From an uncultured Thermoplasmata archaeon (GTDB taxonomy: Archaea; Thermoplasmatota; Thermoplasmata; UBA10834), in the NCBI GenBank assembly GCA_964644565.1, contig CAZXWO010000001.1, positions 57,727 through 121,726 on the forward strand: a stretch of 64,000 nt of DNA. The letters run 5' to 3'. Under the pieces are notes generated by a model that saw only the letters and a program-made list of their open reading frames with translations, was not told where the DNA came from and ran no database searches. Position numbers and translations under genes: made by a program. Shown here in pieces: positions 1 to 64,000 of the stretch. How positions within the stretch are numbered: position 1 is the stretch's first letter; every line of letters begins with the position of its first letter.

Positions 1-509
1 AAGTACACCCCCGCGCAGAGGCCGCCCAGGAACGCGAGCAGGTCGCCCATCAGCGAGTCGCCGCCCACCCTGTAGTCGTTCAGGGATATGATGCACACCC
101 CTGCGAACGCCACGACTATCCCCACCGCCGCGACCCTGCGGACGTGCTCCTTCATCAGGAAGTGGGACACCGCGGCGACGAATATCGGGTGAGAGGTGAC
201 GAGTATGACCGAGGTCGACACGAGGGTGAGGCCCAGGGACGTGATCCAGAGCCCGAAGTGCAGGGACAGGGCGACGCCGCTGAGGATGACGAGGGCCCAC
301 TCGCCCCTGCGGAAGGACAGGATGGCCCTCACGCCCCCGTAGTGGATCAGGAAGGGGAGCAGGATGAGGCATGTGATGCCGAGGCGGTAGGAGGCTATCA
401 CGAACGGGGCGCTCTCGCTCCACTTGATGAATATGGACGCGAACGATATGGACACCATGGCCACGCCGATCGCGGCATACGCCTTCGTGTGCTCCCCCGG
501 CGAACGCAT
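1..509 (-). CDS. DMT/EamA family transporter, 3' end runs off the window
   Basis: Not in the ORF track because it is open at the edge. My translation from ATG 509 reads MRSPGEHTKAYAAIGVAMVSISFASIFIKWSESAPFVIASYRLGIT...SLHFGLWITSLGLTLVSTSVILVTSHPIFVA, typical EamA helices. Confidence 0.9.
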   Translation of the reverse strand, partial: MRSPGEHTKAYAAIGVAMVSISFASIFIKWSESAPFVIASYRLGITCLILLPFLIHYGGVRAILSFRRGEWALVILSGVALSLHFGLWITSLGLTLVSTSVILVTSHPIFVAAVSHFLMKEHVRRVAAVGIVVAFAGVCIISLNDYRVGGDSLMGDLLAFLGGLCAGVY

Positions 510-536
510 CGCACCACCGCGGCCCCAGGCCCGGGC

Positions 537-1037
537 TCAGTAAATGGTCACGCCTTTGACGCCCCTCGACTGGCGTATCAGAGGTATCAGCTCGGCAGGG
601 ACCTGGCTCTCCGTGACTATGAACAGCTTAGGCTCCTCGGAGGTCATCGGGTCGTCGACTATGGCCTGCCTTATGCTTATCTGGGACTTCGAGAGGATCT
701 CGGCGACGGACGAGATTATGCCTGGTTCGTGGGCGTCGGTCGGGACGATCTCGATGGCGCTCCAGCCCATGGCGGAGGCCGCGTTCTTCAGGTGGTTGGT
801 CGGCTGCAGCTGGGAGAAGAACTTCAGGAGGGTGGGGTCGTTCCTGATCGTGTCCAGGGTCGACTTGACGACCCTCCTGTCCACGCCCGCGGCCCTCGCG
901 AGCGAGGAGTCGGCGATCCTGACGTCCCCGCAGAACACGTGCTCCTTCTCGATCCGGAGGCCGTACCTCAGGAGGTACCTGGCGACCTTGGCCTGAGAGG
1001 GGTACTTCTCGAAGTAGTTCGATATCCTGTCCCACAT
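537..1037 (-). CDS. Predicted regulator of amino acid metabolism (HTH plus ACT domain, COG2150-like)
   Basis: HTH-like IADSSLARAAGVDRRVVKST; ACT-like C-terminus (EPGIISSVAEILSKSQISIRQAIV); divergent from the amino acid operon. Confidence 0.85.
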   Translation of the reverse strand: MWDRISNYFEKYPSQAKVARYLLRYGLRIEKEHVFCGDVRIADSSLARAAGVDRRVVKSTLDTIRNDPTLLKFFSQLQPTNHLKNAASAMGWSAIEIVPTDAHEPGIISSVAEILSKSQISIRQAIVDDPMTSEEPKLFIVTESQVPAELIPLIRQSRGVKGVTIY

Positions 1038-1066
1038 GACAATCGATGACTACATGTGTACAGTAA

Positions 1067-1091
1067 TACATTAATATTGTCACTTAATGTA
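1067..1091. promoter_or_regulatory. Palindromic candidate operator TACATTAA-N9-TTAATGTA
   Basis: Perfect 8-bp inverted repeat (1067-1074 and 1084-1091) in the AT-rich gap between the regulator and the operon. Confidence 0.5.
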
Positions 1092-1121
1092 CGCCTTCGC
1101 ACTGCCAAAGCGTAGCAAGGG

Positions 1122-1129
1122 ACTTATAC
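1122..1129 (+). promoter_or_regulatory. Archaeal TATA box of the aro operon
   Basis: ACTTATAC preceded by purine-rich CAAGGG (BRE-like), about 60 nt upstream of ATG 1186. Confidence 0.5.
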
Positions 1130-1185
1130 GTCCAGCACCATCGCAAAGGCATTGACACATCGTAGCACGGCAATTCGACGGTGAA

Positions 1186-1974
1186 ATGATGACGGGAAAG
1201 ACGATTCGGATGAGGCGGGTCTTGGACCAGGAGACTGGGAGGACCGTCATTGTGCCCATGGACCACGGGATATCCCTGGGGCCGGTCAAGGGCATAGAGG
1301 ACATTGGCAGCACTGTTGACAAGCTCGCCGAAGGCGGCGCCTCGGCGATAGTCATTCACAAGGGCCTCGTCCCGTTCGCAGGGCCGTCCGTCGGGTCCAG
1401 GCTCGGCCTGATAGTGCACATATCGGCCAGCACGTCCATGTCGGCCGACCCGAACCTGAAGGTGCTGGTGGCCAGGGCGGACGACGCCGCGGCCATCGGG
1501 GCCGACGCCGTCTCGATCCACTGCAACCTCGGCAACGAGAACGAGGACAGGATGGTGGCCGACTTCGGCTCCGTGGCGGACAGGTGCAGGGAGCTGGGCA
1601 TGCCCCTCCTGGCCATGTGCTACCCCAGGGGCAAGAACGTCAAGAGCTCGTTCGACGTCGAGGCCATCAAGCACTGCGCGAGGCTCTCCGCGGAGCTCGG
1701 GGCGGACATCGTCAAGACGAGCTACACCGGCTCCGTCGACACGTTCAAGGAGGTCGTGAGGGGCACCCCCATACCCGTCGTGATAGCGGGCGGGCCCAAG
1801 ATGGGGTCGGACTCCGAGCTCCTCACCATGGTGAGCGAGGCCATGCAGGCCGGCGCCAAGGGCGTGTCCATAGGCAGGAACGTCTTCCAGCACGACGACA
1901 TCGTCGGCATCACAAGGGCCATACGAAGGGTGGTCTTCGAGGGCGTGCCCCCGGGAGAGGCGTATAGGCGGTGA
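1186..1974 (+). CDS. aroA': 2-amino-3,7-dideoxy-D-threo-hept-6-ulosonate synthase (class I aldolase, DhnA family)
   Basis: VPMDHG motif, Schiff-base ADIVKTSY, IAGGPK, GRNVFQH; directly upstream of DHQ synthase II. Confidence 0.9.
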   Translation: MMTGKTIRMRRVLDQETGRTVIVPMDHGISLGPVKGIEDIGSTVDKLAEGGASAIVIHKGLVPFAGPSVGSRLGLIVHISASTSMSADPNLKVLVARADDAAAIGADAVSIHCNLGNENEDRMVADFGSVADRCRELGMPLLAMCYPRGKNVKSSFDVEAIKHCARLSAELGADIVKTSYTGSVDTFKEVVRGTPIPVVIAGGPKMGSDSELLTMVSEAMQAGAKGVSIGRNVFQHDDIVGITRAIRRVVFEGVPPGEAYRR

Positions 1975-3011
1975 ATGCCCTGATCGACCGCAAGGTGTGG
2001 GTCGGGGCCATCCACCAGCCGAGCGGCGAATCCAGGAAGAAGGTCGTGCTCGCCGCCCTTGAGAACGGCTTCGACACGGTGGTACTCGACAAGAAGGACC
2101 GCGACCTGGCCAAGCTCGGCAGGTTCAGGTCCATCATCCTGGACGGCGCGGACTTCCTGGAGGACGGCGAGAGGATCGGGCGCCTCGTCGAGGTCAGCAG
2201 GAAGGCCGACGAGGTCGCCGCGAAGAGGGCCGCCGAGAGGTCGCAGCACGTGGTGGTCTCGGCCAAGGACTGGAAGGTCATCCCGCTCGAGAACCTCATA
2301 GTGCACTTCCAGGGCACCGGGGCCAAGCTGATGATGCTGGCCAGGACCGCCGAGGAGGCCAAGCTGTTCTTCGAGACGATGGAGAAGGGGGCCGACGGGG
2401 TCCTCTTCGTGCCGTCGAGGCTGGAGGAGCTGGGCAAGCTGCGTAAGATCCTGGAGGAGGGCGCCCCGAGGCTGCGGATGCAGGAGGGGAAGATCACAGT
2501 CCTGAGGCAGCTCGGCCTCGGTGACAGGGTGTGCATAGACACATGCTCGATGCTCAGCGTGGGCGAGGGCATGCTCATCGGCAACCAGTCCTCCTGCATG
2601 TTCCTGATCCACTCGGAGTCGCTCGAGTCGGAGTACGCCGCGTCGAGGCCCTTCAGGGTCAACGCCGGGCCGGTGCACGCGTACATACTCATGCCGGACG
2701 GCACGACCAGGTACCTCTCGGAGCTGCAGGGAGGGGACGAGGCGCTGGTCGTGGGCGCGGACGGCCACACCAGGAAGGTCGTGGTGGGGAGGACCAAGGT
2801 CGAGAGGAGGCCCCTCCTGCTCATAGAGGCGGACGTGGACGGCGAGCGCTTCTCGACCATCGTCCAGAACGCCGAGACCATAAGGGTCTACTCCAGGGGC
2901 AAGGTCGTCTCCGTCTCCAGGCTCAAGCTCGGCGACCCCATCACACTCAAGACAGAGAAGGGCGGGAGGCACTTCGGGATGCGGGTGGAGGAGACCATCC
3001 GGGAGAAGTGA
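1971..3011 (+). CDS. aroB': 3-dehydroquinate synthase II
   Basis: DWKVIPLENL, GDRVCIDTC, FRVNAGPVHAY, RHFGM motifs; GTGA overlap with the upstream stop. Confidence 0.95.
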   Translation: MNALIDRKVWVGAIHQPSGESRKKVVLAALENGFDTVVLDKKDRDLAKLGRFRSIILDGADFLEDGERIGRLVEVSRKADEVAAKRAAERSQHVVVSAKDWKVIPLENLIVHFQGTGAKLMMLARTAEEAKLFFETMEKGADGVLFVPSRLEELGKLRKILEEGAPRLRMQEGKITVLRQLGLGDRVCIDTCSMLSVGEGMLIGNQSSCMFLIHSESLESEYAASRPFRVNAGPVHAYILMPDGTTRYLSELQGGDEALVVGADGHTRKVVVGRTKVERRPLLLIEADVDGERFSTIVQNAETIRVYSRGKVVSVSRLKLGDPITLKTEKGGRHFGMRVEETIREK

Positions 3012-3014
3012 TGC

Positions 3015-4502
3015 ATGACATACATCGTCGCCTCCCTCGTCGAGAGGGGGGCCTCGGGAGTCTCTCGCTCGTCACATGAGGCGTTCAGGCACGGGGCGGA
3101 CCTGGTGGAGGTCCGCCTGGACCACATGGCACTCCGGAAGGTCGACGCGGAGGCGCTGTCGGAGGTCAGGGAGGCCGTAAGGGGGCCCGCGGTCGCGACC
3201 CTGAGGTCCTCGGGTGAGGGCGGCCGGTCGAGGCTCAGGGGGGCCGCCAGGGAGAAGGCCCTCAGGGCGGTGCTCGGCGCGGGGTTCGAGTACGTGGACC
3301 TCGAGCTCGGCACGGACGCGAGGCTCCTCGGGGAGCTCCGCCGCAGGAAGCACCGGCCGGCCGTCATAGCGTCGTCCCACCTCAGGGCGCCGGCGGCCCC
3401 GAAGGAGGTCGAGAGGGCCCTGGCCAGGGCGTGCAGGGCGGGCGACTTCGGCAAGGTCGCGATGCCCTGCGAGGACGCCGGACAGGCGATCATGCTAGCG
3501 TCCCTCGGCATGAGGCGGTCAGCCGCCGGGGACAGGTTCGCGCTCATTGGCATGGGCGACCAGGGGCAGCTCACCAGGGTCTGCGCGAGGCAGATGGGCT
3601 CCTCGATGGTCTACTGCAGCCTCGAGGGGAGGCCCGCGGCGCCAGGCCAGCTGGACCTCCCGACCCAGGCCTCGCTCGAGAGGGAGGGGAGGCTCGTCCT
3701 GGGCCTCCTCGGCCACCCGGTGACACACTCCGTCTCCAAGCCCATGCAGGAGGCCGCCCTCCGCGGCGCGGGCATCACGGGCATATACCTGAACCTCGAC
3801 GTGCCCCCCGCGGCGCTGACCGGGGACGCGCTCGACACGCTCAGGCGCCTCGGCCTCTCCGGGATCAACGTGACCGTCCCGCACAAGGAGAAGGTGCGGG
3901 CGATGTGCGACGAGCTCGACCCGGAGGCCGAGTCCACCGGCGCTGTCAACACCGTGGTCTTCGGGCGGAAGAAGGTGTACGGTAAAAACACAGATGTGAT
4001 AGGATTCACAACCGCGATTGAACAAAAAACAGAGATAGGCCCCGACACCGAGGCGCTCATAGTCGGCGCCGGCGGGGCGGCCCGGGCAGCCGCCGTCGGC
4101 CTCGGGCGCGCGGGAGCGCACGTGACCGTCGCGGCGAGGGACAGGGCCAAGGGGGAGAAGGTGGCGGCGGAGCTCGGCATCGAGGCCGTCACGACCGACT
4201 CGCTCAGGCGCGCGGGGAGGCGCTTCGACATCATAGTCAACTGCACCCCTGCGGGCACGAAGGGCGTCGGCGGGACCGTCCCCGTCCCGTCGGGCATGTT
4301 CAAGAGGGGGGTCCTGTACTTCGACATGGTCTACAACCCCCCTGTCACCAGGGCGATGAAGGCGGCCGCGTCCAGGAAGGCCCGGACGGCCAACGGGCTG
4401 GAGATGCTCGTGGGCCAGGGGGCCGCGTCGTTCAGGGCCTGGACGGGCGCGGAGCCCGACCTTGGTGTCATGAGGACGGCGGCCAGGAGGGCGCTCCGAT
4501 GA
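3015..4502 (+). CDS. aroE: Fused type I 3-dehydroquinate dehydratase and shikimate dehydrogenase (AroD-AroE)
   Basis: N-terminal DHQase I (DLVEVRLD, YVDLE, SSH); C-terminal GHPVTHSVS, NVTVPHK, GAVNT, NTDVIG, GAGGAARA, DMVYNP. Confidence 0.95.
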   Translation: MTYIVASLVERGASGVSRSSHEAFRHGADLVEVRLDHMALRKVDAEALSEVREAVRGPAVATLRSSGEGGRSRLRGAAREKALRAVLGAGFEYVDLELGTDARLLGELRRRKHRPAVIASSHLRAPAAPKEVERALARACRAGDFGKVAMPCEDAGQAIMLASLGMRRSAAGDRFALIGMGDQGQLTRVCARQMGSSMVYCSLEGRPAAPGQLDLPTQASLEREGRLVLGLLGHPVTHSVSKPMQEAALRGAGITGIYLNLDVPPAALTGDALDTLRRLGLSGINVTVPHKEKVRAMCDELDPEAESTGAVNTVVFGRKKVYGKNTDVIGFTTAIEQKTEIGPDTEALIVGAGGAARAAAVGLGRAGAHVTVAARDRAKGEKVAAELGIEAVTTDSLRRAGRRFDIIVNCTPAGTKGVGGTVPVPSGMFKRGVLYFDMVYNPPVTRAMKAAASRKARTANGLEMLVGQGAASFRAWTGAEPDLGVMRTAARRALR

Positions 4503-5368
4503 TCGGGAGGGCGGCCTGCAGGGGCGCGGCGACCATCGTGAACGCCATACCCACAGGCAGGGGGGCGGCCTTCGGCATCACCCTCGAGACGGACGCCGAG
4601 GTCACTATACTGGACGAGGCCGGGGGCATCGTATGCCCCGGGCCCGGGGAGGGGGCGGAGCTCGTCGCCCATTGCGTGGGATCGACCCTCAGGGGCACTC
4701 CCCTCGAGGGGCGCGGAGCCCGCGTCGCGCTGAGGTCCGACATCCCGATCTCGCGGGGCCTGAAGAGCAGCAGCGCGGCCTCGAACGCGGTGGTGCTCGC
4801 TACGACCAGGGCCGCCCAGGCCAGCGTAGACGACCTGCGGGTCCTGGGGACGGCCGTGGATGCGTCGGTCAAGGCGGGCGTCACCATCACAGGGGCGTTC
4901 GACGACGCGGCCGCGTGCTACTTCGGGGGTGCCGTGGTCACCGACAACTCCGAGAGGCGGGTCATCGCGAGGGGCAGGATGGACCCATCGCTCTCCGTGC
5001 TGATACACGTCCCTGGAAGGAGGATCTCGAAGGCGTCCGTCAGGGGCCTCGACTTCGGGCCGGCGAGGCCAGACTCCGAGAGGGCCCTCAAGCTCGCCAT
5101 CGCCGGCGAGTTCGCCAAGGCGATGGAGCTCAACTCGCGCGCCTGCTCGAAGGTCCTCGGGCTCAGCGAGGAGGTCGCGGAGCTGGCGAGGGAGAACGGC
5201 GCGGTCGCCGCCGGCATATCGGGGACCGGCCCGGCGACCGTCGTGCTGGCCCGGAGGGATGACGAGGCGATGCTCGCCAGGGTCATGGAGGCCAGGTCCG
5301 ACGGGGTGGTGCTCAGGGCGGCCATCAACGACACGCCCGCGACGGAGGTGGTCCCACGGCTATTCTGA
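4499..5368 (+). CDS. aroK: Archaeal shikimate kinase (GHMP family)
   Basis: TIVNAIPTGRGAAFGI, PISRGLKSSSAASNA, TGAFDDA, SGTGP. Confidence 0.95.
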   Translation: MIGRAACRGAATIVNAIPTGRGAAFGITLETDAEVTILDEAGGIVCPGPGEGAELVAHCVGSTLRGTPLEGRGARVALRSDIPISRGLKSSSAASNAVVLATTRAAQASVDDLRVLGTAVDASVKAGVTITGAFDDAAACYFGGAVVTDNSERRVIARGRMDPSLSVLIHVPGRRISKASVRGLDFGPARPDSERALKLAIAGEFAKAMELNSRACSKVLGLSEEVAELARENGAVAAGISGTGPATVVLARRDDEAMLARVMEARSDGVVLRAAINDTPATEVVPRLF

Positions 5369-6627
5369 TCAAGTCGTCCACGGCGAGGGGGACGGTCGCT
5401 GCCTCCCCGTCCAAGTCCTACACCCACAGGGCCATGGTCCTCGGGGCGCTCACATACGGGCCGTTCGTCCTGAAGAGGCCTCTGATGTCAGAGGACACGA
5501 GGGCCACGCTGGACGCCCTCCACCTCATGGGCGCGTCCGTCCGGGGCAGCGCGGCATCGGTGGACATCCACTGCGACGAGCTGAGCCAGGCCGCCGCCGT
5601 CATAGACGCGAGGAACTCCGGGACGACCATGAGGCTCATGACCGGGGTCGCCTCGCTCCTCCCCTCGACCACGACGCTCACGGGGGACGGGAGCCTGGTC
5701 AAGAGACCGATGGCGCCCCTGGCCGACGCCCTGACGCAGCTGGGCGCGAAGGTGTCATACGTGGGCCAGGCGGGCAGGCCGCCTCTGAAGGTGACGGGGC
5801 CGATAAGGGGCGCCGAGACCGTGATCGCGGGCGACGTGAGCTCGCAGTTCGTCTCCTCCCTGCTGATAGCGTGCACGCAGAAGCCCGACGACACCTTCAT
5901 ACGCATCGGCGGGCAGGTGATATCCAGGCCGTACATCGACATGACCCTGGACGCCCTGCGCGCCTTCGGAGGCGACGCGCGGGAGTCGGGGGATGGGTTC
6001 TCGGTCGAGGGCGGCCAGCGCCTGGAGAGGGCCGAGTACACCGTGCCCGGGGACTACTCCTCGGCGGCGTTCGTGCTCGCGGCCGGGGCCATCACCTCGG
6101 GCGACGTGACGGTCATGAACCTCGACAGCGGCTCCCCGCAGGGCGACAGGGCGATAGTCCAGCACCTCAGGGACTTCGGGGCGGAGGTCAGGACGACCGC
6201 CGACTCCGTGCGCGTCTCCGGGGGCAGGCTGGTGGGGTTGGAGATCGACGTCAGGGACACGCCGGACCTCTTCCCCGTGCTCGCGGTCCTCGGGGCCGCC
6301 GCCGACGGCACGACGGTCCTCAAGGGGGGCACCAACCTCCGGTACAAGGAGAGCGACAGGATAGCCACGACCTCCGCCTTCCTGAGGGCCATGGGCGCCC
6401 GGGTCAAGCCCACCGAGGACGGGTGCGTGGTGTCCGGCGGAGCGAAGCTCCACGGGGCGGACGTGGACACCCACGGAGACCATAGGATTCTTATGGCGGC
6501 AGCACTTGCTGGACTGGTATCGACCTCGGGCACCAGGATAGAGGACGATTCGTCGTACAAGGTATCCTACCCCGGGTTCCTGAGGGACATGCACCAACTG
6601 GGCTGCCGCTTGGAGGTGAGGAGATGA
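5356..6627 (+). CDS. aroA: 3-phosphoshikimate 1-carboxyvinyltransferase (EPSP synthase); start probably near-cognate ACG at 5356 (first ATG is 5434)
   Basis: PSKSYTHRA lies upstream of the first ATG; NSGTTMR, SSQFVSSLL, KESDRI and DHRI motifs present. Confidence 0.93.
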   Translation, partial: TAILIKSSTARGTVAASPSKSYTHRAMVLGALTYGPFVLKRPLMSEDTRATLDALHLMGASVRGSAASVDIHCDELSQAAAVIDARNSGTTMRLMTGVASLLPSTTTLTGDGSLVKRPMAPLADALTQLGAKVSYVGQAGRPPLKVTGPIRGAETVIAGDVSSQFVSSLLIACTQKPDDTFIRIGGQVISRPYIDMTLDALRAFGGDARESGDGFSVEGGQRLERAEYTVPGDYSSAAFVLAAGAITSGDVTVMNLDSGSPQGDRAIVQHLRDFGAEVRTTADSVRVSGGRLVGLEIDVRDTPDLFPVLAVLGAAADGTTVLKGGTNLRYKESDRIATTSAFLRAMGARVKPTEDGCVVSGGAKLHGADVDTHGDHRILMAAALAGLVSTSGTRIEDDSSYKVSYPGFLRDMHQLGCRLEVRR

Positions 6628-7700
6628 ACGAGTTCGGGACGAGGTACAGGGTAGGCATATTCGGGTCCAGCCACGGCCCCTGCGTCGGGGCCAAGGTGGA
6701 CGGTTGCCCCCCCGGCACGAAGGTCTCCGAGGCGGTCATCCAGGTCGAGCTCGACAGGCGTTCCCCCGGCAAGGGGGTCATCACGTCCCCCAGGGCCGAG
6801 AGGGACAGGCTCGAGGTCATATCCGGCATCGTGGACGGGAAGGCGACCGGCGCGACCATCGTCGGGCTGGTGAGGAACAAGGACTTCGACTCGTCCGCGT
6901 ACGATTCATTCCGCAGGGTCCCCAGGCCGGGGCACGCCGACTACCCGGCCATGGTGAAGTACAAGGGACACCACGACCACCGCGGCGGCGGGCAGTTCTC
7001 CGGCCGGATGACGGCAGGGCTCGTCATCGCCGGGGCGATAGCGAGGCAGGTCCTCGACAAGAGGGACGTGCGCGTCCTGGCCCAGACGGTCCAGATAGGG
7101 TCCGTCCGCATGGAGAAGGAAGTCCCGTTCAGCATCGCCGAGAAGGTGGCGAGGGCGAACGCGGTCGGGTGCGCCGACAGGGACACCGCCGAGCTCATGA
7201 AGGACGAGATCGTCAGGGCCCACGAGGAGAAGGACTCCGTCGGCGGCGTCGTGAGGTGCACGGTCCTCGGCGCCCCCGTGGGCGTGGGCGAGCCGTTCTT
7301 CGGGTCTGTGGAGAGCGCCATCTCCGCGATGATGTTCTCGATACCCGGCGTCAAGGGGGTCGAGTTCGGCTCCGGCTTCCGCGCAGCCTCGATGAGGGGC
7401 AGCGACCACAACGACCCGTACTCGGTCAGGCACGGGAGGATAGTCACCAGGACGAACAACGCCGGCGGCGTCCTGGGAGGACTCTCCACCGGCATGCCGA
7501 TAGACTTCAGGGTCGCCTTCAAACCCACTTCTTCCATAGCGAGGCCGCAGATGAGCGTGGACATCGCGAAGAAGGTGTCCGTGGAGCTCGAGGTCAAGGG
7601 GAGGCACGACCCGTGCATCGTCCCCAGGGCCGTCCCGGTGGTCGAGAACTCGGCCGCCTCCGTGGTGCTGGACCTGATGCTCCAGGGGGGGTTCGCATGA
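6624..7700 (+). CDS. aroC: Chorismate synthase
   Basis: PRPGHAD, GGGQFSGRMT, FKPTSSI, GRHDPCIVPRA. Confidence 0.97.
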   Translation: MNEFGTRYRVGIFGSSHGPCVGAKVDGCPPGTKVSEAVIQVELDRRSPGKGVITSPRAERDRLEVISGIVDGKATGATIVGLVRNKDFDSSAYDSFRRVPRPGHADYPAMVKYKGHHDHRGGGQFSGRMTAGLVIAGAIARQVLDKRDVRVLAQTVQIGSVRMEKEVPFSIAEKVARANAVGCADRDTAELMKDEIVRAHEEKDSVGGVVRCTVLGAPVGVGEPFFGSVESAISAMMFSIPGVKGVEFGSGFRAASMRGSDHNDPYSVRHGRIVTRTNNAGGVLGGLSTGMPIDFRVAFKPTSSIARPQMSVDIAKKVSVELEVKGRHDPCIVPRAVPVVENSAASVVLDLMLQGGFA

Positions 7701-8779
7701 CGAACGAGGAGCTGGACGCCCTCAGGGCGGAGATAGACAGGATCGACCGGGAGCTGGTGAAGCTGATCTCCAGGCGCACCGACGTGGCGAGGGAGATAGG
7801 CCTCACCAAGAGGAAGGACGGGCTGAAGGTCCGGGACGTCCAGAGGGAGAGGAAGGTCGTCGAGAAGATGGCCTCGCTCGCGGGCTCGCTCGGGGCGGAC
7901 AAGAAGCTCGCCAAGGAGGCCGCGAGGCTGCTGATAGCCGACGCGGTCGCGGTCCAGAGGGAGCGGGACGAGCTGCCGCTGGAGGGCGAGAAGGTGCTCG
8001 TCGTCGGCGGCGCCGGGAGAATGGGCGGATGGACATGCAGGTTCATGTCCAACAGGGGCGCCAAGGTCAAGGTCTGGGACCCGAGGGGCAAGCGCAGGGG
8101 CTACCCAAACGCGAAGGCCCTCGGGCCTGCCGTCGCCGAGGCGGACATCATCGTCCTCGCGAGCCCGCTGGGGGCGTGCCCGGAGGAGCTCAGGGCGGTC
8201 ATCGCAGCCCGCCCGAAGGGGCTCGTGATGGACCTGTGCAGCATCAAGTCACACATATCCAGCATCATGAGGATGGCCGCCGCGGACGGCGTGCCGGTTG
8301 CGAGCGTACATCCGATGTTCGGCCCGAGGGCGCCATCGCCCAAGGGCCTGAAAGTCATCATCTGCGACTGCGGCAGCAGGGAGGCGACGGCCCGCGCCAA
8401 GGGGATCTTCGGCGACGCGGGCGCAGAGATCGTCGAGCTGTACCTGGAGGAGCACGACAGGATGATGGCATACATACTGGGCCTGTCGCACCTCACGGCC
8501 CTCATGTTCGGCACGGCCCTCAGGTCCTCCGGGAAGAAGGCCTCCGAGCTGAGGGAGATGCAGGGGACCACCTTCGCGAGGCTGGCCGAGCTGGCCGAGG
8601 AGGTCTCGGGCGAGAGCAGGAGGGTCTACCACGACATACAGGCCCTGAACCCGCACACCAAGGAGATGGCCGAGGCGGCGGAGCAGGCCCTGCGCGAGCT
8701 CAGGGAGGCCTCGTCATCGGCCGACCACCTCATGTTCGCAAACCTGATGGATTCGACCAAGGAACACATGGAGACGTGA
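7697..8779 (+). CDS. tyrA: Chorismate mutase / prephenate dehydrogenase fusion
   Basis: ATG 7697 (ATGA overlap); CM segment LRAEIDRIDRELVKLISRR, then GGAGRMG, DLCSIK, SVHPMFGP, EHDRMMA. Confidence 0.92.
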   Translation: MTNEELDALRAEIDRIDRELVKLISRRTDVAREIGLTKRKDGLKVRDVQRERKVVEKMASLAGSLGADKKLAKEAARLLIADAVAVQRERDELPLEGEKVLVVGGAGRMGGWTCRFMSNRGAKVKVWDPRGKRRGYPNAKALGPAVAEADIIVLASPLGACPEELRAVIAARPKGLVMDLCSIKSHISSIMRMAAADGVPVASVHPMFGPRAPSPKGLKVIICDCGSREATARAKGIFGDAGAEIVELYLEEHDRMMAYILGLSHLTALMFGTALRSSGKKASELREMQGTTFARLAELAEEVSGESRRVYHDIQALNPHTKEMAEAAEQALRELREASSSADHLMFANLMDSTKEHMET

Positions 8780-9852
8780 CCAAGATGACCAAGAAGAGAG
8801 CGGCCATACTCGGCTCGAGCGGCATGATCGGGCAGAGGTTCTCGCACATGCTCGACGGACACCCCTACTTCGACGTGGTGGCCTACTGCGCCTCGGACAG
8901 GTCCGGGGGGAAGAGGCTGTCCGACGTCTGGAAGCTGCCGGACGTGGAGCTCGACCCGAGCCTCGGCTCCAAGGCCATAGTCGGCACCGACGCCAAGGGG
9001 CTCGCCAAGGAGGGCGTGGAGGTCGTGTTCAGCGGCCTACCCTCGGACGTCGCGGGCCCGGTGGAGGACTCGTGCGCCGACGAGGGCATGGCCGTCTACT
9101 CGAACGCGGCATCGCACAGGACGGACCCCGACACGCCCATACTCCTCCCGGAGATCAACCCGGACCACCTCGCGGCCGTGGAGGCGCAGAGGCAGCGGAG
9201 GAGGAAGGGGGGCTACATAGTCACGAACGCGAACTGCTCCGTGACCGGCCTCGCCCTGGGGCTCAAGCCCCTGGTCGACGCGTTCAGGTTCACGGACGTC
9301 TATGTCGCGACCTACCAGGCGCTCTCGGGCGCCGGCCACCCCGGTGTGCCCTCGCTTGACATACTCGGAAACGTCCTCCCGTTCATCAGGGGCGAGGAGG
9401 AGAAGATGACCTCCGAGGGCAGGAAGATCCTCGGGGGCTACAGCAACGGGAGGTTCGTCGACTCCCCCATCCACATAGAGGCGAGCTGCGCCCGGGTCTC
9501 GACCAGGGACGGGCACCTCGAGGCCGTGTTCATCAACCACAAGGACATGCCCGACGCCGACAGGATAACCAAGGTCTTCGCGGACTTCAGGGGGAGGCCG
9601 CAGGAGCTCGGGCTCCCCAGCGCGCCCTTGAGGCCCATAATAGTGAGGAGGGAGCAGGACAGGCCGCAGCCGAGGCTGGACTCGTCCGCAGGGGAGCCGG
9701 CGAGGGCGAAGGGCATGGCCGTGACCGTCGGCCGGGTCCGGACGGGCAGGGACAAGCTGAGGTTCTACCTCCTGGTGCACAACACGATCAGAGGGGGCGC
9801 CGGCGGCTCGGTGCTCAACGCGGAGCTCGCGTACAGGGAGGGACTGATCTGA
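8776..9852 (+). CDS. asd: Aspartate-semialdehyde dehydrogenase (start GTG 8776 or ATG 8785)
   Basis: GSSGMIGQ, catalytic NANCS, YQALSGAG, HNTIRGGAG. Confidence 0.95.
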   Translation: MTKMTKKRAAILGSSGMIGQRFSHMLDGHPYFDVVAYCASDRSGGKRLSDVWKLPDVELDPSLGSKAIVGTDAKGLAKEGVEVVFSGLPSDVAGPVEDSCADEGMAVYSNAASHRTDPDTPILLPEINPDHLAAVEAQRQRRRKGGYIVTNANCSVTGLALGLKPLVDAFRFTDVYVATYQALSGAGHPGVPSLDILGNVLPFIRGEEEKMTSEGRKILGGYSNGRFVDSPIHIEASCARVSTRDGHLEAVFINHKDMPDADRITKVFADFRGRPQELGLPSAPLRPIIVRREQDRPQPRLDSSAGEPARAKGMAVTVGRVRTGRDKLRFYLLVHNTIRGGAGGSVLNAELAYREGLI

Positions 9853-11048
9853 CCTCGAAGCCGAAGAAGCCGCAGGCCAAGGGCAAGAGCTACGAGGACA
9901 TACGCCGCAGGATCGCGAACGGCGACGTCGTGGTCATGACGGCGGACGAGTTCAAGGCGTTCGTGAAGGCCAACGGCGTCAAGAAGGCCGCCCAGGAGGT
10001 CGACGTCGTGACGACCGGCACGTTCGGCGCCATGTGCTCGTCGGGCGCGTACATCAACTTCGGGCACTCGGAACCTCCGATCAAGATGCAGAAGATCTGG
10101 CTCGACGGGATCCCGGCCCAGGCCGGGCTCGCCGCCGTCGACGGCTACATAGGGGCGACGTCGCTCGATGAGACCAACAACATGACCCGCGGCGGCGCCC
10201 ACGTCATAGAGGACCTCGTCCGGGGCAGGGCCGTCAGGCTGAGGGCGACAGGGTACGGCACGGACTGCTACCCGAGGAAGGAGATCGACACCTACGTCAG
10301 CCTCAGGACGGTGAACCAGGCGGTCCTGATGAACGTCAGGAACGCATACCAGAACTACGGGGTGGCGACCAACTCGTCCCCCAAGACGCTGTACACCTAC
10401 ATGGGGAAGCTGCTCCCGGAGTTCGGGAACGCGACCTTCAGCAGCGCCGGCGAGCTGTCGCCGCTCCTGAACGACCCCTACTACAGGACCATCGGCATCG
10501 GCACGCGGATCTTCCTCGGTGGCACGCAGGGGTACGTCATGTGGGAGGGGACCCAGTTCTACCCGGGAGCGCCCAGGACCCCCAACGGCGTCCCCAAGAG
10601 GCCCGCGGGGACCCTCGCGGTCATAGGCGACCTCAAACAGATGAACCCCGAGTTCGTCAAGGGGCTCACCTTCACTAGGTACGGCACCTCGCTCGGCATC
10701 GGCATAGGCGTCCCGATCCCGATCCTCGACGAGGACATGGCCAGGTGCTGCGCGGTCACCAACAGCGACATCCTCGCCACCGTGCTCGACTACGGCCACG
10801 CCACGAGGTCGAGGCCGGTCCTGAGGGAGGTGTCGTACTCCGACCTGAGGTCCGGCGAGATAGAGATAAAGGGCAAGAAGGTGCCGACCTCCTCGCTGTC
10901 GAGCCTGTACAAGGCGCGCAAGGTCTCGGAGGTCCTCAAGAGCTGGATACTCAAGGGGGAGTTCACGTTACAGGAGCCCGTCCAGAACCTCCCGAGGGAC
11001 AGGCAGCTGAAGACTCTCGACGTCAGGACCGAGAAGGAGGCGACCTGA
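9849..11048 (+). CDS. L-aspartate semialdehyde sulfurtransferase / homocysteine biosynthesis protein (DUF39, MA1821/MJ0100 family) without CBS domains; probable CTG start at 9849
   Basis: VDVVTTGTFGAMCSSG with the conserved Cys, GLAAVDGYIG, TYMGKLLP; the homologous N-terminal helix KSYEDIRRRIANG precedes the track start at 9930. Confidence 0.9.
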   Translation: MTSKPKKPQAKGKSYEDIRRRIANGDVVVMTADEFKAFVKANGVKKAAQEVDVVTTGTFGAMCSSGAYINFGHSEPPIKMQKIWLDGIPAQAGLAAVDGYIGATSLDETNNMTRGGAHVIEDLVRGRAVRLRATGYGTDCYPRKEIDTYVSLRTVNQAVLMNVRNAYQNYGVATNSSPKTLYTYMGKLLPEFGNATFSSAGELSPLLNDPYYRTIGIGTRIFLGGTQGYVMWEGTQFYPGAPRTPNGVPKRPAGTLAVIGDLKQMNPEFVKGLTFTRYGTSLGIGIGVPIPILDEDMARCCAVTNSDILATVLDYGHATRSRPVLREVSYSDLRSGEIEIKGKKVPTSSLSSLYKARKVSEVLKSWILKGEFTLQEPVQNLPRDRQLKTLDVRTEKEAT

Positions 11049-11049
11049 G

Positions 11050-11451
11050 ATGAGGACGAAGGTAGTGCTCACGTTCCGGCCTGAGGCGTCGAACCAGCCG
11101 ATCACCCACAACCTGATCGCCAAACACCACCTCCTGGTGAACATACTCAGGGCGGAGATAGACGAGGTGGGGGGCAAGATGGTGCTCGAGCTCACCGGGA
11201 AGGCCGACGACATCAGGGGCGGCATAGACTACCTCAAGTCCAACCAGGTCGGGGTCCGGCCCATAAAGGAGGGCGTGAGGAGGGACGACGACGCCTGCAC
11301 GCACTGCGGGATGTGCGTCTCCATATGCCCGACCAAGGCCCTCACGATGGACCCAAAGACGGGGAAGGTGAGCTTCGACGAGGAGAGGTGCGTGGCCTGC
11401 GGGGTCTGCATAGACGCCTGCCCGCCGCGTGCGATGGAGATACTGATCTGA
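11050..11451 (+). CDS. NIL-domain 2x[4Fe-4S] ferredoxin (MA1822/MJ0099 family)
   Basis: NIL domain (LVNILRAEI) plus two CxxCxxCxxxCP motifs. Confidence 0.92.
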   Translation: MRTKVVLTFRPEASNQPITHNLIAKHHLLVNILRAEIDEVGGKMVLELTGKADDIRGGIDYLKSNQVGVRPIKEGVRRDDDACTHCGMCVSICPTKALTMDPKTGKVSFDEERCVACGVCIDACPPRAMEILI

Positions 11452-11452
11452 G

Positions 11453-12226
11453 ATGGCTTTCGTGCACGCGAAGGTGGAGATCGCCGAGACGGCAGCGACC
11501 ATAGCAGCCGAAGGCAGGTTCATCGAGGCCGCGGTCGACGCCATCAAGGCCGCTAGGAGGGAGGTCGAGAGGCAGGTCCGCAGGGACCAGTTCTTCCTCG
11601 CCACGATGGAGCCCTACACCCCGGACGGCGCGGGCCCTACGGTGCGGCGCATGTGCGAGGCAGCCGAGCTGGCTGGCGTCGGCCCGATGGCCGCGGTCGC
11701 CGGCGCGGTCGCCCAGGCCGGGCTCGAGGCGATGGTCGCACGGGGGTGCACCCACGGATGGGTGGACAACGGGGGCGACGTCGCGCTGGTGCTGGACAGG
11801 CCCGCCACCATGGAGGTGTTCCACGACCCGGGCGCGGGGAGCGCGTTCGGGCTGCGCCTGGAGCCGACGGGGGGCGTCCTCGGCGTCTGCACGTCCAGCG
11901 GGAGGCTCGGCCACTCCGTCAGCCTCGGCGACTCCGACGTGGCCATCGCCCTGGCGGACTCCGCCGTACTCGCGGACGCCCTCGCGACCGCGATAGGGAA
12001 CAGGGTGCGCGGGCCGCCGTCGCTGTCCACGTGCTTCGACCCGTTCAAGGGGGTCCCGGGTCTGCTCGGCGGGCTCGCCATGGTGGACGGCGAGGTCGCG
12101 GTGCACGGGCACCTGCCTGAGCTCGTCGAGGTGGAGCACAGCCCAGAGAGGCTGACCGTCCACTCGGGGATGCCGCCGAAGTGCTACTCGTGTCCGTCTC
12201 ATTCCGCTCAAGAGGTGAGGACTTGA
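11453..12226 (+). CDS. UPF0280 / ApbE-like protein (MA1715-like sulfur trafficking)
   Basis: VGPMAAVAGAVA, DNGGDVA, GVCTSSG, ADALATAIGN. Confidence 0.88.
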   Translation: MAFVHAKVEIAETAATIAAEGRFIEAAVDAIKAARREVERQVRRDQFFLATMEPYTPDGAGPTVRRMCEAAELAGVGPMAAVAGAVAQAGLEAMVARGCTHGWVDNGGDVALVLDRPATMEVFHDPGAGSAFGLRLEPTGGVLGVCTSSGRLGHSVSLGDSDVAIALADSAVLADALATAIGNRVRGPPSLSTCFDPFKGVPGLLGGLAMVDGEVAVHGHLPELVEVEHSPERLTVHSGMPPKCYSCPSHSAQEVRT

Positions 12227-13605
12227 AGATAATGAAGTTCGGAGGGACGTGCCTCGGGACCGAGGACGCCCTGGACAGGGTTTCGAGAGTGACGAGGTCG
12301 GAGAAGGACCAGAAGGTCGTCGTCGTGTCTGCGGCCTCCGGGGTGACCAACGCCCTGAAGGACTTCGTGTCCAAGCCGCGGCAGGAGAGGGAGATCGACG
12401 ACTTCCTGCTCGCGCTCAGGATGAGGCACATCGAGATGCTCCCGAGGACCGAGGGCGACGCCAGGATGGAGTCCCTCAACATGATCGAGGAGAAGATCAC
12501 GAAGCTGGAGAGGCTCCTCTACGGGGTCACGTACACCGAGGAGCTCACCCCGAGGACGAAGGACCTCATACTCAGCTTCGGCGAGAGGCTCTCCGCGGTC
12601 GTGCTCGCGTCCAGGCTCTCGAGCGACGGCGCGGACGCCGTCCCGATGGAGACGGACGCGCTTGGGTTCATCACAAGCGAGCAGCACGGGAACGCGGTCG
12701 CACTGCTCGACCTGTGCGAGATCAACATGGGCCCGACCCTCAGGAGCGCGGTGGACAAGGGCATACTCCCGGTCGTCACGGGCTTCTTCGGGATCACCCA
12801 GGACGGGCACGTGACCACGGTCGGCCGCAGCGGGACCGACTACACGGCCGCCGTGCTCGCCTACTCCACGAACGCCAAGCCCATCGAGATCTGGAAGGAG
12901 GTGGACGGGTTCATGAGCGCCGACCCGAAGCTCGTCAAGGACGCGTTCATGATCGACAGGCTCTCCTACGAGGAGGCCGCGGAGCTCGCATACTTCGGCG
13001 CCCAGGTCCTCCACGCGAGGGCGGTCCAGCCCGCCAGGCTCAAGGGGATAGAGATCACGATCAAGAACCTCTACACCCCGGAGTCGCCCGGCACGACCAT
13101 AGGCAACGGGAAGATGACGCGCAAGGACGTCATCAAGAGCGTGTCCTACGTACCGAAGATCGCCACGCTCAAGGTGTACGACACGGGCGCCGGCTACAAG
13201 TCCGGCTTCCTCGCGGACATCACCAACTGCCTCTCCGAGGAGGAGGTCAACATCTTCTCCGCCACGACCTCCCAGACGTGCGTCGCCGTGCTCATAGACG
13301 AGCAGCAGATACCCCAGGCGAAGAGGGCCATCAAGGGGGTAATAGGCGGCGTCGGCGAGAGCTTCGAGATCAAGCCCGGGGTCGCGCTGGTGTGCACCGT
13401 GGGGGAGGGCCTCGGGTACACCGAGGGCGTCGCGGCGAGGGTGTTCAAGGCGGTCGCGGAGAGCAAGGTCAACGTGGAGCTCATATCAGCGGGCGCCTCG
13501 ACCGTCGCCTACCACTTCACCGTGGACCACAAGGACCTCAAGAAGACCATCACGGCCATACACAGGGAGTTCTTCGGCCCGCCCAGCGGGAAGGGCGGGG
13601 AGTGA
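12223..13605 (+). CDS. lysC: Aspartate kinase with two ACT domains (TTG start)
   Basis: MKFGGT, SFGERLS, GRSGTDYTAA, DGFMSADP, SYEEAAELAYFGAQVLH; GAGGTG 5 nt before TTG 12223. Confidence 0.95.
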   Translation: MKIMKFGGTCLGTEDALDRVSRVTRSEKDQKVVVVSAASGVTNALKDFVSKPRQEREIDDFLLALRMRHIEMLPRTEGDARMESLNMIEEKITKLERLLYGVTYTEELTPRTKDLILSFGERLSAVVLASRLSSDGADAVPMETDALGFITSEQHGNAVALLDLCEINMGPTLRSAVDKGILPVVTGFFGITQDGHVTTVGRSGTDYTAAVLAYSTNAKPIEIWKEVDGFMSADPKLVKDAFMIDRLSYEEAAELAYFGAQVLHARAVQPARLKGIEITIKNLYTPESPGTTIGNGKMTRKDVIKSVSYVPKIATLKVYDTGAGYKSGFLADITNCLSEEEVNIFSATTSQTCVAVLIDEQQIPQAKRAIKGVIGGVGESFEIKPGVALVCTVGEGLGYTEGVAARVFKAVAESKVNVELISAGASTVAYHFTVDHKDLKKTITAIHREFFGPPSGKGGE

Positions 13606-13608
13606 GGC

Positions 13609-15552
13609 TCACATCATCCTGACGAACGTGGAGTTGAAGGCCGAGTTCTGGCCGTACCTCTGGACGTAGTCGGTCGTGAGGAAGTTCGCGCTCGCGCCCC
13701 CGCTCAGCTTCGGCCACAGGGCGGAGTAGGCCACGAGCACGCCGCGCGGGACCGTGTCCGACAGCTCGCACTTCACCTCCCAATCGCCCAGCTCGTTGGA
13801 CAGCGTCACCATCGAGCCGTCCTCGACCCCTTCGGCCTTCGCGTCCTTCGGGTTCACGTGGACCACGGGCTTGATGTCCTGCCACCTCTGGTGGTACTGG
13901 GACCTGATCAGGAACTTGTGGACCGGCGTGAGGAGCATGTAGGGCAGATTGCTGGTGACCTGGACGTGCGACGGGAGCCCGCCCAGACCCTCCGCCTCGG
14001 CCGCCGCCGAGTACAGCTCTATCTTCTTCGACGGGGTGGGATAGGCCCTCCTGTCCGGCACCTTCAGCCTGAGGAAGCCCTTCTTGGTGATGTCCTCGAA
14101 CCTGCCCTCGACGGACTTGTTCTTGGAGACCAGGTTCTTCGCGACCTTCTCGTCCTCCTCGAACAGCTCCTTCTGGGTCAGCCGCATCGCCGAGGCGAGG
14201 GCCCTGAAGGTGTCGCTGTTGCTCCTCGCGTCGCCGATGGGCTCGATGGCCTTCTCGTTCACGGAGAGGCAGCTGTGGAAGTACGAGGTGTTGATGTCGT
14301 AGTGCTCGAAGAAGCTCGTGGCGGGGAGGACGATGTCGGCGTAGTCCGCGGTGTCCGTCTGGAACAGGTCGTGGACCACCGTGTACATGTCCTCCCTCGA
14401 GAACCCCTTGCGCACGAGGGTCTGGTTGGGCAGGGTCGCGAGCGGGTTGGAGTTGTACACGAACATCATCTTGACCTTGCCGGACTGGAGGGTGCGCCCG
14501 ATGTCCACCATGTTGTACAGGGTCTGCTTCCTGGTCCGGAGGGACGTGCCCTCCAGGTAGTCCATGTCGAAGTCGCCCAGGTCCGTGGAGTAGAAGAAGC
14601 CCCTGTTCTCCCCTATGAGCGCGGGGAGAGTGCCGATGGCCCTGACCATCTCGCCCCCGTTCCTCTGCCTCTGCATCCCGTAGCCGATCATGATGCAGTT
14701 CGGCCTGAGGGAGACATAGTCGCCGATGAAGTCCTCGATCTGCCGGGTGGTCAGGCCGGTGAGCTTCGATATGGTGGTCATGTCGAACTTGCCGGCGACC
14801 CCTGCGAGCCTGTCGAGACCTGTGGCGTTTCGGTCCAGGAAGATCTCGTTGCACAGCCTGTTCTGGATGAGGTGGTTCATTATTCCGAGCGCGAGCGCGG
14901 AGTCCGTCGCCGGCTTGATCTGTAGGTGTATCCCTATCTCGGCCGTAGGCGTCCGCACCGGGTCTATGACATAGATTTTCGCGCCCCTCTTGGCGGCGCG
15001 CTTCAGCATCTCGAACCCGTGGGGGCTGCTCCACGCGACGTTCATGCCCCACACGACGATGAGCCTGCACTTCTCGATCTCCTCCGGCAGCATCCCGAGG
15101 TTCGACCCCCACACTATCTGCAGGGCCTTGTCGCCGGCCCGTGAGCATATCGTGTGCGAGACCCTGGATGCGCCTATGGCGTTGAAGAACCTGCTCGGGA
15201 AGTACCTCTGGACGAGGCCCATAGTGCCCGCGTAGTCGAACTGGAGTATGGACTCGGGTCCGTGCCCCTCGGAGGTCTCCTTGACCTTCAAAGCGACCTC
15301 CTTCAGGGCGTCGTTCCAGGTGATCTTCTCGAACTCGCCCGAGCCCTTCTCGCCCACCCTCCTCATCGGATGAAGGAGCCTCTGCTTTGAGTACACGTAC
15401 GGCGACAGGTTCCGGCCCTTCGGGCACAGCATGTCCCCGGTGAACGGGTGCTTGCTGTTCGGCTCAGCCCCGTGCAGGCGGCCGTCCTTGACCCTGGTCA
15501 CCATAGAACAGGTGTCGTAGCAGTCCCTCGGACAGGTGTTGAAGACGTACAG
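13609..15552 (-). CDS. Molybdopterin-dependent oxidoreductase (MopB superfamily) with N-terminal 4Fe-4S motif; probable CTG start at 15552
   Basis: CPRDCYDTC...CPKG motif, partly upstream of the track ATG at 15504; HDLFQTDTADYADIVLPA; C-terminal molybdopterin dinucleotide-binding domain. Confidence 0.9.
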   Translation of the reverse strand: MYVFNTCPRDCYDTCSMVTRVKDGRLHGAEPNSKHPFTGDMLCPKGRNLSPYVYSKQRLLHPMRRVGEKGSGEFEKITWNDALKEVALKVKETSEGHGPESILQFDYAGTMGLVQRYFPSRFFNAIGASRVSHTICSRAGDKALQIVWGSNLGMLPEEIEKCRLIVVWGMNVAWSSPHGFEMLKRAAKRGAKIYVIDPVRTPTAEIGIHLQIKPATDSALALGIMNHLIQNRLCNEIFLDRNATGLDRLAGVAGKFDMTTISKLTGLTTRQIEDFIGDYVSLRPNCIMIGYGMQRQRNGGEMVRAIGTLPALIGENRGFFYSTDLGDFDMDYLEGTSLRTRKQTLYNMVDIGRTLQSGKVKMMFVYNSNPLATLPNQTLVRKGFSREDMYTVVHDLFQTDTADYADIVLPATSFFEHYDINTSYFHSCLSVNEKAIEPIGDARSNSDTFRALASAMRLTQKELFEEDEKVAKNLVSKNKSVEGRFEDITKKGFLRLKVPDRRAYPTPSKKIELYSAAAEAEGLGGLPSHVQVTSNLPYMLLTPVHKFLIRSQYHQRWQDIKPVVHVNPKDAKAEGVEDGSMVTLSNELGDWEVKCELSDTVPRGVLVAYSALWPKLSGGASANFLTTDYVQRYGQNSAFNSTFVRMM

Positions 15553-15639
15553 AGAAGCCCCTCCGGCAGTCCGTGATGCTGGCTGCAGTCGCGGGAGTAA
15601 TACAATCTACGAGCATTTAAGCGTGGCCCTGTGGGCCCC

Positions 15640-16428
15640 TCAGCCTGAGAAGGATGCAGAGCACATGCTCCCGTCGGTTGGCTCATAGACGAGGACGACC
15701 GTGTAATCGGTGGTCGCACTGAAGGAGGGCGATGAGGTCAGGACGAAGTAGTCCCCCCCGTTCAGGTAACCGTTCCCCGCGATGTCCGTGACCGTGAGGG
15801 ACACCTCCAGGGTGCCAAGCGTCTCAGACGCGTAGTTCTCCACCATCACCCCCACCCCCGTCAAGTCCTCGGAGGCTACATGCCATGACACCCCACCATT
15901 GCCGTCGTTGACCACGAAGGTGACATCGGACCATCGTACCTCATCTGCTGTGACGGCCATGAACGAGAACTTCACACCGTCGAGGACCCGCGTACTGTAC
16001 ACGGTCGTCAACGGGGTCGTCACTTCTCCCCCCGAGAAGCCCAGGACCATGACGTACAAAGCCGCCGCCAGGCCCACACTGAGGAGGATGGAGACTATGC
16101 CCAGTATGAGGCAAATCTTCCCGACGCGCTTGTACTCGGGGTCGTCCTTGGCCATGAACACGATGCCTATGATCACCCCGGCGATCCAGACGAAGATCGA
16201 GGCGAGGTAGAGCAGGACCTTCATCCCGGTGCTCAAAGACGCCGCGGCGGGGGCCGCGGGCGCTGCCCTGAAGTCGTGGCCGCAGTACGGACATACGTTC
16301 GCGCCGAAGTCGATCGACCGGCCGCACGACACGCAGTACCTCACGCTCGCGCTCATGTCGCCGCCGCACGACGCGCAAACGCTCGCCCCTTGATGGTTCT
16401 CGACGCCACACTTCGGACACTTCGCCAC
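15640..16428 (-). CDS. Double zinc-ribbon membrane protein with a C-terminal archaeal pilin-like domain
   Basis: GTG 16428 after GGAGGG; CxxC pairs (CPKC, CASC, CVSC, CPYC); hydrophobic helices ending LAAALYVMVLGF; beta-rich acidic tail. Confidence 0.75.
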   Translation of the reverse strand: MAKCPKCGVENHQGASVCASCGGDMSASVRYCVSCGRSIDFGANVCPYCGHDFRAAPAAPAAASLSTGMKVLLYLASIFVWIAGVIIGIVFMAKDDPEYKRVGKICLILGIVSILLSVGLAAALYVMVLGFSGGEVTTPLTTVYSTRVLDGVKFSFMAVTADEVRWSDVTFVVNDGNGGVSWHVASEDLTGVGVMVENYASETLGTLEVSLTVTDIAGNGYLNGGDYFVLTSSPSFSATTDYTVVLVYEPTDGSMCSASFSG

Positions 16429-16448
16429 TCCAGCACCCCCCTCCATGC

Positions 16449-16850
16449 TCACCAGCCCAGGACCATCACGTACAGGATAGCCGCCAGCACGGTCGGCATC
16501 ATGAAGAGGCACACCGCTCCGAGCACGAGGCATATCGTGCCCGCGGACTTGTGCTCCTCGTCGGTCCTCCCGAGGTACATCGCACCGACCGCTATCCCGA
16601 ATATTGGTATGAGGAGCGAGCAGGCGTAGAGCAGGACCTTCTTCCAGGCGGGGATCGGGTCGTGGTGTACGGCGAACTCGGCCGCCTCGCCCTGCGACCA
16701 GAGACAGTATGGGCATGACGATGCCTCCCACCCGATGCCCCTGCCGCACGAAGGGCATATCCTGGTCCGATTGTGCACCGAGTTGGAGCCCGAGAGCCCC
16801 TCACCAGCCAAGGCGCTTACGTTGCCCGTGGAACTGGACACCTTCGCCAC
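16449..16850 (-). CDS. Zinc-ribbon membrane protein, short paralogue of the downstream gene
   Basis: CPSC and CPYC; KVLLYACSLL...GTICLVLG...LAAILYVMVLG mirrors the neighbour. Confidence 0.75.
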   Translation of the reverse strand: MAKVSSSTGNVSALAGEGLSGSNSVHNRTRICPSCGRGIGWEASSCPYCLWSQGEAAEFAVHHDPIPAWKKVLLYACSLLIPIFGIAVGAMYLGRTDEEHKSAGTICLVLGAVCLFMMPTVLAAILYVMVLGW

Positions 16851-16893
16851 TTCTCCGAGGACGTCCGAGCGCTCACGAGGGTAAAAAACCTAT

Positions 16894-17424
16894 CTAAGGT
16901 AGGCCGCCGGGCCCGCCTCGGGGGACCCTCTCGCCGATGACCCTGTAGTCCCCCCAGTACAGGAGGGCGTCCGCCTTGTCGTACGACTCCTCCCTGCGCG
17001 CGGCCACGACCTCCCCTATGAACCACACGTGGTCGCCCGTCTCGACCTCGTTGACCTTGACGCACTCGAGGTTCACCGGGCACTCCGCGACGAGGGGCGA
17101 GGATATCCTGCTGGCCTTCTCCCTGGTCAGCCCCGCCGCCTGGAACTTGTCCACGCGCCTGCCGGACTTAGACCCGCAGGCCTCGACCGCCTTGAGCTGC
17201 GCCTTCGTGGGGACGTTGATTGCGAAGTCCTTGCCCTTCTGGAGCAGGCCGTAGCTGAACCTCTTCGGCGCCACGCCGATGCCCACGAGCGGCGGCTTGA
17301 ACGAGAACACGTGGCACAGCGCGAGGGTTATGATGTTGTCCTTCTCCCCGCCGACGCTGCATAGGACGACCGGGAAGCCCGAGAACGCGTCTGTGCCGTC
17401 TTCGGCGGAGATGTCCTTCTTCAC
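16894..17424 (-). CDS. Flavin reductase-like FMN-binding protein
   Basis: KDFAINVP, CGSKSGRRVDKF, ECPVNLEC, GDHVWFIGEV. Confidence 0.9.
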   Translation of the reverse strand: MKKDISAEDGTDAFSGFPVVLCSVGGEKDNIITLALCHVFSFKPPLVGIGVAPKRFSYGLLQKGKDFAINVPTKAQLKAVEACGSKSGRRVDKFQAAGLTREKASRISSPLVAECPVNLECVKVNEVETGDHVWFIGEVVAARREESYDKADALLYWGDYRVIGERVPRGGPGGLP

Positions 17425-17466
17425 GGAGTGTCACCCCTGCGGAGGCCGCCCAGGCGGGCTCCGGCC

Positions 17467-17850
17467 TCATTCGCCCAGGAGCTTCTTGTAGTCCTCGGCC
17501 GACATGAGCTCCGACAGGTCGTCGGGGTTGCTCATCTCGACCGCGGCGATCCAGCCCTGGCCGTACGGATCCTTGTTCAGGAGCTCCGGGGAGTCGACCA
17601 GCTTGTCGTTCTTCTCCTTGACGGCCCCGCTCACGGGCGAGAACACCTCGGAGACCGTCTTGACGGACTCCACGTTGCCGAGGACGGTGGCCTTGGCCAC
17701 TTCCTTCCCGACGCTCGGCAGTTCAACGAACACTATCTCGGTCAGTTCGGCCTGAGCGTGGTCGGTGATGCCCACGCGTGCGAGGTTACCCTCGACCTTC
17801 ACCCACTCATGGTCCTTCGTGTACTTGAGGTCCGGCAAGACGACAGACAT
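17467..17850 (-). CDS. gcvH: Glycine cleavage system H protein (lipoyl carrier)
   Basis: KYTKDHEW, GITDHAQ, lipoyl-Lys ESVKTVSEV, NKDPYGQGW; start ATG 17850. Confidence 0.95.
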   Translation of the reverse strand: MSVVLPDLKYTKDHEWVKVEGNLARVGITDHAQAELTEIVFVELPSVGKEVAKATVLGNVESVKTVSEVFSPVSGAVKEKNDKLVDSPELLNKDPYGQGWIAAVEMSNPDDLSELMSAEDYKKLLGE

Positions 17851-17993
17851 GACTGGCCTCCTGTTACTCTCCGCTCTGATTAGCATATCGCGATTTATAA
17901 CTTCGCCATTGACCCGCCGCCGCGTCCGGCCAGGCATGTTATCGGAAGGGTTATCTACGCTAAGTCCGTTGATGCGCCAGGGAGAGGTTTCTC

Positions 17994-19112
17994 ATGAGGA
18001 CGGAATCGGTCAAGTTCTTGGAAGAGCTCACGAACTGCTTCGGCCCATCTGGGTTCGAGAAGGTCCCTGCGAGGATCGTGAAGGAGTACGTGTCGAGGTA
18101 CAGCGACTCGACGAGCACCGACAAGCTCGGCTCGTTCCTGTTCACCAAGAGGGGCAGCGCGGACAAGCCCGTGATACTCATGCCCGGGCACATCGACGAG
18201 GTCGGGTTCATCGTGTCGTCGGTGAACAAGAACGGCTTCCTGACGTTCCACCCGCTGGGCGGGTGGTTCGACCAGGTGCTGCTGGGGCAGAGGGTCAAGG
18301 TCAGGACCGTGAAGGGGATAGTGCCAGGCATAATCGCGGCCAAACCCCCGCACCTGCTCCCCCCTGAGGAGCGGACCAAGGTCGTCACCAAGGACAAGAT
18401 GTTCATCGACATAGGCGCCTCCAACGAGGACGAGGCCAAGGAGATGGGCGTCAGGATAGGCAACCCGATCATCCCCGACTCGTGCTTCTCGACGATGCAG
18501 AAGAGGGTCTTCAAGGATGGCAAGAGGAAGGGCACGGACACGATCGCCGTCGGGAAGGCCTTCGACGACAGGATCGGGACGTTCATCGCCGCCGAGGTCG
18601 TGAGGATACTGAAGGAGGAGAAGATCAAGCACCCGAACACGGTCGTAGGCGCGGCGACGACACAGGAGGAGGTGGGACTGAGGGGCGCGAGGACCACGGC
18701 CCACGTCGTCAACCCGGACGTCTGCCTCACGCTCGAGGTCGACATCGCGGGGGACGTGCCCGGCATCGAGGCCAGCGAGGCGCCGACGAAGATGGGGTAC
18801 GGCCCGTCCATCACCACCTACGACTCGTCGATGATACCCAACCAGGAGCTGCTCGAGTTCGTCCTAGACGTGGCGAAGAAGTCGAAGATACCCTACCAGC
18901 TCTCGCAGATCGCCAGGGGCGGGACGGACGCGGGCATCATACACATCTCCAACGCAGGGTGCCCGAGCCTGGTGGTCGGGATACCCACGAGGCACATACA
19001 CGCCCACGCGGGCCTGCTCAGCATGACCGACACAGAGAACGCGATCAAGCTCCTGGTCGAGGTCGTCAAGAGGCTCGACAAGAAGACCGCGGACAGCTTC
19101 ACGGCCATCTGA
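17994..19112 (+). CDS. M42 family metallo-aminopeptidase (TET-like)
   Basis: GHIDEVG, KAFDDRIG, TQEEVGLRGA, GGTDAG, PTRHIH. Confidence 0.93.
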   Translation: MRTESVKFLEELTNCFGPSGFEKVPARIVKEYVSRYSDSTSTDKLGSFLFTKRGSADKPVILMPGHIDEVGFIVSSVNKNGFLTFHPLGGWFDQVLLGQRVKVRTVKGIVPGIIAAKPPHLLPPEERTKVVTKDKMFIDIGASNEDEAKEMGVRIGNPIIPDSCFSTMQKRVFKDGKRKGTDTIAVGKAFDDRIGTFIAAEVVRILKEEKIKHPNTVVGAATTQEEVGLRGARTTAHVVNPDVCLTLEVDIAGDVPGIEASEAPTKMGYGPSITTYDSSMIPNQELLEFVLDVAKKSKIPYQLSQIARGGTDAGIIHISNAGCPSLVVGIPTRHIHAHAGLLSMTDTENAIKLLVEVVKRLDKKTADSFTAI

Positions 19113-19121
19113 GGCGCAGGG

Positions 19122-19715
19122 GTGCACCGAGCGATGGACGGAGCCCTCGACCCCGCCCTCCGCAAGGAGCTCGGGGAGGCCAAGGCGGCGCTGGCCCGGC
19201 ACGGGATAGTCATAATGAGGGGCGTGGAGAACGAGCTCGAGCCGGCCGTCATGGTCGCCGTCAGGGACTCCCTCGCGTCCTCTCCAGGAAAGCTCAGGGC
19301 CATGAGCGACGACGACCTCGACGCGTTCATGGGGAGGGTGAGGAAGGCCGCGACCAAGTCCGCCAAGGACCTCTCGGAGCTGCACACGCACCTCCTGGCG
19401 AAGCTCGGCACCGAGTACATAGGCGACCTCGTCAAGGAGCTCGACGGCGTAGACCAGCTGTTCAGGTGGGAGAGGGTCGCCAAGGCGGCGGCGCCTGTGG
19501 ACGTCCTCCTAGAGGAGAAGGGGTTCAGGCCGGTCTCCATGTCCGGGCCGCGCGACGTCTCCGACTCGTTCGCGGTGGAGCTCGAGGAGAAGTGGCCCGC
19601 CGCCTTCAAGCGGTTCAAGGGCCTCGCCGAGGAGGCGTCGAAGAGGCTGGGGGAGGAGGCGACCGCCCCCAAGGGCGCGGGCAAAGGGCCCAAGAAGAAG
19701 GCCAGGAAGAGGTGA
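19122..19715 (+). CDS. Hypothetical alpha-helical protein with a basic C-terminal tail
   Basis: Host-like codon usage; fills the gap between the M42 peptidase and dcd; no motif recognised. Confidence 0.7.
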   Translation: MHRAMDGALDPALRKELGEAKAALARHGIVIMRGVENELEPAVMVAVRDSLASSPGKLRAMSDDDLDAFMGRVRKAATKSAKDLSELHTHLLAKLGTEYIGDLVKELDGVDQLFRWERVAKAAAPVDVLLEEKGFRPVSMSGPRDVSDSFAVELEEKWPAAFKRFKGLAEEASKRLGEEATAPKGAGKGPKKKARKR

Positions 19716-19719
19716 CGGG

Positions 19720-20229
19720 ATGGCTGTGCTCTCCGACGGCGACATATTGGCCAGGCTCGAGTCCGGCTCCCTCAGGATCGGCGCCTTCACCGAGGAGAAC
19801 CTGACCCCCAACGGCTACGACGTCACGGCATGCGAGGTCTGGGTCCCCTCCTCGGACTCCAGGACGAAGGAGGGGGTCGCGCGCGTGCCCGGGGGCGCAT
19901 GGTTCACCGTCGGCACCTCGGAGTACCTCGAACTGCCCCCCGACCTGGTGGGCGAGATATGGATCAGGACGAGCTGGGTGAGGAAAGGGATACTGTCCTC
20001 TTTCGGGAGAATCGATGCCGGTTTCCACGGAAACCTCACCTTTTCCGCAATCAACGCTTCTCAGTCGCCCGTGGACATAGCGATAGGCGACCGGTTCGCG
20101 CAGGTCGTGTTCGAGGAGCTGTCGTCCCGGCCCCTGAAGACCTACAGCGAGAGGTCGGGGAACTACCACGGGCAGAGGGGGATCACCCTCGAACCTGTGC
20201 GTCAGAGGAAGGACAGGTCGAACGCGTAG
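19720..20229 (+). CDS. dcd: dCTP deaminase / trimeric dUTPase family
   Basis: TPNGYDV, IRTSWVRKG, GRIDAGFHGNLT, YHGQRGIT. Confidence 0.88.
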   Translation: MAVLSDGDILARLESGSLRIGAFTEENLTPNGYDVTACEVWVPSSDSRTKEGVARVPGGAWFTVGTSEYLELPPDLVGEIWIRTSWVRKGILSSFGRIDAGFHGNLTFSAINASQSPVDIAIGDRFAQVVFEELSSRPLKTYSERSGNYHGQRGITLEPVRQRKDRSNA

Positions 20230-21206
20230 AAGCTCATCGTCGGGCTGTAGCTCTTGACCTTGCGGCGGCCGAGCTCCTTCATGACCCGGCCCCTCCTCAC
20301 GGCCTCGTCGGCGATCATCCCGAACCTCGCGTCCAGCTCCGAGTCCTCCATGATCTCGTAGAAGTGGACGACGCCCCCCGGCCTGAGGGCGCCTATGGCC
20401 TCGGGCAGAAAGTCCCTCGCGTTGTGGGGGAGGTTCATGATTATCCTGTCCGCCGGGCCGAGCTTCGGGACCTCCTCCCTGGCGTCGCCGAGCACGGGTA
20501 TCACCGTCGTCACCTTGTTGAGGGCTATGTTCTCACGCATGTACCTGATGGCCTCCGGGTTCGTGTCCACGGCGTACACGGCCTTGGGCTGCCTCGTCCT
20601 TGCGATCATTATGGAGAAGGGGCCTATGCCGGCGAACATGTCGACCACGACCTCGCCCGGCTGGACCTGCCTCGCGACCGTGTCGCGCTCGGTCGCCAGC
20701 CTCGGGGAGAAGAACACGTTCCTGACGTCCATCTTGAAGACCAGGCCGTACTCCCTGTGGGTCGTCTCGGTCGTGTCGTCGCCTGCGACCACCCTGAGGT
20801 CGCGGGTCCTGTACTCCTCCTTCACGCCCGAGTCCACGCATACCGTCCTCACCGCGCTCTGGACGGTCATTATGGCCTTGCCGATCTGCCCAGCGTAGGG
20901 GAGGACCTCCTCGCTCATCTTGACGAGGGCGACAGAGCCCAGGACGTCGTAGGACGACGGCAGCTTGGACCTCAGGCCGTCGGGCACGTCCACCAGTAGC
21001 CTGTAGTCCTTCACCTGCTCCTGGAGTTCGTCGAAGGACATCGTCTCAATCGGGTAGCACAGGTCCACCCTCTGCGTGATCGGGAGGTAGACGCTCTTCG
21101 CGTCCGACCTGACCTGGAGCCCCTTCCTGAGGATGCCCTTCTCGAGCAGCCTCTTCCGGACGGGCTCGGCCTTCTTCTTCGGGACCACCACACAGAGAGA
21201 GTCCAT
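20202..21206 (-). CDS. trm5: Trm5/Met-10+ family tRNA methyltransferase
   Basis: SSYDVLGSVA, FFSPRLATER, DMFAGIGPFS, DRIIMNLP; convergent 28-nt overlap with dcd. Confidence 0.85.
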   Translation of the reverse strand: MDSLCVVVPKKKAEPVRKRLLEKGILRKGLQVRSDAKSVYLPITQRVDLCYPIETMSFDELQEQVKDYRLLVDVPDGLRSKLPSSYDVLGSVALVKMSEEVLPYAGQIGKAIMTVQSAVRTVCVDSGVKEEYRTRDLRVVAGDDTTETTHREYGLVFKMDVRNVFFSPRLATERDTVARQVQPGEVVVDMFAGIGPFSIMIARTRQPKAVYAVDTNPEAIRYMRENIALNKVTTVIPVLGDAREEVPKLGPADRIIMNLPHNARDFLPEAIGALRPGGVVHFYEIMEDSELDARFGMIADEAVRRGRVMKELGRRKVKSYSPTMSFYAFDLSFL

Positions 21207-21300
21207 CGGGGCCTAATCGCAGTCCTCGATAGATAACCCAATCGGACGGCAGCGCTGTCGCTGGGGGCGACGATGGATGTTGCCCACGAGGGCCCGGGTG

Positions 21301-22698
21301 TCACTCCCAGTCGTCCTTCCGGAGCGGCAGCCCCAGGTCGGACATCTTCCTCTTGTAGTCCCTCACGACCCTGAGGTACTCCTTGCACGGGCGCCTGCGC
21401 TCCGGGTCCCAGACTTCGTAGAGCGTCTTGCCCAGCGGCGGGTCCGCGAGCCTCTTCTCGTAGGACTGCACCAGCTTGAGCACCATCTGGTTGGCGTCGG
21501 CGAGGCCCATCCCCGCGACCGCGTGCCCAACCTCCGCGGATATCCTGGGCTCCACGGGCGTGGTCCTGTCCTCCTCCTTGTTCGACGCGACGCCTAGCGA
21601 CTCTATGTGCATCCCGGCCGTGACGGCCGCCGTGACGGAGGCGGTCGTCTCGTAGAGGCACATCGGCGTGCTCGGCCCCGCGGAGGTGTAGTTGAGGTTC
21701 ACGGTCAGCAGGTGGGTGTTCCTAGACACCGCCTGGCCCGTGACGCTGATCAGCCACAACAGCTCCCTGCAGCTGCTCGACACGTACCTCAGGTGCAGCG
21801 GGAACGGGAGAAGCCAGCTCGACTGGTAGGTCAGGACGCCCATCATGTGGTGGGCCACGTTGGAGACGGTGGTCCCCTCCGGCCCGCCCGCGTACCCGCC
21901 CATCATCGGGCCGAAGCACATGCCTATGGCGCCGCCAAGCCCCAGGGCCACCGTGACCTTGTTCAGCCTGGCGAAGTCGACCTTCATGGGGTCCATGCAG
22001 CAGATCATGTACCCGTCCGACTGGCGGAGGCCGTACCTGGGGTGGAGCGCCCCGGCGAGAGCGATGTCAGACTCCGCCGTGGAGAGCGTGTTCATGACGG
22101 GGATGCCCCGCCGGCCGACCCGGTTGCACGCCTCCCTGAACAGCACGGCGTTCCTCTGCGCCCCCAGGACCTCCAGGGGGGACGCGGGCCGTATCCTCAT
22201 CCCCCCGACCCTGGTGAGGGCGGGGGTGGTGATGGCGTTCGTCTCCGGGATCTCGGCGTAGCCCTCGACGAGGGTGAGGAAGGACCTGTCGCTGGAGCAG
22301 GCGCCGCCGCCCGCGCCGAGCAGGCACCAGGGCGGGGACTTGTCCCCCACGGACCGGGTCTTCATCAGCTTCCGGTCCATGCCCTCGCCGAACCACAGCT
22401 CGTTCGGGGCGAACTTGAGGGCGTTGCGCACCTCCGCCTCCGTGTACGATATCACCCTGTTAGTGTTCGTGCAGTAAGCGCCCACGTCCACGACCAGGTC
22501 GAAGGCGGCCTTGAACACGTCGTCCGCGAGCGACGGGTCGTCTGGGATGGGCGTCGATGGGTCGAACTTGATGTCGTACTCCTTCACCTTCTCCTGGACC
22601 TTGCTGGCGAAGAGCCTCAGCTGGTAGTCGGACTCGCTCATCGGCTTGCCCTCGAGGGCCTTCTGCATGACATCCAGTATCTGGACCATGTGTGTCAC
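21301..22698 (-). CDS. mtmB: Monomethylamine:corrinoid methyltransferase (MtmB) family protein, pyrrolysine-free
   Basis: Colinear with MtmB as I recall it (YCTNTNRVISYTE, RSVGDK, SPLEVL, GGYAGGPE, AGPSTPMCLYE); uninterrupted 465-aa frame with no in-frame TAG. Confidence 0.88.
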   Translation of the reverse strand: MTHMVQILDVMQKALEGKPMSESDYQLRLFASKVQEKVKEYDIKFDPSTPIPDDPSLADDVFKAAFDLVVDVGAYCTNTNRVISYTEAEVRNALKFAPNELWFGEGMDRKLMKTRSVGDKSPPWCLLGAGGGACSSDRSFLTLVEGYAEIPETNAITTPALTRVGGMRIRPASPLEVLGAQRNAVLFREACNRVGRRGIPVMNTLSTAESDIALAGALHPRYGLRQSDGYMICCMDPMKVDFARLNKVTVALGLGGAIGMCFGPMMGGYAGGPEGTTVSNVAHHMMGVLTYQSSWLLPFPLHLRYVSSSCRELLWLISVTGQAVSRNTHLLTVNLNYTSAGPSTPMCLYETTASVTAAVTAGMHIESLGVASNKEEDRTTPVEPRISAEVGHAVAGMGLADANQMVLKLVQSYEKRLADPPLGKTLYEVWDPERRRPCKEYLRVVRDYKRKMSDLGLPLRKDDWE

Positions 22699-23342
22699 CG
22701 CCCCTTGGCGAACTTGTTGGCGAGCTTCACCGCGGAGACCGCGTCCTTGCCCCAGCCGTCCGCCCCTATCTCCTTCGCCCAGTCCTGCGTGGTCGGGCCG
22801 CCCCCGACGAGGAACGCGCGCTTCCGCCTCTCCCCCGAGGCGCTCAGGTAGTCGACGATGTCCTTCTGAGAGCCTATCGTGCTGGACATCAGCGCCGACG
22901 CGCCTATGACTTTGGCGTTCCTCGACTTCGCCTCGTCCACGAACACGGAGGTCTTGACGTTCACGCCGAGGTCCACGACGCTGAACCCTCCTGCCATCAG
23001 CAGGCTCGCGACGATGTTCTTGCCGATCTCGTGCACGTCCCCCTGGACCGTGCCTATGACGACGGTCGCCTTGGAGGTCTTCTGCCCCTTCGGCACGAGT
23101 GGCAGGAGCAGGTCGAGCGCCGACTTCATAGCGTCGCCCGCGAGCATGAGTTCGGGGAGGTAGAGCTCCATCCTCTCGAACTTCTCACCGACCTGCTCGA
23201 TGGCAGGCACCAGACCCTTCTCAATGGCCTGCAAAGGGTCCACCTTGGCCTGGATGGCCGCCTTCGCAGCAGACACAGCGGCTGCGGAATCGCACTTCAG
23301 TATCGAGTCCTGCAACTGCTTCAGCACCTTGTCAGCGCTCAC
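22695..23342 (-). CDS. Methyltransferase cognate corrinoid protein (MtmC/MtbC-like)
   Basis: B12-binding GDVHEIGKNIV, YLPELMLAG, GASALM, VGGGP; GTG 23342 after AAGGAGGGA. Confidence 0.93.
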   Translation of the reverse strand: MSADKVLKQLQDSILKCDSAAAVSAAKAAIQAKVDPLQAIEKGLVPAIEQVGEKFERMELYLPELMLAGDAMKSALDLLLPLVPKGQKTSKATVVIGTVQGDVHEIGKNIVASLLMAGGFSVVDLGVNVKTSVFVDEAKSRNAKVIGASALMSSTIGSQKDIVDYLSASGERRKRAFLVGGGPTTQDWAKEIGADGWGKDAVSAVKLANKFAKGR

Positions 23343-23515
23343 AGATATCTCCCTCCTTGAGACGAATGGCCGCTCCCCACGGGCGGCGAACAGTCCCCGG
23401 AGGGGCAATGGTCTAGGCATTTAAGACGCTATTCAGGAACGCTTAAGATGCTTTGCCATGGGGCAGGGCGGGAAACTCAGAAAAGTAAATCAACGATGGA
23501 GGGATTCGATAGGCC

Positions 23516-24307
23516 GTGACCGCCGAGGAGGGGGAGCGCGGGAGCCTGGTTTTCGTCGGGCTCGGACTGGACGACGAGCGGGGGATGACCCTGAGGGGCC
23601 TCCAGGAGGCGAAGGCCGCCGACCTCGTCTTCGCCGAGTTCTACACCTCCGCGCTCCGGCAGGGGTCGATCGAGCGCCTCGAGGCCGTGCTCGGCAAGCC
23701 CATCAAGGTGCTGGGCAGGCGGGACGTCGAGGACGCACAGGTGATCCTGGACGCCTGCAGGGGGAACAAGGTCGTGCTCCTGGTGGCAGGGGACCCGATG
23801 GCCGCGACCACGCACGTGGACCTCAGGATCCGGGCGCACTCCGCAGGGGCCAGCACGTCCGTCATCCACGGCCCGTCCGTGTTCACGTCCGCCGCCGGGC
23901 TGCTTGGGCTCCAGCACTACAAGTTCGGCAGGACGACCACGCTGCCCTTCCCCCAGGAGGGGTACTCTCCCACTAGCCCGTACGACGTCGTGTGCGAGAA
24001 CGTGTCCAGGCGCCTGCATACTCTCGTCCTCCTGGACATAGACGCCGAGAACTCCCGATACATGACCGCGAACGAGGGGCTGCGCCTCCTCATGGAGATG
24101 GAGAAGAGGGTCGGCCGCGGGGTCCTCACCGGCGACACCGTGGTGGCAGTCGTCGCGAGGGCCGGTTCCGACGACGCGGTCGTGAGGGCCGGCCCGCTGT
24201 CCAAGCTCGTCGACACGGAGTTCGGGCCACCGCTGCACTCCATCGTGGTCCCAGGCAAGCTGCACTTCATGGAGGAAGAGGCCCTGAAGACGTTCGCAGG
24301 GCTCTGA
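23516..24307 (+). CDS. dph5: Diphthine synthase
   Basis: VGLGL, AEFYTS, GDPMAATTH, YKFGRTTT, HTLVLLDI, GPPLHSIVVPGKLHFME. Confidence 0.96.
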   Translation: MTAEEGERGSLVFVGLGLDDERGMTLRGLQEAKAADLVFAEFYTSALRQGSIERLEAVLGKPIKVLGRRDVEDAQVILDACRGNKVVLLVAGDPMAATTHVDLRIRAHSAGASTSVIHGPSVFTSAAGLLGLQHYKFGRTTTLPFPQEGYSPTSPYDVVCENVSRRLHTLVLLDIDAENSRYMTANEGLRLLMEMEKRVGRGVLTGDTVVAVVARAGSDDAVVRAGPLSKLVDTEFGPPLHSIVVPGKLHFMEEEALKTFAGL

Positions 24308-24329
24308 CGGCCTGGGCCGCGCCCTGCGG

Positions 24330-24878
24330 CTAGCCCCGCCCTTCAGACATGGGGAGCACCTCGACCGCGACCTCGTTCCTCCGGAGGAACCCTGGGACGA
24401 ACGGGGGGTTGTACCTCATCAGGAACGGCTCTCCCCTCGGGGCGAGCCCGGACCGCTTGACGGCCGCGAGCAGCGAGGAGTAACGTTCGGCGACCGACCG
24501 CTCGCCCGTGCGGCCGCGGAACCTGATGACCGCGAGCTCCCGGCCCGGGAGGACCTCGATCTCAACCCTGGAATCGACCGGTTCCGGCACTCCGTGAGGG
24601 GGATAGGACGACGGGAGCACGAATGAGAACGACCGGGGACGGGAGACGACCGGCACCGTCATCGGGATCCGCTCGGTCCCTTGCGTCCCGGACACCACCG
24701 GGGCCGTCATCGGGACCTTCTCCCTTCGCCTGTTGCCCCCCGAGATGTAATCCAAGAGGACCCTGAAGGCGTCGTCGTCGCTCATTCCCCTGACAGTGGC
24801 CAGCTGCATGAGCGGGTACCGCCTGATCTCCAGCACGCCCTCCGACCGGAGGACCTCATAAGCCGTAGATTCCACCAT
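24330..24878 (-). CDS. SOUL heme-binding protein
   Basis: AFRVLLDYISGGN, PMTAPV, YNPPFVPGFLRRNEV. Confidence 0.9.
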   Translation of the reverse strand: MVESTAYEVLRSEGVLEIRRYPLMQLATVRGMSDDDAFRVLLDYISGGNRRREKVPMTAPVVSGTQGTERIPMTVPVVSRPRSFSFVLPSSYPPHGVPEPVDSRVEIEVLPGRELAVIRFRGRTGERSVAERYSSLLAAVKRSGLAPRGEPFLMRYNPPFVPGFLRRNEVAVEVLPMSEGRG

Positions 24879-24977
24879 CGGCCGCGCTATTGTCGGTCCG
24901 CACGGATTAAGCGTTCGACGTATGAGACTGGTGCGACACGCCCCCTAGCAGCGGGTCGGTCCTCGAGGGGGGCCTTG

Positions 24978-25178
24978 TCAGGGGGCCGCCATGGTCACCA
25001 CAGCCGACCCGCCTATCAGGTCCGAGCAGTCGTAAGCGGGGTAGTCCTTCCACGCCTCGAGGTGCCCCGAGACGATGCCTGTCGCCCAGGCCTCCAGCGT
25101 CAAGGCGCCCGCGTCCTCCGGGACTGTGAAGGTGAACTCCGCCCCGACACCGCTGGCGCAAGGTTCATGACGCCGCAC
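24978..25178 (-). pseudogene. Possible gene remnant or small protein of about 66 aa
   Basis: Frame reads GVGAEFTFTVPEDAGALTLEAWATGIVSGHLEAWKDYPAYDCSDLIGGSAVVTM with host-like codons, but only a weak GTG start with no RBS. Confidence 0.3.
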
Positions 25179-25202
25179 TCGATGCCCGTCACAGTGATCC
25201 CG

Positions 25203-25706
25203 ATGGAAATCTTGGATGCGATCAAGAGCAGGAGGTCTGTGAGGAACTACTCGGACCGCACGGTCCCCGAGGAAGTGTTGACGAGGATCCTCGAGGCGGG
25301 GAGGATAGCGCCGTCCGCCAACAACCGCCAGCCTTGGCACTTCGTGGTGGTCCAAGACCCCGAGAGGAGGAAGGCCCTCGCCGACGGCAGGTGGGCGGGC
25401 TTCCTCAAGGAGTGCCCCGTCGTCATAGCCGGTTGCGGGGACAAGAAGAGGTCGCCCGAGTGGTACGCGGTCGATGTGACAATCGCCCTGCAGAACATGG
25501 TCACCCAGGCGACCGCAGAGGGAATCGGCACTTGCTGGATAGGCAGCTTCGACGAGGCGACGGTCAAGAAGGCCTTGGACGTGCCGGAGCACTTCTCCGT
25601 CGTCGCGATGCTCGCCGTCGGCTACGCCTCGGAAAAGCCCAAGGCGGAGCGCAAGGCGAGGCCGATGGGTGAGGTCATCAGCAGGGACCGGTTCGGCCCA
25701 GGCTGA
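25203..25706 (+). CDS. Nitroreductase family protein
   Basis: LDAIKSRRSVRNYS, APSANNRQPWHF, GTCWIGSF. Confidence 0.93.
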   Translation: MEILDAIKSRRSVRNYSDRTVPEEVLTRILEAGRIAPSANNRQPWHFVVVQDPERRKALADGRWAGFLKECPVVIAGCGDKKRSPEWYAVDVTIALQNMVTQATAEGIGTCWIGSFDEATVKKALDVPEHFSVVAMLAVGYASEKPKAERKARPMGEVISRDRFGPG

Positions 25707-25712
25707 GAGAGG

Positions 25713-25900
25713 AGCTCAGTCGCACTGTGGAATGAAAATTGGAGTGACCCTCGGCGGCTTTCGCCGCCCGGATTCCCACAGAACCTCATTGCACGACCAG
25801 ATAAAAGCCGGTTGTGGTGCATTGTTGAAACTGTCCGCGGCCCCGCAACGTGGGCGAGGAGCGGACGTGCAGCGGTTCGGAGCTACATTCATATCCCTCC
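25713..25900 (-). ncRNA. Candidate structured RNA resembling an IS200/IS605 right-end (omegaRNA-like) remnant
   Basis: Six helices visible on the minus strand, including GGCGGC-GAAA-GCCGCC followed by GAGGGTCAC; TATATAAC at 25928-25921 could drive it. Confidence 0.4.
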
Positions 25901-25943
25901 TCGACGTGGTAGTTAACACCGTTATATACGGGAGGTGACGGAC

Positions 25944-26438
25944 ATGGAGAGACTCACGAAGGAACAGTACGTGTGGGTGGCCGCCAGATTAGCGCTCGGA
26001 TGGACTTTCCTCTGGGCGTTCCTGGACAAGGCCTTCGGGCTTGGCTATGCGACCCAGACGGAGGACGCCTGGGTCAACGGCGGCTCCCCCACGACCGGGT
26101 TCTTGACCTATGCCACGAACGGGCCGCTGAGCGGACTCTACGAGGGGCTGGCGGGGAACGCCGCGGTCGACGCGGTGTTCATGGCCGCGCTCCTGCTGCT
26201 GGGGGCCGCCCTCATACTGGGCGTCGCAAACAGGGTTGCGGGATACGGGGGTGCGCTGCTGATGCTCCTGATGTGGGCGTCCAGGCTGCCCCCCGAGAAC
26301 AACCCGGTGATAGACGACCACATAGTCTACCTGATAGTGCTGCTCGGGATCTCGGTCGTCCTGCCGGGCAGGTGGCTCGGGCTGGGCAAGTGGTGGTCTG
26401 AACAGCCGCTGGTCAAGCGCTTCCCGATACTGCAGTGA
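25944..26438 (+). CDS. DoxX family membrane protein (DoxD/TQO small-subunit-like)
   Basis: ARLALGWTFLWAFLDK, AWVNGGSPT, NPVIDDHIVY; GGAGGTG before ATG 25944. Confidence 0.88.
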   Translation: MERLTKEQYVWVAARLALGWTFLWAFLDKAFGLGYATQTEDAWVNGGSPTTGFLTYATNGPLSGLYEGLAGNAAVDAVFMAALLLLGAALILGVANRVAGYGGALLMLLMWASRLPPENNPVIDDHIVYLIVLLGISVVLPGRWLGLGKWWSEQPLVKRFPILQ

Positions 26439-26477
26439 CCGGGCGAGACCTCTTCCCGTTCCATCAGAGGCCGCGCC

Positions 26478-27395
26478 TCAGGCCTTGCGGCACAGCACCA
26501 GGCTCAACCTTATGCGGTCCCCGAGGGTGGGGTCTGCGTATGAGCCGAAGACGATGGACGCGGAGGGCACCCGGGCGCCGACCGACGACACGATGCCGTC
26601 CATCTCCCTGTCCCAGGGGTCCGACGACGAGTAGACGGCCACCGCGCACCGCACCTGCGACGTGTCGAAGCCGAACCACGGGGAGCTGAAGGCCTCCGAC
26701 ACGCACCTCTCGACGCGGCCGTCCCCGCGGCCGATGCCGAGGCCGAAGCTGCCTGCGCTCGCGTCCCCTATCGCCCTCCTGAGCCGAGGGACCCCCTCCT
26801 TCGGCACGGCGGCGCAGATGTCGATGACCGGACGGACCATTATCCCGTTCATGAGCTGGAACGCACGGGACATCGGCATGTGGGGGGCCAAGGTCGATAG
26901 CTGGTCGTTCCCGAAATCGATGCAGAGGGTCGCGGTGCCCCTGAGCTCGCTGAGAATCCTCGCGGCGAAGTCCCTCCTGCGGGCGCTCTCCGCCGAGAAC
27001 GGGGTGGCCACGAGCACCACGTCCAGGGCGTTCCTCGCCTGGGCGACCTCCGAGAAGACCATGGCCCCCAGGGAGCCGCTCACCCCGCCGAGCCCGCACA
27101 TGAGGAAGGCGATGTCCGTGTTGTTGAACACGTCGACTATCTCGTGCCCCGCGACGGACGGGAGGTGCTTCACGACCTCCTTGTCGGACGAGTAGATGCC
27201 CACCAGCCGGTCCTGCCCTATGAGGACCCTCCTGTCGCTGGACACCCTCTCCAGGTCGGAACTCGATGTGGACACCGCGACCTTGGGGAACGGGACGCCC
27301 TCTATCATGTTGCACCCGGCGCTCCCCAGGCCGAAGACCTTGGCCCGCACCGACTGGACATCATCGGGAGGGGAGAACCTCAGGACCTCGGGCAT
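26478..27395 (-). CDS. Divergent FtsZ/tubulin-family protein
   Basis: VFGLGSAGCN, degenerate signature CGLGGVSGSLG, ATPFSAESARR; short, with no C-terminal tail. Confidence 0.8.
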   Translation of the reverse strand: MPEVLRFSPPDDVQSVRAKVFGLGSAGCNMIEGVPFPKVAVSTSSSDLERVSSDRRVLIGQDRLVGIYSSDKEVVKHLPSVAGHEIVDVFNNTDIAFLMCGLGGVSGSLGAMVFSEVAQARNALDVVLVATPFSAESARRRDFAARILSELRGTATLCIDFGNDQLSTLAPHMPMSRAFQLMNGIMVRPVIDICAAVPKEGVPRLRRAIGDASAGSFGLGIGRGDGRVERCVSEAFSSPWFGFDTSQVRCAVAVYSSSDPWDREMDGIVSSVGARVPSASIVFGSYADPTLGDRIRLSLVLCRKA

Positions 27396-27491
27396 CGGTG
27401 CCGACTATTACCGTCCCCGAATTTAACCTTTCATGGTACGGCGATTCTCCACGGGCCATCCATCAGCCTTTAAGTAATCGAAGTCGTATCA

Positions 27492-27572
27492 GCGGTCCAG
27501 CGGCAGTCAGATGCTGCTCCGGGGGGCGTCGCGGAGGCGTTCGGCGGCTGCCGCGCCGCATCGATGGACCGC
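27492..27572 (+). promoter_or_regulatory. Long stem-loop in the 5' leader of the antiporter gene
   Basis: GCGGTCCA/TGGACCGC and GCGGCAG/CTGCCGC are perfect nested inverted repeats just downstream of a TTTAAG TATA-like box. Confidence 0.45.
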
Positions 27573-27595
27573 CCTGTGCGGCCGGTGATTGGACC

Positions 27596-29422
27596 ATGGC
27601 AGACCTGCAGACCGATTTCGTAATGAGCATGGCTTTGGTCATAGCGGTGGCTGCCATCATCATCCTCCTCTTCCACAGGCTGCGCCAGCCCCTGGTCCTG
27701 GGCTACCTCGTCGCAGGCATCCTCGTCGGGCCCTTCGTCGTCGGCTCGCGCGACTATGTGGAGCTCCTCGCGAGGCTCGGGATCATACTCCTCACGTTCT
27801 CCATCGGCCTCGAGTTCAACCTCAAGAAGCTGCGGGCGATCGGCGCGACTGTGATCGTGGCGGCAACGATAGAGATACTCCTGATGATCGGGTTCGGTTT
27901 CCAGCTCGGCCTCGGGCTGGGCTGGACGGCCCTCGAGGCGACCCTGCTCGGGGCGGTCCTCTCGGTCGGGTCCACGCTGATAATCGTGAGGGCGCTCCGG
28001 GAGTACGGTGGCCTCGACAACGACCGGGCCAAACTCGTCGTCGGGCTCCTCATCGTGGAGGACTTCGCCGCCGTCCTCATCCTCGCTGCGGTCTCCGGCC
28101 TGGTCTCCTCCGGCGGCGTGAACCCGGAGCAGCTGGGCCTCCTGCTGGTCAAGATGGGGCTCTTCGTCTCCGCCGCGCTCGTGTTCGGACTGGCGGTCGT
28201 GCCCAGGCTCGTCGACTACGTCGGCAGGCAGCGCTCCGGGGAGCTCCTCGTCGTCACGGTCCTGGGCCTCTGCTTCGCCATGTCGGCATTCGCGATCCTG
28301 ATAGGTTTCTCCGAGGCCATCGGCGCGTTCGTCATGGGCGTCCTGGTCTCCGAGTCGAAGTTCATATCGGACGTCGTCAGGAAGGTCGAGCCCGTGAGGG
28401 ACGTCTTCGGGGCCATCTTCTTCATCGCGATAGGGATGCTCGTCGACCTCAGCCTGTTCACCGACATCTCGCACTTCATCATACCGGTGGTCGTGGTCCT
28501 GGTGGTTTTCGTGCTGGCCAAGATGTTCTCATGCACCCTGTCCACGTTCGCCGCCGGGTTCGGCGCGAGGAACGCCCTGGGTGCAGGCCTCGGGATGATC
28601 GCCATAGGCGAGTTCTCGCTGATGATAGCGTCGGTGGCGGCCGGCAACGAGAGCATCAGGCCCGAGATATACCCCATAATCGTCGTCGTGACGACCGCGA
28701 CCGCGCTGGTGGTCTCGTACAGCATCAAGTCCACGGACCGGGTCATCGACTCCGTCGCCTCGAGGACGCCCAGGCCGATGCTGCTCTTGGCGTCCTACCT
28801 GAACCTCGTGATGAGGAACCTGCGCAGGAGGTCCGGGTCGTCTCGTCCCATATCGAACGAGATGAGGAACAACATATCCAGCCTCTTCGTCAACCTGGTG
28901 GTCGTGATATCCGTGATAGTCGCCCTCGGGAGCGTGTTCCCCAGGGCGGGCGAGTACGCGGACCTCGTAGGCGGCAGCGAGGACATGTTGATACTGCTAG
29001 TCGTCACCGTCGCCCTGGTCCTGATCGTCCCCGCGATGTACAACGTATGGTCGAGGACGATCAGGTTCGTCGAGGTCTCGACCAGCGAGGCGATGCTCAC
29101 CACGAAGTCCGGGGAGACCGTGGGGTACCACGCGACATCCAAGGCGCTCAAGTGGGCCATCCTCGGCCTCTACGTGGCCGTGGGCTTCGTCATAGTCTCC
29201 CCGATGCTGCACTCGGTGCTGCAGGAGAATGTGCTGTACATCGCGATCGCCGTGGCGGTGGTCTTCCTCGTCGTGGTCGCCCTCTGGAACTCGGTCCAGA
29301 CCATCAACAGCAAGATGTGCGAGGTGTTCGAGCACAGGGAGCTGGCGGAGGACAGCGGCTCGTCCAAGGAGCTGGCGGAGATCAGCGAGATCATCTCGGC
29401 GATGGAGCGTGAGCGGACTTGA
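27596..29422 (+). CDS. Cation:proton antiporter (CPA2/Kef-type) with extra C-terminal TM segments
   Basis: QPLVLGYLVAGILVGP, FSIGLEF, GLLIVEDFAAV, GAFVMG, MIAIGEFSL. Confidence 0.92.
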   Translation: MADLQTDFVMSMALVIAVAAIIILLFHRLRQPLVLGYLVAGILVGPFVVGSRDYVELLARLGIILLTFSIGLEFNLKKLRAIGATVIVAATIEILLMIGFGFQLGLGLGWTALEATLLGAVLSVGSTLIIVRALREYGGLDNDRAKLVVGLLIVEDFAAVLILAAVSGLVSSGGVNPEQLGLLLVKMGLFVSAALVFGLAVVPRLVDYVGRQRSGELLVVTVLGLCFAMSAFAILIGFSEAIGAFVMGVLVSESKFISDVVRKVEPVRDVFGAIFFIAIGMLVDLSLFTDISHFIIPVVVVLVVFVLAKMFSCTLSTFAAGFGARNALGAGLGMIAIGEFSLMIASVAAGNESIRPEIYPIIVVVTTATALVVSYSIKSTDRVIDSVASRTPRPMLLLASYLNLVMRNLRRRSGSSRPISNEMRNNISSLFVNLVVVISVIVALGSVFPRAGEYADLVGGSEDMLILLVVTVALVLIVPAMYNVWSRTIRFVEVSTSEAMLTTKSGETVGYHATSKALKWAILGLYVAVGFVIVSPMLHSVLQENVLYIAIAVAVVFLVVVALWNSVQTINSKMCEVFEHRELAEDSGSSKELAEISEIISAMERERT

Positions 29423-30531
29423 GGGTGCTCCACGTCTCCGACACCCACCTCGGGTACAGCGCCTTCTCCCGGCTCGACCCCGTCGAGGGCATCAACCAGC
29501 GGGAGTCCGACTTCTACGACGCCTTCAGGCAGGCGGTGGACCTGGCCGTCAACCTCAGGCCGGACGTGCTCATCCACGCAGGGGACCTGTTCGACACCGT
29601 CAGGCCGCAGAACAGGGCCATTGACTTCGCCCTCAGGCAGATCATCCGGCTCTCGGAGGCGGGGATAGAGACCGTGCTGATATCCGGGAACCACTCGACG
29701 CCCCGGATCAGGGAGACCGGCTCCATATTCAGGATATTCGAGCACCTCCCCCACATACACTCGGTGCACGAGCCAGGGGTCGCGAAGGTGGTCGTCGGTG
29801 ACCTGACGGTCCACGCCGTCCCGCACTCCGTGACCCCGCCGCTGCACGAGGTCGTGCAGGACGCGGTGCCGTCGAAGGCCACCAGGTTCAACCTGCTCGT
29901 GCTGCACGCGGGCATCCTCGGCTCGAAGACCTACAAGATGGACGAGTTCAGCGAGCAGGAGGTGCCCATGTCCGCCGTCTCGGAGGCCTTCGACTACGTC
30001 GCACTCGGGCACTACCACGAGTTCTCGGAGGTCCGGCCCCGCGTGTTCTACTCCGGCTCCACCGAGAGGCTCGGGTTCGGGGAGGTGGGCCAGACCAAGG
30101 GGGTGGTCGAGGCGGACCTCGTGACGGGCAAGGCGAAGCTGCACGAGCTGAGGACCAGGGGCATGGTGGACATCGAGCCCATCGACGCGTCGAAGCTCTC
30201 CTCCTCCGAGATACTGGAGGAGGCGCGGCGCAGGCTCAGCTCCGCCGACATAGACGACCTGATCGTGAGGCTCGTGGTGAAGGACGTCCGCAAGGACGCG
30301 TACAGCACCCTCGAGGTCCCGGCCATCAAGCGCCTCGGCTCGCGGGCCATGCACTTCGAGCTCAGGATCGACAGGATGGAGGAGGAGGGGAAGAAGGCCA
30401 CGGGCGACATCCACATAGGTTCCCTGGCCCACGAGTACCAGGTCTACGTCTCGTCCTCTGACAGGCCGGAGGAGGAGAGGAGGAGGCTCATCGCGGCCGG
30501 GCTCCCGTACTTCGCGGAGGACGAGGGATGA
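29419..30531 (+). CDS. mre11: DNA double-strand break repair nuclease Mre11 (SbcD-like)
   Basis: SDTHLG, HAGDLFD, SGNHS, YVALGHYH, YSGSTE. Confidence 0.93.
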   Translation: MRVLHVSDTHLGYSAFSRLDPVEGINQRESDFYDAFRQAVDLAVNLRPDVLIHAGDLFDTVRPQNRAIDFALRQIIRLSEAGIETVLISGNHSTPRIRETGSIFRIFEHLPHIHSVHEPGVAKVVVGDLTVHAVPHSVTPPLHEVVQDAVPSKATRFNLLVLHAGILGSKTYKMDEFSEQEVPMSAVSEAFDYVALGHYHEFSEVRPRVFYSGSTERLGFGEVGQTKGVVEADLVTGKAKLHELRTRGMVDIEPIDASKLSSSEILEEARRRLSSADIDDLIVRLVVKDVRKDAYSTLEVPAIKRLGSRAMHFELRIDRMEEEGKKATGDIHIGSLAHEYQVYVSSSDRPEEERRRLIAAGLPYFAEDEG

Positions 30532-32948
30532 GGCTCTCGTACCTCGAGCTCAGGAACTACAGGAGGTTCAGGGACGTCAAGGTCCAGTTCCCGGACGGCA
30601 TCGTGGGGATCATAGGTTCCAACGGCTCCGGCAAGACCACACTCATCGAGGGCATCGCCTGGGCGCTGTTCGGCAACACGGACGAGGTCGTGAGGACCTC
30701 CAGGGAGAGCATCAAGAGGGCCGGGGCCGGGACATCGGAGTCCTGCGGGGCGGTCCTGGAGTTCGAGCTCGGGGGCGCGGGCTACAGGATCGAGCGCGAG
30801 ATGGGGGGCAAGAGCCTGACCATGAAGGCGTCGCTCAGGACCGGGGACACCGTCCTGGCCGAGGGGGACAAGCCCGTCAAGAAGGCGGTCGAGAAGCTCA
30901 TCGGCATGGACCACAAGTCGTTCTTCACCTCCGTGTTCGCGAGGCAGAAGGAGCTCAACGCGCTCCAGAACGTCGCCGCCGGCGAGAGGAAGAAGGCGGT
31001 CCTCAGGATGCTCAGGATAGACGGCATTGACGACGTCATCGCGAAGGTGCGCGACGACAGGAGGACCGTCGAGAACAAGATCAAGGGGGCCGAGGGCATG
31101 CTCCTGGACGAGGACGGCAGGGACCGGGAGGCCATCATCAAGGGGAGGCTGCCGGAGCTGCAGAAGGCGCTCGGCGAGGCCGAGACCCTCCTGAAGGCCG
31201 CCGAGGAGGCCGAGGCCGCGGCGAGCAGGGCGTTCGAGGAGGCCAGGAAGCAGAAGGACGCGCTCAAGAAGGACGCCGACGCGCACGACGCCGCGGCGAA
31301 GGACCTGCACGCGAAACGGTCGGCGGCGGCCCAGCTGGAACAGCAGGCCCAGAGGCTGGACAAGAGGGCGCAGGAGGCGAGGGCCAAGCTCTCGCGGCTC
31401 CCCGAGCTGGAGTCGGCCGAGCGCGCCTGGTCGGAGGCCGCCTCCGCGGCCGAGAAGCTCGAGGAGGAGCGCAGGAAGGACGACAGGGCCAAGCACATCG
31501 CGGAGGACCTCAGGGCCGACGGGGCCGCGTCCGAGGGGCTCAGGAAGGAGCTGGCCGGGGCGGAGAAGGCTGCGGCCGGGGAGGACCTGGAGGCGCAGAA
31601 GAAGGCGCTCGAGGCCTCGAGGCTCGATTCGGAGCGGGCCAGGGCGGACATCTCCGACAATCTCGGCGAGCTGCGCGCGAGGATGCGCGAGAGGCTCGCG
31701 GCGGAGGCCCGGGACCGCGCCAGGCTCGAGGAGATACTCAGGTTGGGGAAGGACGGTAAGTGCCCCACGTGCGAGCGGCGCCTGGACGAGGCCTACGACC
31801 TCCTCGCGGCCAAGCTCCGGGGCGATGCCGACACCGCCAAGGCCGAGGCCCAGGAGGCGGCGGCCAGGACGGAGGAGCTCCAGAACCAGCTCAGGGGCCT
31901 CGACAAGAGGGACGAGGCGCTCAAGAAGAAGGCGGCCAGGGTCGAGCAGGAGGCGGACCGGCGCAGGAGGGCGGAGGAGGCGGCGAAGGGGCTGAAGAGG
32001 CAGCTCGCCCAGCTCGAGGCGAGGGCCGAGGCCAAGTCGAAGGAGCTCTCCGCGCTGGGCAAGGTCTCCTTCTCCAAGGAGGCCTACGACCTGGCACGTT
32101 CGGAGAGGGACCGGCTCAAGCCGCTCCACGAGGAGTTCCTGAAGCTCAGGGCGACCGGGGAGGAGCTCGCCCGGATAGAGGCCGACCAGCGCGACGTGGG
32201 GGAGAAGGCCGCGAAGCTCGGGCTGGAGGCCGAGGCCCTCTCCCGGCTGACGAAGGAGCTTGAACCCAAGAAGGCCGAATATGAGAAGGTCCACAAGCTA
32301 GTTGACGAGAAAATGGACATCATGAACAGGGCCAAGGACGAGGCGCGCTCGAGGTCCAGGAAGCGCGACGAGGCAAAGGGCGCCCTGCAGTTCGCGGACA
32401 AGGAGCTCGCGAACATCGAGAGGGCGAAGAAGAGCATCGAGGAGGAGAGGCTGAGGAAGTTGGAGCTCGCGTCCCTCGAGGAGGTCATGGTGTCCTTCAA
32501 GGACGACCTCATAGGGAGGGTGAGGCCCACCCTGAGCGAGCTGACGTCGCACATGCTGAAGCTCACCACGGGCGGGAGGTACAGCCGAGTCGAGATCGAC
32601 GAGGGCTACGAGATGCAGGTGGACGACGAGGGCGCCCTGCACCCCGTGGGCAGGTTCTCCGGCGGCGAGGCCGACCTCGCGAACCTCGCGCTGCGGCTGG
32701 CGATCTCCAGGATAATAGCCGAGCGCACGGGCGCGAACCCGATCAACTTCCTCATCCTGGACGAGATATTCGGGTCCCTGGACCCGGAGAGGAAGAGGAG
32801 CGTCATGACGGCCCTGGCCGGGCTGTCCGCGCAGTTCAGGCAGATATTCCTCATCACCCACATTGAGGACATCAAGGACCTCATGGGCTACGTGATGAGG
32901 GTGCAGCAGGCGGAGGACGGGACCAGCACGGTGACCCTCGCGTCGTAG
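30528..32948 (+). CDS. rad50: DNA double-strand break repair ATPase Rad50
   Basis: Walker A GSNGSGKT, coiled coil with CPTC zinc hook, FSGGE signature, ILDE Walker B, ITH. Confidence 0.95.
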   Translation: MRLSYLELRNYRRFRDVKVQFPDGIVGIIGSNGSGKTTLIEGIAWALFGNTDEVVRTSRESIKRAGAGTSESCGAVLEFELGGAGYRIEREMGGKSLTMKASLRTGDTVLAEGDKPVKKAVEKLIGMDHKSFFTSVFARQKELNALQNVAAGERKKAVLRMLRIDGIDDVIAKVRDDRRTVENKIKGAEGMLLDEDGRDREAIIKGRLPELQKALGEAETLLKAAEEAEAAASRAFEEARKQKDALKKDADAHDAAAKDLHAKRSAAAQLEQQAQRLDKRAQEARAKLSRLPELESAERAWSEAASAAEKLEEERRKDDRAKHIAEDLRADGAASEGLRKELAGAEKAAAGEDLEAQKKALEASRLDSERARADISDNLGELRARMRERLAAEARDRARLEEILRLGKDGKCPTCERRLDEAYDLLAAKLRGDADTAKAEAQEAAARTEELQNQLRGLDKRDEALKKKAARVEQEADRRRRAEEAAKGLKRQLAQLEARAEAKSKELSALGKVSFSKEAYDLARSERDRLKPLHEEFLKLRATGEELARIEADQRDVGEKAAKLGLEAEALSRLTKELEPKKAEYEKVHKLVDEKMDIMNRAKDEARSRSRKRDEAKGALQFADKELANIERAKKSIEEERLRKLELASLEEVMVSFKDDLIGRVRPTLSELTSHMLKLTTGGRYSRVEIDEGYEMQVDDEGALHPVGRFSGGEADLANLALRLAISRIIAERTGANPINFLILDEIFGSLDPERKRSVMTALAGLSAQFRQIFLITHIEDIKDLMGYVMRVQQAEDGTSTVTLAS

Positions 32949-32950
32949 CG

Positions 32951-33844
32951 TCAGTCGAACCCGCCGAGGGTCATCTGGTCCTGTATGACCACGTCCCTGG
33001 CCTCGTGGGGGATTCCCAGGATGTCCATCATCTGGAACGCGTTCCTGACCGCCTTCGACCTGCCGTGGTTGTTGAAATATATCCTGGCCTTCTCGCAGTT
33101 GGAGACCATCTCGCCCAGGCGCTGCTCCCACTCGGAGAGCTGCTCGTGTGTGTAGAGGTAGTCGTAACGGTTGAGCCTGTAGTCGTCCTCGGCCTCGTCC
33201 TTGTACCAGATGTCGTAGTTGCGCCCGTGGAACCTTACGTAGGCGTGCTTGGCGGTCAGGGAGCGCGTTATCGGGAAGCCGGGGCCGTCGACGATCGTGT
33301 TGGCCACCTTGAACTCCTGCAGCACCTCGATCGCGTCCGACGCCAGCTCGTTTCCCTTCTCGTTGAGCCAGGACCTGTGCCTGAACTCCACGGCGTAGTC
33401 GTACTTGTCGGTGCCGAGCATCTGGAACAGCGCCCTGAGCTTGCCAAGGCTCTCCCGCCCCTCGAGCCTGAAGTAGGGGGACATCTGTATCAGGACGCCC
33501 CCCAGGAGGCCGGCCTCGGCGAGAGGCGTCACGCAGATGGCCTCGAAGCTGGACGCCTGGGCCGCGGCGGTATCGGGGGAGTCCTTCAGTATCGAGTCGT
33601 GGGTGACTATCTGCGGGAGCTTGACGGAGAACTCGAAGCCGAGCCTCTGCCGGCCCTTCTCGATCCACGATTTGACCATGAACTCGTTGGGGACCCGGTA
33701 GAAGGTGGAGTTGATCTCGACCGTGGGGAAGTACTTGGAGTAGTATGCGAACCAGTCCCCCTTCCGGTTCGCCAGCTCCGTCGGGTAGAAGCGCCCTACC
33801 CAGTCGTCGTAAGACCACCCCGAGCAGCCGACGAGTGCGGCCAT
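32951..33844 (-). CDS. DUF72 family protein
   Basis: VGCSGWSYDDW, TVEINSTFY, FSVKLP, YAVEFRH, YVRFHGRN, YFNNH. Confidence 0.93.
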   Translation of the reverse strand: MAALVGCSGWSYDDWVGRFYPTELANRKGDWFAYYSKYFPTVEINSTFYRVPNEFMVKSWIEKGRQRLGFEFSVKLPQIVTHDSILKDSPDTAAAQASSFEAICVTPLAEAGLLGGVLIQMSPYFRLEGRESLGKLRALFQMLGTDKYDYAVEFRHRSWLNEKGNELASDAIEVLQEFKVANTIVDGPGFPITRSLTAKHAYVRFHGRNYDIWYKDEAEDDYRLNRYDYLYTHEQLSEWEQRLGEMVSNCEKARIYFNNHGRSKAVRNAFQMMDILGIPHEARDVVIQDQMTLGGFD

Positions 33845-33895
33845 CGACGTTTATAGATGACTTAAGGCTATAAAAATGATTGCGAGGCCCCATCG

Positions 33896-34163
33896 GGCAT
33901 GCCAGCGGCCCCGCGCCAGTGCGCCCGGGCGGCCGGTCCGAGGGGGCAAACCGATATATCCCAGGAGCCTCGTAACCATACACTGCCTGGAAACAAAATG
34001 CTGCGGACCCGATGATGCAGTGTTCCGACACCAGGCGACAGTGCGCCATGAATGGGTCCCTCTATGAACCACCGGTGTGACACCGAGGCGTGTGTAGGGG
34101 ACAACGTGGCGTGCGACAAAACCCCCCAGGAGGGTCAGGGCGGCGAGAGTGCTTGAGCATGCC
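33896..34163 (+). ncRNA. Candidate ~270-nt structured ncRNA of unknown family
   Basis: Closing helix GGCATGC/GCATGCC, at least eight internal helices, a 6-bp pseudoknot and A-rich joiners; fills a gap with no credible ORF. Confidence 0.55.
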
Positions 34164-34176
34164 ATGAACCGCGCTG

Positions 34177-34884
34177 TTACACCTGGGGGACACCCTTCTG
34201 CGTCCGCTTCGGCCTGGCGAGCCTCGAGAGCCACGCCTCGGCGTCGTCGTACATGGAGAACTCCTTCTCCCTCTCCCTGAACTCCTTCGTGTGGTGCAGC
34301 CTGCGGGTCGGGGTCCCCTTCGGGTCGAGCACGCCGTGGAGGAGCTCGTGGTAGACGACGAACTCCAGGACGTACCTCGGGACCTTCTCCGAGTCGAGCG
34401 CGCGGTTGGCGGCCAGGATGTCCAGGGGTTCGAAGTAGAAGCCCAGCCTCACGGACGGCGACTCCTTCGCCCAGGCGAGGTCCGGGCGCCTTATGGAGCC
34501 GTTGAAGTAGCACGAGTTGACGTAGTCGAAGACGGCGCCGAGGTCGCGGCACGCACCCACCGGCCTGAAGGACAGGTTCCTGGCCCTGCTGACGTAGACG
34601 CCCTTCTTGGGCGCCCACATCTCCCGAGAGCGCGCGTGGTCCAGGTACCTCTCGGCCATCCCCTCCGGGCACCTCTTCCCGTAGACGCGGCAGAGGAGGT
34701 ACCAGGCGAGAGCCTCGGTCACCGGCCCCGGGGAGGCGTCCATGTAGTCGCTGATGCGGAAGGAGAGGGTGCTCCGCCTCTTCCGCCAGGTATGCTTCAG
34801 CTCGCTGTAGGGGTGGTACTCGGCGGAGACCCGGTCGGCTGAGAGCTGCTTCCCGACCTGCCTGAAGACGCCCTCTAGGTCCAC
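34177..34884 (-). CDS. SprT-like / M48-type zinc metalloprotease domain protein
   Basis: VVYHELLH (HExxH) plus HHTKEFRERE; FDYVNSCYFNG resembles the SprT N-terminal motif. Confidence 0.82.
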   Translation of the reverse strand: MDLEGVFRQVGKQLSADRVSAEYHPYSELKHTWRKRRSTLSFRISDYMDASPGPVTEALAWYLLCRVYGKRCPEGMAERYLDHARSREMWAPKKGVYVSRARNLSFRPVGACRDLGAVFDYVNSCYFNGSIRRPDLAWAKESPSVRLGFYFEPLDILAANRALDSEKVPRYVLEFVVYHELLHGVLDPKGTPTRRLHHTKEFREREKEFSMYDDAEAWLSRLARPKRTQKGVPQV

Positions 34885-34951
34885 GCCGCGAGTATGGCGA
34901 AACCTGCATTATATTGTTGACCTCTCAGGGTAGCCGTGAGGTCGCAGTCGG

Positions 34952-36052
34952 ATGGCGCATGAGGAGGGACGGGCCGCACCCGCCACCCACATCGCCCGCA
35001 TCGCGGTCATGCTCTCCATTTCTGCCCTGATCGTCCCGGGGGTCCTGCCAGCGGGGTTCGCAGCAGGCGCCGAGGCGGCGGACGCGGAGCTCGTCGGCTC
35101 CCTGGACCCGGGCAGGATGACAGAGACCATATCGACGCTCCAGGGATTCGGGTCGAGGGAGTTCCACCTCGAGTCGGCCCGGCAGGCCGCCGAGTTCCTC
35201 CATGACTCCTTCGAGGGGATGGGCATCGACGTCGAGCACCAGTACTTCATGGTCGACGATACCCAGGTCTCGAACGTCGTAGCGACGATCCCGGGCACCG
35301 AGGACGGCGCCGGCAGGTACCTCTTCGGGGCGCATTACGACTCCGAGAACTCGGGGGCCCATGACCTGTCGACGGCCGAGAACCTCTCCGCCCCGGGCGC
35401 GGACGACGACGCCTCGGGGGTCGCTGCGGTGCTGGAGATGGCCAGGGTCCTGAAGGGGGCGGGCCTGCCGTGGACCGTCGTGTTCGTCATGTTCGGGGCC
35501 GAGGAGTACGGGTACGACAACTCCGGAGGGTGCAAAGGGAGCGAATACTTCACGGAGGCCGAGGTCGCCCTCGGGCACAACTACTCCGGGACGGCGGTCC
35601 TGGACATGGTCGGCTACCGGGCCGGAGGCGAGAACAGGGCGGTGCTCGTGGTCGACGGGGACGGGGACGTTCTCGCCGAGTCGACGGTCGACGCGGTGGA
35701 CACATTCGGCATCCAGCTCTCCCTGGAGCTCCTGGTCAGGCCCATGATCACATTCAGCGATCACGCATCGTTCTGGGCGCACGGCATCCCGAGCATGCTG
35801 GTCATCGAGGAGCTGGACGAGGACTACTTCCCCGTGAACCCCGCCTACCACACCGGCCTGGACACCATCGACATCCTGGCCATGGACCAGGTGGAGGCGG
35901 TCGCGGAGGCGCTCCTCGGGGGGCTGCTCACATTGGACGACGGGGACGACAGGGCCCTGCTGGTTTTCGGGACAGTTATAATGTCCGCCCTGATAGTCTC
36001 GGTCGCATTGCTCGTTCACTTTCGCAGAAGGCGAGGCGGGTTGGCTAGATGA
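34952..36052 (+). CDS. M28 family peptidase with signal peptide and C-terminal membrane anchor
   Basis: GAHYDS, PGADDDASG, FGAEE, SDHASF, YHT; hydrophobic termini. Confidence 0.9.
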   Translation: MAHEEGRAAPATHIARIAVMLSISALIVPGVLPAGFAAGAEAADAELVGSLDPGRMTETISTLQGFGSREFHLESARQAAEFLHDSFEGMGIDVEHQYFMVDDTQVSNVVATIPGTEDGAGRYLFGAHYDSENSGAHDLSTAENLSAPGADDDASGVAAVLEMARVLKGAGLPWTVVFVMFGAEEYGYDNSGGCKGSEYFTEAEVALGHNYSGTAVLDMVGYRAGGENRAVLVVDGDGDVLAESTVDAVDTFGIQLSLELLVRPMITFSDHASFWAHGIPSMLVIEELDEDYFPVNPAYHTGLDTIDILAMDQVEAVAEALLGGLLTLDDGDDRALLVFGTVIMSALIVSVALLVHFRRRRGGLAR

Positions 36053-36504
36053 CAGGTGACGGGAAGAAGGGGACCAAGAGGGAGTACCCGGAGGCGCCGC
36101 TCGTCGGCGTCGGCACGGTGACCATCAAGGGCGGCAAGATACTGCTCATAAGGCGCGCCTTCGAGCCCGGGGCGGGCAAGTGGAGCATCCCCGGGGGGCT
36201 CGTCGAGGTCGGCGAGAAGCTGTCCGAGGCGGCGGCCAGGGAGACCGAGGAGGAGACCGGGGTCAAGGTCGAGGTCCTCGAGCTCATCAACGTGTTCGAC
36301 ATGATAGACCGGGACGAGAGCGGCAGGGCGAAGTACCACTACGTCCTCGTGGACTTCCTCTCGAAGCCCGTAGGGGGCAAGGAGAGGGTCAGCGACGAGG
36401 TCACGGACATCAGGTGGGTCACCTTCGAGGAGGCCAGGACGATGGACCTCACCAGGACGGCCAGGAAGGCCCTCGAGGAGCTCTTCGGCGGGGCCGTCGC
36501 CTAG
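36049..36504 (+). CDS. NUDIX hydrolase
   Basis: Nudix box GGLVEVGEKLSEAAARETEEETG. Confidence 0.93.
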   Translation: MTGDGKKGTKREYPEAPLVGVGTVTIKGGKILLIRRAFEPGAGKWSIPGGLVEVGEKLSEAAARETEEETGVKVEVLELINVFDMIDRDESGRAKYHYVLVDFLSKPVGGKERVSDEVTDIRWVTFEEARTMDLTRTARKALEELFGGAVA

Positions 36505-38792
36505 GACGTCCTGCCTGGCGGCATGAACAGGGGGAAGGACACCGTCCCTGGTTGGAGGGTCTTCCCGACGTTGGTGGTCTTCAGGACCAGCACCGGCACG
36601 TCCACGGACCTGATTATCCTGTCGAAGGATGCGCCGAACAGCGTCCTCTCTATCGCGGTCTGCGGGCCCGCACCCATCACGAGGAGGTCGAACTTGACCG
36701 TCTCCTGCTGGACGGCGCTGACGAGCGACTTCGAACGCAGGTACCTGACCTCGTGGGCGACGTTCGCGCGGGCGCATATCTTCCCCAGCCTCTCGGCGTT
36801 GCCCTTCGCGAGGGCCACCTGCCTGTCCTCGGTTATGACCGCCAATATCTCGACCGACGCGCCGTACTCCTTGGCCAGCGGGAGTGCCAGCAGCAGCGCC
36901 TTCCTCGTCTCATAGTACTTGCCGGAGACCACGAGGATCTTCTCGATGTTCTTGCTCAACCTCTTCGTCTTGATGATCGCAACGTCGCACGGGGCCCGCC
37001 TCACGACCTCGTCCAGGTTCCTCCCGAGTATCGTCCTGCCGCGCCTCTTGGTGCCCTTCCACCCCAGGACCAGGAGGTTGGCCGCCTCGTGCTTGATCTG
37101 GTCCAGTATGGCCCCCGGGACATAGTACGACACGGAGACCACCGGCCTGACGTTGACGGTGGACGGCGCGACCTTGACCGCTTTCTTGAGACCCTGGGCA
37201 ATCTCGTCGACGTAGTCCTTGCTGATCGCCTCCAGCGGCATCGCCCTCGGCACCTCCACCACGTTGTTCACGGTCAGGTCGCCCTTGAAGTACCTGGCGA
37301 TTATCCCCGCCGTCTCCACGAGCCTGAGGTCGCCCAGGTCGCCGAGGGCGAGGAACACCCTGTACCTGTCGATCTGCTCCTTCGGGAGGGGCTTCTGCGG
37401 GACCCTCCTCCTCTCGACTATGGACTGGTACTCCTCGGAGGGCCTGGCGAACGCTGAAAGACCCAGCCCGACGGCGACCCATACCGCCGTGATGTACCAT
37501 GCCACGGGCATGAACAGGTACAGGTACCCCGCGATCGCCACGCTGCACAGGATGCCCATGACAGGGAAGAGCGGGAACAGGGGCGTCTTGAACCCGATGT
37601 CTATCTTCGTCAGCCTCCGCCTCAGCTTGATGGCGGCGGCGTTCGCGAGGGTGAAGAGGAGGAGGAACATTATGGAGGTCGAGGCCACGACGACCTCGAG
37701 CGGGAAGAAGAAGGCCATGAAGAGCATGATGAGGCCCGTCACGAGTATCGCGTTGTGCGGCACCCTCCTCTTCTTGTGTATCGAGCCGAACATCCTGGGG
37801 AGGGACCTGTCCCTGCCCATGGCGAAGCTCACCCTGGAGGATGAGAACACCGTTGCGTTAAGCGCGGCCATGGCGGACAGGACACCGCCGAATATGACCA
37901 GCGGGGCGCCGAAGTACGGGATCAACCTCTCCGACACCGATATGACCGCGTTCTCGCCCTCACCACCGATCCAGTCGGGAGAGAAGTTGGCCAGGCAGGC
38001 GAAGGCGACACCGAGGTACAGGGCCGCCGCGACCGCCACAGAGATGAATATCGCCCTGGGGACGTTCTTCTTCGGGTTCTTGACCTCCTCCCCGCACTGC
38101 ACGATTATCTCGTAACCCTCGAAGGCGATGAAGGTGAACCCCATGACCATGAACACGTCGGTCAGCCCCTTGTCCTCGGGGAATATGGGGTCGAAGCTGT
38201 CGAGTATGTCCACCCCCTTCACGTCGAGGGCGTAGAGCACGGCGAACGCGATGAAGAAGGTGACGATCATGATCTGGATGAGCGTGATCATGTCGCTGGC
38301 CTTGCCGGTCGCTCCCACGCCCGCGTAGTTGACGACGAGGAAGAACAGTATCGCCGCGGTCGCGAAGACCTTCACGACCATCCCGTCCTCGAGGCCGAAG
38401 AAGTCCAACTGGAAATAGCCCATGAACGCCAGCATCGCGTAGCCCATGCCGAGGCCGTAGTAGCTGCACGCGACGGTGTGCCCGAACCATGACATCCACC
38501 CTGACAGGAACGCGGCGGGGTGCCTCAGGCCCTTCTTGGCCCAGAGATAACCGCCCCCCGCCTCAGGGAAGGTCGACCCCAGTTCGGCGTAGGTCCCGGC
38601 CGTGAACAGGGTGGCCAACGCGTTCAGCACGAACACGAGCATGACCGCTGACCCGACCTCCCTCGTCGCGACGCCGATCAGCACGAAGATGCTGGTGCCG
38701 ATCATGGCACCGACGCCGATCATAGTCACGTCGAAAAGGCCGAGGTCACGTCGAAGGGTGACGGTGACTGCGTGGCCGGCAGGATTCGACAT
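36501..38792 (-). CDS. APC family amino acid permease with C-terminal universal stress protein domains
   Basis: GVGAMIGTSIF, PEAGGGY, FEGYE, SSRVSFAMGRD; USP segments (RRAPCDVAI, GASFDRIIRSVDVPVLV). Confidence 0.93.
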   Translation of the reverse strand: MSNPAGHAVTVTLRRDLGLFDVTMIGVGAMIGTSIFVLIGVATREVGSAVMLVFVLNALATLFTAGTYAELGSTFPEAGGGYLWAKKGLRHPAAFLSGWMSWFGHTVACSYYGLGMGYAMLAFMGYFQLDFFGLEDGMVVKVFATAAILFFLVVNYAGVGATGKASDMITLIQIMIVTFFIAFAVLYALDVKGVDILDSFDPIFPEDKGLTDVFMVMGFTFIAFEGYEIIVQCGEEVKNPKKNVPRAIFISVAVAAALYLGVAFACLANFSPDWIGGEGENAVISVSERLIPYFGAPLVIFGGVLSAMAALNATVFSSSRVSFAMGRDRSLPRMFGSIHKKRRVPHNAILVTGLIMLFMAFFFPLEVVVASTSIMFLLLFTLANAAAIKLRRRLTKIDIGFKTPLFPLFPVMGILCSVAIAGYLYLFMPVAWYITAVWVAVGLGLSAFARPSEEYQSIVERRRVPQKPLPKEQIDRYRVFLALGDLGDLRLVETAGIIARYFKGDLTVNNVVEVPRAMPLEAISKDYVDEIAQGLKKAVKVAPSTVNVRPVVSVSYYVPGAILDQIKHEAANLLVLGWKGTKRRGRTILGRNLDEVVRRAPCDVAIIKTKRLSKNIEKILVVSGKYYETRKALLLALPLAKEYGASVEILAVITEDRQVALAKGNAERLGKICARANVAHEVRYLRSKSLVSAVQQETVKFDLLVMGAGPQTAIERTLFGASFDRIIRSVDVPVLVLKTTNVGKTLQPGTVSFPLFMPPGRTS

Positions 38793-38965
38793 CTGGGTCC
38801 TTGGGATTACACGGGCGCCGTATAAGTCTTTGCGGTGAGCGTTCGTGAACGGGCCGCCACTGGAGTAGCGTCGGGGTCACTGGCCTGGGTGTCCGAACGG
38901 CGCCCTGGCACTAAACGGCATTATATATACTTTTATATCGCGGCTCGACGTTCTCGTGAACCGCA

Positions 38966-40654
38966 TTGGCCAACACCCTCTTCCTACGACTAACAGAGAG
39001 CATCCTAGACGAGGTCTTGAGCTGGGACCCGACCCAGGCCACCCAGCTCGGGTGGCGCAAGTACGACGCCGTGCTTAAGGACCTGTCCGCTGAGGCATAC
39101 GCCCGCCAGCGGACGAGGATGAGGGAGTTCGTCGAGAGGCTCGAGGGGTTCGGGGACCACGAGCTGTCCGAAGAGGAGATCATCGACAGGGACCTCGCGA
39201 TACAGCTCTTCCGGATGAGGATATTCGAGGCCGAGGAACTCAGGATCCATGAGCGCATGGCACTCGCGACCGAGGACCTCGGGAGCGCCCTCTTCTTCCT
39301 CTTCACGAGGGACGACAGCCCCCTCGAGAGCAGGATAGACTCCATCACCTCCAGGCTCGAGAAGGTCCCTGAGTACCTCGAGCGGTCGAAGTCGTCGCTC
39401 ACCTCGCCGTGCAGGCTGTGGACCGAGATAGCCCTGGAGACGGGGAGGGCGCTCGGGTCGTTCCTGGACACGATCGAGTCGCACGCGGTCAGCATGTTCG
39501 GCAGGACGGACAGGACTGCCAGGCTCTCTTCCGCCGTCAAGGGGGCCAAGGAGGCCCTGGACGGTTACAACAGGTGGCTGGAGGAGGACATGCTCCCCAC
39601 CTCGTCCACCGACACACACGTGTCCGCCGACGTCTTCGAGCGGTACATGAAGCTGAAGGGCTTCGACATCACGCCGGACGAGGCGCTGAAGGTCGGCGAG
39701 GCGCACCTCTTGAAGACCCGCGACCGGATGGCGTGGACCGCGGGGAAGGTCGTCAAGTCCGGCTCCATCCAGGAGGCGCTCGAACTGATGAAGTCCATGC
39801 ACCCCGCCGACTTCGACGAGGTCCTGGCATGCTACAGGAACGACATCCAGAGGGCGCGGGACTTCCTCACCGAACGGGACCTGGCCACGGTGCCGGACGG
39901 GGAGAACCTCAGGGTCATAGAGACGCCGGTCTTCATGCGGCACATCGCCCCCTTCGCCGCGCAGTACGAGCCTGGCAAGTTCACCGGGGACCGCACCGGG
40001 CTGTTCCTGGTGACCCCGAACGACGACCCTGACGCGCTCAAGGACCACTGTTACGCGCTCATCTCCAACACGGCGGTGCACGAGGGGTACCCCGGCCACC
40101 ACCTGCAGGGGATATGCGCGAACACCCACCCCTCCGCGGTGAGGGTGCTGGTCACCTCCATGGACTTCGGGGAGGGCTGGGCGCTCTACTGCGAGGAGCT
40201 CATGCTCGAGCAGGGGTTCAACGACTCGTTCGAGGGCAGGCTCGCCCAGCTCAGCGACCTGATGTTCAGGGTCGTCAGGGTGATGGCGGACGTGAAGCTC
40301 TCGAGGGGGGAGATCGCCCCCGAGGAGGTCGCGGAGATGCTCGTGCGCGAGACGGGCATGCAGCGGGCGGCTGCCCTGAGCGAAGCGAAGAGCTACACCT
40401 ACTGCCCGACCTACTACCTGTCGTACTTCATAGGGAAGCTCGGGCTCCTCCAGCTGCTGGAGGACGTCAAGAGGGCCATGGGCAGCCGGTTCTCGATCAA
40501 GCTCTTCCACGACACGCTCCTGTACGCCGGCTGCCTGCCGATACCGTTCATGCGGCGTGAGATGGCAATGCGCCTCAGGCAGGAGTACGGGATAGAGCTC
40601 GGCGGCCCGAGGGAGCGGCTGGTCGAATACGCTCTCAGAGAGGCGGCCCGCTGA
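38966..40654 (+). CDS. DUF885 family protein (putative metallopeptidase-like)
   Basis: VHEGYPGHHLQ, EGWALYCE, PTYYLSYFIG. Confidence 0.9.
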   Translation: MANTLFLRLTESILDEVLSWDPTQATQLGWRKYDAVLKDLSAEAYARQRTRMREFVERLEGFGDHELSEEEIIDRDLAIQLFRMRIFEAEELRIHERMALATEDLGSALFFLFTRDDSPLESRIDSITSRLEKVPEYLERSKSSLTSPCRLWTEIALETGRALGSFLDTIESHAVSMFGRTDRTARLSSAVKGAKEALDGYNRWLEEDMLPTSSTDTHVSADVFERYMKLKGFDITPDEALKVGEAHLLKTRDRMAWTAGKVVKSGSIQEALELMKSMHPADFDEVLACYRNDIQRARDFLTERDLATVPDGENLRVIETPVFMRHIAPFAAQYEPGKFTGDRTGLFLVTPNDDPDALKDHCYALISNTAVHEGYPGHHLQGICANTHPSAVRVLVTSMDFGEGWALYCEELMLEQGFNDSFEGRLAQLSDLMFRVVRVMADVKLSRGEIAPEEVAEMLVRETGMQRAAALSEAKSYTYCPTYYLSYFIGKLGLLQLLEDVKRAMGSRFSIKLFHDTLLYAGCLPIPFMRREMAMRLRQEYGIELGGPRERLVEYALREAAR

Positions 40655-40665
40655 ACGCGGGGCCC

Positions 40666-43600
40666 TCACGACTCCTTCGTGAGGATGTCGACCCACTCCT
40701 CCTCGCGGATCTCCTCCTCGGTGACCCACGAGCCGGGCTCGAACTCGTCCGACATGAACTTCAGGAGCATGCCCTCGACGCCCTTGACCGACTTCATCGT
40801 CCCGTTCCAGCGCTCGAGCCTCTCCCCGTACCGCTCCTCCACGTCCCTGAGGAGCATCGGTATGGCCTCGAAGACGCCCTTGGGGGGCCATCCCGAGTAG
40901 ATCATGGCCACGTACACGGACTTGCCCTTCTCTATCAGGACGTTCTTGTCTCCTATCTCGAGCTTCTTCAGCCCGACCTCTCCCGCCTGGAAGGAGTCGC
41001 GGACGAACTCCTGCACGGCGGTGAACATCGCGCTGACGACGTCCTTGTCGATGCTCATGTTCTCCTGCCTGGTGACGTGCGCCACGAGCCTGCCGTCGTT
41101 GTGAATCAGGAAGAGGTTCTCGAGGGCGTAGGGCCTCGGCAGCCTGCTGGCCGCGAAGAAGCCGGCCACGCCCGCCGCCAGGACGACGAGCGGGAGGCTG
41201 TACGGGTAGCCGATGGTGTCCGCGGTCGTCTTCTTGAGCGCGATGGTGAATGTGACCGAGTTGGAGCGCGCCCCCTCCTCGTCCTCGACGTATATCGTGA
41301 CGGATATCTCGTCCAGGTCCCCGGGCATGCTCACGTAGAGGTACTCCCCGACCGCGGAGACGAGCGCCGCGGGGGTCGCGGTGACGTTCAGCTGCATCTC
41401 CGGGGTTTCCTTGTCGGAGAAGTACTGTATGACCATCATCTGGAAGTTGCGCGGCCAGCCGGCCAGCTCCTTGTCCCCTATCGGCGCGACGACCGGCGCG
41501 TCGTTCACGGGAGTGACGACCACCGTGACGCTCCATGAGGCCCAGGCGAGGTGCGAGTCCAGGCACTTGAACTCCACCACCTCGTAACCCGACCAGTCGG
41601 CCTCGGCCGAGAAGTTCACGGAGCCGTCCTCGTAGATCGTGACCCTGACCTTCTCGTCCTCGCTCCCGAACTTCACCATGTAGTCGTGCTCGGTGTCGTC
41701 GACGTCGTAGAAGAGCATGTCCAGGTCGAGCGTCCCGTTCAGGTAGCCGTCCTCAGGGAAGGAGATGATGTCCGGGTACGGGACCGGGCTGACGACCGCG
41801 GGGGGGTAGTTGTCGCTCACGGTGACCGTGAAGTTCCCCCAGTTCCCCTCGCCCTCCGGGTCCACGACCCACATCTCCACATCGACGTTGTAGGACCCGG
41901 CATAGGCGCCCCCCGACAGGTCCGCCGGGAACATGAGGAGGATGTCGCCTCCGGAGTACGTGACGTAGGGGCTGTCGAATGCGAAAGTGAGCTCCGCGAA
42001 GGAGTGGTCCGGGTCGCTGACGTACAGCCCCGCGTCGAGCCTGTACTCGACATCGTAGCGTACATGGATCGCGCCGGGGGACGACACCGAGGGCGCGTCG
42101 TTGACGGGGATGACCGTGACTGTCACCGTGTCGGTCTTGAAGGCGCCCGTGGGGTCCACCGCGGTGAAGGTGCCGTCCGTGACGCCGGACCACTCGTACG
42201 GCGCGGACAGCCTGACCTCGTGCGTCGTCTTGTTGATGTCGACGACTATGTTCAGGAAGCCCGTCTTGTAGATGAGTATGTCCTCGTCGACGTCCTCGAA
42301 GTAGTCGTCCAGGTCGAAGACCAGCCTGTACATCTCACCCTCCAGGAGGTCGGGGATGTCTGGCAGTTCGGTCGTCAGGTCCGGGGGCGTGTCGTCCGTC
42401 ACCCAGACGACGATGCTGAGGTACGCGGAGTTGGTCGAATCGGCCGCCATGCTCGAGGGGGCGTCCGTGAGGGTGACCTTCATCGTCTCGAAGTAGCTCT
42501 CGGTCCCGTCCTTCTCCGTGAAGAGGAAGGAGGCTATGAACCCGTCGAACACGACCGATCCCCATTCCGAGGAGGTGACGTACATGGACAGCTCCTCGGG
42601 GGGGTTGTCGACGTCCGACACGTAGTAAGCGAAGTCGAAGGAGTAGAGCATGTCGAACTTGACGTAGTACTCCGTCGGGGGCGAGTGCACGAACACTGGC
42701 CGGTCGTTGACCGGCTGTATGCTCACCACGACGTCCTGGTACGTCGAGTAGCCAGCGAGGTCCCTCACCCAGAGCCTGAAGGTGTCGGTGCCGAACTTGT
42801 CCGGCTGGGTCATGAACAGGACCATGGCCGTCGAGGCCGGGTCGAACGTGACGATGTACAGGGAGTTGTCCACGCCATCCACGTACCACCTGAGGCCCGA
42901 GGTGCCGTTCACGTGGTTCCAGTAGGACGCGAGGCTAAGGGACCACGATGTGTCCTCGTTGGCTATCTGGGCGGGGATCGTGCTCAGCCACGGCCCGTTC
43001 AGGGCGTTCGTCACCGTGACCTGGACGGACGCGCTCAGCAGCCCGGCCGAGACGGTGACGACGCCGGCCTCCGGGATGAACCCAGCGGTGTACAGGACCG
43101 ACGAGCCCGTCCCGGTTATGTGCCCGGAGGTGTTGGTGAACCATATCGGGCTCGAGAGCGGCACGACGTTGTCGTACGAGTCGTATCCCACGGCCGTGAT
43201 CGTGATCGACTGCCCTTCCTTGATGGTGATGGGGCCCGCCGGGACCAGCTCGATCCTGTAGAGGCTGCCTGCGGCCACCGTCACGTCGACGGAGACGTTC
43301 GCTCCCGAGGCCGGGTCCTCGCACCCCACGGTCGCCGTGCCCGCCGAGTCGACGTGGAGCGTCGCGGTGAATCCTGTTGCGTCCAGGGTGCCTATGTCGC
43401 CGTCGAGGGACCACTCCGGGGTCCAGCTGTGGTTCTCATGGCCCAGGGAGTCGTAGCCAGTGACGGTGAACAGCTCCGAGCCGCCGAGGTCGATGTCGAG
43501 CGGGCCCGTCGGGTCGATGGATATCGACACCACGGGGCCGGCGAAGACCGCGACCTGGTCGCTCCAGCCGTAGTGGCCGTTGGAGGAGGCCCTTATGACG

Positions 43601-44859
43601 ATCACATCCTCGCTGACGTCGTACACCTGGTCTGTGATCGTCACGGTCCCGCCCTCGGTCCCGTCGAACTCCACGGTGGAGTTGGACAGCGGCTCCGTCT
43701 TGGGGGTCACCATGTCGATGTCGAAAGGCTCCAGGACAACCGTGCCACGCCAGTTCGTTATGACCGCGTCGAGGGAGTCGAGCGCCGTCACCGTCATCTC
43801 GAAGTCGACGCCGGCGGTCACGGAGGCCGGGGCGGTCACCTGGAAGTGGTCCACGGCGACGACCGATACGGACACGTTCATCCACGTGGGCGAACCGTGG
43901 GCGTCGCTCCCGTTGACCGTGACGGTGTAGGTCCCGCTGCCGAGCGGCCCTACCGCGTGCGAGAAGACCACCCACGACGAGTCCGCCGACGGATCTACGG
44001 CGGCCGTCGACATCGCTGACCTGGGCAACACGACCGTGCCGTTGGAGCTGTATGCCACCGTGCACTCCGCAGGGGCGGTCTCGTACGTGCCGAACGGGTT
44101 GGTCACGTTGGCGACGACGACGATTGGCTCGGTGTCAGAGAACGTGTCCCGTTGTGTGCCTTCGGTGTCCTCCGTCCTCACCTCGGATACCGACACGAAG
44201 TCCAGCACCGGGACCGTGATGTAGGAGTCGAAGTAGTCGTCGTCGTACAGGACCAGGAGGCCGTCGTTGAGCGAATCTCCCCTCATTATCGTCAGGACGA
44301 GCCGGTGCCCGTCGAGGAGGGTGTAGTTCACGGACGGGACCGTGAGATTGTAAGGCTTGAACGCGGAGAAGAAGGGGCCCAGTAGCGGGGTGCTCGCGGT
44401 GCCGATCGTCGTCCACGAATCTGGGGTGGCCCACTGTCCAGGGGCGATGTCTGAGAGCGTGACAGTCATTACGGACGCGGACTCGTTGTCCCTGGACGCC
44501 GCCCACACGCGGAAGTCCACGTCACCGGATATCCTCACGTCCTGGTTGACCTCCGGGTCGAGCGCCCAGAAGTGCCGCCACCTGGCCGAGGGCAGGTTCT
44601 TCCTGATCGTGACCCCCAGGAGCCCGTCCCCGTCGTAGTCGAGGTCTCCCGGGTTCTGAGGATCCGACGTGTTGAGCCAATCGTAGTCGCTGATGGTCGT
44701 CGGCACTCCCTCGTGCATCCGGAAGATCTTGGACCAGGACGGCAGCGACTCCGCCGCCACCGGGGCGGTCGCGGAGTCGAGGAGCGGTATGACCGACGAG
44801 GCGACGATCAGGACCGCGAGCAGGACCGCAGGTGAGCCGCTCCGAACCCGAGCGGGCAT
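40666..44859 (-). CDS. Large cell-surface protein: signal peptide, Ig/cadherin-like repeats, one TM helix and a cytoplasmic longin/roadblock-like domain (start uncertain: 44859, 44886 or 44895)
   Basis: Hydrophobic N-terminus; repeated PVND(A/R)P motifs; TM SLPLVVLAAGVAGFFAA; then LENLFLIHNDGRLV...VVSAMFTAVQEFVRDSF. Confidence 0.85.
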   Translation of the reverse strand: MPARVRSGSPAVLLAVLIVASSVIPLLDSATAPVAAESLPSWSKIFRMHEGVPTTISDYDWLNTSDPQNPGDLDYDGDGLLGVTIRKNLPSARWRHFWALDPEVNQDVRISGDVDFRVWAASRDNESASVMTVTLSDIAPGQWATPDSWTTIGTASTPLLGPFFSAFKPYNLTVPSVNYTLLDGHRLVLTIMRGDSLNDGLLVLYDDDYFDSYITVPVLDFVSVSEVRTEDTEGTQRDTFSDTEPIVVVANVTNPFGTYETAPAECTVAYSSNGTVVLPRSAMSTAAVDPSADSSWVVFSHAVGPLGSGTYTVTVNGSDAHGSPTWMNVSVSVVAVDHFQVTAPASVTAGVDFEMTVTALDSLDAVITNWRGTVVLEPFDIDMVTPKTEPLSNSTVEFDGTEGGTVTITDQVYDVSEDVIVIRASSNGHYGWSDQVAVFAGPVVSISIDPTGPLDIDLGGSELFTVTGYDSLGHENHSWTPEWSLDGDIGTLDATGFTATLHVDSAGTATVGCEDPASGANVSVDVTVAAGSLYRIELVPAGPITIKEGQSITITAVGYDSYDNVVPLSSPIWFTNTSGHITGTGSSVLYTAGFIPEAGVVTVSAGLLSASVQVTVTNALNGPWLSTIPAQIANEDTSWSLSLASYWNHVNGTSGLRWYVDGVDNSLYIVTFDPASTAMVLFMTQPDKFGTDTFRLWVRDLAGYSTYQDVVVSIQPVNDRPVFVHSPPTEYYVKFDMLYSFDFAYYVSDVDNPPEELSMYVTSSEWGSVVFDGFIASFLFTEKDGTESYFETMKVTLTDAPSSMAADSTNSAYLSIVVWVTDDTPPDLTTELPDIPDLLEGEMYRLVFDLDDYFEDVDEDILIYKTGFLNIVVDINKTTHEVRLSAPYEWSGVTDGTFTAVDPTGAFKTDTVTVTVIPVNDAPSVSSPGAIHVRYDVEYRLDAGLYVSDPDHSFAELTFAFDSPYVTYSGGDILLMFPADLSGGAYAGSYNVDVEMWVVDPEGEGNWGNFTVTVSDNYPPAVVSPVPYPDIISFPEDGYLNGTLDLDMLFYDVDDTEHDYMVKFGSEDEKVRVTIYEDGSVNFSAEADWSGYEVVEFKCLDSHLAWASWSVTVVVTPVNDAPVVAPIGDKELAGWPRNFQMMVIQYFSDKETPEMQLNVTATPAALVSAVGEYLYVSMPGDLDEISVTIYVEDEEGARSNSVTFTIALKKTTADTIGYPYSLPLVVLAAGVAGFFAASRLPRPYALENLFLIHNDGRLVAHVTRQENMSIDKDVVSAMFTAVQEFVRDSFQAGEVGLKKLEIGDKNVLIEKGKSVYVAMIYSGWPPKGVFEAIPMLLRDVEERYGERLERWNGTMKSVKGVEGMLLKFMSDEFEPGSWVTEEEIREEEWVDILTKES

Positions 44860-44990
44860 GCTGTCCCCTGCGTGAACCTCCTTCATGCGCCTCAACGGCC
44901 CCTCATGCGATATGCAATTTGATTCATAGCCGTTGCTGGGCTTATAAGCATTCTCAGTTTGTTATCAGGGCTGGTAATGGGTACTGGCGC

Positions 44991-45533
44991 CTACTTGGAG
45001 CCCATCTTCTCCGAGACCGCCAGGCCGAGGGCCTTGAAGACCTCGTCCACGTTCTGCCCCGTCTTGGCGCTGGTCATGAAGGCCTTGGACTTGTACTTCG
45101 CGGCCAGCTCCTGGAGCTCGGACTCCTTTATGACGCGCTCGTTCTCCATGTCGGCCTTGTTCCCCGCGAACACAATGGGGACGTCCCCAGCGACGTCGGT
45201 CAGGGCCTTTATCCAGTACCTGAGCTCCTCGAGGGTCTCCTTGTTGGTCAGGTCGCACACCGCGATGGCGCCGTGGGCGCCGAAGAAGTACGCCTCGCGG
45301 AGCAGCTCCCTGAAGCCCTTCTGGCCCATGATGTCCCAGACGAGCATCATGACCTTCACGTTGACGCCCTGGTCGTTGACCTCGACGATCTTCTTGGTGA
45401 CCTTCGTGCCGATGGTCGCAATGTACCTGTCGTCGAAGACGTCCAGCACGAACCTCTTTATGAGGCTGGTCTTGCCGACGCCCGCGTCTCCGATGAAGCA
45501 TATCTTGACTTTCATTAGGTCATCGTCGCTCAT
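44991..45533 (-). CDS. Rab-like small GTPase
   Basis: G1 GDAGVGKTS, G2 ATIG, G3 WDIMGQ, G4 GNKAD, G5 TSAK; no C-terminal Cys lipidation motif. Confidence 0.92.
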   Translation of the reverse strand: MSDDDLMKVKICFIGDAGVGKTSLIKRFVLDVFDDRYIATIGTKVTKKIVEVNDQGVNVKVMMLVWDIMGQKGFRELLREAYFFGAHGAIAVCDLTNKETLEELRYWIKALTDVAGDVPIVFAGNKADMENERVIKESELQELAAKYKSKAFMTSAKTGQNVDEVFKALGLAVSEKMGSK

Positions 45534-45722
45534 AAGGTCCTCTCCATTCTGGGAGGCTCAAGCATGTTCTTCGGGTAAATAAACTCTGCCCCTCTTAAGC
45601 CTTTGGTAAATGCCTGGCTGGCCGCCATCCGTCTGGCGACGCCTCCTCAGGACTGACCACATGCATGGAATCCGCCGCAAGAGTGATAACCCATGGAGCG
45701 CTACAGGGGGACGAGGTGAGAG

Positions 45723-45821
45723 ATGATGGACAATGTGAGGACAGACGAGTCCTCGATCGACTATCTGAAACTCTTCGACGACTTCACGGATGAAGCCGAC
45801 GGCGATTTCTCAGAGAAGTGA
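45723..45821 (+). CDS. Putative 32-aa acidic small protein
   Basis: GAGGTG RBS then MMDNVRTDESSIDYLKLFDDFTDEADGDFSEK; mostly G/C-ending codons; below the track cutoff. Confidence 0.45.
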   Translation: MMDNVRTDESSIDYLKLFDDFTDEADGDFSEK

Positions 45822-45877
45822 ACGAGAGCTTGTGCCGTTCCCGCGGCCCGGCCGCGATGACTATATCACGGAGCTAG

Positions 45878-46666
45878 ATGGTTCCGTGCATGATGGATGC
45901 GGACGGGCTGCTCAAACTTTTTAGGGTTTCTGTCAAGGAGTGCATAGCCAGCTCCCGCTCCGTCGCGGTCGCGTACTCGGGCGGGGTGGACAGCGCTGTG
46001 GTCGAGAGGGTCGCCAGGGAGTTCGCGGCGACCACGGGCTACACGTGCGCCGTCCGGGGCTCCCACGACCACGCGCGCGCGCCCCTGATGGCGGCGGAGA
46101 GCGGCGTCGATCTTAGGTTGGTCGACCTGGACAGGCATGGGCTCGTCGAGCTCGTCGGGAAGGCCTGCCGCGTACTGGGCACGGACGACCCCCTGAGGGT
46201 CGCCTACTCCGTGCCGATCATCTGCGTCATCAACGCGTGCGAGGAGGCCGTCCTCCTGGTGGGCAGCGGGGCGGACGAGCTCTTCGGGGGGTATGCGAAG
46301 TACCTGGACCACGAGGACCCGGAGTCCGCGATGGCCTCTGATATCAAAAAGATGCAGATTGAGAACGAACTCCTGAGAAAATATGCCAAATCGGTGGGAA
46401 AGGAACTGGGGGCCCCGTTCGTCTCTGAGGCCCTCGTATCGTTCGCCAGAGGACTCCCCACGGCCCGGAAGCTCGGTGGCGGGGAGCGCAAGATCGTCCT
46501 CAGGGAGGCGGCCAAGGCACTGGGCGTCCTGTCGCACGACGCCCCCAAGAAGGCGGCGCAGTACAGCTCCGGCGTCATGAGGGAGATGAGGCGGATGTCC
46601 AAGGAGGAGGGCAAGGAGCTCCGGGCGTGGACGGCGGAGGCGGCCAAGGGCCGCAGAATCCCTTAA
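45878..46666 (+). CDS. Asparagine synthase C-terminal (PP-loop) domain protein without a glutaminase domain
   Basis: AYSGGVDS, GSGADELFGGY, KIVLREAA, KKAAQYSSG. Confidence 0.88.
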   Translation: MVPCMMDADGLLKLFRVSVKECIASSRSVAVAYSGGVDSAVVERVAREFAATTGYTCAVRGSHDHARAPLMAAESGVDLRLVDLDRHGLVELVGKACRVLGTDDPLRVAYSVPIICVINACEEAVLLVGSGADELFGGYAKYLDHEDPESAMASDIKKMQIENELLRKYAKSVGKELGAPFVSEALVSFARGLPTARKLGGGERKIVLREAAKALGVLSHDAPKKAAQYSSGVMREMRRMSKEEGKELRAWTAEAAKGRRIP

Positions 46667-46690
46667 TACAGGATTCCATTCAACCCCTGC

Positions 46691-47998
46691 ATGTCCTATT
46701 CCCAGATTGTCGACTGGATGTTCAACCTCGAGAGGTTCGGCATCAAGCTCGGCCTGGACAACATGAGGGAGTTCTCGAGAAGGATAGGGGACCCGCACCT
46801 CGGCTTCAGGTCCGTCCACGTCACCGGCACCAACGGGAAGGGCTCCGTGTGCACCTTCGTCTCGGAGATGCTCAGGCAGCACGGGCTCAAGGTCGGTCTG
46901 TACACCTCTCCCCACCTCGTCGATTTCAGGGAGAGGATCAGGGTCGACGGGAGGATGATCCCCCAGAGGGACGTCGTGAGGCTGGGGGAGGAGCTGCGCG
47001 TGCACATGGAGGACATGGCCGCGCAGGGCAAAGACAGGCAGCTGACGTTCTTCGAGTTCACGACCGGCCTTGCGTTCAGGTACTTCAAGGACAGGGGAGT
47101 CGACTTCGTCGTCGCGGAGGTCGGCATGGGGGGAAGGCTCGACGCGACGAACATCATCCAGCCGGACGTGGCGGCCATCACGAGGATAGGATTGGAGCAC
47201 ACGGACTACCTCGGGAAGACTATCAAGGACATCGCCTACGAGAAGGCGGGCATAATCAAGGGCGGGTGCAGGGTCGTCACCTGCGAGCGGGACCCCGAGG
47301 TCCTCAGACTGTTCGCGGACACCTGCAGGGACCGGGGCTGCGAGATGATGAGGGCTGGCGAGCATTTCGACGTCTCGAACATCGCCCAGAGCCTCTCAGG
47401 GACGCGGTTCGACTACTCTGGAGCGGCGGAGCTCACGGGCCTGCGCACGAGGCTCCTGGGCGGCTACCAGGCCGAGAACGCCGCCACCGCTATAGCCATG
47501 GTCGAGGCGCTGGCCGAGAAGGGCGTCAGCGTGACCGAGGAGGAGGTCCGGAGGGCATTGGTGAAGGCGAGGTGGCCCGGACGGCTGGACATCGTGTCCA
47601 GGCGGCCCATGCTCATGTTCGACGGAAGCCACAACCCGGACGGGGCGAGGACGACCGGAAGGACCCTGGCAGAGCTGGGGATGACGCCCATAACTTTCGT
47701 GCTGGGGTGCATGAAGGACAAGGACGCCGGCGCCATCGTCCGCGAGCTCGCCCCCCATGCCGCGATGATCGTCGTCACACAGGTCCAGAACAAGCGGGCA
47801 ATGGAGGCCGAGGCGCTCGCCGAGGTCGTGCGGAGGGAGTTCGCAGGACCGGTCGAGGTGGTCCCGGCCTCAGGTGACGCCATAGACAGGGCGCTCCTCG
47901 GACCTAGGGGCAAGGGCGTCTGCGTGATAGGCTCGCTCTATCTCGTCGGAGAGGCTATCCAGTGGGGCAGAGACAGGAGGAAAGGCCTCGATGACTGA
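46691..47998 (+). CDS. folC: Folylpolyglutamate synthase / dihydrofolate synthase
   Basis: HVTGTNGKGS, YTSPHL, EVGMGGRLDATN, WPGR, DGSHNP, GSLYLVG. Confidence 0.96.
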   Translation: MSYSQIVDWMFNLERFGIKLGLDNMREFSRRIGDPHLGFRSVHVTGTNGKGSVCTFVSEMLRQHGLKVGLYTSPHLVDFRERIRVDGRMIPQRDVVRLGEELRVHMEDMAAQGKDRQLTFFEFTTGLAFRYFKDRGVDFVVAEVGMGGRLDATNIIQPDVAAITRIGLEHTDYLGKTIKDIAYEKAGIIKGGCRVVTCERDPEVLRLFADTCRDRGCEMMRAGEHFDVSNIAQSLSGTRFDYSGAAELTGLRTRLLGGYQAENAATAIAMVEALAEKGVSVTEEEVRRALVKARWPGRLDIVSRRPMLMFDGSHNPDGARTTGRTLAELGMTPITFVLGCMKDKDAGAIVRELAPHAAMIVVTQVQNKRAMEAEALAEVVRREFAGPVEVVPASGDAIDRALLGPRGKGVCVIGSLYLVGEAIQWGRDRRKGLDD

Positions 47999-48008
47999 GC
48001 GCATAAGG

Positions 48009-48015
48009 TATAAAT
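48009..48015 (+). promoter_or_regulatory. TATA box of tRNA-Gly
   Basis: TATAAAT about 30 nt upstream of the mature tRNA 5' end. Confidence 0.6.
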
Positions 48016-48045
48016 GGCTCCTCGATATTGGAGGCGTGCCTAGAT

Positions 48046-48122
48046 GCGGCCGTAGTGTAGACTGGTTATCACTTTAGCTTGCCAAGCTAAAAACTCGGGT
48101 TCAAATCCCGACGGCCGCACCA
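48046..48122 (+). tRNA. tRNA-Gly (GCC), encoded CCA, no intron
   Basis: Acceptor GCGGCCG/CGGCCGC, anticodon arm TTAGC-TTGCCAA-GCTAA, T arm TCGGG-TTCAAAT-CCCGA, 3' ACCA. Confidence 0.98.
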
Positions 48123-48154
48123 CGGTTCTCTTGAGGAACGGCCATAGGGGCGGT

Positions 48155-48694
48155 ATGCCGCAGGAAGACCGAAATATGGAAGACACCCCTTCGACAACCG
48201 CCATGAAGGAGGAACTCGAATGCCCCAGATGCAGGGCTAGAAATGAGGCATCTGCACGTTTCTGTAGTCAGTGCGGACTAGTCTACATGCACTGTCCGAA
48301 GTGCGACACTCTGAATCCCGAGGCAGTTGAGTTCTGCATAGAATGTGGCGAGAGGATACAGTCTAGCAAGACTTCTGCCAAATATGGAGATAACGTCGAC
48401 AAGGAACCATACGTCATCTGGGAAGGGTTTCCATTTGCCTGGCTTGAGAGAAGGATGCAGACAAAGAGGCAGTTCTTCTTGTCTCTTGGGATCTACATCT
48501 TTTGTGTCTTCACGATGGTTACGGTATTCATGATCGACGTCGTGCCCGCCGCCCTGCAGGGAGATCCAGGGGCTGGTGCTGCCATATGTTGCTTGAGCTC
48601 CGCTTTTGTCGTGATTGGCTGGCTCTTCTCTATGTATTGGTGGGTCGGTAGACGGGAAGCAGAAGAGGAGCAGAAGAACAGATGGCAAGACTGA
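48155..48694 (+). CDS. Double zinc-ribbon membrane protein (cassette 1 gene)
   Basis: CPRC, CSQC, CPKC and CIEC plus two TM helices; many A/T-ending codons unlike the host; start uncertain (48131, 48155 or 48176). Confidence 0.75.
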   Translation: MPQEDRNMEDTPSTTAMKEELECPRCRARNEASARFCSQCGLVYMHCPKCDTLNPEAVEFCIECGERIQSSKTSAKYGDNVDKEPYVIWEGFPFAWLERRMQTKRQFFLSLGIYIFCVFTMVTVFMIDVVPAALQGDPGAGAAICCLSSAFVVIGWLFSMYWWVGRREAEEEQKNRWQD

Positions 48695-48775
48695 AATGAG
48701 TTCTCAGAAGGCCACAGGAGAAGAAGATGAGAAAGGGGTTTAGGTCCAGTCGATTCCCCGTCTTGATTGAAACCA

Positions 48776-48846
48776 GAAAAAGGGAGACTGGCTCGCCTTG
48801 GGTGTGAGGCCCGACGGCCGCACGTCCATTCCTCTTTGGAGAAGGC
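48776..48846 (+). repeat. att-like element A carrying a 14-bp copy of the tRNA-Gly 3' end (48810-48823)
   Basis: CCCGACGGCCGCAC is identical to 48107-48120; flanks are homologous to element B. Confidence 0.85.
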
Positions 48847-48934
48847 CGCAGGGGCATAGGACCAAGAGGGAGCCCTTTGTTGTTAGAGAAGAAGAGGCAG
48901 ATTAGCATTTAAGACCATCAAGTCGATTCAGGAA

Positions 48935-49519
48935 GTGGCACCGATGCGCAGCAAACAGGTCTTCTTGGTTGCAGGAGTTGCACTTGCCGTCGCAGGATTC
49001 ATTGTGATGGACTACTCCCATGTTCCTCTGGAACGAACAGAAACGCGCACTTTGTCATCTACGCCAGACGTCATAGACTCCACGGCAACAACGCCAGTTG
49101 GATTCTGGGTTGTGTCGAAGTTCTCCTTGTGGATTGAAGGACAGCTCTGGGGCAGTTGGAGTGCGGATATCCCTGCGGGCATAGACGAGTTTGACATCCT
49201 TTGGCTCATCATCGATCAGTCGACATACGACAACTACTGGCTGCCTGGATACTCTGAGGGTGTTCTTATGATTCACCATGGCTTCAACGATTCTGTCTCG
49301 GAGATCGGTTCTGTTCATCTCCCCACCTCAGGCAACTACTACCTCATCATTGAGAGCTTGGTCCCGATCCCTGAGCAGTTCGACGTCACAATTGACTGCG
49401 GAGTCGATGGGTTGAATCTCAGATTACTCTTACCGGGAGTCATAACCATCCTGGTGGCCGCTGCGTTGTTTATGACGGGCAGCGTCACGTCCGGAAGTCT
49501 GCCTCGGAAGAAACCATAG
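48935..49519 (+). CDS. Hypothetical membrane-anchored protein (cassette 2 gene)
   Basis: N- and C-terminal hydrophobic helices around a beta-rich domain; atypical A/T-rich codons. Confidence 0.75.
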   Translation: MAPMRSKQVFLVAGVALAVAGFIVMDYSHVPLERTETRTLSSTPDVIDSTATTPVGFWVVSKFSLWIEGQLWGSWSADIPAGIDEFDILWLIIDQSTYDNYWLPGYSEGVLMIHHGFNDSVSEIGSVHLPTSGNYYLIIESLVPIPEQFDVTIDCGVDGLNLRLLLPGVITILVAAALFMTGSVTSGSLPRKKP

Positions 49520-49601
49520 AACTGAAGAGAAGAACAAAGAGGTTGATTCCGGCGGAAGCCCCGAGTTGGCCTCAAGGACCTGACAAACTAGCTCCCCAGT
49601 A

Positions 49602-49623
49602 GTTCAAATCCCCTTCGGTCCAC
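49602..49623 (+). repeat. tRNA 3'-end-like remnant (T-loop plus acceptor strand) of a different tRNA
   Basis: GTTCAAATCCCCTTCGGTCCAC, inside the 8-bp inverted repeat CAAAGAGG (49535-42) / CCTCTTTG (49628-35). Confidence 0.5.
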
Positions 49624-49645
49624 ACTTCCTCTTTGACCGAAATCC

Positions 49646-49716
49646 GAAAGAAGGAGGCTGGCTCACGGAGGATTCTTGGCCCGACGGCCGCACGGTCTCC
49701 TCTTCTGGGAAAGGCA
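49646..49716 (+). repeat. att-like element B carrying a 14-bp copy of the tRNA-Gly 3' end (49680-49693)
   Basis: 17-bp identity with element A (GGCCCGACGGCCGCACG) plus a 16/19 match upstream at the same 870-bp offset. Confidence 0.85.
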
Positions 49717-49746
49717 GATAGGGAGAGTATGTGATACAGAGACACG

Positions 49747-50775
49747 GTGGGTGGTCTCATCAGGCCTGCAATCTCTGGATACGCAGCCATGGAAGTGGGA
49801 CAGAAGCTCGTGCAATTCAGTTATGAGCCTCCGGAATTGAAGGATCGAGAGATTCGAGTCTCCGTCACCCACTGTGGTCTCTGCTACAGTGACATCTTCG
49901 CGGTCGACGATCAATACGGCATCACCGTCTTCCCGTTCGTGCCCGGTCACGAGATTGTCGGCCACGTGTCCGAAATCGGCCCCTCGGCATCCGGACTCAA
50001 GGAAGGGGACCGGGTCGGCATTGGCTGGCAGGGCCGTTCTTGCATGAAGTGCGAATGGTGCCTCCGGGGAGACGAACACCTCTGCGAGGACGTCAAGAAG
50101 AACGGAGTCTGGATGCCCTACGGTGGCTTCTCGTCCTCGGTCACGGCAGACAGCCGCTTCGCCTACGTCCTACCCCCCTCCATGCCCTCCGAGTTCGCTG
50201 CGGTGCTCCTATGCGCAGGGATTGCCGTCTACGCCCCACTCCAATCCTGCGCGACCGGACATGGGCAGAAGGTCGGCGTCGTTGGCGTGGGCGGCCTCGG
50301 CCATCTTGCCATCCAATTCGCGCATGCGCTCGGTTTCGATGTCACCGCCATCTCGTCGTCGCCAGACAAGGAGGAACAGGCGTCCGCCTTCGGCGCGGAC
50401 CACTTCCTGCACGTACGAGACAAGAGCAGCTACAGTAAAGTGGCGTCCAGCTTCGACATGCTCCTCTTCACCGGCCACACCAGTCTCGACTGGGTTCCGC
50501 TGCAGCGCACTCTAAGGAACAACGGTAGGTTGGTCATGGTTGGCTTCTCTCCGACCCTCGTGGCGTTCGAGTCCGTGGACCTCGTGGTACACCAGCAGTC
50601 GGTGACAGGCTCCTTCATCGGCAGCCCGAAGTTGATGAAGGAGATGCTCAGATTCGCGCAGGAGCATGGCATCAAACCACAGGTCGAGCTCATGCCGATG
50701 TCGCGAGTGAACGAGGCGATCCGCAGGATCAAGGAGGGCAAGGCCCGCTACCGGATAGTGCTCGTCAACGAGTGA
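49747..50775 (+). CDS. Zinc-dependent NAD(P)H alcohol dehydrogenase / aldehyde reductase (Ahr/AdhP-like, CAD family)
   Basis: CGLCYSD, PGHEIVG, structural-Zn CMKCEWC...C, GVGGLGHLAIQFA, KARYRIVL. Confidence 0.93.
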   Translation: MGGLIRPAISGYAAMEVGQKLVQFSYEPPELKDREIRVSVTHCGLCYSDIFAVDDQYGITVFPFVPGHEIVGHVSEIGPSASGLKEGDRVGIGWQGRSCMKCEWCLRGDEHLCEDVKKNGVWMPYGGFSSSVTADSRFAYVLPPSMPSEFAAVLLCAGIAVYAPLQSCATGHGQKVGVVGVGGLGHLAIQFAHALGFDVTAISSSPDKEEQASAFGADHFLHVRDKSSYSKVASSFDMLLFTGHTSLDWVPLQRTLRNNGRLVMVGFSPTLVAFESVDLVVHQQSVTGSFIGSPKLMKEMLRFAQEHGIKPQVELMPMSRVNEAIRRIKEGKARYRIVLVNE

Positions 50776-50885
50776 GAACCCCGGACATCAGCCGTGCACA
50801 CGGACGACCCCGTCATGGTCGGAACCGACCCGACGGAACCCGCGGCGAGCGAAAAGAGATATGCAGGGAGGCCGATGACCGGCAG

Positions 50886-51152
50886 ATGCGGTCCGGCAAG
50901 CCCTGGCTCCCCAAGAAGTGGCACAAGGGGGATCTGTACGCCCTGGCGTTCCTGCTGCTCGGCCTCGTGATGGTGCTCTCAGTGGCGGCCACCGGGCTGA
51001 GGTATGCCACTTGGACGCTGTGGATCGCCGTGCCCATGATCATGTTCAGCCTTGCATACATATTCCTGGTCAGCGCGCTACCCATCTTCCTGGGCCCGAG
51101 GTCCGGCGGCGAACCTGGAGAAGGGGAGACCACGGAGGAGGGCCGCGAATGA
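50886..51152 (+). CDS. Small two-TM membrane protein
   Basis: Two hydrophobic helices and an acidic tail; ATGA-coupled to the next ORF; start uncertain. Confidence 0.6.
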   Translation: MRSGKPWLPKKWHKGDLYALAFLLLGLVMVLSVAATGLRYATWTLWIAVPMIMFSLAYIFLVSALPIFLGPRSGGEPGEGETTEEGRE

Positions 51153-51346
51153 AGCGGGGTTGGCTCGGCCTGACATTCCCTTTCGCGCTGGTGATTGTCC
51201 TTGGCCTGATCTGCCTCCTGCTCGCCTTCATCGTATGGTCACCAGAGGGTTGGATGACCATGCAGAGCAACCTGGTGGCGCTCGGGGTGGTGCTGATCCT
51301 GTTCGGGTCGGTTGCCATCGCCTTCCTGAGGCTCAGGGCATCGTGA
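51149..51346 (+). CDS. Small two-TM membrane protein (65 aa)
   Basis: GGAGG upstream; ATG 51149 overlaps the previous stop; MKRGWLGLTFPFALVIVLG...LFGSVAIAFLRLRAS. Confidence 0.6.
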   Translation: MKRGWLGLTFPFALVIVLGLICLLLAFIVWSPEGWMTMQSNLVALGVVLILFGSVAIAFLRLRAS

Positions 51347-51417
51347 CTGCCATCCCCCTCCCCGACGTGCCAAACATTTAACCCGAACACGCACATGCCG
51401 GCGCCGGGGTAGACAGG

Positions 51418-52548
51418 ATGAAGGTCGAGCTTTTCGAAATGGAACGGATGCAGTCGATGTACGAGCGGGTCGTTGACTACGAGCTCTCGGAGAGCGGCGT
51501 GCACGCGCTGAGGATCAGTGAGCTGCTTGGCGGAGGCGGAGCGCCGAAGGAGTTCCTGGAGCTCCCGCTTGGCTACCCACACGCCGACGGGACCCCGGGG
51601 CTGAGGGCCGCGGTCGCCGCCACGTACGATGGGGCTGCCACGGAGAACGTCTTCGTCACGAACGGCTCCTCCGAGGCCAACTTCATCGCCGCATGGCACC
51701 TGTTCGAGAAGGGGGACGAGATCGCCCTCATGACGCCCAACTACGCCCAGATGTGGGGGCTCGCGAAGACCTGGGGGGTGAAGATCAAGCCGCTCTGGCT
51801 CAGGGAGGAACTGGGCTGGCAGTTCGACCCTGAGGACCTCAAGAAGGTCGTCACTAAGAAGACGAAGGTCATCCAGGTCTGCAACCCGAACAACCCCACT
51901 GGGGCCATCATGGGGAGCAAGCAGCGCAAGGCGCTCATGGACGCGGCCAGGGACTCAGGCGCGTGGCTCCTCTCCGATGAGGTCTACCTCGGCGCGGAGA
52001 GGGAGGCGCCGCTGACGGAGTCGCTCTGGAGCGACTACGAGAGGACGCTCATCACCAACGGCCTGAGCAAGGCGTACGGCCTGCCCGGGCTCCGCATCGG
52101 ATGGCTCGTGGGACAGCCCGAGGTGCTGGCGCGCGTGAAGCACCACCATGACTACCTCACCCTCACGCCCGCGGCGCCGTCGGACCGGCTGGCCACGTTG
52201 GCCCTCGAGCCGAAGAAGAGGAAGTGGATCTTCGACAGGACCAGGTCGATACTGCGGAAGAACTACCCGGTCCTGAAGGAGTGGATGGACGCGCACGGGG
52301 AGCTGTTCTCCCACGTGCCGCCCGCTGCAGGGGCCATATGCTACGTCAGGTACAACATGAAGATCAATTCGACCTTGCTCGCGGAGCGCCTCAGGAAGGA
52401 GAAGTCCGTCCTGATGGTCCCCGGGGATCACTTCGGCATGGACGGCTACATGAGGATAGGCACGGGCCCGCCGAAGGAGTACCTGCACGCGGGCCTGGAC
52501 AGGGTGGACGAGCTGCTGAGGGAGCTCCGGACAGGCAAGAAGAGCTGA
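51418..52548 (+). CDS. PLP-dependent aminotransferase class I/II
   Basis: CNPNNPTG, LSDEVY, NGLSKAYGLPGLRIGW. Confidence 0.93.
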   Translation: MKVELFEMERMQSMYERVVDYELSESGVHALRISELLGGGGAPKEFLELPLGYPHADGTPGLRAAVAATYDGAATENVFVTNGSSEANFIAAWHLFEKGDEIALMTPNYAQMWGLAKTWGVKIKPLWLREELGWQFDPEDLKKVVTKKTKVIQVCNPNNPTGAIMGSKQRKALMDAARDSGAWLLSDEVYLGAEREAPLTESLWSDYERTLITNGLSKAYGLPGLRIGWLVGQPEVLARVKHHHDYLTLTPAAPSDRLATLALEPKKRKWIFDRTRSILRKNYPVLKEWMDAHGELFSHVPPAAGAICYVRYNMKINSTLLAERLRKEKSVLMVPGDHFGMDGYMRIGTGPPKEYLHAGLDRVDELLRELRTGKKS

Positions 52549-52634
52549 GGGGCGGGACGGGGCAACCTTTTTGACGCCCGACGCAGAATCACCCGCGGAG
52601 AGGCCATCAGCCTCGGACTGGGGAGCGTCACCAC

Positions 52635-53819
52635 ATGCAGTACCGTGAGTTCGGGAAGACCGGATGGAAGGTCTCTGCGCTCGGGTTCGGCGCGATGCGC
52701 CTGCCGACCTTCGGCGACCAACCGATGACTAAGAGGATCAGGGAGGCCGAGGCCGTCGGCATGGTCCGACACGCCATCGACCGCGGCGTGAACTACGTGG
52801 ACACCGCCTACGGCTACCACGAGCAGAAGGGCGAGGACCTCGTCGGCAAGGCGCTCAGGGGCGGGTACAGGGACAGGGTCAAGGTCGCAACGAAGTCCCC
52901 GGTCTGGCTCATCAAGAAGAAGACGGACTTCGACAGGCTCCTGGGCAAGCAGATGAAGAGGCTTAGGACCGATCACGTCGACTTCTACCTCTTCCACGCC
53001 CTCAACAAGAACGCGTGGGAGAAGACGGTCCTGAAGTACGGCCTCCTCAAGAGGGCCGAGAAGGCGATCGCGGACGGCAGGATCGGCGGCATAGGGTTCT
53101 CGTTCCACGACGACCTCAAGGCGTTCAAGCAGATAGTCGACGGCTACGACGACTGGGTCCTCGCGCAGATACAGTACAACTACCTGGACACGGAGAACCA
53201 GGCCGGGACGAAGGGGCTCAGGTACGCTGCGTCGAAGAGGATCCCGGTGGTGATTATGGAGCCGCTGCTGGGCGGGAGGCTCGCGAACCCCCCGAGGCAG
53301 GTCCGGGAGATGATGAAGCTGCGCGGCAGGAAGGTCGTCCCTTACGAACTGGCGCTCAGATGGGTCTGGGACCAACCAGAGGTGGCCACCGTCCTGAGCG
53401 GCATGAGCACCATGAACCAGGTCCGCGGGAACCTGAGGGCGGCGGGCAGATCTGGCGTCGGGACGCTGAGGGCCGAGGAGAGGAGGCTCATAGAACGCGT
53501 GGCTAAGAAGTACCGGACGATGGCGGTAATACCCTGCACCAAGTGCAACTACTGCATGCCGTGCCCGCACGGGGTGGCCATACCGACCAACTTCGAGGAG
53601 TACAACGACGCGTACGTCCACGGCGACCTGAAGAACGCCAGGAGGACCTACGAGAAGTTCTTCAACCCGAAGAAGAGGGCCAGCGCCTGCAAGCACTGCA
53701 GGGAGTGCGAGAAGAAGTGCCCCCAGAAGCTCCCCATAAGCGACCTGATGGCAGAGGTGCACGCCGTGCTCGGCGAGGGCAAGCCGTTCGACCCGGGCGT
53801 CACGCGAAGGAAGTCATGA
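52635..53819 (+). CDS. Aldo/keto reductase with a C-terminal 4Fe-4S domain
   Basis: LGFGAMRLP, NYVDTAYGY, IMEPLLGG, CTKCNYCMPCP and CKHCRECEKKCP. Confidence 0.93.
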   Translation: MQYREFGKTGWKVSALGFGAMRLPTFGDQPMTKRIREAEAVGMVRHAIDRGVNYVDTAYGYHEQKGEDLVGKALRGGYRDRVKVATKSPVWLIKKKTDFDRLLGKQMKRLRTDHVDFYLFHALNKNAWEKTVLKYGLLKRAEKAIADGRIGGIGFSFHDDLKAFKQIVDGYDDWVLAQIQYNYLDTENQAGTKGLRYAASKRIPVVIMEPLLGGRLANPPRQVREMMKLRGRKVVPYELALRWVWDQPEVATVLSGMSTMNQVRGNLRAAGRSGVGTLRAEERRLIERVAKKYRTMAVIPCTKCNYCMPCPHGVAIPTNFEEYNDAYVHGDLKNARRTYEKFFNPKKRASACKHCRECEKKCPQKLPISDLMAEVHAVLGEGKPFDPGVTRRKS

Positions 53820-54678
53820 CGATCCCTGCGATGACCGCCAGGATGAGGGCCATGTCCAGCCGGGTCATCTTTTCCTTCAGGAACAGGCGCGCCCCGATGA
53901 TCGTCACAATCGGATAGGCGGATATCAGGGGGAACACGACGGAGGCCGAGCCCACCGATATCGCCGACGTCTCGGCGAAGTACGCGAGCTGCCACAGCTC
54001 CGCGACGACTATCGCGAGGATCACGGGAGCCGTCCACCTTGGCAGGAACACGCGCCACGTGGCCTTCCTGTGCCTCAGGTACGCGAACGCTATCGGGGGG
54101 AGTATCAGCGGATAGACGCCCAGGTAGGCGATGAGGGGCAGGCCGTCCAGGGCCATCTTGATGAAGATCCCCCCGACGCCCCATATCGCGAACGTCGCGA
54201 GGCTGAGCAGGAGGGAGGAGCGCGAGAAGCCCACCCCGCCGCTGTCCTTGCCGTGCGAATGGGACAGGACGACCATGCTGGCGATGATCACCACGACCCC
54301 TGCCGCGTTGACCCAGCTCAGCTCCTCGCCAAGCAGCGTCACGGCGAGCACGACCGTCACGGCGGGGAAGGCCGCGGTGATGCTCCCCACCATGCTCACG
54401 TCCCCTTTCTCGAGGGCCTCCAGGTAGATGTAGTACCCGCCCCTGGCGGTCGATGCGCCGATGAGGGCGTACACGACGTACTCCAGGTGGTCGAGGTACT
54501 CCCCCCATAGGACGACGGCACCAGCGAGGATGAAGACGTACACGGGGATTGATGCGAGGAAGTTGAGCGCCACCATCGACTCTGCGTTCAGCGAGCCCAC
54601 TGCGAACTTCGCTATGACCTGGGTGAGGCCGTACACCGCCAGCGCTGTGAGCGCGAATGCTATCGAGGCGTCTATCAT
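53800..54678 (-). CDS. DMT/EamA family transporter
   Basis: Two EamA repeats (YLEALEKGDVSMVGSITAAFP; SVVFPLISAYPIVTII...FLKEK). Confidence 0.9.
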   Translation of the reverse strand: MIDASIAFALTALAVYGLTQVIAKFAVGSLNAESMVALNFLASIPVYVFILAGAVVLWGEYLDHLEYVVYALIGASTARGGYYIYLEALEKGDVSMVGSITAAFPAVTVVLAVTLLGEELSWVNAAGVVVIIASMVVLSHSHGKDSGGVGFSRSSLLLSLATFAIWGVGGIFIKMALDGLPLIAYLGVYPLILPPIAFAYLRHRKATWRVFLPRWTAPVILAIVVAELWQLAYFAETSAISVGSASVVFPLISAYPIVTIIGARLFLKEKMTRLDMALILAVIAGIVMTSFA

Positions 54679-54700
54679 GGCGCTCCTCTGCCTGGGCGCG

Positions 54701-54982
54701 TCACTTCTGGTCTATGATCTGGATGATGTGCCAGCCGAACTGGGTCTTCACGGGCCCGACGACGTCGCCCTTCTTTCCGTTGAAGGCCGCGGTCTCGAAC
54801 TCCTTGACCATCATGTTCCTTCCGAACCAGCCGAGGTCGCCGCCCTGCTTGCCGGACGGGCACTCCGAGTGCTTCTTCGCGAGGTCACCGAAGGAATCCC
54901 CGCCCCTCACCTTGATGAGGAGGTCCTTCGCGAGGTTCTCTGACTTGACCAGTATGTGCGCCGCGTGTATCTTGTTCGCCAT
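54701..54982 (-). CDS. ppiC: Parvulin-type peptidyl-prolyl isomerase (single domain, Par10-like)
   Basis: AAHILVK, FGDLAKKHSECPS, GGDLGWF, MVKEFE, VKTQFGWHII. Confidence 0.93.
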   Translation of the reverse strand: MANKIHAAHILVKSENLAKDLLIKVRGGDSFGDLAKKHSECPSGKQGGDLGWFGRNMMVKEFETAAFNGKKGDVVGPVKTQFGWHIIQIIDQK

Positions 54983-55027
54983 GGCGGTCAATCGGGAGGC
55001 ACCCATATCAATGTTTTCAACTCGAAC

Positions 55028-56458
55028 CTAGCCGGCAGAGCGCTCGAACTGGGCTATGATGGCGTCCCCCTTCGAGACCACATCTCTGTCGATTGCGGGC
55101 ACCCTGTGCTCGGCCAGCAGCCTGCGTGCGATCTCCTTGGCCTCGGGCACCATCGCCCTCGACATCGTGGCCTCCCACTTGGCGAAGGTGGTGTCCTTGA
55201 ATATCAGCTCGGACTTGAAGTTCCTCGCCGTGTGCGGGTTCGTTATGAAGGTGTTCCCGTGGCCGACCTTCCTCACCACGTCCAGCGCGATGGTCTCCTT
55301 GCTCACGGTGTACCTCTTCATGAAGTGCCTCACGCTCTCCCACAGCGTCGACTCAATGACGGCCTGGTCGAAGGAGGCGCCCTTCACGGCGTCCAGCCCC
55401 CCGATCCCCGACACGAGGTCGGAGTTGCCCATGGTGCTGAGACAGAGGCCCATCGTCTCGGTGAAGGTGTGGGGCACGCCCGGGTCGGCGGTGTCGTTGA
55501 CGCCCCAGTCGCCGACCATTGAAGGCAGCGAGTACCTCCTAGACATCTGCCCCAGCGACGCGGCGATGAGGCACTGCTCGACGGTCATGTAGTTAATCGA
55601 ACCGGTCCTCATGTTTATGGGCGCGGACGAGGAACAGTAGACGTGCGGCGCGCCCGGAGCCGATGTCTGGGTTATGACGAGGCTGGCCAGGTTCTCCGTG
55701 TTGGCGTTGCATATCGTCCCTGCCATGGTTATCGGCGCGGAGCCGCCCGACAGGGACATCGACATGGACATCACGGGGATGCCGGCCTTGGACAGCTCGA
55801 CCATCCCCTCGACGATCCCGGTCTCGTACGCCAGCGGGGCTATCGAGCAGCAGATGACCGAGAACAGGGGGCGCTTCCTGAGCTCCTCCTTCCCGCCCGC
55901 GACCAGCGATGCCAGCTCGACCTGCGCCCTCGCGTCCTCGGCGCTCAGGATCGAGACGCCGTTCACGTGCTTCGTCGTGTTCTGCATCGCGGTCCAGAGC
56001 TCGTGGAGGCTGTGGGACGCCTGGTTGACCTCGGTCGCGGTGAGGGTGGTCCATACGAAGTCCACGCCCTTCAGCGCGTCGGCGAGCCTGATGAAGTCGG
56101 CGATGTCCTTCCTGGTGGACGGCCTCTTCTCGCCCGTGTCCATGTCCCGTATGTAGACGCCCAGACCGGTGGTCGCGGCGTACGGGGGGCCGTCGACTGG
56201 CACCGTCAGGTCGTTCCTAGGGTCGCGTGCGCACATCTTGAACGACCTTGGTGCTTTCTTCAGCGCCTCGTCGACCAGGTCCTCCGGTATCCTGGCGACC
56301 ATCTTCGTCTCGTCGACCGCCGCTCCGGCGCCCTCGAGTGTCTTGAGTATCGGACGGCTGGGTATGTGCACGCCGATCTCACGGAGGCACTCGAGGCTCT
56401 GGGAGTGCACTAGGTCCATCTCATCCCTGCTCAGGAACACGAATCTTCCGACTGCCAT
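55028..56458 (-). CDS. mttB: Trimethylamine methyltransferase (MttB) superfamily protein, pyrrolysine-free
   Basis: LREIGV, EALKKAP, GGSAPITMAG, NTENLASLV, PGAPHVY; no in-frame TAG; ATG 56458 after GGAGGGA. Confidence 0.88.
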   Translation of the reverse strand: MAVGRFVFLSRDEMDLVHSQSLECLREIGVHIPSRPILKTLEGAGAAVDETKMVARIPEDLVDEALKKAPRSFKMCARDPRNDLTVPVDGPPYAATTGLGVYIRDMDTGEKRPSTRKDIADFIRLADALKGVDFVWTTLTATEVNQASHSLHELWTAMQNTTKHVNGVSILSAEDARAQVELASLVAGGKEELRKRPLFSVICCSIAPLAYETGIVEGMVELSKAGIPVMSMSMSLSGGSAPITMAGTICNANTENLASLVITQTSAPGAPHVYCSSSAPINMRTGSINYMTVEQCLIAASLGQMSRRYSLPSMVGDWGVNDTADPGVPHTFTETMGLCLSTMGNSDLVSGIGGLDAVKGASFDQAVIESTLWESVRHFMKRYTVSKETIALDVVRKVGHGNTFITNPHTARNFKSELIFKDTTFAKWEATMSRAMVPEAKEIARRLLAEHRVPAIDRDVVSKGDAIIAQFERSAG

Positions 56459-56578
56459 GCTGCTCTTCCCTCCTGGACGGGTTCCCCACCGAAGGTCCCG
56501 ATGTCCTGAGGGGGCATGACGCAGGACGGATATCAACCTCTTTCCCGAAGGCTTAAGGAAGTTCCGGTCGGCGCGGGC

Positions 56579-57205
56579 TCACCGCTTCCTCAGGAGGACC
56601 TTGAGGACCTCCCTCTTGCCGGCCGTCGCCCCGAAGACCACGCGCCTGACGGAGCCGACCTCGGTCACTACCTCCAGCCCTGGGAACAGCGAACCGACCT
56701 CCCCCTCCAGGAAGTAGTGGGTCATGATCCCGTCGCCGCGGAGGTAGGACGAGGGCTCTACCTCCTCCCCCTTGCCGAACCTCATGTCGGCCCGCCCGAA
56801 GGCCTCGACGTAGAGGTGGCCGCCCCGGACGAGGGCCTTGGAGAGCTGCTCCGCTGCCGCCGCGCGCTCCCTCTCCACCATGTGGGAGAGGGTGTGGACG
56901 CAGGTGACTGCACCGTATTTTTCTGGTGCAAAAGGCATGTTGCGCAGGTTGCATTCTACCAATTCTACAACTCCATCAGGGTCGCGCTGGGACCTGAGGG
57001 AGTTGAGCGCCTCCCTGGAGAAGTCGCAGGCCACGACCTCGCACAGGCGCGCGAGCGCCTCCGCGGTCTTGCCGTCCCCGCACCCCGCGTCCAGGACCAG
57101 CATGCCCCTCTTCAGGTGCGGCGTCAGCAGGGAGAGGTCGCCCGTGCCGCCGTAGTGGAGGCCCCTCTTGGAGTACAACCTCTGCCAGGCCTCCCTCGCC
57201 CTCAT
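56579..57205 (-). CDS. Class I SAM-dependent methyltransferase
   Basis: VLDAGCGDGK, ACDFSREAL; start uncertain (57205-57232). Confidence 0.85.
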   Translation of the reverse strand: MRAREAWQRLYSKRGLHYGGTGDLSLLTPHLKRGMLVLDAGCGDGKTAEALARLCEVVACDFSREALNSLRSQRDPDGVVELVECNLRNMPFAPEKYGAVTCVHTLSHMVERERAAAAEQLSKALVRGGHLYVEAFGRADMRFGKGEEVEPSSYLRGDGIMTHYFLEGEVGSLFPGLEVVTEVGSVRRVVFGATAGKREVLKVLLRKR

Positions 57206-57309
57206 CGCCCTAGTAGCTGCCATCACTAGCACCGCTGCGCCTGAGGGCCATATGGATTAAAATACTAATAAAGAAGTAACTCGCCGCGTCCGAGAGAACA
57301 AGGAAGACT

Positions 57310-58713
57310 GTGAACATGGACTTTCAATCGCTCACCAAGAGCCAGGAGATCCTCAGGGCAGTAGCCGACATGGAGTGGGAGGAGCCCACGCCAGTGCAGG
57401 AGCAGAGCATACCGATCGCCATGGCGGGGGACGACCTCATGGCGCAGGCGCAGACTGGGACCGGCAAGACCGGCGCCTTCGCGATACCGATACTGAGCAG
57501 GATGCCCGCGAACAAGAGGATACATGTGCTCGCCCTCGTCCCCACGAGGGAACTGGCGATGCAGGTCGCGGAGGACTTCGACGACCTCGCCAAGTACACC
57601 GGGCACAAGACCGTCGCGATCTACGGCGGCCAGTCCATCAACGTCCAGGTCACCAAGATAAGGAAGGGCGTCGAGATAGTGGTCGGGACGCCAGGGAGGC
57701 TCATGGACCTCATGCGCCGGGGGGAGCTGTCGTTCGACGGCGTCTCCGTGGTCGTGCTGGACGAGGCCGACCGGATGCTGGACATGGGGTTCATAGACGA
57801 CATCGAGTGGATCCTCCAGAGGGTCCCCGGGCAGCGGCAGACCATGCTCTTCTCCGCGACCCTCCCCGAGGCGATAAGGGAGCTCGCACAGAGGTACATG
57901 AGGGACCCCAAGAGCGTCATCATCAGCCAGGACACCCTGACGGTCGACAACGCGGAGCAGAGCTACATCAACGTCGGCCGGAAGAACAAGCTGTGGGCGC
58001 TCTGCAGGATACTCGACACCGAGAAACCCCCGCTCACGCTCGTGTTCTGCTCGACCAAGAGGATGGTCGACATGCTGGTCAGCAAGATGAGGGCGTACGG
58101 CTACTCCGCCGACGGAATACACGGGGACATGTCCCAGGCCGCCAGGGAGAAGGTCATGGACCGGTTCAAGCACGGCAAGCTCAAGATACTCGTCGCCACC
58201 GATGTCGCCGCCAGGGGCCTGGACATCGAGGGCATAACCCACGTGGTCAACTACGACATCCCCGAGAACCCGGAGGACTACGTCCACAGGATCGGGAGGA
58301 CCGCCAGGGCCGGCAAGACCGGGAAGGCCATCACCTTCGTCTCAAAGGAGGAGCAGTACCTCGTCAAGCAGATCGAGAACTTCGGCAGGACGACCATCCA
58401 GATGGACGACGTTCCGGACGGCTCCGGCAGGGACACGGTGAAGAGACAGCTGGACCTCGACGAGTACGCGGACGTCTTCGGCATGGTCCCCTTCAGGATG
58501 AACATAGGCAAGGAGGACGGCGTCGACATGCTCAGCCTGATCAAGTTCATCACGAGGAAGGCCAACATCTCGGAGCACCTCATCGGGGACGTCGCGGTCG
58601 GCAGGAACAGCAGCGACGTACGCCTCCACAAGAGCATCGCGTTCTACGCGATGAAGGACCTCGAGAGGTGCAGCGTCCAGGGCAAGCACGTGAAGATTGA
58701 CCTGATAAGGTGA
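57310..58713 (+). CDS. DEAD-box RNA helicase with a DbpA-type RNA-binding domain
   Basis: Q motif PTPVQ, AQTGTGKT, PTRELA, DEAD, SAT, ARGLD, HRIGRTAR. Confidence 0.96.
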   Translation: MNMDFQSLTKSQEILRAVADMEWEEPTPVQEQSIPIAMAGDDLMAQAQTGTGKTGAFAIPILSRMPANKRIHVLALVPTRELAMQVAEDFDDLAKYTGHKTVAIYGGQSINVQVTKIRKGVEIVVGTPGRLMDLMRRGELSFDGVSVVVLDEADRMLDMGFIDDIEWILQRVPGQRQTMLFSATLPEAIRELAQRYMRDPKSVIISQDTLTVDNAEQSYINVGRKNKLWALCRILDTEKPPLTLVFCSTKRMVDMLVSKMRAYGYSADGIHGDMSQAAREKVMDRFKHGKLKILVATDVAARGLDIEGITHVVNYDIPENPEDYVHRIGRTARAGKTGKAITFVSKEEQYLVKQIENFGRTTIQMDDVPDGSGRDTVKRQLDLDEYADVFGMVPFRMNIGKEDGVDMLSLIKFITRKANISEHLIGDVAVGRNSSDVRLHKSIAFYAMKDLERCSVQGKHVKIDLIR

Positions 58714-58714
58714 C

Positions 58715-58993
58715 CTAGGCGCTCAGGGCCTTGTTTATCTCGTCCGCCCTGATGTGGCCCACGACCTTCACGTCGCACTTCGCGATGCCCTCGACCGTCA
58801 GGACCTGGTCCCGGATCGCGAGGGCCAGCTCGACGCCCACGGGGCAGAACGGGCTCGTCGGCATGAAGGTGAGGCTGACGGAGTCCTCCCCGACGACGAT
58901 GTCGGATATGAGGCCCATCTCGTATACGCTCACGCCCGTGTGGGGGTCCAGCACGCTCCTCAGGGCCTCGACCACGAAGTCCTTACGGTCCAT
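58715..58993 (-). CDS. DUF59 / SufT-like Fe-S cluster assembly protein
   Basis: LRSVLDPHTGVSVYEMGLI, PTSPFCP. Confidence 0.88.
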   Translation of the reverse strand: MDRKDFVVEALRSVLDPHTGVSVYEMGLISDIVVGEDSVSLTFMPTSPFCPVGVELALAIRDQVLTVEGIAKCDVKVVGHIRADEINKALSA

Positions 58994-59047
58994 GTCCAGA
59001 TGAGAACACCCTAAGGGTATTATAAGCTGTCGAGTTTCGGGCACCGC

Positions 59048-61666
59048 TCACTTGTAGAGCAGCACCGCCAGGCTTGCGACGCACACCGACTCCAGCTCGC
59101 CCCTCTCGGAGCTCACGGTCTTCTCCACCTCGTAGAACTCCGGAGTGAGCTCCACCTTCCTGCCGCCCTCCAGCTCGATGGTCAGGCCCTTCTCCAGTCC
59201 CGCCAGCTGCTCGGGCGACAGGAAGGTCATCCTCTCGGAGATGGCCTTCGCTTCCCGCTTGAACGCGGGGCCGAGTTTGGAGTGGACAGGCTTCACCCTG
59301 GAGACAGACTCCTGCAGCGCGACCTTCTCCAGCACGTCCAGCCTCTCCGCCTTCAGGGTCGCCTTGACGTCTCCCTCCGACCCGGAGATGAGCTCCGAGG
59401 CCTTCGCCCCCACGACCTCGACCCTCGTTACTGGTGCGTTCAGGGACATGCCCTTGGCGGCCTTCCAGGCCCTCACCGCTGCGACTATGTCCCTCACGGC
59501 CTCGCCCCTGCGCTCCGCGGCCTCGTCCATGGGTGGCGCCTCCGGCCACGGGGACACGTGGATGCTCACCGGCGTCTCGTGCTGCCTGAAGTTGTGCTGG
59601 TAGGAGTCCTCGGCCACGTGAGGCATGAACACCGACAGCATCTTGAGGAGGCCGAGTCCGACCGTGTAGAGGGTGTACCTCGCGCCGCCGTCGTCCTCCG
59701 CATAGGCCCTGTGCTTCGCGAGCTCGATGTAGTGGTCCGCGAACTCGTGCCAGAGGAAGTCCTGGACGAGCGCCATCGCGCGGTCGAACTCGTAGGCCTC
59801 GCACCTCTCCTCGACGTCCCTGACGAGCCTCCCGAACCTGCTGAGTATCCACGCGTCGACCGGGTGCATCGACCCCGGCCTCGAGGGCCTCTCCTTGCAC
59901 GCGCTCCCCACCATCCGCATGACGTTCCAGGCCTTCGTCGCGAGCCTGTTACCCCTCACCAGCTCCTGCTCCTTGAAGGCGTGGTCCATGCCCAGGGAGC
60001 ACGTCGCGGCGTAGTAGCGCATCGCGTCCCCGCCGTACTTGTCCAGGAGGGGCATCGGGTCTATGACGTTCCCGGCCGAGGTGTGCATGGGGCGGCCGTC
60101 GGGCGCCATGATGAACCCGTGGATCATGACCTCGTCCCACGGCTTCCTTCCGGTGAGGTGGAGCTCCCTGAGGATAGTGTAGTAGGCCCAAGTCCGGATG
60201 ATGTCGTGGCTCTGCGGCCTCATGGACATGGGGTAGAGACGCTCGAACATCTTCATGTCCCGCTCCCAGAAGGTGTTGTACAGCGGGGATATGCTCGAGT
60301 CCATCCAGGTGTCGAAGACGTCCGTGGAGCCGACGTAACTCCCGCCGCAGGCGCACTTGGCCTTCGACGGGGCCTTCACGGTCGGGTCGACGTAGCAGTC
60401 CTTCTCCTCGGCGAGGAGGACGTCGCCGCACCTGTCGCACTCCCAGAGCGGGATGGCCGTCGCGAAGTACCTCTGCCTCGAGACCACCCAGTCCCATGCC
60501 AGGGACTCGACCCAGTCCTTGATCCTGACCTTCATGAACTCGGGCTTCCAGACGATCTCGTCGACCTTCTGGAGGACCTGCTCCTTGAACTCGACCGACT
60601 TGACGAACCACTGCGGGACCTTGAGGAACTCTATGGGGGTGCTGCACCTCCAGCATGTCCCGAGGTTCTGCTCCAGAGGCTCCTGCCTCACGAGGAGCCC
60701 CTGGGACCTCATGTCCTCGATTATGGCCTTCCTCGCGTCGACGACCGTCATGCCGGCGTACCTGCCGGCGAGCTCGGTCATCTTGCCGTCCTCGTCTATG
60801 CCCTTCTCCAGCGGGAGCTCGTACTTCATGATGCGCTCCAGGTCGTCCTTGTCGCCTATGGAGCAGACCATGAGCGTGCCGGTGCCGAACTCCGGGTCGA
60901 CCTTCGCGTCCGCGATGACCTTGACCCTCCTGCCGAAGACCGGGGTCACGAGTTCCTTGCCGACCAGCCAGCCCTTGTCCTTGTCGTCCGGGTGCACCGC
61001 GACCAGCAGGCACGTGCAGAGGAGCTCCGGCCTGGTCGTGGCGATGAGGACCTCCTTGCCGGTCTCCGCCTCCTTGAACGTGATGTAGTTGAGCCTGGTC
61101 GTCCTGTGCTCGTAGTCCACCTCGGCGTCAGCCAGGGCGGTCCTGCACCTGGTGCACCAGTTGATGGGGAAGTGCCCCTTGTACACGAGGCCGTTCTTGA
61201 ACATGCGTATGAAAGATATCTGCGTGAGCCTGCGGTAGTAGTGGGCGTCGGTCTGGTAGTATATGCTCGGGTCCATGCTCTGGCCCAGCATCTCGAACTG
61301 CTTTGTCATCTCGGCGATGTACTTCTCCGCGAACTCCGCGCACATCTTGACGAACTGCTGCCTAGGGACGTCCGTGGCCTTGACGCCGTGCACCTTCTCC
61401 ACGCGGACCTCGACCGGCGTGCCGTTGGTATCGAAGCAGAGGGGGTAGAACACGTTGAACCCCTTCAGGCGCTTGTACCTGGCTGCGAAGTCTATGACCG
61501 TGTAGCCGTAGGCGTGTCCCAGGTGCAGGTTCCCTGACGCGTAGCGCGGAGGGTTGTCTATGCTGTAGACCTTCTTCTGCGAGGTACGGTCGAAGCGGTG
61601 AATGCCCCACTCCTTCCACTTGCCCTGCCACTTCGCCTCGTTCTCTCGCCAATCGTACTGGGCCAT
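59048..61666 (-). CDS. valS: Valine--tRNA ligase
   Basis: DNPPRYASGNLHLGH (HIGH), WVVSRQR, DVFDTWMDSS, RPQSHDIIRTW, KMSKS variant PMHTS. Confidence 0.96.
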   Translation of the reverse strand: MAQYDWRENEAKWQGKWKEWGIHRFDRTSQKKVYSIDNPPRYASGNLHLGHAYGYTVIDFAARYKRLKGFNVFYPLCFDTNGTPVEVRVEKVHGVKATDVPRQQFVKMCAEFAEKYIAEMTKQFEMLGQSMDPSIYYQTDAHYYRRLTQISFIRMFKNGLVYKGHFPINWCTRCRTALADAEVDYEHRTTRLNYITFKEAETGKEVLIATTRPELLCTCLLVAVHPDDKDKGWLVGKELVTPVFGRRVKVIADAKVDPEFGTGTLMVCSIGDKDDLERIMKYELPLEKGIDEDGKMTELAGRYAGMTVVDARKAIIEDMRSQGLLVRQEPLEQNLGTCWRCSTPIEFLKVPQWFVKSVEFKEQVLQKVDEIVWKPEFMKVRIKDWVESLAWDWVVSRQRYFATAIPLWECDRCGDVLLAEEKDCYVDPTVKAPSKAKCACGGSYVGSTDVFDTWMDSSISPLYNTFWERDMKMFERLYPMSMRPQSHDIIRTWAYYTILRELHLTGRKPWDEVMIHGFIMAPDGRPMHTSAGNVIDPMPLLDKYGGDAMRYYAATCSLGMDHAFKEQELVRGNRLATKAWNVMRMVGSACKERPSRPGSMHPVDAWILSRFGRLVRDVEERCEAYEFDRAMALVQDFLWHEFADHYIELAKHRAYAEDDGGARYTLYTVGLGLLKMLSVFMPHVAEDSYQHNFRQHETPVSIHVSPWPEAPPMDEAAERRGEAVRDIVAAVRAWKAAKGMSLNAPVTRVEVVGAKASELISGSEGDVKATLKAERLDVLEKVALQESVSRVKPVHSKLGPAFKREAKAISERMTFLSPEQLAGLEKGLTIELEGGRKVELTPEFYEVEKTVSSERGELESVCVASLAVLLYK

Positions 61667-61712
61667 CCAACCCTGGGCAGAAGAGTAAGTGTAGATAAAA
61701 CTGTTGGGTTGG

Positions 61713-62255
61713 TCACTTCCGGGGGCGCTTCTTCCGGAAGACGTTGGCTTGGATGAGGTCCTCCGCCTCCGGGGTCATGGGCCCGCGCCACTTGTCGAGG
61801 GTGAACAGGCCCTCCTGGAGGCACCTCACGAGGACCGCCATCTGGTGGGCGCAGAAGTAGCCCTTCTCCCTGTGCTCGACGCACTCGCACGATGTGTCGA
61901 CGTCCTCGTTCGTCTGGTTGACGAACCTGATGTGGTACACCTCGTACCCGTCCGACCTCCGGAGCGAGAAGACCGCGTTGACGATCGTGTCGTCGCTCTT
62001 CGGGTCGAGGTCGATGATCTTCCTCCCGCCGGCGAGCTTGATCGCCTTCGCCATGTTCTCGACGAAGTAGATCTCCTCCTGGGCGGAGCAGAAGTCCTCG
62101 AGCACCTTGCGGTCGAGGTTGTCGAGCACGTACCCGACGAGGTCCTCCTTCACCAGGTTCGACCACCCGGTGAGCTTCTTGGCGTCGCACAGGTTCTTGA
62201 GGCTGGCTACCGTGAGCCTCGAGACCCTCAGGTCGAGGGGCAAGTCCTTTCTCAT
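61713..62255 (-). CDS. Hypothetical protein with an N-terminal helical domain and a SWIM-type zinc finger
   Basis: SCECVEH...FCAHQMAV matches CxC...CxH. Confidence 0.7.
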   Translation of the reverse strand: MRKDLPLDLRVSRLTVASLKNLCDAKKLTGWSNLVKEDLVGYVLDNLDRKVLEDFCSAQEEIYFVENMAKAIKLAGGRKIIDLDPKSDDTIVNAVFSLRRSDGYEVYHIRFVNQTNEDVDTSCECVEHREKGYFCAHQMAVLVRCLQEGLFTLDKWRGPMTPEAEDLIQANVFRKKRPRK

Positions 62256-62314
62256 ATCCCATCCCTTGTTGGAGTGGATGAGGCTCGTCGTTTAAGAAAG
62301 TAGCGACAGCGGGG

Positions 62315-63661
62315 TCAGAGGCCCTCGTCCGCGGGCTTCCCCCGCCTGCGCATGACCAGGATGTGGTCCCTCTCGATCCTGCTGTCGTTCCAGCGCGGTA
62401 TGTCCAGGTGCCTGTTGATCACGTCGTACACGTACTCGCCCTCCAGCTCGAACCCGCACTTGTCGGCGATGCGGGCCAGGATGCGGTAGGTCGGTATGCG
62501 CACCTTCCTGAAAGTGTTCTCGCCGACGACCACGCAGTACCTGCCGTTCCTCCTGAGGACCCTGTTGACCTCGCAGAAGTTCCGGCGCATGTCGTCGAAG
62601 TACTTGTACACGATGTAGGCGCTCTTCTTCTCCTTCTCGATGAGCTCGTCCATCACCTGCCTCAACTCAGGGACGGACGTCCTGGGCTCCCACGGCCTGT
62701 ACTCCGACAGGTACGCCCTGGACGTCCCCACGACCTGCCCGTCGAGCTTGGCCATGTCCGGCATGAGGTCCAGCCAGAACATCTCGAGCTTGTGGACGCT
62801 GACGTAGTGCACCGCGCTCGCGTATGGGGGGGAGGTGACAGCCAGGTCCACCGACGAGTCGTCCAGGGCTATCTCCCTGGCGTCCTTCCCCACTATCTCC
62901 ACCGAGGGGGCGTCCCTGTACTGCTTCGCCACGTTCTTGGAGATCCGCCACAGCTCCTCCGCGTCGAGCATCCTGCTCCGCACGGTGTTCTCGAACTTGG
63001 ACAGGACGTCGAAGGAGGTCTTCCCCTGCTCGTCCAGCTTCTTCCGGAACGTGGTGACCTCCGGTATGAGGGAATCGGAATCGGAGTTGGACATCTTCCT
63101 GATGATGGAGGAGAAGCAGATCTTGAAGAAGTCCTGCTGGTCGCCCCTGCGCATGGCCCATACGTGCTTCTTGACCGTGGCCAGGTCCGCGAGCACCTCC
63201 GGCCTGAACCAGTGGTCCCTGTTGGGTATCTCCGGGACCAGTGACGAGTTGTCGTCGCGGTCCGCGGCTATGTCGGAGAGGAGCGCGTCCCCGGCCTCCC
63301 GGAGCCTCTTCGGGTCCAGCGGGGTCGTCTTGACCTTCGCGATCATCCTGGCGAGGGGGTGGATGTCCACGCCGTAGCTGTGCCTCCCGAGGATGTACGA
63401 CTCCAGCAGGGTGGTGCCGGAGCCCATGAACGGGTCCAGGACCTCGTCCCCGACCTTCGAGTACGACTGGATGCAGAAACCCGGTATCTGGGGTATGAAC
63501 TTCGCGGGGTACCTGTGGATGCCGTGGGTGGCGTAGCTGACCTGTTTGCCGATGTACTTGCCGAACTCGCCTGACAGGTCCACGGGCCTCGCGAGGCCTC
63601 GTCTATCGGGCGGGTCTCCCCGGGAGTCCAAGGACATGACGGTTCTTTCTCTCCTGTTCAC
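62315..63661 (-). CDS. Site-specific DNA methyltransferase (N4-cytosine type, SPPY)
   Basis: HRYPAKF, VLDPFMGSGTT, VTSPPY, VVGEN. Confidence 0.88.
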   Translation of the reverse strand: MNRRERTVMSLDSRGDPPDRRGLARPVDLSGEFGKYIGKQVSYATHGIHRYPAKFIPQIPGFCIQSYSKVGDEVLDPFMGSGTTLLESYILGRHSYGVDIHPLARMIAKVKTTPLDPKRLREAGDALLSDIAADRDDNSSLVPEIPNRDHWFRPEVLADLATVKKHVWAMRRGDQQDFFKICFSSIIRKMSNSDSDSLIPEVTTFRKKLDEQGKTSFDVLSKFENTVRSRMLDAEELWRISKNVAKQYRDAPSVEIVGKDAREIALDDSSVDLAVTSPPYASAVHYVSVHKLEMFWLDLMPDMAKLDGQVVGTSRAYLSEYRPWEPRTSVPELRQVMDELIEKEKKSAYIVYKYFDDMRRNFCEVNRVLRRNGRYCVVVGENTFRKVRIPTYRILARIADKCGFELEGEYVYDVINRHLDIPRWNDSRIERDHILVMRRRGKPADEGL

Positions 63662-64000
63662 AGCCCCTCGAGGGCCTCCAAGCCGGCCCCCGAGACCAAT
63701 CTGGTCACCGCGAGAACGACGTTCTCCTTCTTAACCCTGCGCTGCTCCGAGCTGTCCCGGTCCCTTATCGTGACGGTCCCGTCGTCCTTCGTCTGATAGT
63801 CCACGGTGATGCAGCAAGGGGTCCCGACCTCGTCCATCCGCGCGTATCTCCGCCCGATCGAGCCAGCGTCGTCGAGGTACGCGTGCATCCCGGCGGCCGA
63901 CAGCGACGCGTGGATCCCCGAGGCTATGTCGCCCAGGCCGTCCTTCGCCATGAGCGGGAAAACTCCGGCCTTGTACGGGGCCACGAGCCCCTTCAGCCTG
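63658..64000 (-). CDS. glyS: Glycine--tRNA ligase (archaeal/eukaryotic alpha2 type), C-terminal anticodon-binding domain; 5' part outside the window
   Basis: APYKAGVFPL, GSIGRRYARMDEVGTPCCITVDYQT, VTIRDRDS. Confidence 0.9.
   Translation of the reverse strand, partial: RLKGLVAPYKAGVFPLMAKDGLGDIASGIHASLSAAGMHAYLDDAGSIGRRYARMDEVGTPCCITVDYQTKDDGTVTIRDRDSSEQRRVKKENVVLAVTRLVSGAGLEALEGL

What the first reader, a model, noticed from the sequence alone, without database searches (positions are those of the whole stretch)
48046..50836. Integrase-less, tRNA-Gly-anchored array of single-gene cassettes (integron-like mini-elements)
Seen: the last 14 nt of the tRNA gene (CCCGACGGCCGCAC, 48107-20) recur exactly at 48810-23 and 49680-93, giving units of 703 and 870 bp that each hold one gene in the tRNA orientation with visibly non-host, A/T-rich codons. 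The two copies share much more than the tRNA sequence: GAAA(A/G)A(G/A)GGAG(A/G)CTGGCTC (16/19), a variable N13, GGCCCGACGGCCGCACG, then a TCCTCTT-containing tract that is imperfectly complementary to the left purine tract. A similar TTCTCTT follows the tRNA itself. Identity starts right after the T-loop, which is replaced by unrelated sequence in the copies. A third unit (ADH) may end at a partial CCCGACGG (50829-36). No integrase is in the window. Established: tyrosine integrases target tRNA 3' ends and leave such duplications, but those elements are normally many kb and carry the integrase. Inference: a family of sub-kb gene cassettes with conserved ends, stacked at a tRNA by a recombinase acting in trans, possibly through hairpin attC-like sites.
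Basis: partly seen in the sequence, partly recalled or inferred. Interest (0 to 1): 0.8.

Follow-up and report, generated by a model that had tools for sequence, protein, structure and literature searches.

The report
Integrase-less gene cassettes stacked at tRNA-Gly
Behind a tRNA-Gly gene of an uncultured Thermoplasmata archaeon sit two (probably three) tiny one-gene mobile cassettes that carry no recombination enzyme; they belong to a family-wide set of such cassettes that pile up at tRNA genes and share one end-piece with integrase-carrying elements of the same genomes.

Summary
The last 14 nt of tRNA-Gly(GCC) recur exactly at 48810 and 49680, inside roughly 110-nt repeats (nhmmer E 1e-24 to 1e-28). 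They bound two low-GC single-gene units of 703 and 870 bp.

These are real insertion junctions. Congener G001 has the site empty, while its close relative G002 holds three different cassettes between exact copies of the same 14-mer.

Each junction is modular:
- a conserved left arm, IR-L (TTGATTGAAAT-N12-GTCTGGCT);
- a core that copies a tRNA 3' end;
- a promoter-like right module, R2.

The family occurs in 39 of 46 genomes of one Thermoplasmata family and in 59 metagenome contigs. Units are 0.4-6.7 kb (median 1.1 kb), and IR-L is joined to cores of at least five tRNA species. Cargo is diverse, and the tRNA-Gly(GCC) arrays contain no integrase.

IR-L, with a mirror copy (IR-R), flanks the att core of elements that carry a roughly 400-aa tyrosine integrase. 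One such integrase lies on contig C61 of this genome.

My best reading is non-autonomous, CIME-like cassettes mobilised in trans. The attC-like hairpin idea and the proposed end of the third unit are not supported. This is not an integron.

The parts
48046..48122 (+). tRNA-Gly(GCC) gene with encoded CCA. It is the attachment target; its promoter-like TATAAAT lies about 30 nt upstream.
   Evidence: ARAGORN; Rfam tRNA 67 bits
48107..48120 (+). Core copy 0: T-stem 3' strand, acceptor 3' strand, discriminator and first C (CCCGACGGCCGCAC).
48121..48160 (+). R2 module of cassette 1 (..GGTTCTCTTGAGGAACGGCCATAGGGGCGG..), immediately after the tRNA.
   Evidence: nhmmer hit 48095-48160, model positions 44-109; alignment A2
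48203..48694 (+). Cassette 1 gene: 163-aa protein with a double zinc ribbon and hydrophobic C-terminal segments (read by eye). The start could also be ATG 48176.
   Evidence: ORF; Pfam Zn_Ribbon_1 8e-11 and DZR 1e-9; full-length relatives at only 34% identity in 2 of 46 genomes
48763..48793 (+). IR-L arm of cassette 1 (TTGATTGAAACCAG-AAAAAGG-GAGACTGGCT).
48810..48823 (+). Core copy 1, exact 14/14. With the preceding GTGAGGCC it forms the imperfect palindrome GTGAGGCC-CGAC-GGCCGCAC.
48824..48866 (+). R2 module of cassette 2 (GTCCATTCCTCTTTGGAGAAGGCCGCAGGGGCATAGG).
   Evidence: hit 48756-48866, E 5e-28
48944..49519 (+). Cassette 2 gene: protein of about 191 aa with hydrophobic segments near both ends (read by eye) and no Pfam, PADLOC or PHROG family. 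GTG 48935 is an alternative start.
   Evidence: relatives at about 30% identity in 4 of 46 genomes, two of them beside other tRNA genes
49602..49623 (+). 22-nt exact copy of the 3' end of this genome's own tRNA-Ala(TGC) (GTTCAAATCCCCTTCGGTCCAC). It is a second att core carried inside cassette 2.
   Evidence: tRNA-Ala on contig C53:338-410
49633..49663 (+). IR-L arm of cassette 2, diverged (TTGACCGAAATCCG-AAAGAAG-GAGGCTGGCT).
49680..49693 (+). Core copy 2, exact 14/14.
49694..49733 (+). R2 module in front of the ADH gene (GTCTCCTCTTCTGGGAAAGGCAGATAGGGAGAG).
   Evidence: hit 49626-49733, E 1e-24
49789..50775 (+). Zinc-dependent alcohol dehydrogenase with host-like GC. Probably an older third unit, shared with G011, where it also follows a repeat.
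   Evidence: Pfam ADH_N and ADH_zinc_N; blastn 78% to L016 4006-3006, and repeat at L016 4151-4048
50886..51346 (+). Two small overlapping ORFs (88 and 65 aa; 50886-51152 and 51149-51346), hydrophobic by eye. They belong to the DNA that is extra relative to G003. The first is shared with G011.
51376..51420 (+). Synteny with relatives resumes here (aminotransferase gene starts at 51418). The original distal junction and IR-R relic are missing in this genome.
   Evidence: G003 flank

Best explanation
The locus is a tandem array of small non-autonomous integrative cassettes. They were inserted one after another by site-specific recombination into the 3' end of tRNA-Gly(GCC).

Anatomy of one unit:
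- R2, a roughly 40-nt promoter-proximal module that abuts the core.
- One gene (sometimes a few).
- IR-L, a 31-nt arm: TTGATTGAAAT-N12-GTCTGGCT.
- A core that copies the tRNA from the T-stem 3' strand to the discriminator. In the consensus, the sequence upstream of it completes a palindrome, GYGCGGCC-CGRC-GGCCGCAC.

Because the cassette brings its own copy of the last 14 nt, the tRNA stays intact after insertion.

IR-L is one of the two inverted arms (IR-L and IR-R) that flank the att core of elements in the same archaeal family. Those elements encode a roughly 400-aa tyrosine integrase that stays intact on integration (pNOB8-like layout). The cassettes keep only IR-L plus the core. They are therefore most likely mobilised in trans by such an integrase, as CIMEs are in bacteria. 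One integrase of the family is on contig C61 of this genome. An IR-R relic sits right behind tRNA-Gly(GCC) in congeners.

Shown: insertion junctions, the modular ends, family-wide spread, variable content, absence of an integrase in the arrays, and the shared arm.

Inferred: excision as circles, present-day activity, and which integrase does the work.
For: 1. Real insertion. G001 (empty site) equals the tRNA side of G002 plus the distal side of G002, joined exactly at CCCGACGGCCGCAC. Flanks are 100% and about 93% identical. G002 has 2.07 kb with 3 cassettes between them.

2. Variable content at the same tRNA within one genus: window 2(+1) units, G002 3 units, G011 at least 5, G005 and G006 several, G003, G001 and G008 none.

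3. Conserved ends on unrelated cargo. Mean pairwise identity is IR-L 0.80, core 0.87, R2 0.63, flanks 0.29-0.37. The core-R2 junction is precise in dozens of units.

4. Spread. The repeat is in 39 of 46 genomes and all 4 genera of the family, in 26 GTDB-genome stretches, nearly all Thermoplasmata MAGs, and in 59 JGI contigs. Forty non-redundant units measure 402-6657 bp, and 19 are under 1 kb.

5. IR-L is joined to cores of Gly(GCC), Gly(CCC), Leu, Ala(TGC) and Arg(CCT) type. Cassette 2 in the window carries an exact 22-nt tRNA-Ala(TGC) end of its own host.

6. Link to integrases.
- The reverse complement of the flank behind tRNA-Gly in G003 and G006 aligns with IR-L.
- L158 reads tRNA-Leu, IR-R, integrase remnant, then IR-L and Leu core. 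L155 has the same layout with a Gly(CCC)-type core.
- G006 has a 15.2-kb element with a full integrase and exact 22-nt att repeats at tRNA-Leu.
- C53 reads tRNA-Ala, cassette, core, mirrored arm, integrase remnant.
- C61 has a 408-aa integrase next to a tRNA-Leu.
- The integrase family is in 32 of 46 genomes.

7. Recent reshuffling. A 3.3-kb segment that is 99.85% identical follows a Gly-type junction in L187, but follows a Zn-ribbon cassette with an Arg-type core in L162.

8. Cargo is accessory and diverse (Zn-ribbon membrane proteins, ADH, GNAT, peptidase C11, NosD/PKD, HTH). It includes no integrase or replication genes.
Against:
- No integrase-bearing element was found sitting at tRNA-Gly(GCC) itself. 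Only the IR-R relic was found.
- Presence of the integrase family does not track presence of repeats. It is present in 28 of 39 repeat-bearing genomes and 4 of 7 repeat-free genomes. G011, G002, G005 and G069 have arrays but no detectable member, although these MAGs are only 60-84% complete.
- The C61 integrase targets tRNA-Leu, and its own arms are a compressed variant of IR-L/IR-R.
- R2 is not IR-R. A cassette circle would therefore offer only one canonical arm.
- R2-only and IR-L-only copies occur next to genes without cores. The L162/L187 breakpoint lies in R2. Part of the shuffling could therefore be homologous recombination between modules.
Confidence: 0.6

Rival explanations
1. Inert scars. 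Each unit is what is left after a full-size integrase-bearing element integrated at the tRNA and then lost everything except its last cargo gene and its attR end. The array is a fossil record of ordinary tandem integrations, and the units never move on their own.
For: - Integrase remnants next to IR-R occur at other tRNAs: C53, L158 and L155, and L129 and L177.
- An IR-R relic lies behind tRNA-Gly in G003 and G006.
- Some cores are decayed in G011.
- The ADH unit has host-like GC and no recognisable distal end.
Against: - Random deletions would not repeatedly place R2 directly against the core (0-1 nt) in dozens of units with unrelated genes across four genera.
- No integrase fragment is found in any tRNA-Gly(GCC) array examined.
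- Both window cores are exact 14/14.
- IR-L and the core are conserved at 0.80-0.87 identity, while the cassette bodies share no DNA similarity.
- The close pair G001 and G002 differ by three units with clean junctions.
Confidence: 0.2
2. A host-run capture platform that works like an integron without being one. A chromosomal recombinase present in every genome, XerA or an unrecognised enzyme, inserts and excises the cassettes. The tRNA 3' end acts as the fixed site, as attI does in an integron.
For: - Arrays occur in MAGs where the only full-length tyrosine recombinase detected is the conserved Xer-like gene: G011, G026 and G036.
- The attP-like core is a short palindrome, as Xer and other simple tyrosine-recombinase sites are.
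- One conserved arm is combined with many different cores.
Against: - Those MAGs are 65-86% complete, and mobile elements are often lost in binning.
- IR-L is demonstrably the arm of integrase-bearing mobile elements.
- No IntI-type integrase is present: TIGR02249 best score is 50 bits against a 265-bit cut-off.
- The dif site of these genomes was not identified, so similarity to dif is untested.
Confidence: 0.12
3. Module shuffling without a dedicated recombinase. R2 (a promoter/5' module) and IR-L (a 3' module) are shared regulatory blocks of a fast-evolving accessory gene pool. Units are duplicated, swapped and lost by homologous recombination between these roughly 30-40-nt blocks. The tRNA-derived core is only a passenger from one ancient integration.
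For: - R2-only copies precede genes inside larger units and on contig C29.
- IR-L-only copies follow genes inside a 15-kb element.
- The L162/L187 breakpoint falls inside R2.
- A core-like hairpin followed by a T tract ends an ordinary host gene on C9.
Against: - This does not explain why the same arm is joined to the 3' ends of at least five different tRNAs, each matching the resident tRNA.
- It does not explain arrays starting exactly at the tRNA end, with the tRNA restored.
- It does not explain the A/G variant in the core following the host's own tRNA-Gly: CCCGAC in G000, G002 and G011, and CCCGGC in G005, G006, G024 and G069.
Confidence: 0.08

Closest known systems
CIMEs (cis-mobilizable elements) and tandem accretion at att sites of ICEs/IMEs in Firmicutes (Pavlovic 2004 and Bellanger 2011, as reviewed in PMC5704250)
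   Same: The units lack integration genes but keep att sites. They sit in tandem at the 3' end of a target gene next to, or in place of, integrase-bearing relatives. The presumed mobilisation is by a related element's integrase.
   Different: Here the units form a coherent family of mostly single-gene units (median 1.1 kb). They have a fixed modular design (R2-gene-IR-L-core), keep only one of the two integrase-element arms, are stacked up to five or more deep, and are spread over several tRNA species. The hosts are archaea. No mobilisation has been demonstrated.
Integrons (IntI, attI, attC cassettes), including those reported in Archaea (PMC9668308)
   Same: Arrays of mostly one-gene cassettes with variable, largely unknown cargo at a fixed chromosomal site. 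The recombination enzyme is not inside the cassettes.
   Different: There is no IntI and no attC signature or hairpin. The fixed site is a tRNA 3' end. The cassettes seem to bring their own promoters. The conserved arm comes from ordinary integrative elements.
Archaeal tRNA-targeting integrative elements with a tyrosine integrase that stays intact on integration (pNOB8-type / type II; reviews PMC8371274 and PMC6563490, which also note arrays formed by re-use of one att site)
   Same: The target is the 3' part of a tRNA gene, bounded by direct repeats of the tRNA end. The candidate helper integrases (C61, the G006 tRNA-Leu element) lie intact next to attL, with the att core outside the gene.
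   Different: The units in the window have no integrase and are 10-50 times smaller than typical elements.
Tycheposon-shaped genomic islands of Prochlorococcus (bioRxiv 10.1101/2020.12.28.424599)
   Same: tRNA-anchored islands built by repeated integration, with partial tRNA copies and degraded integrases scattered inside. Cargo behaves as plug-in modules.
   Different: Tycheposons carry their own recombinase and often replication genes. A defined class of recombinase-less one-gene units with conserved ends is not part of that description.
IMEX arrays at dif (elements exploiting host Xer recombinases)
   Same: Integrase-less elements stacked at one site by a recombinase encoded elsewhere.
   Different: The target here is a tRNA end, not dif. 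A Xer role is untested.

Membership tests
Integron | Integron integrase (IntI) gene beside the array | tested here: not met
   TIGR02249 gives a best score of 50 bits against a 265-bit cut-off in the whole assembly, and nothing on the window contig. PF00589 hits lie only on C76, C52 and C61. The assembly is 81% complete.
Integron | attC sites: imperfect palindromes that fold as single-strand hairpins, with the R'/R'' GTTRRRY signature | tested here: not met
   Whole units fold no better than shuffles on either strand (z -0.5 to +1.0). Only two short local palindromes are present, with weak covariation. By eye, the aligned repeats hold no conserved GTTRRRY.
Integron | Tandem, mostly single-ORF cassettes whose content varies between relatives | tested here: met
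Integron | Promoter-less cassettes expressed from a platform promoter (Pc) | not testable with these tools
   By eye, TATA-like boxes lie about 25-35 nt before the starts: GAAATATGG before 48203, GCATTTAAGACC before 48944, and AAGCCCTTAAGCC in other units.
CIME / tandem accretion | Unit bounded by att sites created by site-specific integration into the 3' end of a gene | tested here: met
   Exact 14-nt repeats. Empty and filled alleles share exact junctions.
CIME / tandem accretion | No integrase, excision or transfer genes inside the unit | tested here: met
   Pfam, PHROG and PADLOC searches of cassette proteins. tblastn with the integrase against six arrays finds nothing.
CIME / tandem accretion | A related autonomous element with an integrase that uses the same att site | tested here: inconclusive
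   The same IR-L/IR-R arms flank integrase-bearing or integrase-remnant elements at tRNA-Leu, Gly(CCC), Arg, Val and Ala. An IR-R relic lies at tRNA-Gly(GCC). No intact integrase element was found at tRNA-Gly(GCC) itself.
CIME / tandem accretion | Excision or transfer driven by the helper's integrase | not testable with these tools
pNOB8-type (type II) archaeal integrative element | Element-encoded tyrosine integrase that remains intact after integration | tested here: not met
   Not met for the window units, which have no integrase. It is met for the candidate helpers: the G006 tRNA-Leu element has a full ORF 70 nt from attL with the core outside the ORF.
MITE / transposon | Terminal inverted repeats at the two ends of the unit, and a short target-site duplication at varied sites | tested here: not met
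   The unit ends (R2 and IR-L) share only a roughly 12-nt imperfect complement. Insertion is at specific tRNA ends, and the 'duplication' is the tRNA 3' end itself.
IMEX (Xer-exploiting element) | dif-like site recombined by the host Xer | not tested
   The dif site of these genomes was not identified. A conserved XerA-like gene is present: C76, NF040815-like.

The most novel reading that the evidence does not exclude
One family of Thermoplasmata runs a cassette-exchange system that is unrelated to integrons but works like one. In this reading, promoter-bearing single-gene cassettes carry a half att site made of a constant 31-nt arm and an exchangeable palindromic core that copies a tRNA end. 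A tyrosine integrase encoded elsewhere inserts, excises and re-targets them among at least five tRNA genes. It would do so by an attL x attR-type reaction with the IR-R relic that sits behind the tRNA. tRNA genes would then serve as open, expandable gene-capture platforms. Analogous arrays are noted elsewhere in this scan for DPANN and other Thermoplasmatota, so this could be a general archaeal route of gene acquisition.
Probability: 0.3. Interest if true: 0.85.

Novelty: new variant of a known kind. Interest (0 to 1): 0.62.

Why it matters
Archaeal flexible genomes are full of small orphan genes whose route of entry is unknown. This locus shows a concrete, sequence-defined vehicle: a one-gene unit with a promoter-like head, a conserved 31-nt recombination arm and a tRNA-end core. 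The unit is found throughout a Thermoplasmata family and stacked at several tRNAs. If the units are mobilised in trans, they are the smallest integrative elements described for archaea and a functional counterpart of integron cassettes that arose independently. The system is directly testable, because the arm, core, target and candidate integrases are all defined. The repeats also explain why short-read assemblies of these genomes break at such loci.

Tried and rejected
- Split-tRNA or tRNA-like minihelix reading of the repeat. The constant CTGGCT does not co-vary with the different acceptor strands. Rfam sees only the true tRNA.
- attC-like or long-hairpin site. This is rejected by folding and by pair counts: 80.7% of cells are paired against 79.8% in shuffles, with only 6 double changes.
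- Integron. No IntI is present.
- Viral origin. The IR-L 20-mer has 0 hits in IMG/VR. Cassette proteins have no meaningful PHROG match.
- Defence cargo in the window. There are no PADLOC hits.
- Population polymorphism.
- Circular short contigs. Twelve short metagenome contigs carrying repeats showed no terminal overlap.
- Phyletic correlation between integrases and repeats. No association was found.
- The 50829-36 'partial core'. It has no repeat context.


Full report
**The observation**

The window lies on contig C1 of a 1.78-Mb, 94-contig assembly with 64.4% GC. Related contigs are labelled uncultured Thermoplasmata MAGs from sediments and muds.

- ARAGORN and Rfam place one tRNA-Gly(GCC) at 48046-48122.
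- Its last 14 nt, CCCGACGGCCGCAC, recur exactly at 48810 and 49680 on the same strand. They occur nowhere else in the assembly.
- The copies sit inside roughly 110-nt repeats. A profile of the repeat matches them at E 5e-28 and 1e-24.
- The two intervals of 703 and 870 bp have 51-55% GC. Each holds one co-oriented ORF.
- The first ORF is a double zinc-ribbon protein with hydrophobic C-terminal segments. The second has no known domain.

**These are insertion junctions**

- In congener G001, tRNA-Gly is followed directly by CAC|ACCCATGCGCAGACG.
- In its close relative G002, the tRNA is followed by 2.07 kb that contains three different one-gene units. The last repeat is followed by the same ACCCATGCGCAGACG flank.
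- The two genomes are 100% identical upstream and about 93% identical downstream across the aligned flanks.
- G003 and G008 are also empty. G011 has at least five units. G005 and G006 have several.
- In G003 the tRNA lies about 180 bp from the aminotransferase gene that starts at 51418 in the window. Everything from 48123 to about 51375 is therefore extra DNA here.
- The ADH gene and the first small membrane ORF are shared with G011, where ADH also follows a repeat (L016 4151-4048).
- ADH is thus probably an older third unit. Its end is not at 50829-36 as proposed, and no distal repeat survives.

**Anatomy of the repeat**

An alignment of 27 repeats from four genera shows four parts.

1. IR-L: (C/T)TGATTGAAATCAG-AAAAAGG-nnGTCTGGCT.
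2. A short variable stretch in the place of the T-loop.
3. The core.
4. R2: GTCCATTCTTCTGAGAAAAGGCCATAGGGGCGGA, often followed by a TATA-like box and the start codon.

Mean pairwise identity is 0.80 for IR-L, 0.87 for the core and 0.63 for R2. The flanks just outside score 0.29-0.37. The cassette bodies share no detectable DNA similarity.

In the consensus, the bases that replace the T-loop complete a palindrome with the acceptor strand, GYGCGGCC-CGRC-GGCCGCAC. This is the usual look of a tyrosine-recombinase core site; that reading is an inference.

The A/G at the fifth core position follows the resident tRNA. It is CCCGAC in G000, G002 and G011, and CCCGGC in G005, G006, G024 and G069.

Single-strand folding of whole units is no better than shuffled sequence (z -0.5 to +1.0). 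Pair counts on the two local palindromes show little covariation. The attC-like hairpin idea therefore has no support.

**Spread and content**

- A sequence model of the repeat finds it in 39 of 46 genomes of the taxonomic family, in all four genera, with up to 11 copies per genome.
- The IR-L 20-mer is in 26 GTDB-genome stretches. Nearly all are Thermoplasmata. Three bacterial hits are near the number expected by chance.
- The 20-mer is in 59 JGI metagenome contigs and in no IMG/VR contig.
- Forty non-redundant units bounded by two core-bearing repeats measure 402-6657 bp, with a median near 1.1 kb. Nineteen are under 1 kb.
- Cargo elsewhere includes GNAT acetyltransferases, a clostripain-like peptidase, NosD/PKD surface proteins, HTH regulators and many zinc-ribbon membrane proteins.
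- No integrase or integrase fragment lies in any tRNA-Gly(GCC) array examined.
- The window's two cassette proteins are near-orphans. Relatives share 30-34% identity and occur in a handful of genomes. Two relatives of the cassette 2 protein lie beside other tRNA genes.

**One arm, many tRNAs**

Of 157 IR-L copies, 92 are joined to the Gly(GCC) core. The rest are joined to cores that copy the 3' ends of other tRNAs: Leu-type, Gly(CCC)-type, Ala(TGC)-type, Arg(CCT)-type and others.

Cassette 2 in the window carries a second core at 49602-49623, just before its IR-L. This 22-nt stretch is identical to the 3' end of this genome's own tRNA-Ala(TGC) on contig C53. Such a core would be expected if the unit, or part of it, once sat at that tRNA.

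C53 itself shows tRNA-Ala, then a 750-bp integrase-less unit, then a repeat of the tRNA end, then a mirrored arm, and finally the last 39 codons of an integrase.

**Link to integrases**

The reverse complement of the resident flank behind tRNA-Gly in G003, and behind the last repeat in G006, aligns with IR-L as TTGATTGAAA..GAAAAA..GTCTGGCT.CGCA. The full site is therefore IR-L, core, then an inverted copy, IR-R.

The same layout bounds elements that carry a roughly 400-aa tyrosine recombinase. This enzyme is distantly Xer-like: its best PDB hit is P. abyssi XerA 4A8E, and it matches PHROG 1 integrase. The cases are:

- L158: tRNA-Leu, IR-R, truncated integrase, then IR-L and a Leu core.
- L155: the same layout with a Gly(CCC)-type core.
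- L129: tRNA-Arg, IR-R, integrase pseudogene.
- L067: tRNA-Val, an IR-R-like arm, full-length integrase.
- G006: a 15.2-kb element at tRNA-Leu(CAG) with exact 22-nt att repeats, a full integrase 70 nt from attL, and a compressed variant of the arms.

This genome has one full member of the family. It lies on contig C61, which begins inside a tRNA-Leu. The integrase family is in 32 of 46 genomes, including all 12 high-quality ones.

**What this means**

The cassettes keep one arm (IR-L) and the core of an ordinary integrative-element att site. They replace the other arm with a gene-proximal module, R2. The most economical mechanism is non-autonomous units inserted, and perhaps excised, by an integrase of this family supplied in trans. 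This matches CIMEs and tandem accretion in bacteria (PMC5704250). It also fits the known tendency of tyrosine-recombinase elements to re-use one site (PMC6563490).

Two observations argue against simple erosion of large elements. R2 abuts the core precisely and recurrently in dozens of unrelated units. The tRNA-Gly arrays contain no integrase debris.

There is also evidence of recent change. A 3.3-kb segment that is 99.85% identical follows a Gly-type junction in one metagenome contig. In another contig it follows a zinc-ribbon cassette with an Arg-type core.

**Caveats**

- That breakpoint lies in R2. R2-only and IR-L-only copies exist next to genes without cores. Homologous exchange between modules may therefore contribute.
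- Integrase presence does not correlate with repeat presence across these incomplete MAGs.
- No intact integrase element was seen at tRNA-Gly(GCC).
Excision, circles and present activity are untested.
- A host-encoded recombinase such as XerA is not excluded.

**Comparison with known systems and novelty**

This is not an integron. It has no IntI and no attC features, and the cassettes probably have their own promoters. It resembles an integron only in outcome.

It fits the CIME/tandem-accretion concept and the tRNA-island picture of tycheposons (10.1101/2020.12.28.424599). It differs in being a coherent, family-wide class of mostly one-gene units with a fixed modular design, a single retained arm and exchangeable tRNA cores, in archaea.

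Four literature searches found no description of such a class. Earlier notes of this scan list similar integrase-less tRNA arrays in DPANN and other Thermoplasmatota. Those notes are unverified leads and not support.

I rate the finding a new variant of a known kind, with moderate to high interest.

Noticed in passing
window 49602-49623: A 22-nt exact copy of the 3' end of this genome's own tRNA-Ala(TGC) lies inside cassette 2, directly before its IR-L arm. A metagenome cassette (L188, 660-700) has the same layout with another tRNA-like end.
   Followed up: yes
own genome contig C53:338-1361 (outside the window): The order here is tRNA-Ala(TGC), a roughly 750-bp integrase-less unit with a reverse-strand gene, a repeat of the tRNA end (1164-1186), a mirrored arm and a 39-codon integrase C-terminal remnant (1361-1245).
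   Followed up: partly
own genome contig C61:1-5673 (outside the window): The contig starts inside a tRNA-Leu(CAG)-like gene. It then carries a 408-aa tyrosine integrase (101-1327, minus strand) and a long ORF (3752-5674) that by eye looks like a C5 DNA methyltransferase (not searched). This looks like an integrated element whose contig broke at the tRNA.
   Followed up: partly
own genome contig C29, about 16960-18490 (outside the window): Three R2-only modules (nhmmer 18488-18455, 17935-17894 and 17002-16965, minus strand) are spaced about 0.55 and 0.9 kb apart along a run of short ORFs, with no IR-L or core between them. This is a cassette-like array without att cores at a contig end.
   Followed up: no
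own genome contig C9:15831-15880 (outside the window): A perfect hairpin, GTGCGGCC-CTGC-GGCCGCAC, followed by a T-rich tract lies right after the stop codon of an ordinary host gene. It is the same palindrome as the cassette core and looks like a terminator.
   Followed up: no
G006 contigs C9, C1, C7 (ends) and C4 (start); loci L051, L052, L054, L057: Four contigs of one MAG end or begin inside repeats, and two different left contexts lead into the same right-hand cassette. Either the arrays break short-read assemblies or the population is polymorphic in cassette order.
   Followed up: no
L089 and L094 (JAEOUG01, labelled Candidatus Thorarchaeota MAG): Two short contigs of an Asgard-labelled MAG carry one and three full repeats of this Thermoplasmata family. 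This is either misbinning or cross-phylum transfer.
   Followed up: no
L056 (G006:C5:162000-178000), 4100-10200: A low-GC island beside the prolyl-tRNA synthetase gene holds four zinc-ribbon membrane genes, one full Gly-type repeat (8143-8043, minus strand) and a 312-aa integrase (8663-9601). No tRNA gene is detectable nearby, so this is a possible secondary-site insertion.
   Followed up: partly
window 54701-56536, minus strand: By eye, a 502-aa ORF (55028-56536) resembles a trimethylamine methyltransferase (MttB) without an in-frame amber codon, and a small ORF (54701-55006) resembles a parvulin-type PPIase. Neither was searched, and neither is related to the finding.
   Followed up: no
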